A stretch of DNA of 29,535 nucleotides, taken from positions 1-29,535 of the forward strand of contig JAFUQL010000091.1 of the NCBI GenBank assembly GCA_017472375.1. The letters are read 5' to 3'. The DNA comes from Oscillospiraceae bacterium. Lineage in GTDB: Bacteria > Bacillota > Clostridia > Oscillospirales > Ruminococcaceae. The position numbers and the translations under genes are program-made. Positions 1 to 29,535 of the stretch are shown here, piece after piece; position 1 is the stretch's first letter, and every line of letters starts with the position of its first letter. The notes below the pieces were generated by a model that saw only the letters and a list, made by a program, of their open reading frames with translations, had not been told where the DNA came from and ran no database searches.

Positions 1-501
1 AAACACCAGCATCAGCAGGATGGCCGAGGTGAGCTGCCGGGGGCCCACCCGGTAGGCGCTCTCCCGTGTCAGCCACTGGCAGACCGTCAGGGCCAGTACT
101 CCCGTCACCGCACCGTAAAAGACAAAGCCGATGGGAATGTAGTACCAGCCCAGCGGCAGCCTGCCGCCGAGGAAGTAACAGAAGATCAGCCAGCACTCCA
201 TGGTGAGCTGGTGGGAGGTGATGATCCATGTGGTGCCGTACAGCGCCTGCGCCGGGGTGGTCTCGCAGCAGGCCAGCGTCAGGCAGAACACACCCACACT
301 GTAGGCGAGCACCTCCAGCCATCCGTAGGGCGCAGGAAGCAGCCGCCCGGTCAGCCCAAAGACCAGTACAAGGGCCAGTGCCATGCCCATGCGCAGGCGG
401 TAGCGCCGCCGGTGCCTCAGCGGGCCGAAGAACGCCAGGCAGGAGCCCGCCAGCGTCAAATGCATACAGAAGGGCGCGGTGAGGGTATACCACTGTTCCA
501 T
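1..501 (-). CDS. Membrane sensor histidine kinase (AgrC/GHKL-type), N-terminal part; runs off the window edge
   Basis: Manual translation from ATG 501 is open for 167 codons to the edge (MEQWYTLTAPFCMHLTLAGSCLAFFGPL...), with multiple hydrophobic helices. The ATG overlaps the stop of the LytTR regulator (TGATG). The kinase domain is not visible, so the product is inferred from context. Confidence 0.7.
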   Translation of the reverse strand, partial: MEQWYTLTAPFCMHLTLAGSCLAFFGPLRHRRRYRLRMGMALALVLVFGLTGRLLPAPYGWLEVLAYSVGVFCLTLACCETTPAQALYGTTWIITSHQLTMECWLIFCYFLGGRLPLGWYYIPIGFVFYGAVTGVLALTVCQWLTRESAYRVGPRQLTSAILLMLVF

Positions 502-1208
502 CAGCCGCCGCCTCCCACATAGTCGGTCAGGGCAGCCATGAAAGCATTCTTGTTGCGGCGGCTGATCTGCAGCTCCGCGCCAGCCACCACCGCCGTATCC
601 TTCTGCACCTTGGTAACGTACATCAGGTTGACCAGATACCAGTAGTTGCACCGCACGAAATGATAGGGCGCCAGTTCGGCCTCAGCGGCCTGCAGGGTGC
701 CCCGCACGGCAAATTCCCCCAGTTCGGTGTGGTAGCGCAGCACACCGTTCTGCACCTCCACATAGCGGATCTGCCGGGTCTCCAGCCGCACCGCACCGTC
801 GCTCAGGCGCAGCACCACCTGGCCGGAAGCCTGGCGCTGTACCATCTGCACGGCCTTCTCCAGCTTGGTGGAAAAGGTGAAGTAATTGATGGGCTTGAGG
901 ACATAGTCCAGCGCCCGCACCGAATAGCCCCGGATGGCATACTGGGCCAGATTGGTGATGAACACCAGCACCACCTCGCTGTCCCACGCGCGGATCTGCT
1001 CGGCGGCGTCCATGCCGTTGACCCCAGGCATCTCAATGTCCAGAAAGATGATGTCGTAGATGGGACGGTACCGGTCCAGGATCTCTGCACCGTCGCTGAA
1101 CAGGGACACCTGCAGCTCGGTGCCGTTCTCCTTCTCATAGCGCAGCAGGAAGTCGTGGATCTGCCCGCGCATCTCAGCGCTGTCCTCCACCACGGCGATG
1201 CGAAGCAT
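501..1208 (-). CDS. LytTR-family two-component response regulator (235 aa)
   Basis: Receiver motifs IAVVEDS, FLDIEMP, FITN, DYVLKP, plus a C-terminal LytTR domain (IRYVEV...FVRCNYWYLVNL...ISRRNK). Start set at MLRIAVV, 7 nt after GGAGG. Confidence 0.93.
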   Translation of the reverse strand: MLRIAVVEDSAEMRGQIHDFLLRYEKENGTELQVSLFSDGAEILDRYRPIYDIIFLDIEMPGVNGMDAAEQIRAWDSEVVLVFITNLAQYAIRGYSVRALDYVLKPINYFTFSTKLEKAVQMVQRQASGQVVLRLSDGAVRLETRQIRYVEVQNGVLRYHTELGEFAVRGTLQAAEAELAPYHFVRCNYWYLVNLMYVTKVQKDTAVVAGAELQISRRNKNAFMAALTDYVGGGG

Positions 1209-1238
1209 GGTCATCCCTCCCGTCGATTCGTTAACAAT

Positions 1239-1268
1239 ACTATAACATGATACCGTATATTTCATCAA
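1239..1268 (-). promoter_or_regulatory. Putative sigma-A promoter of the LytTR/kinase pair
   Basis: Minus strand TTGATG-18 nt-TATAGT with a TGn extended -10. Confidence 0.45.
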
Positions 1269-1326
1269 CCGGCGATGGGCATTCTGCCCGAAAGTGTCCA
1301 CCGCGCTGTGCCTTCGATACAAACAG

Positions 1327-1358
1327 CGATCCCCCGGGCCGTGCGGCCCGGGGGATCG
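1327..1358. terminator. GC-rich hairpin after the ROK gene, probable terminator
   Basis: Perfect inverted repeat CGATCCCCCGGGCCG-tg-CGGCCCGGGGGATCG. The long T-tract is on the plus side and the minus-side tract is weak. Confidence 0.6.
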
Positions 1359-1381
1359 TTTTCTTTTTTCAGGGAACTCGT

Positions 1382-2623
1382 TCAGTCTTCCGCCTGCTTC
1401 GGGGGCTCCGGCAGGCCGCCGGCGGCCAGCAGCAGCTCGTTGACCACCACGGCCAGCGGCCCGATGTGTCCGATGCTGTCGTTCAGATGCGACTTGCGGA
1501 TGTAGCACTCGTTGTAGGCAGGGTCATACTGGCGGCACACCTGCAAAAAGCGCTCCCAGACGTGGGGCAACTGGAACATATCTCCATAGACCACCACTGC
1601 ATCCGGCGCCAGGAAGGTCACCGAATGGCACAGGGTACAGGCCACCGATTCAATGACCTCGTCCATGGCCTGCCACATCCCGGCATCCTGCACCTGGCCC
1701 CACCAGCCGATGTTCCGGGCGCGGATCTCGCTCACATCCCCGGCCACCAGTTCATACAGGGCGGGCATGGTCTCAGGCGTACAGCCCGCGGCCACCCGCT
1801 CCGCAATGGCGTGCACCGAGGCGATGGTCTCCAGGCAGCCGTAGCGCCCGCAGCGGCAGCGCCGCCCGTCCTTGACCACCCGCACATGACCCAGCTCGCC
1901 CTCCTTGGACTTGTGGCTCTCATACACAGCGTTCTGGATGATCATGGCGGAGCCCACGCCGGGGCCCCACTTGAGGAACATCAGATTCTCCCGCTTGCGG
2001 CCCACGCCGTACACCAGCTCGGCCTCGGCAAACGCTTTGACGTTGTTTTCCACCACCATGGGGTACTTCAGGTACTTCTGCAGCTCGCCGACCACATCCA
2101 CCGGTCTCTCCCAGACACGGTAGGCAGACTGGCTGATGCCCCGCTTCCGGTCCACCGGGCCGGGCACCGACACGCCCACGCCCAGGATCTTCTCCCGGGG
2201 GATGCCCATCTCCCACATCAGCACCTTGCTCTCGTTGGCGATGGCCTTGAGGAACTCCTCCGGCTCGGCCTGCGGGTTGGTCTTGATGGTGCGCTCGGTG
2301 CGGTCGTCGCCCTTCAGGTCGCTCACCGACACCACCGTGGCGGTGGCCTCGATGCAGATGGACAGCACATAGCGGCAGGTGTAGTCGATGCCCACCAGGA
2401 TCTTTCTGCGCCCGGCGCGGCGACCCTCCTGCAATTCGCCCTTCTCCTGCAGGATGCCCGCAGCGATCAGCTCGGTGCAGATGAGGGTGACGGTGGCCGG
2501 GGTGAGGCCCAGCTTTTCAGCCAGATCCTTCCGGGACATGGCGCCCTGCTCGTTCAGCAGCCGCAGGATCGCACTGCGGTTGTTGTATTTTACATTTTCA
2601 AGATTGATGCCGGTATGTGCCAC
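1382..2623 (-). CDS. ROK-family transcriptional repressor (XylR/NagC-like), probable regulator of the SQ cluster
   Basis: N-terminal HTH (SRKDLAEKLGLTPATVTLICTEL), ROK motifs VENNVKAFAEAE and GPGVG, and the Zn motif GELGH...CRCGRYGCLE. Confidence 0.93.
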   Translation of the reverse strand: MAHTGINLENVKYNNRSAILRLLNEQGAMSRKDLAEKLGLTPATVTLICTELIAAGILQEKGELQEGRRAGRRKILVGIDYTCRYVLSICIEATATVVSVSDLKGDDRTERTIKTNPQAEPEEFLKAIANESKVLMWEMGIPREKILGVGVSVPGPVDRKRGISQSAYRVWERPVDVVGELQKYLKYPMVVENNVKAFAEAELVYGVGRKRENLMFLKWGPGVGSAMIIQNAVYESHKSKEGELGHVRVVKDGRRCRCGRYGCLETIASVHAIAERVAAGCTPETMPALYELVAGDVSEIRARNIGWWGQVQDAGMWQAMDEVIESVACTLCHSVTFLAPDAVVVYGDMFQLPHVWERFLQVCRQYDPAYNECYIRKSHLNDSIGHIGPLAVVVNELLLAAGGLPEPPKQAED

Positions 2624-2675
2624 TGCTTCGGGTCCTGTCCTTTCCGTACTCCGCGCGCCCTCCGCGCGGATCGAT

Positions 2676-2696
2676 TTGATTTATTGGTTTAAGTAT
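2676..2696. promoter_or_regulatory. Candidate ROK operator overlapping the -10 (autoregulation)
   Basis: TTGATTTATTGGTTTAAGTAT resembles the palindrome at 12506-12526. Confidence 0.45.
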
Positions 2697-2721
2697 ATTG
2701 GGCAAAGGCAGACAGTGTCAA
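2692..2721 (-). promoter_or_regulatory. Sigma-A promoter of the ROK gene
   Basis: Minus strand TTGACA (2721-2716), 18-nt spacer, TATACT (2697-2692). Confidence 0.65.
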
Positions 2722-2787
2722 GCGCTCCCACGCTTTATCATAGTGAATTCGCAAACTTCACATCTTTTAAAATCGTCTTTTGCACGA

Positions 2788-2826
2788 AAAAAAGCCGCAG
2801 AAACACGAAGTCTCTGCGGCTTTTTT
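2788..2826. terminator. Intrinsic (bidirectional-type) terminator ending the SQ catabolic operon
   Basis: AAAAAAGCCGCAGA-loop-TCTGCGGCTTTTTT with A/T tracts on both sides. Confidence 0.8.
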
Positions 2827-2889
2827 CAAACTTTGGGGAAAAATCCCGCTCACGCGGTCAGCATTTTGCCCGGAACGAAAATTCTGCGC

Positions 2890-4230
2890 TTAGTAGCGGC
2901 AGATCTCCATGCCCAGCATATTGCCCAGCTTCTCCAGCTCGTTGGCCACGTCGGCGTAGACCACCACGAAGTGGGGCTCCCAGCCGGCCTTGATGGTGCC
3001 GTAGACAACATCCTTGGCGGGGGCGTCGGTCTTGACCACGATGGAGGTGCCGTTGAACTGACGGGGCTTGTCCAGGGCAGCACCCTTGGCGATGAAGAAA
3101 CGGAAGCCGCCGTCGGGCTTGCGGCCCACACGGAAGACGGTCACGTTCTCGCAGGGCTCACAGCCGAAGTCCATCACGGGGCCGATCTTGCGGTTGGGAT
3201 GCACACCCACCTGAGCGCCGGTGTCCTTCCGGGCCAGGTTGCAGGCGGCCATGCCGCAGTGCCAGTAGGTGATGGTGCCTTCCTTCTCGTCCATGGACAC
3301 GGGGTCGCCGAAGAAGGTAGACTTGCCGCTCAGCTTCTGGCCGATGAACATGGACAGGGCGCCGTACACGTCAGCCTCGCAGCTGGCGGAGATGCCGTTC
3401 TTGTTCAGCAGGCTCAGAACAGTGCAGACGGGGGTGCCGAAGGACACGAAGAAGTCGGGCCAGCAGCGGCTGCTCAGGGCGCCGATGCCGTTCTCCGCCA
3501 CATAGGCCTTGTAGGCCTTGTACAGGCGGGCAAAGTCCACCACGTTCTTCTCGGGGGTCTGGTCCAGACCGCAGACGGTGTCGTTGGCCTCGGCCATCTC
3601 CTCGGCGCAGTCGGTGAACTCGTAGCCCTTGGCCTTCTCGATCAGCTCGCGGGCCTCGATGGCCTCCAGCGTGACACCGAAGGTGCTCATCAGTTCGGCG
3701 TCCAGCGCACGGCCGAAGCCGAAGCCCTGGGGGGTGTGGCCGATGGCGGCCATCTTCAGGCTCTTCAGCGCGACCATGGTCTCGGCGGCGCGGATGGCGG
3801 CGCCGATCTCGGCCTTCACCTCGGCCTCGCCGGGGGCGCCGAAGATGTACTCAAACTGGCCGTCCTTGCGGAAGGCATGGATGGCGTTGGCCGCGGAGTA
3901 AGCGCCGGTCAGGCTGTTCAGGCGCAGGCGGCCGCCGTCGATGACGGGCTCGCGCAGGGTCCACAGCACAACGGGGCAGTCGAAACGCTTCAGCACCTCG
4001 CTGGCATAGGCAGCGTTGGCGAAGGTCACGTTCTGCAGCACCACCAGATCAGGGTCGATGGTGTCCAGATAGGCGGCCAGCTCCTGCACGGTCAGCAGGA
4101 CCTTCTCGGGGTAGACGCAGGCACCGGACAGCTCGCTCAGCATCGCGACAGACTTGTCGAACTGATCCTGGGCGCTCTCCATGTGGTAAGTGCCTACGCC
4201 GATGGGAATGTAAGCAACCTGAAAGCCCAT
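2890..4230 (-). CDS. sftI: Sulfoquinovose isomerase (FucI/AraA-like fold; SqvD/SftI type)
   Basis: Motifs REP..GGRLRLNSLTG, CWPDFF, SCEAD, WHCG and GVHPNRK match my recollection of Bacillus SqvD, and the gene sits in the SQ cluster. Start set at ATG 4230 after AAGGTGA. Confidence 0.82.
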   Translation of the reverse strand: MGFQVAYIPIGVGTYHMESAQDQFDKSVAMLSELSGACVYPEKVLLTVQELAAYLDTIDPDLVVLQNVTFANAAYASEVLKRFDCPVVLWTLREPVIDGGRLRLNSLTGAYSAANAIHAFRKDGQFEYIFGAPGEAEVKAEIGAAIRAAETMVALKSLKMAAIGHTPQGFGFGRALDAELMSTFGVTLEAIEARELIEKAKGYEFTDCAEEMAEANDTVCGLDQTPEKNVVDFARLYKAYKAYVAENGIGALSSRCWPDFFVSFGTPVCTVLSLLNKNGISASCEADVYGALSMFIGQKLSGKSTFFGDPVSMDEKEGTITYWHCGMAACNLARKDTGAQVGVHPNRKIGPVMDFGCEPCENVTVFRVGRKPDGGFRFFIAKGAALDKPRQFNGTSIVVKTDAPAKDVVYGTIKAGWEPHFVVVYADVANELEKLGNMLGMEICRY

Positions 4231-4284
4231 AGTTATCACCTTTTCCTTGTCAGTTTTTTCAGTGGGGGAACGATCCGCAGCAGA

Positions 4285-5847
4285 TCAGCCCTCGGCGGCA
4301 GCGGCGTCGGCGGCGGCGTGCTCGGCAGCCATCTCCTTCTCCTGCTGGGCGTTCAGAGCCTCGATCTTCTTGTTCAGCTTCATCATGGAGACGACCAGAA
4401 CCACGGTGATGATCAGGATGACGGCAGAGATGGGACGGCGCACGAAGACGGTCACATCGCGGTCGTAGCTCATCATGGCGGTCACGAAGTTGGCCTCCAT
4501 GATGGACTCCAGGATCATGCCCAGCATCAGCGGGGTGTTGTCGATCTTCAGCAGGTTCAGCAGGTAGCTCAGCCACAGGATGACAACGGTCAGGATCAGC
4601 TCCTTGGTGTTGCCGGTGGCGGCATAAGCGCCGGCGAAGCAGAACATGATGATGCAGGGGGCCAGCAGGGTGTACTTCACCTGCACGATCTTGGCCACAG
4701 CGCGGGTCAGGACCTTACCGATGGGGTACAGCAGGATGTTGGCGATCAGACAGCCGATGATGATGGAGTAGGCCATGGGGCCCTGCTTGGTGAACATCGT
4801 GGGTCCGGGCTGGATGCCGTGCAGAATAAAGGCGCCCAGCAGCAGAGCGGTGACACCGTCACCGGGGATGCCCAGGGTCAGCAGGGGGATCATGGCAGAA
4901 CCGACCACGGCGTTGTTGGAGGACTCAGCCGCGGCGATGCCCTCCAGGCAGCCCTTGCCGAAGTTCTGGGGCTGCTTGGAGATGCGGCGGGCCTCGTTGT
5001 AGCACATGAACTGAGCCACACCGCCGCCGACGCCGGGCATGGCGCCGATGATGGAAGCGATGACCGAGGAGTACAGGGTGGCAGGCATGATGCTCTTGAT
5101 CTCCTTGCCGGTCAGACCCTCGTTGTCGATCTTGTTGGCGTCGTCCAGATGGCCGTCGGACAGCTTGAACTCACGCAGCTTGTCGGCCACCTGAGTCAGA
5201 GCGATCAGGGCGATCATGGCGGGCAGCATGTCGATGCCGTACTTCAGGATGTCCAGACCGAAGCCGTAACGGGTGACGCCGGTGACGGCGTCCATGCCGA
5301 TGCAGGCCATCAGCAGGCCCAGGCAGCCGGAGATGATGCCCTTGGCCAGGCTGTCACCGGACACGCCGGCGATCAGGCTGATGCCCAGGATGCCCATGGA
5401 GAAGTATTCGACGGAGGTGAAGCCGGCCACCAGCTTGGTGATGGGGGAAGCGCACAGCAGCAGCAGGATGGCAGAGAACAGACCGCCGAAGGTGGAGGCG
5501 AACAGAGAGGTATCCAGCGCCTTCTTGACCTTGCCCTTCTTGGCCAGAGGATAGCCGTCGAAGGTGGTGGCGATGGCGGAGTTGGTACCGGGGGTGTTCA
5601 GGGTGATGGCGCTGATGGAGCCGCCGTACATACCGCCAACGTAAACGGCCAGCAGCAGGATGATGGCGGTATCTGCGTTCTCAAAGGTGTAGGTCAGGGG
5701 CAGCATCAGGATGATGCCGAGGGTAACGCTCAGGCCGGGAATGCAGCCGATGACCATGCCGATCACCAGACCGATGAAGATGGTCAGGATGTTGCTGACG
5801 GTGAACACCATGCCGAGGGCCTGGGAAATCATCTGAAAATCAGTCAT
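4285..5847 (-). CDS. tctA: Tripartite tricarboxylate transporter large permease
   Basis: 520-aa polytopic protein with TctA motifs GMYGGSISAITLNTPG, AAESSNNA and PLLTLGIPG. Confidence 0.93.
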   Translation of the reverse strand: MTDFQMISQALGMVFTVSNILTIFIGLVIGMVIGCIPGLSVTLGIILMLPLTYTFENADTAIILLLAVYVGGMYGGSISAITLNTPGTNSAIATTFDGYPLAKKGKVKKALDTSLFASTFGGLFSAILLLLCASPITKLVAGFTSVEYFSMGILGISLIAGVSGDSLAKGIISGCLGLLMACIGMDAVTGVTRYGFGLDILKYGIDMLPAMIALIALTQVADKLREFKLSDGHLDDANKIDNEGLTGKEIKSIMPATLYSSVIASIIGAMPGVGGGVAQFMCYNEARRISKQPQNFGKGCLEGIAAAESSNNAVVGSAMIPLLTLGIPGDGVTALLLGAFILHGIQPGPTMFTKQGPMAYSIIIGCLIANILLYPIGKVLTRAVAKIVQVKYTLLAPCIIMFCFAGAYAATGNTKELILTVVILWLSYLLNLLKIDNTPLMLGMILESIMEANFVTAMMSYDRDVTVFVRRPISAVILIITVVLVVSMMKLNKKIEALNAQQEKEMAAEHAAADAAAAEG

Positions 5848-5853
5848 AATCCA

Positions 5854-6327
5854 TTAACCTCCCATAAAGAACGGCACGTCAGGCAGCGAGATGTAGAACA
5901 CATACTTGAACAGGTAGTAGATACCGATCGCAGCCGCAGCGGTAAAAATATAGATGCCAGGTTTGCGCTCGCCGCAGTACCACAGCACGATGGCGAAGAT
6001 GATGATGGAGGCCACCACGAAGCCCAGCATGATGATGCCGATGGCGTACAGAGTGATCAGGGTGATGATGAAAAGCATGGGCTTTTCCTTCTCCCAATCA
6101 AAAACGGTGATGTTCTCCTTCTTGAACACCAGGCTCTGAATGATCAGGATCGCAGAGCAGATCAGAATGCCGGTGATGAAGATGGTGGGCAGCAGACGGG
6201 GAGAGGGAGCGCCGGAATCATACGCAGGCAGACGGACCTGGCTCTCCATGGTGAAGAACATGAACAGAGCGAAGGCGCCCATGATGATGCCGGACCACAG
6301 GTAGGTCTTGATGTTGAATTTCTTCAC
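5854..6327 (-). CDS. tctB: Tripartite tricarboxylate transporter small permease
   Basis: 157 aa, about 4 TM segments, SPRLLP motif, C-terminal FKYVFYISLP. GTG start with RBS GAAAGGA, directly upstream of tctA. Confidence 0.88.
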   Translation of the reverse strand: MKKFNIKTYLWSGIIMGAFALFMFFTMESQVRLPAYDSGAPSPRLLPTIFITGILICSAILIIQSLVFKKENITVFDWEKEKPMLFIITLITLYAIGIIMLGFVVASIIIFAIVLWYCGERKPGIYIFTAAAAIGIYYLFKYVFYISLPDVPFFMGG

Positions 6328-6403
6328 GAGAAACTTCCTTTCCTGAATCTAGCAGTTCCTTCAAAATATTGCGGACATTTTGCATTTGCGCAAAATACGG
6401 CGA

Positions 6404-6446
6404 TAACGTGACCGGCGGGCCGAGGAACGACCCACCAGCCACGTTA
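6404..6446 (-). other. 19-bp RNA stem-loop in the tctC-tctB spacer
   Basis: Minus strand TAACGTGGCTGGTGGGTCG-ttcct-CGGCCCGCCGGTCACGTTA is fully paired, using 4 G-U wobbles that exist only on this strand. Confidence 0.65.
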
Positions 6447-6655
6447 CCACCTTATTGAGAGAGGAAACAGGCAATTTTATTGCGGAGGTACGCGGTTTCT
6501 GCCGGGCTGCCCCGGCGCCGCACCGCAGTGTGTGCCACAGAAGCCTTTGCCGCTTCGGATGCGCTCGAAGCGCCGCCGGCATCCTGCTGCACACATCCCG
6601 GTGAGGGCCGCAGGCAGCTTCGGCAGCAGCCGCCTATCCCCGGGAGCTTCCGCCC

Positions 6656-6683
6656 TGCCCGGCCGCATCACTGCGGCCGGGCA
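6656..6683. other. Perfect 12-bp hairpin downstream of tctC (mRNA stabiliser or attenuator)
   Basis: TGCCCGGCCGCA-tcac-TGCGGCCGGGCA, with no long U-tract. Confidence 0.6.
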
Positions 6684-6776
6684 TAACGGAGGGTCCCACT
6701 CGTCTGCCCATGTGACCAACAGGTCTCTCAGGCACCGCGCACGGTCAGGTCAGACGAGCCACGCGGAAGGAATTGG

Positions 6777-7820
6777 TTAGGCAGACAGGTTGTCGAACGC
6801 GGCAACAGCCTTGGCACAAGCCTCGTCGTAGAAGGCGACAGCCTCATCGCCGTACAGCTCGAAGCGGTTCAGCATGACGCTCTCGATCCACTCGTGGTAC
6901 TCAGCGTCGGCCCAGACAGCCTTGGTGACCTCGGTCATGGCGTCGATGAAAGCCTGATCAGCACCGGCACGGACAGCCAGAGAGCCGCCGGCAGGCAGGA
7001 TGCAGCTGGAGAAGTCGATGCTGGGATCCAGCTCGGGAGCCTTGGCGTCGCCAGCAACGGTGGGAACGGTGATGGGGCCCTCAGGAGTGACGAAGCCCTC
7101 GAAAGCGCGGTCGTTGAAAGCCAGGATGGGGATCAGAGTGCCAGCCTCGACCTCCTCCATGGCGGCCTGGGTGGTGCCCATGAAGACGTCGACCTCGCCG
7201 TTGACCAGGCCCTGCTTCTGAGCAGCGCCGCCGTCATAAGGCACGACCATAACGTTGCCGCCCATCAGAGCGCACAGGGAGCCCAGCTCCAGGTGGCAGT
7301 CAGACAGGGGGTTGCCGCCGGACATCTTCAGGGTGCCGGCCTTGGCCTTCTCCAGGATGGACTCCAGGGTCTGGTCGGGGGTGGTGTACAGGATCCAGGT
7401 ACGGTCGTCCACGGTGCCGATGGGGTACATGGCGTCGCGGTCGAACTCGACGATCTCGGTGCCGTACTCCTTGCCCAGGTCATGGCGGTAGCACAGGCCG
7501 TAGCCGAACACCAGCAGCTCCTTGGCGGAAGCATCCAGATCGGCGAAGTAGGTAGCGGCAGCGAAGCCGTCACCGCCGGTCATGTTCTCGACGATGAAGT
7601 TGTACTCGGGGTACAGACGGTTGGCCACGACCGCATACTTGCGGGCGATCAGGTCGGCGGTGCCGCCGACGCCGTAGCCGCAGATGATCTTGATGGTCTC
7701 GCCGTTGGGGTTGCCGCCGGTCTCGCCGCCAGCAGCCTCAGAAGAAGCAGCGCCGCCGCCACAGGCGACCAGGGACAGGGCCAGCACCAGAGCCAGCACA
7801 AGTGCGATGAGCTTTTTCAT
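6777..7820 (-). CDS. tctC: Tripartite tricarboxylate transporter substrate-binding lipoprotein (TctC/Bug family)
   Basis: Lipobox LVAC, and Bug-like motifs GYGVGGTADLIAR, VENMTGGDG and VPYDGGA...GEVD. Confidence 0.88.
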   Translation of the reverse strand: MKKLIALVLALVLALSLVACGGGAASSEAAGGETGGNPNGETIKIICGYGVGGTADLIARKYAVVANRLYPEYNFIVENMTGGDGFAAATYFADLDASAKELLVFGYGLCYRHDLGKEYGTEIVEFDRDAMYPIGTVDDRTWILYTTPDQTLESILEKAKAGTLKMSGGNPLSDCHLELGSLCALMGGNVMVVPYDGGAAQKQGLVNGEVDVFMGTTQAAMEEVEAGTLIPILAFNDRAFEGFVTPEGPITVPTVAGDAKAPELDPSIDFSSCILPAGGSLAVRAGADQAFIDAMTEVTKAVWADAEYHEWIESVMLNRFELYGDEAVAFYDEACAKAVAAFDNLSA

Positions 7821-7894
7821 TGTTTGATCCTCCGTTTTTTTGTTTTATTTCGACAGCAGAGGGTGCTCAGCCCTCTGATAACGAACAAAGGGGA

Positions 7895-9904
7895 TTATTT
7901 GCCGTGCTTGGCACGGATCTGCTCCATCAGGCCGGCCACCTTGCTGCCCTTCTTGTAGAAGACGGGGACAGAACCGATGGGGGCGGGGACGGTGCAGGTG
8001 CCGTGGCCGTACTCAGCGCCGGACCACAGATGGATCCAGCCGTCGCTGGGCAGGTAGACCTCACGGTCGGTCTGGGCTTCCTGCCAGACAGGGGCCACCA
8101 GAACGTCCTCACCCAGCAGGTACTCGAACTGCTCGGTGTAGCTGCGCTCGTCGGCCTCGTTGTGCAGGAACAGGGGACGCTGGACGGGGATGCCGCGGGC
8201 GGCGTTCTCGGCCACCAGCTCCTTCAGGTAGGGCATCAGCATCACATGGATGTCCACCAAGCGGGCGGTCTCTGCCATGCAGTCCGCGTCGTCGTAGTAC
8301 TGGAAGTTGGTGTCAGGGCGGTTGCCCTCGTGAGTGCGCATCACCGGGGTGAAGGCAGCCATCTCGGTCCACCGCAGGAACACTTCCTTGGTGCGCAGGT
8401 TGTCGAACAGCGAGGTGTAGCCGCCGATGTCGCTGTGGTTCAGGCCGCAGCCGATCATGCCGGCGCTCAGGGTGCCGCAGATGGTGGTGCACAGGCCGTC
8501 GTGACGGCTCAGGTCCACAGACTGGTCGCCGTTCCACAGCAGGGTGCAGTACTTCTGGCTGCCGGTGGCGCCGGCGCGCATGAAGTAGACCACATCGCCC
8601 AGCTTGCCGCTCTCGTTCACCGCGTCGTAGTTGCACTTGGCCCACAGGGCAGGCCAGTGGTTGTGCTCGATCATGGCGGAGACGCCGTTGTGCAGCACGA
8701 TGTCATCGGTGGGCAGGTACTCACCGAAGTCGGCCATCCAGCCGTCAATGCCGATGTCGATGCTGTGCTTCTTGATGACCTCGTCCTTGAACCACTCATA
8801 GGCCTCGGGCTTGGTGAAGTCGATGACACCGCAGTAGAACTCGCCGAAGTCCACCAGGTAGATGCTGCCGTCCGCCTTCTTGGCGAAGACGTCCTTCTCA
8901 AGGCCCTCCTGGTAGAGCTTGCCGCCCTGCACCAGGTAGGGATTGATGTAGCCCATGAAGCGGATGCCCCGGTCGTGCAGCTTCTGGATCTCACCGGGCA
9001 GGTCGGGATACATCTCCTCGTGGAAGTGCCAGTCCCACTGCAGGCGCTTGCCGAAGCTGGTCACGCGCTTGCCGCACCAGTCCTGGCACCACACGGCGGC
9101 CACCTTGATGCCGTTCTCGATGGACTTGTCCACCAGGCCGAAGGAGCGCTCGTTGCCGCCCTGCACGCCCACGATCAGACCGTTGTAGATCCAGTCGGGC
9201 AGTTCGGGCTGGCGGCCCAGATGGGCGGTCAGCTTCTCCAGCAGTTCCACGAAGGTGTCCGCGCCTTCGATGCGCACACTGGCGGGCACAGCCCACATCT
9301 GCAGCTCATGGAAGGTCTCGTCGCGGAAATCGAAGTCCGCGTAGGCGGTGCAGTCCACATCCACATAGTAGCGCTTGCTGCTCACGAAGGTGGGCTGGGG
9401 GTAGTTGGTGTTGTAGTAGTCGCCGCCGGCGCCGCCGTTTTCCACGTCGGAACGCCAGGTGACGTAGGTGGTCTTGTCGCGGCCCACGCCGGGCTCGCCG
9501 GTCCACAGGGGGAAGTGCCGGCCGCGCAGATCGAAGTAGGACATCTGCTCGCCGCAGCCGTAGCAGTGCTCGTCCTTGTCGGCGCGCACGCGCAGCCAGA
9601 AGCGGTTGATCTGCTCGTCCTTCTGAACAAAGTTCAGGGTGACGCACTCGCCGTCCTGCTTCACGGCCATGGTCAGGGCATCGCCCATCTCCACGGTCAG
9701 GCCCTCGGCGGTCTCCTCGATGGAGGTGATCTCCACCGGGCGGCGCTCGATGACGTAGTCCTCGATCTTGAAGTTGCCGCGGTACATATCCACGGTCTCT
9801 TTGCCGTAGCCCACATAGATCATGGGGTTGGCTTTGGTATGCTCCAGAATGGTGTGCTCACCCTTTTTCAGGACAAACTCCATCCCGTTGCGGATGATCT
9901 GCAT
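7895..9904 (-). CDS. yihQ: Sulfoquinovosidase, GH31 (YihQ/SftG type), 669 aa, no signal peptide
   Basis: Catalytic WMADFGE and WNGDQ, plus the SQase sulfonate-pocket signature QDWCGKRVTSFGKRLQWDW and HSDIGGY. RBS GAGGAGG precedes ATG 9904. Confidence 0.92.
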   Translation of the reverse strand: MQIIRNGMEFVLKKGEHTILEHTKANPMIYVGYGKETVDMYRGNFKIEDYVIERRPVEITSIEETAEGLTVEMGDALTMAVKQDGECVTLNFVQKDEQINRFWLRVRADKDEHCYGCGEQMSYFDLRGRHFPLWTGEPGVGRDKTTYVTWRSDVENGGAGGDYYNTNYPQPTFVSSKRYYVDVDCTAYADFDFRDETFHELQMWAVPASVRIEGADTFVELLEKLTAHLGRQPELPDWIYNGLIVGVQGGNERSFGLVDKSIENGIKVAAVWCQDWCGKRVTSFGKRLQWDWHFHEEMYPDLPGEIQKLHDRGIRFMGYINPYLVQGGKLYQEGLEKDVFAKKADGSIYLVDFGEFYCGVIDFTKPEAYEWFKDEVIKKHSIDIGIDGWMADFGEYLPTDDIVLHNGVSAMIEHNHWPALWAKCNYDAVNESGKLGDVVYFMRAGATGSQKYCTLLWNGDQSVDLSRHDGLCTTICGTLSAGMIGCGLNHSDIGGYTSLFDNLRTKEVFLRWTEMAAFTPVMRTHEGNRPDTNFQYYDDADCMAETARLVDIHVMLMPYLKELVAENAARGIPVQRPLFLHNEADERSYTEQFEYLLGEDVLVAPVWQEAQTDREVYLPSDGWIHLWSGAEYGHGTCTVPAPIGSVPVFYKKGSKVAGLMEQIRAKHGK

Positions 9905-9939
9905 TGCAGTGCCCTCCTCAGAGTTTGATTTGGGGATGC

Positions 9940-10605
9940 TCAGTACTTCAGCTCCTTGTTCTCGCCCAGCAGGCCGGGGAACGCGCCCTGTTTGATCAGG
10001 GGCTCGCGCTCGGGGTGGGCGATGACCCACTTGTTGCGCTGCAGCAGGAGCTTTGCCTCGCCCTCGGGGATGTCCTCACCGTGGGGCCAGGGGGTGTTGG
10101 TGCCGCGGGGCAGCACCACGATGCCCTTGAAGCCCTCGTCGCACACGCGGCAGGGGGACAGGTGCAGGGTGGTCTGGTACATCTCGATGGCGGTGCCCTT
10201 CTTCACGAAGAAGGGCCGGGCGTCCTCCACCCGGTAGGTGCCGTCCTTGATGAGCCAGCTGTGGCCCAGCACCAGCATGAAGTCGGTGACAGCGATGTTG
10301 ATCTCGCTGCCCTTGTGGTACTCGAAGCCGTTGTAGGTGGTGTTGCGGCCGTTGCAGTAGCCGATCTGGATGGGCATGCCGCCGTACAGAACGTTCTGCA
10401 TCCGCTCGAACACGGGGTCGGCCTCCATCTCGGGGACGGAGGGGACGTAGACGTTGCCGTTCTCGGGGATAGAGGTGTTCTGCTCCATGTGGGCGATCAG
10501 ACCGGAGAAATCGTACCCGGTGACCACCCGGCCGTAGGGAGCGAACGCCTCATCGAACACCGACAGCACCTTCACGTCGTTGACCTGATTCAGACGCTCG
10601 ATCAT
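9940..10605 (-). CDS. sftX: DUF4867 cupin-like protein (SftX type), function unknown
   Basis: Motifs FAPYGRVV, QIGYCNGRN, EYHKGSEIN, LHLSPC and LLQRNKWVIAHPE, in the position expected for sulfo-TAL clusters. Start set at ATG 10605 after GAGGTG. Confidence 0.8.
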   Translation of the reverse strand: MIERLNQVNDVKVLSVFDEAFAPYGRVVTGYDFSGLIAHMEQNTSIPENGNVYVPSVPEMEADPVFERMQNVLYGGMPIQIGYCNGRNTTYNGFEYHKGSEINIAVTDFMLVLGHSWLIKDGTYRVEDARPFFVKKGTAIEMYQTTLHLSPCRVCDEGFKGIVVLPRGTNTPWPHGEDIPEGEAKLLLQRNKWVIAHPEREPLIKQGAFPGLLGENKELKY

Positions 10606-10617
10606 GCCGTTCACCTC

Positions 10618-11478
10618 TTACTTCTGGTCACGGACGACCTTGTAGGTGGCGCAGAAGTCCTCTTTGCCGTAGCCGGCAGCCAGGGCATCCTGGTAGACGC
10701 GCTGCACGTTGGCCTCACCGGGCATGCTCACGCCCATCTCGGCGGCCAGGCTCATGCAGATGTTGATGTCCTTGGCCATGTTCTCGATGGAGAAGGCAGT
10801 GGTCCAGTCCTCGGCGGCGATGGGGGCGTTCTTGGTGTCCAGATAGAAGCACTGGCCGCCGCCGTAGCTGATGGCGGTGGCGAAGGTCTTGGGATCGATG
10901 CCGAACTTGGAGGCCAGCACCAGGTTCTCGTTGACGCCGTTCTGGATCTGGCCGACCATGGCGTTGTGGCAGATCTTCATGACCAGGCCCTTGCCGTTGT
11001 CGCCCATGCGGATGACGTTGTTGCCCATGTACAGCAGGATGGGACGCATGGCCTCGTAAACGGCCTCGTCGCCGCCCACATAGATGCCCAGAACGCCGGC
11101 GATGGCGGCGGGCTTGGACTTCACGACGGGAGCATCGATGAACTGAGCGCCGGTGGCCTTGACCATCTTGCTGATCTCAACGGAAACGCTGGGATCGATG
11201 GTGCTCATGTCGATGCAGGTCTTGCCCTCGCCCAGCACGGGCAGGATCTCCTTGTACACGGACATGGAGTGCTCGCTCTTCGGGACCATGGAGATGATGA
11301 CGTCGGAAGCCTTGGCCAGCTCCACAGAGCTCTCGCAGCCCACGGCGCCCTTGCTCACCAGCAGGTCGATCTTCTCCTTCACGAAGTCAAAGACATAGAC
11401 GGTGTCGTCATGCTTCTTGACGATGTTCTCGCTCATGGACTCGCCCATGATGCCCAGACCGATAAAACCGATTTTCAT
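10618..11478 (-). CDS. sftR: Beta-hydroxyacid dehydrogenase family; probable 3-sulfolactaldehyde reductase (DHPS-forming)
   Basis: IGFIGLGIMG Rossmann motif, catalytic KICHN, substrate loop DAPVVKS instead of the generic DAPVSGG, and cluster context. Confidence 0.8.
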   Translation of the reverse strand: MKIGFIGLGIMGESMSENIVKKHDDTVYVFDFVKEKIDLLVSKGAVGCESSVELAKASDVIISMVPKSEHSMSVYKEILPVLGEGKTCIDMSTIDPSVSVEISKMVKATGAQFIDAPVVKSKPAAIAGVLGIYVGGDEAVYEAMRPILLYMGNNVIRMGDNGKGLVMKICHNAMVGQIQNGVNENLVLASKFGIDPKTFATAISYGGGQCFYLDTKNAPIAAEDWTTAFSIENMAKDINICMSLAAEMGVSMPGEANVQRVYQDALAAGYGKEDFCATYKVVRDQK

Positions 11479-11519
11479 CTTGCGTACTTCCTTTCTGTGC
11501 TGCGGTCAAGCAGGGGTGC

Positions 11520-12206
11520 TTACTCGGTGGCGGTGTTGTCCCAGGCGTTGATGAAGGTCTTCAGACCCTGATCGGTGTAGGCATGCTTGATGCAATCCTG
11601 GTACACAGCCAGACCGGTGGTGACGATGTCGGCGCCGGCAACAGCGCAGTCCACGATCTGCTTGGGAGTACGGACAGCGGCGCAGATGATCTCAGTCTTG
11701 CCGTAGAAGCCGTAGTTCTTGTAGATGTCAACGATGTTCTGGATGTAGGTCTTGCAGTCCTCGCCGTTGGCCTCCTTCCAGCCGATGAAGGGGGACACGA
11801 ACAGGGAGCCGTTCTTGGCGGGCAGGATAGCCTGAGCGGGGCTGAAGATCAGGGTGACGTTGGTGCGGATGCCCATGGCCTCCAGCTTGCGGGCGGCGGT
11901 GACACCGGCCTCGGTGCAGGGGATCTTGATGACGAAGTTGGGGCTGATGGGGGCGATCTCCTGAGCCATGGCGACCATCTCATCGGCGTCGTCCAGATGG
12001 GGGTTCAGCTCGACGGACACGGGGAACTTCTCGTAGCCCTCCAGGCCCTCCTCCTTGATCCAGTTGGCGATGTCGGTGATGGCAGTCTTGAAGGGCTTGC
12101 CGCTCACCATGATGTGGCGGGGGTTGGTGGTGACGCCGTCGATGCCGAAGGTCTCGTAAGCGTACTTGATCTCGTCCAGCTTAGCGCTATCCAGGAAAAA
12201 TTTCAT
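11520..12206 (-). CDS. sftT: 6-deoxy-6-sulfofructose transaldolase (SftT/SqvA type), 228 aa
   Basis: TAL/FSA fold with Schiff-base IKIP. TTNPRH (Arg), SPFIGWKE (Trp) and AAVR match the sulfonate-binding residues I recall for Bacillus sulfofructose transaldolase. RBS GAGGAGG. Confidence 0.9.
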   Translation of the reverse strand: MKFFLDSAKLDEIKYAYETFGIDGVTTNPRHIMVSGKPFKTAITDIANWIKEEGLEGYEKFPVSVELNPHLDDADEMVAMAQEIAPISPNFVIKIPCTEAGVTAARKLEAMGIRTNVTLIFSPAQAILPAKNGSLFVSPFIGWKEANGEDCKTYIQNIVDIYKNYGFYGKTEIICAAVRTPKQIVDCAVAGADIVTTGLAVYQDCIKHAYTDQGLKTFINAWDNTATE

Positions 12207-12318
12207 TGGTGTTTCCTCCTCGATTTCTTCTCTCAACAGGTTTGTAGGCGAACGTTTGCGGATGATCATGGGTGGATGTTCGGACGTGTTCGGGGGAATC
12301 CAGGCCGCGCGGCACTTC

Positions 12319-12344
12319 ATTGTTAATTTTATAAATTAATCAAT
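12319..12344. promoter_or_regulatory. AT-rich palindrome in the operon leader, candidate second operator
   Basis: ATTG-TTAATTT-tat-AAATTAA-t-CAAT shares the TTAATCAA half-site with 12506-12526. Confidence 0.45.
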
Positions 12345-12442
12345 AAGATCCGACGTCTTACCCTTGTGTCTTGCGGTATGATATTTTGTCCCTCACCCAC
12401 AAGTTTCTGGGTTGTTCCTGTATTTCCGCCTCTTGCGTGACA

Positions 12443-12471
12443 ATAATATAGCCAAAATGCACATGTGTCAA
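12443..12471 (-). promoter_or_regulatory. Sigma-A promoter of the sulfo-TAL operon
   Basis: Minus strand TTGACA-17 nt-TATTAT. Confidence 0.75.
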
Positions 12472-12505
12472 CAGTTTTTTGTCGTCCAACGCGCTTTTTG
12501 GTTAT

Positions 12506-12526
12506 TTGCTTAAATATTTTAATCAA
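12506..12526. promoter_or_regulatory. 21-bp palindrome, candidate ROK operator
   Basis: TTG-C-TTAAA-tat-TTTAA-T-CAA. Confidence 0.55.
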
Positions 12527-12683
12527 CTTTTGGCATTCTGCTCACAAGTTTCCATTTGTTTCGTAGTGTCCACCTTGAGGCAGGGCACCACTTTCGCCCA
12601 GCGCGCCCGTTTCCCGATCCGCCCCGCTCCGTCGGATCGGAAAGCCCATTTATGGACTTTGGTCTCACCTCTATGGAGCACCG

Positions 12684-12724
12684 AAAAAAGGACGCCCCGA
12701 CTTTTTCAGTCGGAACGTCCTTTT
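12684..12724 (-). terminator. Intrinsic terminator of the AI-2E gene
   Basis: Minus strand AAAAGGACG-TT-CCGACT-loop-AGTCGG-GG-CGTCCTTTTTT, with G-U pairs on the minus strand. Confidence 0.75.
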
Positions 12725-12749
12725 GTGCAAATGCGTTTGTATGATGGCT

Positions 12750-13919
12750 TCAGCTGTCCGCTGCCGGTGCATCGGTCTCGGCTGCAGCCAGCGCCTGCTC
12801 ATGCTCGTGCAGATCCCGGCGGAGCATCTGGTAGATCGCCGCCGCGATGGGCACACCCAGCAGCATGCCGGCCACGCCCATCAGGCCGCCGCCGATGGTC
12901 ACCGCAGCCAGCACCCACACGCCGGGCAGGCCGATGGAGCTGCCCACCACGCGGGGATAGATCAGGTTGCCCTCCAGCTGCTGCAGCACCAGGATGAACA
13001 CAATGAACCACACCGCCTGAATGGGGGAGACGGTGAGGATCATAAAGGCACCCACCGCCGCGCCGATGTAGGCGCCCGCCACCGGGATGAGGGCGGTGAA
13101 GCCCACCAGCGTGCCCACCATGGCCGCATAGGGGAAGCGCAGCAGGGTCATGCCCGCCATACACAGCAGGCCCAGCACCACCGCTTCCATGCACTGGCCC
13201 ACGATGAACTTGCGGAAGCACTCGTTCAGGGTGCGCAGCACATAGCGCAGCCGCCCCGCCCACAGTTCGGGCAGGAAGCGCCGGGTCAGCCGGTCGAACT
13301 GGTTCAGCAGGGTCTCCTTGCCCACCAGCAGGTACAGCGCAAAGATGAGCCCGATGACCACGGTGGTCACCACCCCCGCTGCGGAGGACACCGCGCTGAC
13401 CGCCACCTGGGCCGCACCGCCCACGCCCTCCAGCAGGGTCTTGGCCAGTTCGGTCAGCCGCTGCTGCCAGTCCACCTTGGCCAGCGAGGTGGCCAGCTCC
13501 TCGGCAGACAGGGCCTCAGCCACGCCGCTCTCCTGCAGCCACAGGCCCAGATCCTTCAGCGCAAGGGGGATCTCGGCCATCAGCAGACGGATGGCCGCCA
13601 TCAGCTCGGGGACCACCAGCAGCACCACCAGCAGGATCACCGCCACAAAACTGAGCAGCGCCGCCACGATGCACACCGCCCGCCGCAGTTTCTGCGCCGT
13701 CCGCCCCTTGAAGGGGTAGTGCCGCTCATAAAAGCTCATCAGGATGTTCAGCAGGTAGGCCATGACCACGCCCACGATCAGCGCCTCGGCCGAAGCCAGC
13801 GCCGCCCCGCCCAGCGTGATCAGCCCATCCCAGTAGTGAATGGCCAGATACAGCAAAAATACGCTCACCCCGACCCGGATGCAGCTCTTCCATTCGATCT
13901 TCATTTGATATGGATCCAT
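12750..13919 (-). CDS. AI-2E family transporter (PerM-like)
   Basis: Polytopic protein with LIPVAGAYIG and QQLEGNLIYPRVVGSSIGLP...GMLLGVP motifs. Start uncertain (13919 or 13904). Confidence 0.9.
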   Translation of the reverse strand: MDPYQMKIEWKSCIRVGVSVFLLYLAIHYWDGLITLGGAALASAEALIVGVVMAYLLNILMSFYERHYPFKGRTAQKLRRAVCIVAALLSFVAVILLVVLLVVPELMAAIRLLMAEIPLALKDLGLWLQESGVAEALSAEELATSLAKVDWQQRLTELAKTLLEGVGGAAQVAVSAVSSAAGVVTTVVIGLIFALYLLVGKETLLNQFDRLTRRFLPELWAGRLRYVLRTLNECFRKFIVGQCMEAVVLGLLCMAGMTLLRFPYAAMVGTLVGFTALIPVAGAYIGAAVGAFMILTVSPIQAVWFIVFILVLQQLEGNLIYPRVVGSSIGLPGVWVLAAVTIGGGLMGVAGMLLGVPIAAAIYQMLRRDLHEHEQALAAAETDAPAADS

Positions 13920-14042
13920 CCTGCCCGCAGCCGCAGGCCTCATAAAATCGCTCTCACAGTGTCATTATACCGCCGCAGCCACCGCGTAAAAACCAACAAA
14001 CCCTGTGCAGTGTGAAACAACGCCGCAGCCGGGGCCGGCCGC

Positions 14043-15326
14043 TCACTTTTTGCGGCCGGTGCGGGGCTTTGCCCGCTGGGGCGGCTGCCCCTGCGCTGCG
14101 TGCCGGCCCGCCAGCAGGCCGGTGCCGAAGGCCCAGTGCAGATTGTACCCGCCGCAGCTTCCTGCGCAGTCCAGCGTTTCGCCCACAAAGTACAGGCCGG
14201 GGCAGCCCCGCAGCCCGAAGCTCTCCGGCTCCACCTCGCTGAGCGCAATGCCGCCGCCGGTGGTCTGCGCCTGGTTCCAGCCCACCGGCTGCAGGCCGGT
14301 GAACCGCCAGTCGGTGAGGCCCCGGGCAAGCCGCAGCCAGTCTTCGCCGCGCAGCTCTGCCGCCGGGCGGGTGTCCGCGCCGAGCCCGCAGGCCTTCCAC
14401 ACCGCCAGACCCACCCGACGGTTCACAAGGCCGGTCGTGTAGCCGGCGGCGGTGACCCCGGGCAGGGCCTTCGCCCGGGCCGCAAGGCGCGCGGCCAGCG
14501 CATCCGTCTCCTCCCCGGGGAACAAGTTCAGCGAGATCTGCCGCTCCACCGGCTTCCCGCCGGGGCGCAGCAGGCCGGACAGCTGCATCACCGCGATGCC
14601 CGACAGCCCGTATTCGGTGAACTGCACCTCACCCCGCTCGGTGCGCAGGGGGCGGCCGTCCGCCAGCAGGGTCGCATCACCCTTGACCCGGATGCCCGCC
14701 AGACCCTGCACCTGCTTTTTCTCGCACTGCAGCGGCACCAGGCAGGGGTATAGGGGCTCGGTGCGCAGGCCGCACTGCCGGGCCAATTCAGGGCCAAACC
14801 CGTCGGTGCCAAACTGGGGCCCGGCGCTGCCGCCCAGGGCACAGATGACCGCATCCGCCCGCAGGCTCTCACCCCCGGCCAGCCGCACTGTGTAGCCCTC
14901 CCGCTGCTGGCGCAGCTCCTGCACGGCACAGTCGGTGCGCACCTCCACGCCGGTGCGCTCCAGCCAGTCCAGCAGCAGATTCAGCACGTCCGCTGCCTGG
15001 TTGGAGTAGGGGTAGATGCGCCCCGCCTCGTCCGGCTCCCGGCACCACAGCCCGTGGGCGGCGAACCAGCCCAACGGGTCGGCCTGTTCCACCGCCGCAA
15101 GGCAGGCGGCCAGCGCCTTCCGGTCGGCGGAGAAATACCAGCCCGCATCCCGGTGGGCGTTGGACAGATTGCACCGCCCGTTGCCGGTGGCAAGCAGCTT
15201 CTTGCCCACCCGGGCGTTGCGCTCCAGCAAGGTCACCCGGGTGCCCGCCGGGGCAGTCTCCGCCGCTGCGACGGCCGCCGCGATGCCCGCTGCGCCGCCG
15301 CCCAGAATGAGGATGTGTCTTGCCAT
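14043..15326 (-). CDS. HI0933/YhiN-family FAD-dependent oxidoreductase
   Basis: ILGGGAAG, GKKLLATGNGRCNLSN, TTGGGI and GETLDCAGSCGGYNLHWAFGTG motifs. Confidence 0.92.
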   Translation of the reverse strand: MARHILILGGGAAGIAAAVAAAETAPAGTRVTLLERNARVGKKLLATGNGRCNLSNAHRDAGWYFSADRKALAACLAAVEQADPLGWFAAHGLWCREPDEAGRIYPYSNQAADVLNLLLDWLERTGVEVRTDCAVQELRQQREGYTVRLAGGESLRADAVICALGGSAGPQFGTDGFGPELARQCGLRTEPLYPCLVPLQCEKKQVQGLAGIRVKGDATLLADGRPLRTERGEVQFTEYGLSGIAVMQLSGLLRPGGKPVERQISLNLFPGEETDALAARLAARAKALPGVTAAGYTTGLVNRRVGLAVWKACGLGADTRPAAELRGEDWLRLARGLTDWRFTGLQPVGWNQAQTTGGGIALSEVEPESFGLRGCPGLYFVGETLDCAGSCGGYNLHWAFGTGLLAGRHAAQGQPPQRAKPRTGRKK

Positions 15327-15365
15327 GATGCGCCCGCCTTCCCTGGTCGTTTCTTTAATATAGGT

Positions 15366-15395
15366 AGTATAGCACAGGAACGCCGGACGGCTCAA
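15366..15395 (-). promoter_or_regulatory. Putative sigma-A promoter of the HI0933 gene
   Basis: Minus strand TTGAGC-18 nt-TATACT with an extended -10 TG. Confidence 0.45.
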
Positions 15396-15438
15396 TGGTG
15401 GACTCTGCCGCCTTTTTCGCCCGCCGCCCCAGACATAC

Positions 15439-15469
15439 AAAAGCCCCGGCTCCATCGCGAAGCCGGGGC
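15439..15469 (-). terminator. Intrinsic terminator after pepD
   Basis: GCCCCGGCT/AGCCGGGGC stem followed by TTTT on the minus strand. Confidence 0.7.
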
Positions 15470-15476
15470 AGGGAAG

Positions 15477-16913
15477 TTACTTCATGCGGCGCAGGGTCTC
15501 GGCCACCATGGCGTAGGTGCGCTGCAGCGAGCCGATGAACAGCCGCTCACGGCAGGTATGTACGTCGGCCAGGTCGGGGCCGATGCACACGCAGTCCAGG
15601 CCGGGGATCTTGCCCGCGAACAGGCCGCACTCCACACCCGCGTGGATGGCCTCCACCCGGGGCTCGTAGCCGTACTGCTCGGTGAACACCTCCACCATCT
15701 TCTGGCGCAGGGGGGACTCGGGCTTGTACTCCCAACCGGGGTAATCGCCCTCCACCTGCAGGGCGCCGCCCAGCAGAGCGGCCAGGCTCTCCAGCCGGTC
15801 CACCAGCATCTGCTTCTGGCTGTCCACACTGCTGCGGACACAGAAGCCGGCGTGGACCACATCGCCCTCGGTGTACAGCACGCCCAGGTTCAGGGAGGTC
15901 TGCACCAGGCCATCCACATCGGCGCTCATGGCCTGGATGCCGTTGGGGGCGCAGCACAGCAGGCACACCACCCGGTCGGTGGAGGCCTGGTCCATGGGCA
16001 GAGCGCACTCAGCGGGGGCCACAGTCACGGTCACGCCGGGGTCGGTCACCCGCAGCTCGTTGCGCAGCTCGGCCTCCAGCGCGGCACACACGGCGCGCAC
16101 CACAGCCTCATCGCCGGCCACCACCTGCGCCTGTGCGTCCACAGGGATGGCGTTGTCCTTCTGACCGCCGGTCACCGCGCCGATGCGCAGAGCGGTCTGC
16201 TTCTGCACGGCGCGCAGCGCACGGCCCAGCAGCATGCTGGCGTTGCCGCGGCCCCGGTCGATCTCCACGCCGGAATGGCCGCCCTGCAGCCCGGTGACGG
16301 CGATGGTCAGGGCGGTGCCCTCGCAGGCCGCGCGGGTGACGGGCAGGGTCATGCGGGACACGTTGCCGCCGGCGCAGCTCACGGTGAACACGCCCTCCAG
16401 CTCCGAATCCATATTGATCATGGCGCGGCCCTGCAGGCAGCTCACATCGATGCCGAAGGCGCCGTACATGCCGGTCTCCTCGTCCACCGTGAACACCGCC
16501 TCAAGGCGGGGCAGGCTCAGGGTGTCGTCGTCCATGAGGGCCAGAGACATGGCCACGCCCAGGCCGTCGTCGGCGCCCAGGGTGGTCCCCTTGGCGTACA
16601 CGGTGTCGCCGTCCACCACCAGATCCAGGCCCTCGGTCTCTATGTCCTTGGTGCAGTCGGGCGCCTTGGCGCACACCATGTCCATGTGGCTCTGCAGGAT
16701 CACCGCAGGGGCGCTCTCATAGCCGGGGGCGGCGGGCTTGATGATGATGACGTTGTTCAGCGCATCCTGATGGTACTCGAAGCCGCGCTGCTTCGCGAAC
16801 TCCACCAGCCAGTCGCTGACCGCCTTCGTGTTGCCGGAACCGTGGGGGATGGCACACATCTCCTCAAAAAAGCGGAATACGCCGCGGGGCTCCAGATGTT
16901 CCAAAACTGCCAT
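15477..16913 (-). CDS. pepD: Aminoacyl-histidine dipeptidase (M20C)
   Basis: LQSHMDMV, TLGADDGLG, FTVDEETG, GGHSG and IHAGVECG motifs. Confidence 0.93.
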   Translation of the reverse strand: MAVLEHLEPRGVFRFFEEMCAIPHGSGNTKAVSDWLVEFAKQRGFEYHQDALNNVIIIKPAAPGYESAPAVILQSHMDMVCAKAPDCTKDIETEGLDLVVDGDTVYAKGTTLGADDGLGVAMSLALMDDDTLSLPRLEAVFTVDEETGMYGAFGIDVSCLQGRAMINMDSELEGVFTVSCAGGNVSRMTLPVTRAACEGTALTIAVTGLQGGHSGVEIDRGRGNASMLLGRALRAVQKQTALRIGAVTGGQKDNAIPVDAQAQVVAGDEAVVRAVCAALEAELRNELRVTDPGVTVTVAPAECALPMDQASTDRVVCLLCCAPNGIQAMSADVDGLVQTSLNLGVLYTEGDVVHAGFCVRSSVDSQKQMLVDRLESLAALLGGALQVEGDYPGWEYKPESPLRQKMVEVFTEQYGYEPRVEAIHAGVECGLFAGKIPGLDCVCIGPDLADVHTCRERLFIGSLQRTYAMVAETLRRMK

Positions 16914-16939
16914 TGTTGTCGCTCCTTTTCATAAACTGC

Positions 16940-17284
16940 TCAGGGCCGCAGGACGAACCCGTCCGGGCCGTCCTTTTGGATGTACTGCTGGTCCAGCAGG
17001 AAATCGATGACCTGCGGGGCAAATTCCGCGCCGTTCTGCACGGTCAGGCTCTTGCGCGACCAGAACTGCCGCACCCGCACGCCGGTGATCACCCCGGCCA
17101 CCTGTGCTTTGGTGATGCGCCCGTGCTTTTTCAGGTGCTTCACCACACGGCTGCCGCAGGCGCTCAGCAGGTTCCGGGTCATGTCCTCGCCCTGATCCAG
17201 CGCCTTTTTCATGCCCCACACATAGAGCACCGCCGTGGCCGCGGCGAACATCGCCACACCCAGCAGGATCTGTCCGATGGTCAT
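16940..17284 (-). CDS. Hypothetical protein, N-terminal TM helix plus wHTH-like soluble part (114 aa)
   Basis: ATG overlaps the upstream stop (ATGA), residues 5-23 are hydrophobic, and codon usage matches the neighbours. The wHTH-like fold is my inference. Confidence 0.7.
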   Translation of the reverse strand: MTIGQILLGVAMFAAATAVLYVWGMKKALDQGEDMTRNLLSACGSRVVKHLKKHGRITKAQVAGVITGVRVRQFWSRKSLTVQNGAEFAPQVIDFLLDQQYIQKDGPDGFVLRP

Positions 17285-17640
17285 TGAGGCACCTTGTCCT
17301 TTCCTTTGAAGTAGACAAAGCCGTTGTTGCGCAGGATCTGCATATACTTCACGAACCGCTCGTACAGGGGCTCGGCGGCGTCGCCGAACTGCTCCTTCAC
17401 CAGCAGGGCCAGCTCACCCACGGTGCGCTGCCCATCGATGAGAGGGAAGATGAAGCTGCCGGTCTCGTCCAGCTCGATGTGGCTGACCCGGGGCCGATGG
17501 AACACCTTCTGGGCGATGGTGGCGTACACACCGCGATGCACCATATGGATGGTGACCTTGCCGTTCTCCTCGCTCCAGGTGTTCTTCTCAGAGATCACCG
17601 GGATGTAATCCAGATAGTTCTCCGACTGTTTCTTTGCCAT
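17281..17640 (-). CDS. Stand-alone PqqD-family (RRE-like) protein
   Basis: IELDETGSFIFPLIDGQRTVGELALLVKEQFG...YMQILRNNGFV follows the PqqD pattern (LDE.G..IW..IDG..TV.EI...L...F...L...G.I). Confidence 0.8.
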   Translation of the reverse strand: MAKKQSENYLDYIPVISEKNTWSEENGKVTIHMVHRGVYATIAQKVFHRPRVSHIELDETGSFIFPLIDGQRTVGELALLVKEQFGDAAEPLYERFVKYMQILRNNGFVYFKGKDKVPQ

Positions 17641-17657
17641 TTGCTGCCATTCTCCTT

Positions 17658-17696
17658 AAAAAAAGCCGGGCCATATACCCAAGTATACAGCCCGGC
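17658..17696 (-). terminator. Intrinsic terminator or attenuator between the OPT and PqqD genes
   Basis: Minus strand 14-bp stem GCCGGGCTGTATAC-ttgg-GTATATGGCCCGGC (2 G-U) followed by T7. Confidence 0.75.
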
Positions 17697-17719
17697 GGTC
17701 GTTTGGTAAAGGGGTTTGC

Positions 17720-19618
17720 TTACTTGCTGCTGTCGTCCTTAGCACCCTTGGCGGCGAACGCAACGAGGGAGGCCAGCAGAGCGGCAAAGGCGACCAGAGC
17801 GCCGATGTTGCCCAGGCTGATGCTGCCGGACAGATCCACGTTGATGCCCAGCACGGCCAGAACGGCCAGCAGGATGCCCACCAGGCCCTCACCGGCGATC
17901 ATGCCGGAGGCGTACAGAACACCGGACTGCACCGCGTTGTTCTGAGCCTTCTCGTCCTTGTACTTGCGCTTCTCGACCAGCCAGCGCACCACACCGCCCA
18001 GCATGATGCCGGCGTTCAGGTGGATGGGCAGGTAGATGCCGATGGCGATGGGCAGCACGGGCAGACCCAGCAGCTCCATCAGCAGGGCGATGAACACGCC
18101 GATGAAGACCAGGCTCCAGGGCAGGTTGCCGTCCATAACGCCCTCGATGACCATCTTCATCATGGAAGCCTGAGGAGCGCCCAGCTCCTCGGAGCCGAAG
18201 CCCCAGGCGTTGTGCAGGAGCATCAGGATGGCGCCGATGGCGATGGAGGAGACCGCCACGCCGATCAGCTCGCCGTACTGCTGCTTACGGGGGGTAGCAC
18301 CCAGCAGGAAGCCGGTCTTCAGGTCCTGAGAGGTGTCGGCAGAGATGGCCACGATCACGCAGATGACGGAACCGATGGCGATGGCACCCACCATGCCGGT
18401 GGCACCGGTGGTACCGGTGGCCTTCAGCAGGATGGTGGCGATCAGCACGGTGGCGATGGCCATGCCGGAAACAGGGGTGTTGGAGGAGCCGATGGAGCCG
18501 ACCATGCGGGCGGCCACGGTGGCGAAGAAGAAGCCGAAGATCAGGATGACCACGGCGCCCAGGAAGTTGACGGGGATGCCGGGGTACAGCCAGATGAACA
18601 CGACCACGGCAGCGCAGACGGCCAGGATCACCTTCAGGGGGATCTCCTGCTCGGTGCGCAGGGTGCCGGTGCTGCTCTTGCCGTAGGACTTGAAGGCAGC
18701 GCTGAAGGCGGTGACGATGGTGGGCAGGGACTTGATCAGGCTGATGAAGCCGCCGGCCACCAGCGCGCCGGCGCCGATGTAACGGATGAAGGAATCCCAA
18801 ATGCCCCAGGTACCGCCGGTGGCCCACAGCTCAGCCACGGACACGTCAGCGGGGTAGATGACCAGATCGCTGCCGAACAGTACGATCAGGGGCATCAGCA
18901 CGAACCAGGTCATGAAGCTGCCGGCGAACATGTAGGAGGAGATGCGGGGGCCGCAGATGTAGCCCACGCCGGCCAGCGCGGGCAGAACGTCCACGCCGAT
19001 GCCGGAGCCCTTGTAGGCGTCGATGGAGTAGTCCACCTCGCTGGGGAACAGCTTCAGGCCGTCCGCGATGAACTTGTACACGGCGGCAATGCCCAGACCG
19101 CTGAACACGGTGGAGGCGCGGCTGCCGCCCTGCTCACCGGCCATCAGGACCTCGGCACAGGCGCGGCCCTCGGGGTAGCCCAGAGTGCCGTGCTCCTTGA
19201 CGATCAGAGCGCTGCGCAGGGGGATCATCATCATAACGCCCAGCACACCGCCGCACAGGGCGATCAGAGCGATGTCGATGATGGAGGGAACGTCGCACAC
19301 ACCCTCGTCCGCCCACATGAACAGGGCGGGCATGGTGAAGATGGCGCCGGCGGCCAGGGACTCACCGGCAGAGCCGATGGTCTGAGCCATGTTGTTCTCC
19401 AGAATGGAGTCGCGCTTGAACAGGAAGCGGACCACACCCATGGACAGAACCGCAGCGGGGATGGAGGCGGAGATGGTCATGCCGACGCGCAGGCCCAGAT
19501 AGGCGTTCGCACCGCCGAACACAACAGCCAGGATCGCGCCCAGGATCACCGAGAACAGGGTGAACTCAGGGACGACCTTTTCCGCCGGGATAAACGGCTG
19601 AAATTTCTTGTCTTCCAC
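17720..19618 (-). CDS. OPT-family oligopeptide transporter (632 aa, GTG start)
   Basis: NAYLGLRVGMTISASIPAAV, ENNMAQT, LGYPEGRACAEV, SGMAIAT and QDLKTGFLLGATP motifs. Confidence 0.95.
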   Translation of the reverse strand: MEDKKFQPFIPAEKVVPEFTLFSVILGAILAVVFGGANAYLGLRVGMTISASIPAAVLSMGVVRFLFKRDSILENNMAQTIGSAGESLAAGAIFTMPALFMWADEGVCDVPSIIDIALIALCGGVLGVMMMIPLRSALIVKEHGTLGYPEGRACAEVLMAGEQGGSRASTVFSGLGIAAVYKFIADGLKLFPSEVDYSIDAYKGSGIGVDVLPALAGVGYICGPRISSYMFAGSFMTWFVLMPLIVLFGSDLVIYPADVSVAELWATGGTWGIWDSFIRYIGAGALVAGGFISLIKSLPTIVTAFSAAFKSYGKSSTGTLRTEQEIPLKVILAVCAAVVVFIWLYPGIPVNFLGAVVILIFGFFFATVAARMVGSIGSSNTPVSGMAIATVLIATILLKATGTTGATGMVGAIAIGSVICVIVAISADTSQDLKTGFLLGATPRKQQYGELIGVAVSSIAIGAILMLLHNAWGFGSEELGAPQASMMKMVIEGVMDGNLPWSLVFIGVFIALLMELLGLPVLPIAIGIYLPIHLNAGIMLGGVVRWLVEKRKYKDEKAQNNAVQSGVLYASGMIAGEGLVGILLAVLAVLGINVDLSGSISLGNIGALVAFAALLASLVAFAAKGAKDDSSK

Positions 19619-19752
19619 GATTGATTCTCCTAATTTTTTATTCTTTGACGCTCCATGGAAGAAGCGTCCTGTCTCTGTGCGGCCGCCGCGCCCGTCTCAC
19701 ACTGCGGACGGAGCGGCTTTGCACAGGGAACACAGAGTTTTGGGGCGGCGCC

Positions 19753-21084
19753 TTACTTGTACAGCAGGTCCTCGCAGTAGCGGTACACCCACTCGGTGGG
19801 GGTGATGCCCTGCTCCTTGGCGCCGGTCAGGGACAGGATGGTGTTGGCGGGCATGATCTCCTCGATCTTCTTGCGCAGAGAGGCCTCATCGCCGTCAAAC
19901 AGATACTCCTCGGCGCCGCAGATGACGCCGGCGGTGTTGTGCCACCACTCCACCTGATACAGGATGCCGCGCTCCGCGATCAGCTTCGCCAGGCGGATCT
20001 CCTCCTCCTGAGAGGAAGCCTTCAGGCCGTTGTTGGAGGAACCGAAGATGTACTTGCAGTTCAGCTTGGCGATGCTCTCGTCGTCGAAGATGCCGCCGAT
20101 GGCGCAGGGGCTCTGGATGTCCACGTTCTGGAACAGCACCTCGGACACGGGGCAGCTCTCGATCTGGTAGCCGGGATGCTGCTCGATGAAGCTCTTGACA
20201 GCCTCCTCATTGATGTCGGCCACGATCAGCTTGGACACGCCGCCCTCCAGCAGCAGCTCACCCATGTACCAGCCGACGGCGCCCAGGCCCATCAGCGCGG
20301 CGCTCTTGCCGGCCACACTGCGGACGCCCTCCTCAAAGTTGATGGCCTCCAGCAGAGCCAGATACACACCGTAGGCGGTGGGGGTACCGGTGGGGCCGGT
20401 CTTGGCCTTCAGGCCGCCGGTGTACTGCATGGAGTAGCCCTGCTCGATCATCACATCGGACATCTCCACAGGGAAGTTCATGTCGGGGCCGGTCATGTCG
20501 CGGCAGCTGTCCAGCGCGAAGGCCAGGAAACCCATGACCTCCATGTTGTCCAGATCCAGCGGAGCCATGGTGACGGTGGCCTTGCAGCCGCCGAAGGGCA
20601 GGTGGCCGGCGATGTTCTTGAAGCTCATGCCGCGGCCCAGGTTCAGGCCGTCAATGATGACCTCGAACTCGGGCTCGTCGTAGGAGTGACGGCGGATGCC
20701 GCCGGCCATGATGGCATGGCTCTTGTTCAGAACGCCCAGCTTGCGGCTGTGCTCGTTCATCATGAAGCGGATGTCGTACTTCTTGTAATAGTAGATGTCG
20801 ATGCCGAAGTGCTTGCCCGCGCGCAGCAGGTCCAGCACCTCCTCCAGGTACTCCTTCTGGCCGTACTTCTCGAACAGCGCCCAGGTCTCCTTGGTGTTCA
20901 GGTAACGGGCGTCCTCGGTGAAGATGCCGTCGATCCACCAGCGGTGGTTGTAGTTCTCAAAGTCGTGGTCTTCCTCCCACTCCTTGGCCGCAAACAGCTT
21001 CACCTGATCGGTCTTGAAGTCGTAGCGGATCTTCATGGTGGTCAGACCCTCTTCGCGCAGAGGGATAAACAGGCTCTTTCCCAT
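19753..21084 (-). CDS. Glu/Leu/Phe/Val dehydrogenase family protein, divergent, with N-terminal extension (443 aa)
   Basis: GGIRR...GRGMSFKN...PFGGCKA, TAYGV, GLGAVG and PCAIGG motifs. RBS AAGGAG precedes ATG 21084. Confidence 0.85.
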   Translation of the reverse strand: MGKSLFIPLREEGLTTMKIRYDFKTDQVKLFAAKEWEEDHDFENYNHRWWIDGIFTEDARYLNTKETWALFEKYGQKEYLEEVLDLLRAGKHFGIDIYYYKKYDIRFMMNEHSRKLGVLNKSHAIMAGGIRRHSYDEPEFEVIIDGLNLGRGMSFKNIAGHLPFGGCKATVTMAPLDLDNMEVMGFLAFALDSCRDMTGPDMNFPVEMSDVMIEQGYSMQYTGGLKAKTGPTGTPTAYGVYLALLEAINFEEGVRSVAGKSAALMGLGAVGWYMGELLLEGGVSKLIVADINEEAVKSFIEQHPGYQIESCPVSEVLFQNVDIQSPCAIGGIFDDESIAKLNCKYIFGSSNNGLKASSQEEEIRLAKLIAERGILYQVEWWHNTAGVICGAEEYLFDGDEASLRKKIEEIMPANTILSLTGAKEQGITPTEWVYRYCEDLLYK

Positions 21085-21195
21085 TCTCCGGGCTCCTTCT
21101 TTCTCGCTTTTTCGCGGGTTTTGCAACGCAATCCGCACACTTATATGTATTATATACTGTAAAGCGAAAAAGTCGTACTTGCAACCCCGAATCCT

Positions 21196-21224
21196 TTATA
21201 TTAAAATAAGAAAAACTAATATAA
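21196..21224. promoter_or_regulatory. AT-rich inverted repeat in the divergent promoter region, candidate LysR site
   Basis: TTATATTA-N13-TAATATAA. Confidence 0.3.
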
Positions 21225-21237
21225 GGGAGGGGCGGCC

Positions 21238-22152
21238 ATGAATCTGAACCAGCTGAAATATTTCGTCGCAGTGGCGGAATACCGCAGTTTCACCAAGGCG
21301 GCAGAACAGTATTTTCTGACCCAGACGGCCATCACCCAGCAGATCCATAAGCTGGAGGACACGGTGGGAGTGTCCCTCATCGACCGCAAGACCCGCCCCA
21401 TCTCCCTGACCCCCATGGGGCAGGTGCTGTACCGGGAGGCCCGCAGCATCCTGATGCGGATGGACACTGCCGTGCGCCGCACCCGCGAGGCAGCCAGCGG
21501 CATCAGCGGCAGCCTGCGCATCGGCTACACCAAGGGCTACGAGCACAGCGAGCTGGCCACCAAACTGCGGCAGTTCCACCTGCAGTATCCCAACGTGCTG
21601 CTGAGCTGCCACCGCTGCGACACCGACCTGCTGACCACCGGCCTGATCGACGGCCAGTACGATGTGATCTTCACCTGGGACAGCACCAACATCTGCAAGG
21701 ATGAGGCGGTGCAGTACCGCCTGCAGGACCGGGTGCGGCTGATGGTGGCGCTGTACGGATCCCATCCGCTGGCCCAGCGCACCGGGCTGACCCGTGCCGA
21801 CCTGCGGGACGAAGTGATGCTGTTCATGTCCCCCTCGGGCTCGGGCGATTCGCTGGGCGACGAGTACTTCATCCGCCTGTACCAAAATGCCGGCTATTAC
21901 CCCAACATCCTGCTGCGCTCCAGCGATGTGGAAAGCATCCTGATGATGGTGGCCGCCGAGGTGGGCATCTCGGTGCTGCCGGTGTCCTGCATGCAGCATC
22001 TGTCCGAGTCGGACAACCTCGTATTCGTGCCGCTGGAGGGCGAACACGAGGTGGAGGAGATCCTTGCGGTGTGGCGGCGGGACAACGCCAGCCCGTCCCT
22101 GCGCAAGTTCCTCGACCTGCTGGGGCACGGGGACGCCGCCCCGTCTTTTTGA
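21238..22152 (+). CDS. LysR-family transcriptional regulator
   Basis: MNLNQLKYFVAVAEYRSFTKAAE...QQIHKLED HTH plus substrate-binding domain, divergent from the dehydrogenase. Confidence 0.95.
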   Translation: MNLNQLKYFVAVAEYRSFTKAAEQYFLTQTAITQQIHKLEDTVGVSLIDRKTRPISLTPMGQVLYREARSILMRMDTAVRRTREAASGISGSLRIGYTKGYEHSELATKLRQFHLQYPNVLLSCHRCDTDLLTTGLIDGQYDVIFTWDSTNICKDEAVQYRLQDRVRLMVALYGSHPLAQRTGLTRADLRDEVMLFMSPSGSGDSLGDEYFIRLYQNAGYYPNILLRSSDVESILMMVAAEVGISVLPVSCMQHLSESDNLVFVPLEGEHEVEEILAVWRRDNASPSLRKFLDLLGHGDAAPSF

Positions 22153-22236
22153 GGCGCACAACGCGTTTTATTATACCATTCGGAACGCTTTGCCGCAATA
22201 TTTTCGAGCGATTTTTCTCAGGAAAATCAAAGAAAA

Positions 22237-22269
22237 CCCCCGGCCCTTGCGGCCGGGGGCTGCTTTTTT
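22237..22269 (+). terminator. Probable terminator after LysR
   Basis: CCCCCGGCC-cttgc-GGCCGGGGG followed by ctgcTTTTTT. Confidence 0.6.
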
Positions 22270-22774
22270 GCGCCGGGGCAGGCGTGCACCCCGCCCCGCG
22301 CAGATAAAATGTCTTTCATGCAAGGACAGATCCTTCGAGGACATCCGCAGGCGTGAGCACTGCACCGAGAATGCAGATCGCGATCATCCCGGTCGGGATC
22401 GCCATGTCCTTTGTGGATCGTTTGAGGTTTCCCTTATAGATACAGGCGTCTCTCTTGCAGCAATACCGCGCAAAAACTCCCGCAAACGCCGCTGTTTCCG
22501 CTGCCCTTGTTCGACCTCAGTTCATGCAGGATCATATAGTCCCCAAAATTGCCGCCCATGGTGCCCTTCGTTCCGTCCGTCTGTTTTCGGCCTGCCCGGC
22601 CCCTTTTTTACTCCCGAAATGTTACCTTCACTTTTGCGATCAACGGGTTTCTCTGCCCTTATCATATCGCAGGCAGAGTATCATAACCGGGACTTTGATC
22701 CGTTTTTCCGTTTTTTGAAAAAAACGCCCATTTGCCGGCGTTTTGCAAACGCCCGGGGTGCTGCCGCAAGCTGT

Positions 22775-22813
22775 AAAAAAGCAGGCACCGTTTGTGGAAC
22801 GGAACCTGCTTTT
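22775..22813 (-). terminator. Intrinsic terminator of the hydrolase operon
   Basis: Minus strand AAAAGCAGG..CCGTT-loop-AACGG..CCTGCTTTTTT. Confidence 0.7.
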
Positions 22814-22861
22814 GCGTACGTTTTGATCGCGTGTTTGACCGCGGTTTGCCCGCCGGGGCAG

Positions 22862-23338
22862 TCACAGCATGACCAGAAGCCCCACCACAGTCGCAGCCAC
22901 CAGCCCGATCAGCATCCCGCGCAGGCTGCCCTTGAAGTGGAACCACACCGAGGAAGGCTCAAAGGCGCCGACCCCGGCAGCCCGGTAGAACCGGTCGGTG
23001 GATGCGCACAGCACATCCATCACAAGGAAGTCGTACCAGTCCACCACCAGCCACAGGCCGTATGCGGTCAGTGTACCCTCCCTGAATGTATCAATGCCGT
23101 TGACCGTCCGCAGCAGCAGCGCAAACAGCGCCGCATAGACCACCACTGCCGCCAGCTTGCGGAGAACATCCTGTTTCCGGGCCGGCGGCTTTTGTGCGAT
23201 GAGCCCCAGCGCCCGCAGGCGCTCGGTCACAATGGGCGGGTAATCGTTGACAAAGGCCGTCTGTTTTTTGCGGAATGCCAGCCAGATCAGCAGATGGAAC
23301 AGCAGACACAGCAAAACCGCTTCGATCCAAAAAATCAT
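22862..23338 (-). CDS. Hypothetical membrane protein (about 4 TM)
   Basis: 158-aa ORF with RBS GAGGAGG, hydrophobic segments, NDYPP and VDWYDF motifs; last gene of the operon. Confidence 0.75.
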   Translation of the reverse strand: MIFWIEAVLLCLLFHLLIWLAFRKKQTAFVNDYPPIVTERLRALGLIAQKPPARKQDVLRKLAAVVVYAALFALLLRTVNGIDTFREGTLTAYGLWLVVDWYDFLVMDVLCASTDRFYRAAGVGAFEPSSVWFHFKGSLRGMLIGLVAATVVGLLVML

Positions 23339-23347
23339 GATTCCTCC

Positions 23348-24133
23348 TCACTTGATGCCGGTCAGCAGGGCAGAGCCTGCCAGATCCAGCCACAGGGCCT
23401 CCTTCTTTTCCAGGAACATCCCGTCGGCGGTGTCGATCAGCTCCACCTTTTCGTAGCCGGCGGCCTTCAACTCCTCCACAAAGGCCTGCATATCCCCATA
23501 CCGGGCCGGGGTCATGATGTCGTGCAGCGCAAAAACGCCGCCCTTTTTCAGCACACGCAGGGTCTCACGCAGGCACCCCTGCTTGTCGGCGCCCGCAATG
23601 TTGTGGTACACATAGTTGCTGACGACCGCATCAAAACTCTCGTCCGGGAAGTCCAGCCGCAGAGCATCCCCCTGCCGGAAAGCAACGTTGGAGACCCCCT
23701 CGGCCCTTGCGTTGCGCTCACACAGGCCACGGCTGTAGGAGGCGTACTCCTTGCCCCAGCGGTCAACGCCCAGCACAGCCGCACCCGGGCTGCGCCGGGC
23801 ACAGGCAATGGTCAAAGCACCGCTGCCGCAGCCCACATCCAGGCACCGACCGCCCTCTGGGATCGTCACATACGCCGCCACGCCCTCCACGATGGTTTTG
23901 CTCAGCTTCCGTTTGCCCTCATAGGAAAAGGCATTGTGCAGATGCAGCAGCCACACCGCAGCCACCAGCAGCACTGCGGCCGCCGCGCCCGCGATCCCCA
24001 TCAATGCGGTCTTCAGCGCACCTGCCGGCAGAGCGACCGCAAACACGGCCATCAGCACCGCAGCGGCGATGGCCCCGCCGCCAAAGCCGTACAGCATTCC
24101 TTTGGGGACCCAGTTTTTATAATCCGGTCTCAT
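23348..24133 (-). CDS. Class I SAM-dependent methyltransferase with N-terminal TM hairpin
   Basis: LDVGCGSG motif I, GDALRLDFPDESFDAVVSN and LRVLKKGG. Start set at the second ATG by RBS spacing. Confidence 0.9.
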   Translation of the reverse strand: MRPDYKNWVPKGMLYGFGGGAIAAAVLMAVFAVALPAGALKTALMGIAGAAAAVLLVAAVWLLHLHNAFSYEGKRKLSKTIVEGVAAYVTIPEGGRCLDVGCGSGALTIACARRSPGAAVLGVDRWGKEYASYSRGLCERNARAEGVSNVAFRQGDALRLDFPDESFDAVVSNYVYHNIAGADKQGCLRETLRVLKKGGVFALHDIMTPARYGDMQAFVEELKAAGYEKVELIDTADGMFLEKKEALWLDLAGSALLTGIK

Positions 24134-24145
24134 GGGCATTCTCCT

Positions 24146-25066
24146 TTACCAGTTTCGGATCGCAGCCGCCAGTCTTTCGTCGATGTCCAGCCGGGTCTGC
24201 CTGCATTCCTTCGGGTGCTTTCGCGCCGAGCGGAACGCCGCCCAGGGCAGCAGGTCACAGACGATGGGCAGCATCTGCCGGAGCATAGACTGGGGGAACA
24301 CGAAATGGGTGCCGTGCTCATAGAGCCAGGCTTCGTATTCACATTCGTGGGCCGTGCCCTCCAGGCGCTCCATCATGCGGCGGATGTACTTGCAGGTATC
24401 CCACAGGACATCGTCCTCCGCACCCACAAAGATGACCTTGCCCGCGATGCGCTCCACCTTGATCTTCTCCTCCTCCCGGACCGGGTGACGCCGCTCGGAT
24501 TCGTCGAACATCTTCCGGGAGGCGATCAGGTCACCGCCGGCTTTGGATTCTTCCCGGATGCGCTGCCAGTATTCCGGGTGGCGGTAGGCATAGGGAAGAT
24601 ACGGCAGGTCCTCACCATACAGGGCAATGCTGGACTCGTTCTCGCCGGGCCGCTCGTGGGCGCCGTCCTTTCCGTCCTGGTAAAAGCCCTCCATAATGAA
24701 ATCCGGCGGGGAGAGCGCGACCGTCAGGGTGATCTCCTGGAAGTAAGACGCCGCCACCAGCGCCATCATGCCCGTGGTGGAGGCGCCGGCGATGCCGATC
24801 TTCTCATTTCCCCGGGCTTTGAGGCAGGCAATGGCCTTTTCAAACCGCTCCAGCGGGTAGCGGTGGTGACCGTAGTCCCGCTTGTCCGGGGACATGGCCA
24901 GCACGTTGCAGCCCAGCTTCTGCACCCATTTCGCACCGGATACCGCCATCCGGTCATCGGAGGAATCCCCCAGCATGACGATCATGGCCTTGCTGGTCAC
25001 ATTTTCATTGGGATAATATACACCGTAAAAGCCGTCCGTTTCCGGGTAAAAATATAGTTTCTTCAT
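24146..25066 (-). CDS. Acyl-CoA thioesterase/BAAT C-terminal-type alpha/beta hydrolase
   Basis: IGIAGASTTG nucleophile elbow, IKVERIAGKVIFVGAEDDVLW and YEHGTH. Confidence 0.75.
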   Translation of the reverse strand: MKKLYFYPETDGFYGVYYPNENVTSKAMIVMLGDSSDDRMAVSGAKWVQKLGCNVLAMSPDKRDYGHHRYPLERFEKAIACLKARGNEKIGIAGASTTGMMALVAASYFQEITLTVALSPPDFIMEGFYQDGKDGAHERPGENESSIALYGEDLPYLPYAYRHPEYWQRIREESKAGGDLIASRKMFDESERRHPVREEEKIKVERIAGKVIFVGAEDDVLWDTCKYIRRMMERLEGTAHECEYEAWLYEHGTHFVFPQSMLRQMLPIVCDLLPWAAFRSARKHPKECRQTRLDIDERLAAAIRNW

Positions 25067-25086
25067 ATTGCAATATTGCAGCCCTC

Positions 25087-25692
25087 CTATTTTACCGTCA
25101 GCTTAAAATCACAGCATTCGTCTCCGCGCCCCAGCGTCTTGGTTCTGCCCCAGATCAGCTTCGGGTGCATATTGCCGTAGGCAACGTCGTCGGATGCGCA
25201 GAAGGCTGGAACGATCTCCGGACAGCCGTATTTTTTGCAGATGCTCATGTAGGGACATTCCAGCATATCCATTCTGAAACAGCCTTGTTTGGATTCATAA
25301 TGCCTCGCTTTGAAGCCCGCGTCCGGGCCAAACATTTTGTTGACACCGATCAAAAAGAGGTTCGGAACCGCTTTGTAAAGTCCCGGTATCTTCAATAGCT
25401 TTTGGATCACCTTCCCTGGCTTCTGGGCACGAGTTATGTAAAAGTCGAGGATCAGCTGCGCGGCATCCTCCCGGCCGACACCGCAGTTTACCAGCGCTTC
25501 AAAAACGCTGATCGCCGGGTAAATGCGGCTGCGGGTGTGCATCTGCACCGCCTTGGATTCGTCCGCATTTTCAGCGCACAACCCGTCAAACCGCGACCAT
25601 GCATAAGCCATAATTGTTGCGTGGTTTTCAGCATACAGCTCATCTATCAAAACGGATATTTCATCCAGAAAGGAATTTTTTCTTTTCTTCAT
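25087..25692 (-). CDS. L-2-amino-thiazoline-4-carboxylate (ATC) hydrolase-family / V4R-like protein, copy 2
   Basis: C-terminal CPY...GCPEI...C..DD..YG...RTKTLGRG..CCDF motif. Confidence 0.8.
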   Translation of the reverse strand: MKKRKNSFLDEISVLIDELYAENHATIMAYAWSRFDGLCAENADESKAVQMHTRSRIYPAISVFEALVNCGVGREDAAQLILDFYITRAQKPGKVIQKLLKIPGLYKAVPNLFLIGVNKMFGPDAGFKARHYESKQGCFRMDMLECPYMSICKKYGCPEIVPAFCASDDVAYGNMHPKLIWGRTKTLGRGDECCDFKLTVK

Positions 25693-26480
25693 TTCACCGT
25701 CTCCTTTCTGGCAGCGGCATATACCGCTTTCGCTTCCTCAATGAATTGTTCCGTATGTTCCGCGATCAGGCCGCCGTGCCCCACATTTGTGAATACCTTG
25801 TAAGTAAAGGCATATCCGGCATCCTGCCATTTTTGAATGTCTTTCGCCAGTTTTCGCTCCACCTGACTGTTGATCCCGTGCCAGATGTGCATATCTGCGT
25901 TGCGAAATACTTCAAAATCAATGGGCCTGCCAATCAAGCAGGCATCCTGGTTCTTCCAGCTCTGCCATGTGGCATCCGGGTACAAAAGCCGCTCCGCATC
26001 TTCTATGGTTCGTCCGGTGAGCTTCGCCAGTATTTTTTTGCGAATCGGGCCGGCTTTTGCCATCATCTGATAAAAGAAGCCGGTAAAGAAAAAGAGATAG
26101 ATTTCCCTGCCCAGCCTGCTTTGGATATTGGGATAATCATGGGTACTCATGCCGTCGGCAATGGCTGTTGTGACGGTTAGCCGCTTGTCTGCCAAAACCT
26201 CCAGCAGCACCCGGCAGCCGTAGGATAGAGCGTAGAGAATGTCGATCTTGCCGCCGTGATGCTCCAGGATATAGTTACCCAGCTGCTTCGCCTCATCCAT
26301 AACGGAGACAAATTCCGTATCCGGCTCGGAAGGGTTGAAGCCATCGTAGGCAACTACCACTACATGGAAGTCCTTCGCCAGCCGCTCCGCCACCGGCAGT
26401 ACACCTTTGTAGCAGACCCCGCCGCCGTGGAGCAGTACCATTAGGGTATCGTTGTGTTGTCCGAATTCAAAGTATTTCAT
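25689..26480 (-). CDS. Alpha/beta hydrolase, copy 2
   Basis: LLHGGG oxyanion motif, YDGF, ALSYG nucleophile and GHGG His. Confidence 0.85.
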   Translation of the reverse strand: MKYFEFGQHNDTLMVLLHGGGVCYKGVLPVAERLAKDFHVVVVAYDGFNPSEPDTEFVSVMDEAKQLGNYILEHHGGKIDILYALSYGCRVLLEVLADKRLTVTTAIADGMSTHDYPNIQSRLGREIYLFFFTGFFYQMMAKAGPIRKKILAKLTGRTIEDAERLLYPDATWQSWKNQDACLIGRPIDFEVFRNADMHIWHGINSQVERKLAKDIQKWQDAGYAFTYKVFTNVGHGGLIAEHTEQFIEEAKAVYAAARKETVK

Positions 26481-26956
26481 GTTTCTCTTTCTCCTGATTT
26501 AAGTGGACGGAACGTCTTGAAGATCAGCCCCGCAAACAGGGCGCACAGCGCGCCGCCCACAGCCAGCAGAAGCAGGAGCTTACATTCTTCTAAAGAATAT
26601 TCCGCCCGCAGAGCGGTAAACAGGGCAGTCAAGCCGACGATCACCCCGCCAAAACCTCCCCAGGTCAGTGTACCGAAGCCCCGGTACAGCCGCGTTCTGG
26701 GCAGGACGCGGTCCAGCTTTTGGATCCGCTCGCTGATCAGCTCTGCAATACCGATCACCATCGCGGCAGCCGGCAGCACCCCCACCACTGCGGCCGCCTG
26801 TACCAGCGGCACCTCCATGAAGGGCGGCCTCTCCGAAAAGCACCGGGCCAAGCTGACCAAATACAGGATCCATCCCACATTGCCCGGTACATCATAGATC
26901 AGCCAGCGCACCGTGGAGATGTCGCTCTCATACAAGGGCTCTTTCGCTTTTCTCAT
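26477..26956 (-). CDS. Hypothetical membrane protein (about 4 TM, 159 aa)
   Basis: RBS AAGGAGG, ATGA overlaps at both ends, hydrophobic segments. Confidence 0.7.
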   Translation of the reverse strand: MRKAKEPLYESDISTVRWLIYDVPGNVGWILYLVSLARCFSERPPFMEVPLVQAAAVVGVLPAAAMVIGIAELISERIQKLDRVLPRTRLYRGFGTLTWGGFGGVIVGLTALFTALRAEYSLEECKLLLLLAVGGALCALFAGLIFKTFRPLKSGERET

Positions 26957-27573
26957 CGCACGTCCCTCCTTAAACAAAAGTCGCATTTGTCCGCACCCTT
27001 GCCCAGCGTTCCGGTGCGGCGGAACTCCAGCCCCGGCAGGCTTCCATAAATGCAGTCGTCGATCTCACAGGAGAAGCGGATGATCTCCGGGCAGCCGATC
27101 TCGGTCAGATACTTGCAGTAAGGGCACTGCGTGATGTCGAACCGGACCTCATCCTGTGTGATGCAGTGCTTGACGGAGCAAAAGCCCGCCTCCTCGTTGA
27201 AGGAAGTCTCCAGCATTTTTGCAAAAACGATCAGCATCAGGCGGTCCACGCCGGGGATCCGCAGCGGCACCGAGAGCAGCCGCGCGACCTTCCTGCCTTC
27301 CCGTTCCACCCCGTGCTCCAGGATCTCCAGCGCATCCCTGGGGTGCATCTCCCGAAGCGCCATGTACAGCGCGGCCATGCGGAACATCTGCCCGTCGGTA
27401 TGCGCCTTTGTTTTCTCCGGAAGATGCGCATACCGGGCGCATAAGCCTTCCAACCTCTGCCCGGCGTTCGCCCAGATGCGCCCGGCCTCGGCCTTGCCGT
27501 AGCGCTGCACCAGATCTCTTTTGATGTCCCGGTAGCCGCTGTCGTGATCCAGCATCCAAACACCGCTCTTCAT
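26953..27573 (-). CDS. ATC hydrolase-family / V4R-like protein, copy 1 (206 aa)
   Basis: CPYC...GCPEI...C.IDD..YG...RRTGTLGKGADKCDF motif. Confidence 0.8.
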   Translation of the reverse strand: MKSGVWMLDHDSGYRDIKRDLVQRYGKAEAGRIWANAGQRLEGLCARYAHLPEKTKAHTDGQMFRMAALYMALREMHPRDALEILEHGVEREGRKVARLLSVPLRIPGVDRLMLIVFAKMLETSFNEEAGFCSVKHCITQDEVRFDITQCPYCKYLTEIGCPEIIRFSCEIDDCIYGSLPGLEFRRTGTLGKGADKCDFCLRRDVR

Positions 27574-28334
27574 AAGCAGATCTCCCTTATCTTCTGTGCC
27601 CACTGCTCCGGGTACAGCACCAGCAGTTCCTCATGCTCCAGGTCGAACGAGTGGATGACCGGGTCAGCAAAGTGTTTTTGGTAACGGCGCAGGTACTCCG
27701 TCCCCATCTTCGCTGCATAAAAGCAGTGCACCGTGCTGCCGGGCACGCAGATGCTCTCCTCCAGCGGCGTGATCAGATCGGAACAGAACTGGTTGTAAAC
27801 GCTCTCCTTTTTTATAAAGGGCAAGCCGCCGGCCCCGATGCCGAACATGGCCATGAAGCGGTCCCGGTAGGGCGTTCGCTTCTTTTCCATCAGGCCCTGC
27901 AGCACCCGCGGGTACTCGCCGGTGCTGACGATCTTATGAAGCAGGGGAACGGCGAGCCGGCATTTCAGCTTCGCTTTCCAAACGGGGTCCTGGTCCAGGT
28001 CCGAGCTGCCCAGGACCGCGTGATCCATGCGGATGTTTTTGCGCTGCAGCAGCAGCCCCACAAACGAGCCGCCCAAACTGCAGCCATAGGCGGCACGGAT
28101 GTGCCCCCCGAAGCAGGTTTTGATGTATTCCTCGATCTTTTCCGTCTCCGTCTGCATATCGGGAAAAACCGTGTCTTCCGTTTCGTCGAAGCCATCATAG
28201 GACGCGCAGACCACATGGAACTCCCGCGCCAGCAGCGGGATCACCCGCCCGAAGTTCCGCTCCCATTGGCAGCAGGTGCCGGGGAGCAGCAGGAGCACCG
28301 GGGACGAACGCGCGCCAAATTCATAAAAGATCAC
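27570..28334 (-). CDS. Alpha/beta hydrolase, copy 1 (GTG start, 254 aa)
   Basis: LLLPGT, YDGFD, GCSLGG nucleophile and HEE. GTGA overlap with the upstream stop, RBS GGAGG. Confidence 0.85.
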   Translation of the reverse strand: MIFYEFGARSSPVLLLLPGTCCQWERNFGRVIPLLAREFHVVCASYDGFDETEDTVFPDMQTETEKIEEYIKTCFGGHIRAAYGCSLGGSFVGLLLQRKNIRMDHAVLGSSDLDQDPVWKAKLKCRLAVPLLHKIVSTGEYPRVLQGLMEKKRTPYRDRFMAMFGIGAGGLPFIKKESVYNQFCSDLITPLEESICVPGSTVHCFYAAKMGTEYLRRYQKHFADPVIHSFDLEHEELLVLYPEQWAQKIREICL

Positions 28335-29212
28335 AGGTCTTTTCCCTCCATGTATCCGTAAAACGCCCGGTGGAGCTGCGCCATCTCTTCCCGGGCCGTC
28401 AGGGCGTGCCGGCGCATGAACCGGTCGCCAAACGAACTGTTGTAGACAAAGGGCAGCACCCAAGCCGTCAGCGCCGGCGGGCACAGCCGAAACAGGTTCA
28501 TCTTGGGCGGCGAGATGGCATCTCCCCGGGCTTTCAGCCCTGCAAAGTTCTCCTGCAGCGCCCGTGCGGTCCTGCGCATCACAGCCTTGTCCCGGTGCAC
28601 CAGCCCGGGATCTGCCGTGAGGTAGTAGGCATCCGCCAGCGGCACCACCATGGCCAGATGGCACACCTGCCATGCATGCATATCCGGGACGATCTGGCAG
28701 GGGATGCCCGCCCGGGCCAAAACCCGTTTCAGGGCATCCACCCGGGCAGTGCGCGCACCGTCGATCTCTGCAAAGGTGGTGGGCTGGATCAAGGCAGGGG
28801 TCAGCCCTGCATCCAAAACACCGTCCTGTATGCTGCCGCCCGCCCCGGGAAACCCGGGCAGGATGCGCCCCGTTCCGCAGATCGCCTCCCAGTCGGTGTA
28901 GCGGTCCAGAGAGTTCACCATGGTCACGATGGTGGGGCTGACATTGTCCCTCAGCTGCTGCAGCGCCTCGGTGAGCTGTTCGGCGCGGACGGTGAGAAAG
29001 ATATAGTCATACCGGTCGCCCGGTTCCAGCCGGCTCAGGACCCGGACGGGCTCCCGCAGGATGTGCGCCCCTGCCCGGTACTGAATGCCCTGCCGACGAA
29101 GCTGCTCCAGCCGGCGGCCCCGGGCCAGCACCGAGACGTCGCAGCCGCTTTTCGACAGGCGGACCGCATAGGTGCTTCCGATCACACCGGCACCATAGAT
29201 CAGGATACGCAT
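28331..29212 (-). CDS. Ketopantoate reductase (PanE/ApbA)-family oxidoreductase
   Basis: MRILIYGAGVIG, VLARG, IFLTVR, MVN and FPGAGG motifs. RBS GGAGG. Confidence 0.85.
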   Translation of the reverse strand: MRILIYGAGVIGSTYAVRLSKSGCDVSVLARGRRLEQLRRQGIQYRAGAHILREPVRVLSRLEPGDRYDYIFLTVRAEQLTEALQQLRDNVSPTIVTMVNSLDRYTDWEAICGTGRILPGFPGAGGSIQDGVLDAGLTPALIQPTTFAEIDGARTARVDALKRVLARAGIPCQIVPDMHAWQVCHLAMVVPLADAYYLTADPGLVHRDKAVMRRTARALQENFAGLKARGDAISPPKMNLFRLCPPALTAWVLPFVYNSSFGDRFMRRHALTAREEMAQLHRAFYGYMEGKDL

Positions 29213-29230
29213 GGACACCCCTCCCTCCAT

Positions 29231-29246
29231 GTTAGCTCTAGCTAAC
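29231..29246. promoter_or_regulatory. Candidate operator in the hydrolase-operon leader
   Basis: Perfect inverted repeat GTTAGCT-ct-AGCTAAC just upstream of the RBS. Confidence 0.5.
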
Positions 29247-29297
29247 TCTTTGCCGAACAAAATGCCGCGCAGGGCAGCGCGGCCTGGTTCTATCCAA

Positions 29298-29326
29298 ATT
29301 CTAATACGCCCTCCGCCGCAAGTCAA
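29298..29326 (-). promoter_or_regulatory. Sigma-A promoter of the hydrolase operon
   Basis: Minus strand TTGACT-17 nt-TAGAAT. Confidence 0.7.
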
Positions 29327-29370
29327 TACAGTCTCCGGGCTGCCGACCCGACCCCGTGCGGGCCGCAGAC

Positions 29371-29412
29371 AAAAAAAGATCCCCCTGCCGTCGTTCAGAC
29401 GACAGGGGGATC
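29371..29412 (-). terminator. Intrinsic terminator of the gene entering from the right edge
   Basis: Minus strand GATCCCCCTGTCGTC-loop-GACGGCAGGGGGATC followed by T7. Confidence 0.8.
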
Positions 29413-29502
29413 CTGCGCATTACAAGTATGGGGCCAGGGCGATGTCACATCATCGGCCCGGTCCGGTCACGCTTTGCCGTGCGCGCAAGACCGGCGCTGG
29501 GA

Positions 29503-29535
29503 TCAGCGGGGGTTCTTGATGGCAGCCTGAGCGGC
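29503..29535 (-). CDS. 3' tip of an unidentified gene
   Basis: Frame AAQAAIKNPR* with host-like codons, ending upstream of the terminator. Too short to identify. Confidence 0.3.
   Translation of the reverse strand, partial: AAQAAIKNPR

Follow-up and report, generated by a model that had tools for sequence, protein, structure and literature searches.

The window, that is, the whole stretch of 29,535 nucleotides analysed here, carries a predicted sulfo-SFT gene cluster for sulfoquinovose (SQ) catabolism and a gene for a ROK-family transcription regulator. The genes are as follows.

11520 to 12206, minus strand: sftT, sulfofructose transaldolase candidate of 228 aa (PF00923 at 4e-43)
10618 to 11478, minus strand: candidate sulfolactaldehyde (SLA) reductase of the HIBADH type (PF03446 and PF14833; NF012005 at 152 bits, below its cut-off of 348)
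9940 to 10614, minus strand: DUF4867 protein of the SftX type (PF16161 at 4e-76)
7895 to 9904, minus strand: GH31 sulfoquinovosidase candidate (NF007746, PRK10426, at 962 bits against a cut-off of 553)
4285 to 7820, minus strand: tripartite tricarboxylate-type (TTT) transporter, with tctC (6777 to 7820), tctB (5854 to 6327) and tctA (4285 to 5847)
2890 to 4239, minus strand: sftI, sulfoquinovose isomerase candidate (NF048012 at 1.4e-126 and 423 bits, below its cut-off of 700)
1382 to 2623, minus strand: ROK-family transcription regulator of 413 aa with a winged HTH, a Gly/Arg-rich linker and a ROK domain bearing a zinc motif

SftT, SftI, the GH31 protein, the SLA reductase and the DUF4867 protein are encoded co-oriented in one cluster, the composition by which sulfo-SFT clusters are recognized. 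The window's sftT shares 74-89% identity with the gene that opens syntenic sulfo-SFT clusters. SftX has been described previously (PMC11968277). The transporter matches PF03401 (22.4 bits, under the 27-bit cut-off), PF07331 and PF01970, and is syntenic in most orthologous clusters. Loci of C. symbiosum, Agathobacter and Faecalibacterium have the same gene order. Sft proteins of C. symbiosum and E. rectale were detected in SQ-grown cultures and not in glucose-grown ones (PMC7491151).

Promoters and palindromic sites are found upstream of both sftT and the ROK gene.

12506 to 12526, minus strand: predicted distal operator O1, minus-strand letters TTGATTAAAATATTTAAGCAA (23.9 bits)
12494 to 12505, minus strand: A-rich block adjoining O1 downstream, minus-strand letters ATAACCAAAAAG
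12443 to 12471, minus strand: operon promoter TTGACA-17-TATTAT, 11/12 consensus match and the only such match in the region
12323 to 12343, minus strand: predicted leader operator O2, minus-strand letters TTGATTAATTTATAAAATTAA, one half-site perfect (15.1 bits)
2788 to 2826, minus strand: likely terminator separating sftI from the ROK gene, a hairpin (17-nt inverted repeat, 94% complementary) with flanking A/T runs
2692 to 2721, minus strand: ROK-gene promoter TTGACA-18-TATACT, 11/12 consensus match
2676 to 2696, minus strand: candidate autoregulatory operator OR, minus-strand letters ATACTTAAACCAATAAATCAA (13.1 bits)

The hairpin at 2788 to 2826 is absent from the terminator-scan output, and its T run was read off the sequence. 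The initial annotation had proposed three related palindromes at these positions, and all three are borne out; O2 falls inside the interval of 12319 to 12344 given for the third, which is an inverted repeat with 80% complementarity. A recount by hand returned the same 14 matches between the reverse complement of 12506-12526 and the first 20 positions of 2676-2696. The two operon sites that flank the promoter, said to lie about 185 bp apart, are separated by 183 bp from centre to centre (12516 and 12333). The site at 2676-2696 does overlap the -10 of the ROK gene, as claimed.

The host is a high-GC gut-type bacterium, and all three 21-bp palindromes are AT-rich. A pairwise match of 14/20 alone would be weak, and the three sites might be read as a chance likeness among AT-rich promoter sequences. 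However, when a weight matrix built from orthologous loci alone, with the window excluded, was applied to the 1.86 Mb assembly (1,864,104 positions), the window's sites were matches 1, 2 and 3, and the next unrelated match scored 11.0 bits; the three sites are thus unique genome-wide. O2 and OR are sites of moderate strength, and, since the assembly is 67% complete, further sites may exist. Dinucleotide shuffles of both intergenic regions reached the observed scores in 1/5000 cases for site A, 0/5000 for site B and 1/5000 for site C, or, by operator, in 0/5000 for O1, 1/5000 for O2 and 1/5000 for OR. The initial seed consensus was derived from the window's own sites. This circularity is offset by an unseeded search, which rediscovered the dyad ATTAA-N5-TTAAT: it is present in 25 of the 51 upstream regions of orthologues, where shuffles give 0.33. 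The motif also occupies fixed positions in dozens of genomes. Taken with the assembly ranks and the shuffles, the unseeded search refutes chance similarity, to which we attach next to no probability.

The consensus of the sites is TTRATTAA-N5-TTAAYYAA. Information is highest (1.84-1.92 bits) at positions 5, 6, 16 and 17 of the 21 matrix positions, which correspond to TT/AA at ±5,6. In the operators of NagC and Mlc, TT/AA at ±5,6 are the only invariant positions (PMC4288165). Matches of at least 13 bits number 79 in 1.335 Mb of loci; of these, 51 precede sftT and 8 precede a second GH31 gene, and the remainder are mostly upstream of transporter genes beside the cluster. The palindrome is a mark of adjacent transporter genes as well as of the start of sulfo-SFT operons, where it is kept, and TTT, DASS/CitMHS, MFS_2, EamA and SSF genes all bear it.

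About 60 of 80 genome loci show the ROK gene in synteny with the sulfo-SFT cluster, spanning Lachnospiraceae, Faecalibacterium, Enterocloster, C. symbiosum, Butyrivibrio and Oribacterium. The loci were found by an alignment-based contig scan; a query with the single ROK protein gave no match. The closest ROK proteins are 63-69% identical (P0001-P0004), and the partial close relatives L164, L111, L162 and L166 came from a metagenome scan. Searches of 60 relatives of the window's genome for a ROK orthologue, and of 400 sampled genomes of its phylum for an SftT orthologue, gave no match. Both the ROK gene and the sites are present in the loci of C. symbiosum ATCC 14940 (L012/L097) and in an Agathobacter MAG (L042). 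In a Lachnospiraceae sample chosen by SftT, 14/14 ROK-linked clusters have the motif where the operon begins, and it is missing from 2/2 ROK-less clusters with full flanks and the same gene order, a control of two clusters taken from the family of C. symbiosum (G067).

This co-occurrence bears on a further explanation, in which a different factor associated with sulfo-SFT clusters, or a general AT-binding protein, binds the palindrome and the ROK protein has another target. The AT-richness of the motif would suit such a factor, as would three clusters that have only distant ROK-like genes (28-33% identity) and nevertheless carry similar sites. On the other hand, no regulator gene other than that of the ROK protein was observed within the shared cluster in the loci examined, and the two ROK-less clusters lack the motif. 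The motif obeys the TT/AA ±5,6 rule of the ROK family (PMC4288165), and its conservation is accompanied by that of the HTH (GLTPATVT) and of the linker (RAGRRK). Matches outside the clusters are also rare: in ORF-free segments of equal AT content, 36 matches occur in 14.2 kb inside clusters and 7 in 30.5 kb outside. We consider recognition by another factor quite improbable.

At the operon promoter, the centre of O1 lies 45 nt upstream of the first -35 base, about -80 from the inferred start site. O2 lies at about +103, with its centre 127 nt upstream of the sftT ATG. The offset of 44-45 nt between O1 and the -35 is kept in about 20 orthologous loci, with a homologous promoter at the same distance from O1. 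The A-rich block after O1 reads AtAACgAAAA in orthologues (register-aligned O1-to-promoter segments of 19 loci). Orthologues also have a second site in the 5' UTR, in most of them centred 24-61 nt from the ATG, and the O1-O2 distance varies from 87 to 183 bp among loci. Operator spacing is weakly phased; helical phasing is significant only when related loci count as independent, and p = 0.07 after collapsing to distance classes. A riboswitch in the operon leader was also considered and was dropped because no Rfam family was found in the 230-nt leader.

A site at about -80 would be unable alone to block RNA polymerase. This is the position of a class I activator site, and O1 may accordingly have a dual or activating role. 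The ROK protein may then be mainly an activator or dual regulator that recruits RNA polymerase from O1 in the presence of sulfosugar, with the downstream sites secondary. NagC itself activates glmUS. A fixed offset between O1 and the promoter, held despite the variable O1-O2 distance, is what activator contact would require, and the conserved A-rich block after O1 fits as well. However, both promoters are near consensus, so an activator would not be needed. Moreover, sites overlap the -10 and the start site at ROK promoters, loci of the Faecalibacterium and Oribacterium types have sites only downstream of, or on, the promoter, and in single-site operons the site adjoins the first gene. A mainly activating ROK protein is hence unlikely, less so than recognition of the palindrome by another factor.

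At the ROK gene, OR takes in the -10 (TATACT) from its second base onwards and spans the inferred start site. The overlap with the -10 recurs in L164 and L111, the two closest relatives. ROK genes with a promoter of their own have the site overlapping or abutting the -10, as in the window, these two, L057, L144 and L148, and each distant orthologue that stands apart has a site abutting it. All orthologues were searched for a conserved site between sftI and the ROK gene; most have none, and their ROK gene is probably co-transcribed with the operon. Dedicated autoregulation would therefore be confined to some lineages. The autoregulation proposed in the initial annotation is supported for the window's lineage, where the promoter geometry fits autorepression; through a dedicated site, it would not extend to orthologues in general.

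Considering the synteny, the conserved motif at operon starts, the co-occurrence and the TT/AA ±5,6 rule, the three palindromes are most probably operators of the ROK regulator encoded at 1382-2623, which would act as a local repressor of the sulfo-SFT SQ regulon, in line with the initial annotation. In this model, which is built from sequence comparison, the ROK protein would bind TTRATTAA-N5-TTAAYYAA when sulfosugar is lacking, presumably in the dimeric or tetrameric form of other ROK repressors. It would sit on O1 and O2 of the operon, where a bridge between them around the promoter, or else a block to elongation at O2, would bring about repression. At the ROK gene itself, it would cover the -10 and the start site and so limit its own synthesis. 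Binding of a sulfosugar of the pathway (SQ, SF or SQ-glycerol) in the ROK domain would release it. Physical binding, the sign of regulation and looping are what we infer from these data; the candidate effectors are suggested by the content of the regulon and by the published induction of Sft proteins by SQ (PMC7491151).

The ROK protein has the domain order of known ROK regulators. Its N-terminal winged HTH (HTH_24 and MarR matches, residues 17-58) contains the nearly invariant GLTPATVT. In the following linker, EGRRAGRRK, R69, G71, R72 and K74 are invariant; a conserved GR in a Gly/Arg-rich linker after the HTH is a rule of the ROK family (PMC4288165). The ROK domain (PF00480, E = 1.1e-36) covers residues 89-393. 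The zinc motif, His followed by CxCGxxGC, is present (GHVRVVKDGRRCRCGRYGCLE), with H246, C256, C258 and C263 invariant, and aligns to its counterpart in Lmo0178, VC2007 and glucokinase. With regard to a possible loss of the kinase ATP-binding motif, as expected in a regulator, the N-terminal ROK strand reads ICIEATAT, and Asn stands at the position of the catalytic Asp.

The sugar-binding motif was said to read ENN instead of END, and it does so at E192 N193 N194 in VENNVKAFA. Among 32 homologues, N193 and N194 show no variation, an invariance that is partly ascertainment, as [ED]NNV[KN]AFA was one of two patterns used to gather the loci; NN is also found in a word-based protein search and in loci gathered by the other pattern. 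ENN might be a sulfonate adaptation, although the Asp-to-Asn change occurs in Lmo0178 as well. K218 and W219 are invariant too, and the glycine loop reads (K/R)WGPG. The canonical Asp of ROK kinases contacts the sugar 6-OH, and known SQ enzymes use a set of Arg, Trp and Tyr residues.

E. coli NagC and Mlc share with the window's protein a winged HTH, a Gly/Arg-rich linker, a zinc-site ROK domain and AT-rich palindromic operators. NagC loops DNA between paired operators that flank promoters. However, the window's protein is an orthologue of neither (NF047937 for NagC, 144 against 650; NF049930 for Mlc, 136 against 530). Its site core is 21 bp instead of 23 bp, its regulon is SQ catabolism in Clostridia, and it differs in the Asn-Asn that replaces the canonical Asn-Asp and in the glycine loop. 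The best match among solved structures is Lmo0178, a ROK repressor of Listeria monocytogenes (PDB 5F7P/5F7Q/5F7R; E = 8e-32, residues 8-271). Lmo0178 has the same domain order and also the Asp-to-Asn change (VDKNIN against VENNVK), but it is distant, belongs to another gene cluster and has no KW before its glycine loop (SVGAGLG).

ROK regulators bind palindromes of about 23 bp and are commonly autoregulated (PMC3553997). The local ROK regulons of Thermotogae (PMC3553997) and Bacillus XylR follow the same logic, with such a palindrome upstream of sugar and transporter operons and with autoregulation. Their effectors are neutral sugars, whereas the pathway substrate here is an anionic sulfonated sugar. 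In E. coli, sulfoglycolysis genes are controlled by a repressor from their own cluster, CsqR (YihW), which is alike in outline and is released by SQ, SQ-glycerol and sulforhamnose (PMC8006165). As the initial annotation rightly noted, CsqR is of the DeoR type; it serves the sulfo-EMP pathway and binds cooperatively along the yihUV spacer, and its fold and operator are unrelated to those of the window's ROK protein. The DeoR family is absent from the Pfam and NCBIfam matches. The sft cluster of Bacillus aryabhattai has a GntR-type regulator (PMC7491151).

In the literature searched, no paper linked ROK proteins to SQ, no sulfonated-sugar effector was reported for them, and sulfo-SFT switching in Firmicutes was undescribed, with only E. 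coli CsqR and the Bacillus GntR-type gene mentioned. Relative to that literature, the ROK switch that appears to be shared by many gut Clostridia would be newly described. A few prominent gut bacteria, E. rectale among them, feed on SQ, and the resulting DHPS is converted to hydrogen sulfide (PMC8397734). A predicted operator with its cognate regulator makes a directly testable regulon model. The motif can be used to annotate SQ regulons in metagenomes, including importers and exporters of unassigned role, and the pair is a possible part for a sulfosugar biosensor.

A broader reading, for which we see the prospects as evenly balanced, is that this ROK clade is a dedicated sulfosugar sensor of gut and rumen Clostridia, the first with an anionic sulfonated effector, in which the clade-invariant Asn and Lys/Arg-Trp would form the sulfonate pocket, analogous to the residue set of SQ enzymes, and which a paralogue at locus L047 would extend. 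If true, this would add an anionic effector to the ROK family. At L047, the ROK paralogue adjoins a TTT transporter and a glycyl-radical enzyme, and on the broader reading the clade would reach other organosulfonates.

All relevant genes of the window lie on the minus strand. Together they form a sulfo-SFT cluster, the transaldolase pathway for sulfoquinovose (SQ) known from Firmicutes (PMC7491151, PMC11968277).

Features of the SQ cluster, in reading order
11520-12206, minus strand: sftT, Fsa/TalC-type transaldolase, the first gene reading downstream from 12206
10618-11478, minus strand: HIBADH-type reductase
9940-10614, minus strand: DUF4867 protein
7895-9904, minus strand: GH31 enzyme, above the curated PRK10426 cut-off
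4285-7820, minus strand: TctC/B/A tripartite transporter
2890-4239, minus strand: fucose-isomerase-like protein, whose top match is the SQ isomerase model SftI
2788-2826: hairpin flanked by A and T runs, between the SftI-like gene and the ROK gene
1382-2623, minus strand: ROK-family regulator of 413 aa with an N-terminal winged HTH

The host genome is a MAG of 63% GC (67% complete). The coding GC of the cluster, about 62%, is like that of the host, and the operators remain AT-rich, with GC down to 42-48% in the two regulatory regions. The cluster is patchy: it occurs in 24 of the 401 Lachnospiraceae genomes sampled but in none of 60 relatives and in none of 400 genomes sampled from the window's phylum. 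Between tctC and tctB, the window has a unique non-coding gap of 449 nt (6328-6776, 65% GC). Relatives carry a gene for a 248-aa membrane protein between the GH31 gene and tctC (4458-5204 in locus L004; L numbers denote fetched loci), which, from its sequence, may be a TauE/SafE-type exporter; neither the window nor the rest of the 67% complete assembly yielded a copy. A LytTR-type response regulator gene (501-1211) lies 3' of the ROK gene on the same strand, with no tie to the SQ regulon seen, and a membrane-protein ORF overlaps the left end of the window.

Reading of the window sequence confirmed three palindromes that the initial annotation had proposed as operators of an SQ-responsive ROK repressor. 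They are the predicted distal operator O1 (12506-12526), leader operator O2 (12323-12343) and ROK-gene operator (2676-2696). O1 matches the ROK-gene site at 14 of 20 positions, as had been counted. O1 and O2 flank the operon promoter, one on each side, with centres at 12516 and 12333, 183 bp apart. This promoter (TTGACA-17-TATTAT, 12471..12443) and the ROK promoter (TTGACA-18-TATACT, 2721..2692) each match the consensus at 11 of 12 positions.

To model the motif, 80 genomic loci with genes for relatives of the ROK protein were fetched, and 29 of these were extended upstream of sftT. A weight matrix derived iteratively from orthologous upstream regions only, leaving out the window, gave the consensus TTRATTAA-N5-TTAAYYAA. 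Since the seed consensus was derived from the window's own sites, discovery was repeated without a seed, covering every pair of inverted 5-mers with 0-15 nt between them in 51 orthologous regions. ATTAA-N5-TTAAT ranked first, present in 25 of the 51 sequences compared with 0.33 in shuffles, where no dyad went above 5. The dyad is recovered upstream of orthologous genes, the check that the annotation had suggested. Its concern that AT-rich look-alikes might be common genome-wide did not hold in this assembly. In a scan of the whole assembly (1,864,104 positions) with the weight matrix, only eight matches reached at least 8 bits, and the best three distinct sites were those at 12506 (23.9 bits), 12323 (15.1) and 2676 (13.1). 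Below them were an overlapping register of the 12323 site (11.7) and the best unrelated match (11.0). When the two intergenic regions were dinucleotide-shuffled, at most one of 5000 trials attained each site score.

The gene string sftT, reductase, DUF4867, GH31, tctCBA or other transporter, sftI and ROK ends with the ROK gene in about 60 of the 80 loci, from Lachnospiraceae, Faecalibacterium, Enterocloster, C. symbiosum, Agathobacter, Butyrivibrio, Pseudobutyrivibrio and Oribacterium. These loci (1.335 Mb) contain 79 matches of at least 13 bits, 51 of them within 450 nt upstream of sftT and eight upstream of a second GH31 gene. The second GH31 beside sulfo-SFT clusters is 40% identical to that of the window. 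The other matches examined precede cluster-adjacent transporter genes (CitMHS/DASS four times; MFS_2, EamA and SSF once each), apart from two that resemble noise. Sites before these transporter and second GH31 genes are at L058 4531, L060 4643, L057 11266, L059 3217/3305, L064 5083/5242, L019 1021, L016 12141/12442 and L081 1477. Among ORF-free segments matched for AT content (0.64), there are 36 matches per 14.2 kb in cluster spans versus 7 per 30.5 kb outside, and most of these seven also adjoin cluster genes. Being concentrated at cluster and transporter genes, the motif defines a small regulon for SQ catabolism and transport. Its sites nominate the CitMHS/DASS, MFS_2, EamA and SSF proteins as sulfosugar importers or product exporters.

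The motif is the predicted operator of the ROK regulator, to which it is tied by co-occurrence, by the TT/AA signature, by DNA-binding features and by precedent. Co-occurrence was assessed in a sample drawn without regard to ROK, in which 401 genomes from the C. symbiosum family, Lachnospiraceae, were screened with SftT. Among the 24 carriers, 22 were new; 15 of these encode a ROK orthologue on the SftT contig, and three have a more distant ROK-like gene. When wider regions were fetched, all 14 ROK-linked clusters with sufficient flank carried a 19-26-bit site at the operon start, before sftT or, in operons that begin with the GH31 gene, before that gene. The negative control consists of just two ROK-less clusters with the same gene order and full flanks (L200 and L201), which have no site there. 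Beside the operon, L201 encodes a 490-aa protein (6352-7824) resembling a MocR-type regulator, with a 136-aa N-terminal part followed by an aminotransferase-like domain. In L200, the candidate regulator gene is a 287-aa ORF (6949-7812) without a Pfam match. Such other candidate regulators suggest regulator displacement. The matrix carries its highest information at TT (5,6) and AA (16,17) of the 21-mer, that is, ±5,6 from the centre. This is a ROK-family-specific signature, as TT/AA at ±5,6 are the sole invariant positions in NagC/Mlc operators (PMC4288165). The protein also has the Gly/Arg-rich linker (EGRRAGRRK, with invariant R69, G71, R72 and K74) recognized as the specificity wing of ROK regulators (PMC4288165). 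The HTH is nearly invariant over the clade, in agreement with the stable motif. Local ROK regulators have palindromic sites of about 23 bp and regulate their own expression (PMC3553997).

The positions of the sites point to repression. In every ROK gene with a promoter and site of its own, the first base of the site falls within the -10 or just past it. In the window (TATACT), bearing out the overlap noted initially, and in the two closest relatives, L164 and L111 (TATTAT), that base is the second of the hexamer. The sites of L057, L144 and L148 either share the final -10 base or start no more than a few bases beyond it. The 2676 site scores modestly (13.1 bits) because its left half must double as a -10. 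A second operon site lies in the 5' UTR; between its centre and the ATG are 24-61 nt in most orthologues, compared with 127 nt in the window. Both sites are downstream of a 12/12 promoter in Faecalibacterium-type loci, and Oribacterium-type loci have one site, after the -10. On the simplest reading, the ROK protein would be a repressor that requires the downstream site. In about 20 loci, the window among them, the distal site is 44-45 nt upstream of the -35, centred near -80. Directly promoter-side of it, many lineages conserve a block, AtAACgAAAA (12494-12505 in the window), which may extend the footprint, bend the DNA as an A-tract or act as an UP-like element. This block and the fixed offset from O1 to the promoter are compatible with an activating or architectural role at O1, which we keep as the main rival to repression. 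As for repression, the two operon sites would probably cooperate, as with NagC, and may be joined by DNA looping. Their distances fall into classes of about 88, 108, 131, 152, 164, 172 and 183 bp; with related loci merged, these have a common phase only weakly (p = 0.07).

By every sequence feature that could be tested, the window protein appears to be a ROK repressor, although it is neither NagC nor Mlc. It would work like CsqR of E. coli, an SQ repressor of the DeoR type (PMC8006165), to which it is unrelated. The sft cluster of Bacillus aryabhattai has a GntR-type gene instead (PMC7491151). A full-text literature search combining sulfoquinovose or sulfoglycolysis with ROK, NagC, repressor or operator returned no paper joining SQ and ROK, and the main sulfo-SFT papers do not mention a ROK regulator. 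The proposed mechanism is ordinary, the regulon is new, and the effector class is probably new.

From the regulon content, we infer that the effector is SQ, SF or SQ-glycerol. In C. symbiosum and E. rectale, Sft proteins were detected on SQ but not on glucose (PMC7491151). The ROK gene and strong sites are present in C. symbiosum ATCC 14940 (L012/L097) and in an Agathobacter MAG (L042). The sugar-binding motif does read ENN instead of END, as first noted, but the change from Asp to Asn is not unique, since Lmo0178, the closest solved ROK repressor, reads K-N. The aligned residues are N-D in VC2007, a glucokinase and human ManNAc kinase. Asn for Asp and (K/R)W before the glycine loop are invariant in the clade, whose loci were partly fished with an NN-containing pattern. 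In ROK kinases, Asp at this position acts on the sugar 6-OH as the catalytic base. The hypothesis that follows is that an uncharged Asn, together with Lys/Trp, would accommodate a 6-sulfonate. NN and KWGPG motifs recur in a ROK paralogue (45% identical) in L047 (3-7826), which immediately follows tctCBA and the genes for a PFL-like glycyl-radical enzyme and its activase. The locus may represent a cluster for an organosulfonate lyase, controlled by a related regulator.

Follow-up and report, generated by a model that had tools for sequence, protein, structure and literature searches.

A putative sulfoquinovose-fermenting transaldolase operon with a TctCBA transporter on an accessory island of a high-GC gut Clostridia genome

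Introduction

DHPS released by fermenting bacteria feeds sulfite-respiring, H2S-making bacteria. The locus studied here raises the question of whether an uncultured, high-GC lineage of animal-gut Clostridia takes part in this supply, since a preliminary description of the window (the whole 29,535-nucleotide stretch of DNA analysed) proposed that it encodes a complete transaldolase pathway for the plant sulfo-sugar sulfoquinovose (SQ) ending in DHPS. Judged from its genes and their relatives, the cluster is probably (at about 85%) a sulfoglycolytic transaldolase (sulfo-TAL/sulfo-SFT) operon that ferments SQ, under the control of a ROK regulator and carried on a native accessory island.

Results and Discussion

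Gene content of the locus

Nine co-oriented genes, sftT, sftR, sftX, sftG, tctC, tctB, tctA, sftI and a ROK regulator gene, occupy positions 1382–12206 of the window on the minus strand (Table 1). ORF and domain searches confirm the genes proposed earlier for 2890–12206 and place them on the minus strand; the functional unit additionally takes in the ROK/winged-helix-turn-helix (wHTH) regulator gene (1382–2623) and a promoter/operator region extending to ~12530. Matches of the cluster proteins to Pfam, NCBIfam and PDB entries reach E-values of 1e-43 to 0, so these are not chance ORFs of GC-rich DNA, and gene prediction done independently on nearly identical metagenome contigs yields matching products (228, 286, 221, 669 and 347 aa). 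The motifs named in the preliminary description were also all recovered: WCQDW...GKRLQW and DIGGY in the GH31 protein, GVTTNPRH and GWKE in the transaldolase, and DAPVVKS in the reductase. ORF and domain searches of the window found no SF kinase or aldolase, transketolase or aldehyde dehydrogenase gene inside the cluster.

Table 1. Features of the sft locus and its surroundings (window coordinates)
Feature	Position	Strand	Evidence
sftT/sqvA, 6-deoxy-6-sulfofructose transaldolase, 228 aa	11520..12206	-	290 bits to BmSF-TAL 8bc3
sftR, predicted NADH-dependent 3-sulfolactaldehyde reductase, 286 aa	10618..11478	-	Pfam NAD_binding_2 and NAD_binding_11
sftX/sqvB, DUF4867 cupin metalloprotein, 221–224 aa	9940..10614	-	Pfam DUF4867, 255 bits
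sftG/yihQ, GH31 sulfoquinovosidase, 669 aa	7895..9904	-	1106 bits to E. rectale SftG 6pnr
TctC-like TTT solute-binding lipoprotein, 347 aa	6777..7820	-	Lipobox signal peptide; matches to solved TTT SBPs
TctB small membrane subunit, 157 aa	5854..6327	-	Pfam TctB, 62 bits
TctA large membrane subunit, 520 aa	4285..5847	-	Pfam TctA, 447 bits, full length
sftI/sqvD, sulfoquinovose-sulfofructose isomerase, 449 aa	2890..4239	-	NCBIfam NF048012, 423 bits
ROK-family regulator with N-terminal winged HTH, 413 aa, NagC/Mlc-like	1382..2623	-	Pfam ROK and HTH_24/MarR
Island extent relative to same-genus genome, ~11.5 kb	1301..12780	.	Flank adjacency in G001
21-bp palindrome TTGATTAA-N5-TTAAGCAA upstream of sftT promoter, candidate ROK operator	12506..12526	-	Recurring half-sites
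Sigma-70-like operon promoter TTGACA-17-TATTAT (11/12), followed by ~230-nt 5' leader	12443..12471	-	Promoter scan
20-pair hairpin with T-rich tail in 449-bp tctC-tctB spacer	6402..6448	-	Candidate partial terminator
Terminator hairpin 3' of sftI, 17-nt arms, T-run	2788..2826	-	Hairpin search
Sigma-70-like promoter of the regulator gene, TTGACA-18-TATACT (11/12)	2692..2721	-	Promoter scan

Core enzymes of the pathway

Each enzyme of the cluster matches a characterised or physiologically validated counterpart, which bears out the earlier assignment to the sulfo-TAL/SFT type. SftT aligns over its full length with the B. megaterium enzyme (E 1e-85) and fits the SqvA/SftT type, which is defined by a TalC/FSA fold, a Schiff-base lysine, and sulfonate-adapted motifs replacing the phosphate-binding ones. 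Its VIKIP lysine, TTNPRH and GWKE are common to all sft-cluster transaldolases aligned, whereas the seven aligned housekeeping transaldolases of relatives have TTNPSL and GRLDD in place of TTNPRH and GWKE; the 18 transaldolase matches in 40 relatives are 36–44% identical to SftT. A passage of PMC12890257 that cites Snow 2023 gives Lys89 as the Schiff-base residue of SF transaldolase. The identification of an SftI/SqvD-like isomerase likewise stands: the protein is 65–77% identical to SftI from other sft clusters and spans positions 3–442 of 443 in the NCBIfam model NF048012, "sulfoquinovose isomerase" (E 1e-126). Its score lies below the cut-off of 700 bits, which is typical of the clostridial branch, since the E. 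rectale-type SftI scores 417 bits.

Alignment of the GH31 protein with YihQ and the E. rectale-type SftG reveals conservation of Q262, Q288, R301, W304, D405, D472, Y508 and H537 (E. coli numbering). These include the nucleophile Asp405, the acid/base Asp472, and the Arg301-Trp304-Tyr508 sulfonate pocket defined in PMC8006165; the pocket and catalytic residues of sulfoquinovosidases (SQases) are published, and E. rectale SftG has been assayed (PMC8006165; PMC11968277). The protein is 68% identical to E. rectale SftG and scores 965 bits on the YihQ model of NCBIfam, PRK10426 (cut-off 553). Counting against the sulfo-TAL reading, two of six nearly identical metagenome contigs carry an interrupted GH31 frame. 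SftX matches the B. megaterium DUF4867 structure 9gyy with 222 bits, and no activity of the DUF4867 protein was detectable in published work (PMC11968277). The isomerase, reductase and DUF4867 protein are 65–73% identical to their E. rectale-type counterparts.

DUF4867 genes occur mostly in non-sulfonate aldose/ketose clusters (PMC11968277), and the scores of the isomerase, the reductase and the transaldolase each stay below the curated cut-off in NCBIfam. Both observations would fit a cluster that degrades a non-sulfonated sugar, with its sft likeness reflecting no more than the generic chemistry of FucI-like isomerases, DUF4867 proteins and transaldolases, as seen in orphan DUF4867 operons. 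We regard this as very improbable: the sulfonate triad of the GH31 protein is intact, SF-TAL-specific motifs stand in for the phosphate-binding GR(L/I)DD, the E. rectale-type proteins fall equally short of the same cut-offs, and the cluster nests among sft clusters in the tree. The sub-cut-off scores, together with a GH31 match to the NCBIfam name "alpha-glucosidase", make it fair to say, as was suggested, that automated annotation would miss the pathway. The clostridial branch of SftI, SftT and SftR is still under-called by annotation pipelines.

Reductase and predicted end product

SftR shares 73% of its residues with the E. rectale-type SftR and 31% with E. coli YihU, and alignment with YihU shows that the catalytic Lys171 is conserved. 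The YihU pocket residues Asn174, Ser178 (part of the sulfonate pocket published in PMC8006165) and Arg123 (backbone amide) are replaced by His, Val and Lys in the SftR of the window and that of the E. rectale type alike, and the score on NF012005 is 152 bits against a cut-off of 348. On these two grounds a YihU-type SLA reductase was rejected and the enzyme is classed as SftR-type. The DAPVVKS motif, which had been read as a sulfonate signature, is present and identical in the E. rectale-type SftR; with the YihU pocket absent, it is an unproven signature.

DHPS is the predicted product because the cluster contains a reductase, of the SftR type, instead of an SLA dehydrogenase, and the original proposal of DHPS holds as a prediction. 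SftR-carrying E. rectale and C. symbiosum excrete DHPS (PMC7491151), and no in vitro characterised clostridial SftR was found in the literature searched. Given this and the altered YihU pocket, it is orthology and the physiology of E. rectale that support DHPS as the end product. It is unlikely, though less so than the other alternatives considered here, that the same upper pathway continues beyond this point, with DHPS processed further, for example by desulfonation or by an HpfG/HpfD-type route that yields 3-hydroxypropanesulfonate, or with enzymes from the unassembled third of the genome oxidising SLA to sulfolactate. Sulfo-TAL pathways with such extensions have been described (PMC11489063), an assembly completeness of 66.8% leaves room for the enzymes, the cluster has no dedicated DHPS exporter, and a glycyl-radical-enzyme fragment lies on a 1.7-kb contig (C101). 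However, that fragment is distant from all solved glycyl radical enzymes (best match 66 bits, choline lyase/PFL type), and Hpf-type and aldehyde dehydrogenase genes are absent in or beside the island and within 10 kb of the cluster's closest relatives.

Transport

TctA, TctB and a TctC/Bug-type binding protein are encoded together, the combination of a 12-TM subunit, a small subunit and a binding protein that marks TTT systems. The binding protein has a signal peptide with a Cys lipobox, shares a GGTAD loop with TTT solute-binding proteins (SBPs), and matches solved members of that group at E-values of 2e-12 (the terephthalate-binding protein 8hkb) to 1e-5; its Pfam TctC score of 22 bits is below the cut-off. 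The genomic context predicts SQ or SQ-glycerol as its ligand, and the literature searched contained no TTT system with a demonstrated sulfosugar substrate. On balance, we lean towards TctCBA being a sulfosugar (SQ/SQ-glycerol) importer. It would be the first TTT system with a sulfonated carbohydrate substrate and, if so, a Gram-positive lipoprotein receptor for such a compound, substituting for the SSF symporter across a whole sft clade of rumen and gut Clostridia, with TauE also lost in the window's sub-clade.

The earlier description of the pathway as complete is accurate for the four core enzymes; the cluster lacks the TauE exporter SftE, which its E. rectale-type counterpart has. The window cluster encodes no dedicated TauE-family exporter, and tblastn found no cluster-type TauE in the window or assembly, where the sole TauE-type gene found is a generic Pfam TauE gene on another contig (C282). 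With TauE lost, DHPS would need another exit route. Membership in the sulfo-TAL group is unaffected, since published sulfo-TAL/SFT cluster definitions use four core genes only (PMC8397734). Transport is the main mechanistic gap, both for the TTT system as a sulfosugar importer and for the missing DHPS exporter.

Regulation and proposed mechanism

The region's two top-scoring promoter matches are located precisely in front of sftT and the ROK gene. Half-sites of the palindrome occur with equal 13-bp start-to-start spacing upstream of sftT in eight loci (L057, L009, L036, L001, L010, L005, L029 and L021), so that the element recurs across genera, and a TTGATTTA half-site is present at 2676–2683, just downstream of the ROK gene promoter. 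The regulator has the build of a ROK repressor, with an N-terminal winged HTH (HTH_24/MarR, residues 17–58) fused to a ROK sugar-binding domain (89–393), and it matches the NagC and Mlc models near full length, below their equivalog cut-offs. Clusters of both the E. rectale type and the TTT type have an orthologue at the matching position. The hairpin in the tctC-tctB spacer may act as a partial terminator favouring SBP expression. No RNA runs containing the window sequence are listed.

In the proposed mechanism, the TctC-type lipoprotein and TctBA would import sulfoquinovose or sulfoquinovosyl-glycerol, and SftG would free SQ from its glycosides. SftI would convert SQ to sulfofructose, from which SftT, forming a Schiff base on the conserved lysine, would transfer the C3 dihydroxyacetone unit to glyceraldehyde-3-phosphate, giving fructose-6-phosphate and 3-sulfolactaldehyde. 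SftR would reduce the latter with NADH to DHPS, which would exit via an exporter encoded outside the cluster, and SftX would serve as a conserved accessory cupin. The NagC/Mlc-like repressor, whose gene has a promoter of its own, is the probable regulator of the operon, acting via the conserved 21-bp palindrome.

Accessory island and host genome

The sequences of window positions 1–1300 (84% identity) and 12781–19744 (88%) lie just 103 bp apart on one contig (C66) of the same-genus genome G001. The cluster is thus an ~11.5-kb accessory island that is missing at the syntenic site of this congener. It is rare within the family, as a search of 300 other genomes of the family turned up SQase-like GH31 proteins in only 3. 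Its GC content (61.6%) and GC3 (0.80–0.94) are at the level of the flanking genes, the genome as a whole has 63.4% GC, and the island is compositionally native to its host. The window contig also recurs in six metagenome assemblies at 99.1–99.9% identity with the same flank.

These observations bear on whether the contig was mis-binned and the island comes from a Lachnospiraceae organism. In favour of this, the MAG is fragmented and carries 3.3% contamination, and all but one of the close homologues are in Lachnospiraceae-type genomes; however, the paired flanks in the congener, the repeated recovery of the contig, and a base composition unlike that of the Lachnospiraceae loci (35–53% GC) make this the least credible of the alternatives. 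The cluster as a native sulfo-TAL island adds an uncultured high-GC lineage of animal-gut Clostridia to the likely SQ fermenters and shows that the pathway travels as a discrete, strain-variable unit.

Comparison with known systems

The sqv cluster of Priestia (Bacillus) megaterium DSM 1804, for which sulfo-TAL was reconstituted in vitro, and the sftATXGIFDE cluster of Bacillus aryabhattai SOS1 encode a homologous SF-transaldolase, DUF4867 protein, SftI-type isomerase and GH31 SQase. The Bacillus clusters convert SLA to sulfolactate by a dehydrogenase and have an MFS-type importer and a GntR regulator (PMC7491151), in contrast to the reductase, TTT system and ROK regulator of the window. The E. 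coli sulfo-EMP yih system (YihQ, YihS, YihV, YihT, YihU) has an SQase that is 52% identical and has the identical sulfonate pocket, and it shares the predicted DHPS product via a reductase of the beta-hydroxyacid dehydrogenase fold. Unlike yih, the window has no SF kinase or SFP aldolase, its isomerase is FucI-like rather than of the YihS family, and its reductase lacks the Asn174 and Ser178 of YihU.

Closer is the sft cluster of E. rectale/Agathobacter rectalis (EUBREC_2585–2596; PMC7491151, PMC8397734, PMC11968277), represented here by locus L009, whose GH31 protein is essentially identical to PDB 6pnr. It shares with the window the relative order SftT-SftR-SftX-...-SftG-...-SftI-ROK at 65–80% amino acid identity, the use of a reductase in place of a dehydrogenase, a ROK/wHTH regulator gene closing the cluster on the 3' side, and a TTGATTAA-N5-TTAATCAA-type palindrome upstream of sftT. 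The suggestion that the ROK association might be unreported therefore falls. The two differ in transport: in the E. rectale-type locus an SSF sodium:solute symporter gene separates sftX from sftG and TauE lies between sftG and sftI, whereas in the window sftG is followed by TctC-TctB-TctA and TauE is lacking.

The gene order of the window cluster, TctCBA and ROK included, is repeated exactly, with enzymes and TctA 70–87% identical, in [Clostridium] clostridioforme AGR2157, Pseudobutyrivibrio ruminis and sp. YE44, an Oribacterium sp., an Agathobacter MAG, Lachnospiraceae MAGs and the same-family genome G293. The arrangement, proposed as perhaps unreported along with the host lineage, is found in at least 10 other public genomes, and SFT clusters of both Lachnospiraceae and Ruminococcaceae are already published (PMC8397734). 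The TTT-type clusters form one clade (support 1.0), otherwise mostly in rumen and gut Lachnospiraceae, from which the window host differs in family and in its 63% GC. Several TTT-type loci, like the E. rectale-type locus, carry TauE; G293 and AGR2157 keep it between sftG and tctC, whereas the window groups with the Agathobacter MAG, Pseudobutyrivibrio and a Lachnospiraceae MAG (L021) in a TauE-less sub-group (support 0.81). The window cluster in all likelihood encodes the transaldolase route already described and otherwise repeats published biology; particular to it are TctCBA for the SSF symporter, a cluster with no cluster-type TauE, and an island that is absent in a congener and rare in its family.

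Organization of the sulfoquinovose gene cluster

Gene and domain comparison confirms the sulfo-TAL gene cluster observed in the preliminary description. Nine genes in the same orientation occupy the minus strand between positions 1382 and 12206, and near-identical metagenome contigs, with their own gene calls, yield the same products. The interval originally assigned, 2890–12206, begins exactly at the isomerase stop, ends exactly at the start of the transaldolase, and leaves out promoter and regulator. Of the sigma-70-like matches in the region, the two best precede the transaldolase (sftT) and ROK genes; an Rfam search of the window returned no match. The ROK protein would regulate the operon through a candidate palindrome: upstream of sftT, eight other loci, the E. 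rectale-type locus among them, also carry paired half-sites at the identical 13-bp spacing, which supports this role. The window is a complete 29.5-kb contig of a fragmented metagenome-assembled genome (1.87 Mb, 359 contigs, 63.4% GC, 66.8% complete, 3.3% contamination).

Features of the cluster and its intergenic regions (window coordinates)
Feature	Position	Strand	Remark
ROK regulator	1382-2623	minus	N-terminal winged HTH
Predicted sigma-70-like promoter	2721-2692	minus	11/12 match; directly upstream of ROK gene
Hairpin with T-run	2788-2826		between isomerase and regulator genes
FucI-like isomerase	2890-4239	minus
TctA	4285-5847	minus
TctB	5854-6327	minus
tctC-tctB spacer	6328-6776		449 bp
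20-pair hairpin	6448-6402		inside tctC-tctB spacer
Second hairpin	6642-6697		inside tctC-tctB spacer
TctC-like lipoprotein	6777-7820	minus
GH31	7895-9904	minus
DUF4867	9940-10614	minus
Beta-hydroxyacid dehydrogenase	10618-11478	minus
Transaldolase	11520-12206	minus
Predicted sigma-70-like promoter	12471-12443	minus	11/12 match; directly upstream of transaldolase gene
Palindrome TTGATTAA-N5-TTAAGCAA	12506-12526		candidate ROK operator

Relationship to characterized enzymes

Matches to E. rectale SftG, the B. megaterium SF-transaldolase (BmSF-TAL), the SftI model and SftR support the sulfo-TAL functional reading. The window transaldolase aligns end to end with BmSF-TAL, whose structure is solved (290 bits), and the VIKIP lysine is conserved in it; the Schiff-base residue of BmSF-TAL is Lys89, according to a passage of PMC12890257 that cites Snow 2023. 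When the window enzyme is aligned with nine others from sft clusters and seven housekeeping transaldolases of relatives, only the sft group shows TTNP(R/K)H and GWKE, and the housekeeping enzymes carry TTNPSL and GR(L/I)DD at these sites. The GH31 protein matches E. rectale SftG (6pnr), which cleaves pNP-SQ (PMC11968277), at 1106 bits, and with 965 bits clears the cut-off of the NCBIfam YihQ model, which is 553. Aligned with E. coli YihQ from the MG1655 record, it retains Gln262, Gln288, Arg301, Trp304, Asp405, Asp472, Tyr508 and His537 (E. coli numbering); Arg301-Trp304-Tyr508 is the YihQ sulfonate pocket (PMC8006165). Against the NCBIfam ‘sulfoquinovose isomerase SftI’ model, whose cut-off is 700, the isomerase gives a full-length match of only 423 bits; since the E. 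rectale-type SftI itself scores 417 bits, the low score is a trait of the clostridial branch. The DUF4867 protein aligns at 222 bits with 9gyy, a structure from the B. megaterium sft cluster.

The GH31 reading frame is whole in the window and in contigs L037 and L040. In two contigs ~99.3% identical to the window, small indels or in-frame stops break it and it is called as two genes (L038:4127-6139 and L039:4125-6137), which reflects either strain-level pseudogenization or assembly error.

Imported SQ or SQGro would be hydrolyzed, isomerized and cleaved by the transaldolase with GAP as acceptor, steps for which homology to assayed enzymes gives strong support; a final reduction, supported by orthology, would yield DHPS. 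The reductase shares 73% identity with E. rectale-type SftR and 31% with YihU. DAPVVKS, previously proposed as a sulfonate signature, is indeed present and identical in window reductase and SftR, but where YihU has the pocket residues Asn174 and Ser178 (PMC8006165), both clostridial proteins have His and Val; the motif thus serves as a clade marker and is not established as a sulfonate motif. DHPS is predicted as the product from orthology to the SftR of DHPS-excreting organisms (PMC7491151), the lack of an aldehyde dehydrogenase gene within the cluster, and fermentative pathway logic. The host may metabolize DHPS further, given that a third of the genome is absent from the assembly; however, the glycyl-radical-enzyme fragment found elsewhere in it, on a short contig (C101:2-1336, L077), is only distantly related to solved glycyl radical enzymes (best 66 bits), with no close sulfonate-cleaving enzyme among them. 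Excreted DHPS remains the predicted end product.

Distribution and origin of the island

An SF-type transaldolase is found in none of 40 relatives ranging from the same genus to the same order. SQase-like GH31 genes occur in 3 of 300 other genomes of the family, and just one of these, G293 (58.5% GC), carries the same cluster, with TauE. The enzymes, TctC and TctA of G293 are 73–86% identical to those of the window, and TctB and ROK about 53%. In another locus of the family (L058, G190:C7), which lacks an SF-transaldolase, a different SQase-like GH31 (50% identity) has as neighbours a ROK gene, a DUF4867 gene (39%) and a FucI-like isomerase of distant similarity (26%); this may be an orphan sugar cluster or a different kind of sulfoglycolysis.

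Comparison with G001, a genome of the same genus, reveals that window positions 1–1300 (84% nucleotide identity) and 12781–19744 (88%) lie 103 bp apart on one contig, so the two congeners differ by an indel that comprises the whole ROK-to-sftT block (about 1301–12780). G001 also has the neighbouring AI-2E family transporter gene (12750–13943), which is therefore ruled out as an island member. The cluster matches its flanks and genome in GC (61.6%) and GC3 (0.80–0.94); Lachnospiraceae sft loci have 35–53% GC. G001 synteny, together with this GC and GC3 match, rules out a misbinned contig, and synteny and GC3 rule out that the island was recently acquired from a donor of low GC. Gain of the island is more parsimonious than repeated loss, because the cluster is rare in the family and that of G293 is not sister to the window's: in the tree, G293 falls with [Clostridium] clostridioforme AGR2157 and the window with Lachnospiraceae. 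The island borders contain no direct repeats, tRNA, integrase or other mobility genes.

Two further blocks, 19745–21167 and 22242–29493, are missing at the syntenic positions of G001; they hold an atypical Glu/Leu/Phe/Val-type dehydrogenase gene and a ~7-kb multi-gene operon of hydrolase-like proteins, and between them lies a LysR gene that G001 shares at 90% identity. The contig thus combines a conserved backbone with three accessory insertions.

The contig recurs in six assemblies at 99.1–99.9% identity, and its sequence is present in animal gut metagenome runs from a single study, with no RNA run among those listed for it. The window's assembly contains no rpoB; a same-genus RpoB is 72.6% identical to that of an Oscillospiraceae MAG, 71.0% to a Butyricicoccaceae-labelled bin and 68.9% to Ruminiclostridium, which supports class Clostridia with resolution stopping above order or family. 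The host lineage, suggested earlier as possibly unreported, is an additional high-GC Clostridia lineage.

Transport genes and comparison with known sft clusters

Scanning the window GH31 against species-representative genomes yielded 36 loci, onto which all nine window proteins were mapped. The exact window order, including TctC-TctB-TctA and ROK, is present in 10: an Agathobacter MAG (L001), a MAG labelled [Eubacterium] saphenum (L002), [Clostridium] clostridioforme AGR2157 (L004), Pseudobutyrivibrio ruminis (L005, L010), Pseudobutyrivibrio sp. YE44 (L029), Oribacterium sp. (L012) and Lachnospiraceae MAGs (L013, L016, L021). The truncated locus L003 matches as far as it extends, and Epulopiscium (L011) has TctCBA in a different position. 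In a tree of five concatenated enzymes, all TTT-type clusters form one clade (support 1.0), the window grouping with a TauE-less Agathobacter and Pseudobutyrivibrio sub-group (0.81).

TTT-type clusters divide into two forms by TauE: the gene immediately follows sftG in one (L002, L004, L011, L012, L013, L016, L057) and is missing from the other (window, L001, L003, L005, L010, L021, L029). Among the eleven such clusters in the tree, which leaves out L002 and L003, the TauE-less ones form one clade. Separately, near-identical SSF-type clusters (L006, L007, L008, L026, L032, L033, and L030) occur in ‘cleanbin’ MAGs labelled Bacteroidaceae, Butyricicoccaceae, Paludibacteraceae, Phascolarctobacterium and Muribaculaceae; either these labels look unreliable or the contig looks promiscuously binned.

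The TTT system is probably the sulfosugar importer: its position, its co-inheritance in at least 11 genomes and its reciprocal replacement of the SSF symporter point to SQ or SQGro uptake. Searchable literature text contains nothing relevant on TTT/Tct together with sulfoquinovose. No cluster-type TauE is found in the window or its assembly, where the sole TauE gene, on contig C282, is generic. The tctC-tctB spacer is unusually long, GC-rich and non-coding (about 170 bp in G293), and has no similar sequence elsewhere in the genome or fetched loci; lacking TauE similarity, it is rejected as a TauE remnant.

Earlier publications already describe the SFT pathway and report it from Lachnospiraceae and Ruminococcaceae (PMC7491151, PMC8397734). 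Locus L009 serves as stand-in for the characterized E. rectale cluster, the PMC11968277 supplements containing no annotation of EUBREC_2589-2591; its GH31 is essentially identical to crystallized SftG 6pnr (1446 bits over 666 residues), and its order, SftT-SftR-SftX-SSF symporter-SftG-TauE-SftI-ROK, is consistent with the published numbering (SftX, EUBREC_2594; SftG, EUBREC_2592; PMC11968277). Since ROK is present in L009, it is part of the known cluster. The idea that arrangement and regulator might be unreported therefore fails, the same order being present in ten public loci, and the cluster is a further example of a published pathway. What retains interest is the TTT system, the probable route of sulfosugar import, together with the clean polymorphism of the island and the lack of an exporter. 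Like the window, the E. rectale-type cluster has ROK; unlike it, that cluster encodes an SSF symporter and TauE, whereas the window carries TctCBA in place of the symporter and no TauE.

Follow-up and report, generated by a model that had tools for sequence, protein, structure and literature searches.

A tripartite tricarboxylate transporter encoded in a sulfoglycolysis operon of an Oscillospiraceae bacterium, a candidate importer of sulfoquinovose and/or its glycerol glycoside

The window analysed here, the whole stretch of 29,535 nucleotides, comes from a metagenome-derived, 67% complete assembly of an Oscillospiraceae bacterium and carries on its minus strand a single operon in the order sftT, sftR, sftX (DUF4867), sulfoquinovosidase gene, tctC, tctB, tctA and sftI, with the gene for a ROK-family regulator after the sftI end (Table 1). 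As given in a preliminary description of this DNA, the three genes of a tripartite tricarboxylate transporter (TTT), tctC, tctB and tctA, lie on the minus strand between the sulfoquinovosidase gene and that of sulfoquinovose (SQ) isomerase. They were also called the only transporter in the operon, which holds for the operon proper; however, a gene for an AI-2E family transporter is located on the same strand 430 nt upstream. This protein was considered as a DHPS exporter but is not counted as a part of the system, being present in none of the 80 related loci described below. Two plus-strand open reading frames were also rejected. The first (1247–2692, 481 aa) is seemingly conserved in 28 loci, but is a spurious antisense frame in high-GC DNA, the real gene there being the minus-strand ROK regulator; the second (over 2698–6411, 1237 aa) is likewise spurious. 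Four sequencing runs contain the window, all of them DNA runs from one animal-gut study, with no RNA run among them.

Table 1. Positions of genes and other features of the operon and its surroundings in the window
Feature	Position	Strand	Details
Terminator-like hairpin, two-way, past ROK gene	1325–1360	.	
ROK-family transcription regulator	1382–2623	−	winged helix + ROK domain
Promoter-like site of ROK gene	2692–2721		
sftI/sqvD, SQ isomerase	2890–4239	−	
tctA, large membrane subunit	4285–5847	−	PF01970, 447 bits, full length; ~11 hydrophobic segments
tctB, small membrane subunit	5854–6327	−	PF07331, 62 bits; hydrophobic segments detected
Structured tctC-tctB spacer	6328–6776	−	449 nt, unusual
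tctC-like lipoprotein, solute-binding subunit	6777–7820	−	347 aa; lipobox Cys20
sftG/yihQ, cytoplasmic GH31 sulfoquinovosidase	7895–9907	−	ORF open to 10030; homology from Met at 9907
sftX, DUF4867 protein of sulfo-TAL clusters	9940–10614	−	PF16161, 255 bits
sftR, beta-hydroxyacid dehydrogenase (HIBADH family)	10618–11478	−	PF03446 + PF14833
sftT, SF transaldolase	11520–12320	−	PF00923
Promoter-like site upstream of sftT	12443–12471	−	TTGACA, 17 nt, TATTAT; 11/12 matches; consensus match only
AI-2E family transporter	12750–13943	−	outside operon

Sulfo-TAL (SFT) clusters comprise SftT, SftI, a GH31 sulfoquinovosidase, SftR or SftD, the MFS importer SftA and the TauE exporter SftE (PMC7491151). 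The best solved relative of the window SftT is the SF transaldolase of B. megaterium (8bc3, 290 bits), whereas the best ordinary transaldolase reaches 167 bits; homology of SftT starts only at residue 39 of the open reading frame, and the true start is therefore probably near 12206. The sulfoquinovosidase scores 965 bits (cut-off 553) on NCBIfam PRK10426, a model built on E. coli YihQ, and 787 bits against the solved E. coli enzyme, or 787–799 bits with the solved Agrobacterium enzyme included. It had been described as lacking a signal peptide, and indeed its N-terminus shows no hydrophobic segment, and its alignment with the solved relative 6pnr begins at residue 1 of the latter. The sole NCBIfam match of the isomerase is the SftI model NF048012 (423 bits, E 1e-126), below the 700-bit equivalog cut-off. 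SftR likewise stays below the cut-off of the YihU model (152 bits against 348) and is kept in 49 of the 80 related loci; because its position is conserved across them, it is assigned by context as sulfolactaldehyde reductase. Both SftA and SftE are absent from the window operon. The gap between the sulfoquinovosidase gene and tctC is 74 nt, and TauE occupies that place in 49 of the 80 relatives. One TauE gene, dissimilar to the cluster type, exists elsewhere in the genome.

The three-gene organization, together with the full Pfam matches of TctA and TctB, resembles that of the canonical TTT systems TctCBA (citrate), BugD/BugE, AdpC, MatC and TphC/TpiBA (PMC5812351; PDB 2f5x, 5oei, 6hke, 7ndr). 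Of the 80 related loci, 77 have TctB and 75 have TctA. Unlike canonical members, the window TctC falls below the Pfam cut-off (22.4 bits against 27 for PF03401, in a partial match over residues 147–229) and is only 16–20% identical to the solved carboxylate binders, its subfamily being an isolated clade; several of its close relatives have a precomputed PF03401 match. A search with a profile of the family detected TphC among the solved TctC proteins (E 5e-13), and the 17 best Foldseek matches in the PDB to an AlphaFold model of TctC (pLDDT 87.8) are all TctC/Bug proteins (E 1e-17 to 1e-12; target-normalised TM 0.72–0.87). By this profile match and its predicted two-domain fold, TctC is placed firmly among the TctC/Bug binding proteins despite its Pfam score. 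It shares with canonical TTT binding proteins this fold, the G-G-x-x-D anion loop and the E-N-x-x-G-x-x-G loop, whereas its lipid anchor, its Gram-positive-type organism and its predicted cargo, a sulfonated sugar without carboxylate, set it apart. The preliminary description called it a divergent lipoprotein. The lipobox (L-V-A-C, ending at Cys20) is present, but the motif at residues 48–56, G-Y-G-V-G-G-T-A-D, departs less than claimed from P-F-x-A-G-G-x-x-D, the domain-1 signature of TctC/Bug proteins (PMC5812351): G-G and D are retained, G stands where the signature has P, and in some family members P is conserved as well (P-Y-G-V-G-G-T-A-D).

Genomic linkage was examined in 80 related loci from species-representative genomes, with the neighbourhood defined as within 10 kb. 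A sulfoquinovosidase and/or an SQ isomerase gene is present in 74 of these; sulfoquinovosidase was recognized in 70, SftI in 68, SftX in 59 and the ROK regulator, downstream of sftI, in 55, in a mostly fixed gene order. Close homologues of this TctC are thus not located mostly outside SQ clusters. The remaining six loci have neither gene, and five of them are contigs shorter than 9 kb; when exceptions were checked genome-wide, a sulfoquinovosidase was encoded elsewhere in the genome in four of five. In a sample of 400 genomes drawn evenly from the class, TctC was detected in two, both having sulfoquinovosidase, and in none of the 395 genomes without it. The linkage spans Lachnospiraceae, Oscillospiraceae, Treponema, Cetobacterium, Epulopiscium and Tissierellia. 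This distribution and the isolation of the TctC subfamily argue against an ordinary citrate-type carboxylate transporter that stands in the operon by chance, a reading that we strongly disfavour, even though the TTT family is best known for carboxylates and the anion-binding loop signature is mostly retained in TctC.

From these sequence comparisons, we regard TctCBA as the likely uptake system of the sulfoglycolysis operon, for SQ and/or SQ-glycerol (SQGro), with a probability of roughly 0.78; it probably carries both. The preliminary description had proposed the same cargo, and comparative genomics, in the form of the near-exclusive linkage of the TctC clade to SQ genes, supports it. The canonical gene order leaves no place for another importer gene, and a search of the 80 related loci for ABC binding proteins gave none. 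By pathway type, 51 related loci are of the transaldolase and eight of the transketolase kind, and one holds both; transketolase clusters also contain TctC relatives with 38% and 31% identity, and these relatives join the clade with a support of 100. The product is DHPS for transaldolase clusters and is predicted to be isethionate for transketolase clusters. Exporter genes are represented by TauE in 49 and EamA in five of the 80 loci, so that TctCBA would not be needed for export. Because one TctC clade serves clusters that differ in product and usually have an exporter of their own, its cargo is expected to be the input common to both, SQ or its glycosides.

The same argument weighs against the idea that TctCBA carries, inward or outward, a small pathway sulfonate or carboxylate (DHPS, sulfolactate, isethionate or a co-substrate) and not the sugar. 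Known sulfonate cargos of TTT systems are indeed small acids, namely sulfolactate (proposed) and sulfoacetate, and the window operon, without TauE, leaves DHPS export with no assigned gene here. However, secondary carriers dependent on a binding protein act as importers (PMC5812351), and genes for the degradation of DHPS or isethionate are lacking in the clusters; we consider this idea highly improbable.

More restricted, and in our judgement unlikely, is the possibility that TctCBA takes free SQ only, SQ glycosides using another carrier or going unused. One cluster (L084) fits such a division: its TctC relative (38% identity) is encoded beside an aldose epimerase and the isomerase, and an ABC importer is encoded beside the sulfoquinovosidase; the TTT system of L084 may be restricted to free SQ. 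Another locus (L035) belongs to a metagenome assembly with TctC in which no sulfoquinovosidase turned up. C. symbiosum ATCC 14940 (locus L030), which we take to be the same strain as DSM 934, carries the present cluster without another importer gene. C. symbiosum LT0011 ferments SQ to DHPS, and the type strain DSM 934 also ferments SQ (PMC7491151), free SQ thus being a growth substrate of a species with this cluster; such a cultured carrier, lacking another importer gene, also speaks for the importer reading as a whole. In the window subfamily, however, tctC or TauE-tctC directly follows the sulfoquinovosidase gene in 70 of the 80 loci, no second importer is present, and a cytoplasmic glycosidase requires its glycoside inside the cell. 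Furthermore, published reasoning assigns sulfoquinovosides as cargo to binding proteins that co-occur with YihQ (PMC10507154).

The import of SQ and/or SQGro by TctCBA would proceed as follows. Lipid-anchored TctC would capture the cargo outside the cell and hand it to the TctA/TctB membrane pair for import by ion-coupled secondary transport, after which the cytoplasmic sulfoquinovosidase would release SQ from the glycoside. SftI would then convert SQ to sulfofructose, SftT would move a C3 unit onto glyceraldehyde-3-phosphate, and SftR would reduce sulfolactaldehyde to DHPS, which would leave by a carrier encoded outside the operon. In TctC the sulfonate may sit between the two conserved anion-binding loops, at residues 50–56 and 167–173, in the place of the carboxylate of canonical TctC. 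An ATP-free carrier with a binding protein would suit a fermenter whose yield from SQ to pyruvate is about one ATP per SQ, and TctCBA may explain ATP-free high-affinity uptake in such low-energy fermenters. Sulfonate binding by a TTT binding protein has a precedent in SauZ, which binds sulfoacetate with a Kd of 0.13 uM (PMC10413351). A carboxylate is present in nearly all TTT cargos of a 2018 review (PMC5812351), and its lack in SQ counts against SQ as a cargo. Also counted against the importer reading were the sub-cut-off Pfam score of TctC, the ABC importer of L084, and the completeness of the host genome, because a second importer could sit in its missing part (67% complete).

No paper tying any TTT system to SQ uptake was found in the literature searched, and the known and proposed systems differ from TctCBA in various ways. 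The small-sulfonate TTT systems SauXYZ (sulfoacetate, Bilophila; PMC10413351) and SlcHFG (sulfolactate, proposed; cited in PMC5812351) are also encoded within organosulfonate breakdown clusters and take sulfonate-bearing ligands, as predicted here. However, their ligands are C2/C3 acids that also bear a carboxylate, in contrast to a C6 sugar or glycoside, and they occur in Proteobacteria and feed desulfonation pathways, whereas the window system would feed sulfoglycolysis. The preliminary description listed SQ importers as MFS/GPH or ABC systems; TRAP systems, which it did not list, have also been proposed (PMC10507154). For sulfo-TAL and sulfo-EMP clusters the predicted SQ importers are SftA and YihO, of MFS/GPH type (PMC7491151); TctCBA would fill their place in an sft-type cluster, but they belong to an unrelated family without a binding protein and are absent from the window operon and from the canonical order of related loci. 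SmoEFGH, an ABC importer with the SQGro-binding protein SmoF, which accepts SQ and its glycosides (PMC8795539, PMC8940949), resembles TctCBA in being a binding-protein-dependent system encoded with a cytoplasmic sulfoquinovosidase, and the range of SmoF is that predicted for TctC; unlike TctCBA, it is ATP-driven, with a binding protein of another fold class and other membrane proteins. SqoKLM and the Roseobacter systems, proposed as importers of free SQ (PMC10507154), are similarly binding-protein-dependent secondary transporters linked to SQ by genome neighbourhood, but are of the TRAP and not the TTT type.

Production of SQ amounts to about 10 billion tonnes per year (PMC12890257). A few Firmicutes in the gut use it as a selective nutrient, and hydrogen sulfide formation there draws on the products of its breakdown (PMC8397734). 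Uptake is the least studied step of SQ pathways: SmoF, an ABC binding protein, is the one component characterised so far, and the candidates of MFS and TRAP type are predicted. If TctCBA does import SQ and/or SQGro, it would supply the first step that has been lacking for the clusters of Faecalibacterium prausnitzii, C. symbiosum, Enterocloster, Pseudobutyrivibrio, Oribacterium and rumen or gut Treponema, provide a specific marker gene to score SQ use in metagenomes, and broaden the known cargo chemistry of TTT systems, a family still little understood, to include a carboxylate-free sugar sulfonate. More tentatively, the lipid-anchored TctC clade of anaerobic Firmicutes and neighbouring phyla could have shifted as a whole from carboxylates to sugars with a sulfur oxyanion. 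One branch would take SQ or SQGro, as a main entry route of this sugar into gut Clostridia such as Faecalibacterium and C. symbiosum; a sister branch, flanked by sulfatase genes, would take sulfated sugars; and in both the conserved 'pincer' loops of the family would hold an -SO3 group in place of a carboxylate. A conservation comparison revealed residues kept across the SQ clade but changed in TctC proteins of the sister and generic groups, namely G50, T54, T81, G83-D84, S167, G169, Q201, G242-F243 and G279, all of them only candidates for pocket residues.

The spacer between tctC and tctB is strongly structured, with an RNA fold of -247 kcal/mol (z = -9.8 compared with shuffled sequences). 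It gave only chance-level matches to Rfam families, and no second copy is present in the genome; hence it is not a repeat within that genome. It includes a 20-bp terminator-like hairpin at 6402–6448, which, lying past tctC, may raise the output of the binding protein relative to that of the membrane subunits.

The three minus-strand tct genes are confirmed at the positions assigned to them in the preliminary description. They form part of a complete transaldolase-type sulfoglycolysis operon, the features of which are listed below. sftT is preceded by a strong promoter-like site, and the intergenic gaps in the operon range from 3 to 74 nt, with the exceptions of the tctC–tctB spacer (449 nt) and the 266 nt ahead of the ROK regulator gene.

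Features of the sulfoglycolysis operon and its flank in the window
Feature	Positions	Strand	Assignment or description
ROK-family regulator	1382-2623		after sftI; own promoter-like site; terminator-like hairpin behind
sftI (sulfoquinovose isomerase)	2890-4239		only NCBIfam match is the SftI model, below equivalog cut-off
tctA	4285-5847	-	PF01970, 447 bits, whole model
tctB	5854-6327	-	PF07331, 62 bits
tctC–tctB spacer	6328-6776		
20-bp stem, then T-rich tail	6402-6448		within the tctC–tctB spacer
tctC-like gene	6777-7820	-	
sulfoquinovosidase–tctC gap	7821-7894		74 nt
GH31 sulfoquinovosidase	7895-9907		PRK10426 (NCBIfam model based on E. coli YihQ), 965 bits (cut-off 553); solved E. coli YihQ, 787 bits
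sftX	9940-10614		DUF4867
sftR	10618-11478		HIBADH-family reductase
sftT	11520-12320		best solved relative Bacillus megaterium sulfofructose transaldolase 8bc3, 290 bits; ordinary transaldolase, 167
AI-2E family transporter	12750-13943	-	

Two plus-strand open frames, 1247-2692 (481 aa) and 2698-6411 (1237 aa), were rejected as antisense artefacts of high G+C; the former yielded deceptive tblastn matches in 28 of the related loci, being the mirror image of the true ROK regulator gene. The rest of the window (501-1210 on the minus strand, and 14043-22152) lies outside the sulfoquinovose (SQ) cluster and contains genes for a LytTR-type response regulator, an HI0933-like flavoprotein, an M20 peptidase, an OPT oligopeptide transporter, a Glu/Leu/Phe/Val dehydrogenase-like protein and a LysR regulator, none of which is conserved beside the SQ cluster in relatives.

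On its own, the window TctC scores 22.4 bits on the Pfam TctC model, below the cut-off of 27. A profile built from 20 relatives (alignment A1) matches solved TctC proteins, with the terephthalate binder TphC first (E 5e-13) and TBP, AdpC and BugD ranking after it. AlphaFold gives a confident model (pLDDT 87.8), whose 17 best PDB matches are all TctC/Bug proteins (16–20% identity, target-normalised TM 0.72–0.87). As judged from profile and predicted fold, the protein is a member of the TctC/Bug family despite its sub-cut-off Pfam score. Its N-terminus is a lipoprotein signal with Cys20 invariant in A1, and such anchoring is usual for binding proteins of Gram-positive-type cells (PMC5812351). 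The motif had been described as divergent, and G-Y-G-V-G-G-T-A-D does differ from the family signature P-F-x-A-G-G-x-x-D (PMC5812351); however, G-G and D are retained, and P is retained in some subfamily members, so that the anion-binding loop is altered rather than lost.

A locus scan using one genome per species found 86 loci, of which 80 were kept and then searched with the window's proteins, in organisms such as Faecalibacterium prausnitzii, C. symbiosum ATCC 14940, C. clostridioforme, Hungatella, Pseudobutyrivibrio, Oribacterium, Oscillibacter, Treponema, Cetobacterium, Epulopiscium and Tissierellia. The co-occurrence of TctC homologues with SQ genes, which the preliminary description had proposed to check, is pronounced: within 10 kb of tctC, the sulfoquinovosidase is found in 70 of the 80 loci, SftI in 68, SftX in 59, a ROK regulator in 55, SftT in 52 and SftR in 49, and the gene order is mostly fixed. 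Neither sulfoquinovosidase nor SftI is nearby in six loci, five of them contigs of <9 kb. Five loci without a nearby sulfoquinovosidase, including two of those six, were traced further, and in four of these genomes the enzyme is encoded elsewhere or at a contig edge. Of 400 evenly sampled genomes of the same class, five have the sulfoquinovosidase and two this TctC, both among the five, and the TctC is absent from all 395 that lack the enzyme; the counts are low and the window's genome is among them, and leaving it out gives one of four against none of 395. The sole full-length locus with broken SQ linkage is L063 (9995-15224), from Candidatus Epulonipiscium fishelsonii, in which an FGGY-family sugar kinase gene comes after TctCBA and a glycerol-3-phosphate dehydrogenase gene precedes it on the opposite strand; SQ genes are absent within 10 kb, and a sulfoquinovosidase (63% identical) is on another contig.

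The most telling result on cargo is that the TctC clade is not tied to the end product of the pathway. The related loci comprise 51 of the transaldolase type, eight of the transketolase type and one of both; transketolase-type loci carry SqwG, SqwH, an RpiB-like isomerase, an iron alcohol dehydrogenase, and EamA or TauE, a gene set confirmed by Pfam for one of them (L070). The two nearest outlying full-length TctC relatives (38% and 31% identity) lie in transketolase or mixed clusters and form one clade with the core group (support 100). Furthermore, most clusters have a separate exporter, namely TauE between sulfoquinovosidase and tctC (49 of 80) or EamA (five of 80). The feature common to these clusters is their input, SQ or its glycosides, and this is therefore the likely cargo. 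A second importer has no place in the canonical gene order, and a search of the 80 loci found no ABC binding protein. In C. symbiosum ATCC 14940, the same strain as DSM 934, the cluster is present with TctCBA as the sole importer candidate. C. symbiosum LT0011 ferments free SQ to DHPS with induction of the Sft proteins, and the type strain DSM 934 likewise ferments SQ (PMC7491151), which indirectly supports SQ import by TctCBA. Taken as comparative genomics, the reading of the window's TctCBA as a candidate SQ importer is well supported.

The cargo may be free SQ, an SQ glycoside or both. As had been claimed, the sulfoquinovosidase has no signal peptide, and its gene is directly upstream of tctC in most loci, which implies that a glycoside must get into the cell; published reasoning also regards binding proteins co-occurring with YihQ as sulfoquinovoside carriers (PMC10507154). 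Free SQ is favoured by the growth of C. symbiosum and by L084 (3923-21002), a sulfo-transketolase cluster with two importers, where the TctCBA with the 38% TctC relative adjoins an aldose epimerase and the SQ isomerase and an ABC system adjoins the sulfoquinovosidase, an arrangement that suggests separate carriers for free SQ and its glycosides. The simplest reading, by analogy with SmoF (PMC8940949), is that TctC would recognise the SQ head group and tolerate a small aglycone. Genes for dihydroxyacetone kinase (Dak1/Dak2) stand beside five TTT-bearing SQ clusters (L023, L025, L029, L035 and L076), which fits intracellular use of glycerol freed from SQ-glycerol.

In solved TctC proteins two loops close round an anionic group (PMC5812351). 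Both are conserved in the window TctC (residues 50–56 and 167–173), so the sulfonate of the cargo would probably take the place of the carboxylate there. The reductive transaldolase route yields about 1 ATP per SQ (equation for SQ to pyruvate, PMC7491151), and an ion-gradient-driven binding-protein carrier would offer high affinity while sparing the ATP cost of an ABC system.

The tctC–tctB spacer is longer than in relatives (roughly 100–340 nt). Its predicted RNA fold is far more stable than that of shuffled copies (-247 kcal/mol, z = -9.8) and contains several long near-perfect hairpins; the spacer matches no Rfam family and has no second copy in the window's genome. The spacer, with its 20-bp hairpin and T-rich tail, may terminate or stabilise some of the transcripts, which would give more binding protein than membrane subunits.

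The window operon has no exporter; TauE is missing from the 74-nt gap where it lies in 49 of the related loci, as it is from Pseudobutyrivibrio-type loci, and the one TauE gene found elsewhere in the window's genome (67% complete) is not of the cluster type. The claim that tctCBA is the only transporter holds inside the operon, but the AI-2E family gene begins its own stretch 430 nt upstream of sftT, in the same orientation. This gene is absent near all 80 related clusters and thus is probably unrelated to the SQ system, although a role as DHPS exporter in this organism is possible.

A full-text literature search found no paper linking a TTT system with SQ uptake. The SQ transporters named in reviews and primary papers include YihO/SftA (MFS) and SmoEFGH (ABC), the two kinds previously listed, and also TRAP systems. 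'Transport systems' in clusters of this sort appear in Figure 5 of PMC7491151, so genes of the TctCBA type have probably been seen already, but neither discussed nor tested. As previously stated, TTT cargos are mainly carboxylates: a 2018 review gives citrate, aspartate, glutamate, nicotinate, adipate and terephthalate, along with sulfolactate and predicted sugar diacids (PMC5812351), and sulfoacetate has since been added (PMC10413351). TctCBA is a known kind of transporter within a known pathway, not a new kind of system, and is of solid interest to researchers of sulfoglycolysis and TTT transporters.

A search of 5.8 billion proteins found >350 relatives of the window TctC, the best 120 of which (60–81% identity) are named from Gemmiger, Lachnospiraceae, Butyrivibrio and Lacrimispora. 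Of 1.84 billion 50%-identity representatives, only 14 fall below 1e-30, beyond which scores drop to the generic TctC level (about 30% identity); the subfamily is therefore tight and isolated. The sister branch of the SQ-linked TctC clade is about 30% identical (joint clade support 99) and occurs in clusters that contain two or three sulfatase genes (L087:464-13821 and L089:60-6014), the former also having a formylglycine-generating enzyme, ROK proteins and a DUF4432 gene; both clusters are suggestive of TTT carriers of sulfated sugars or similar sulfate esters.
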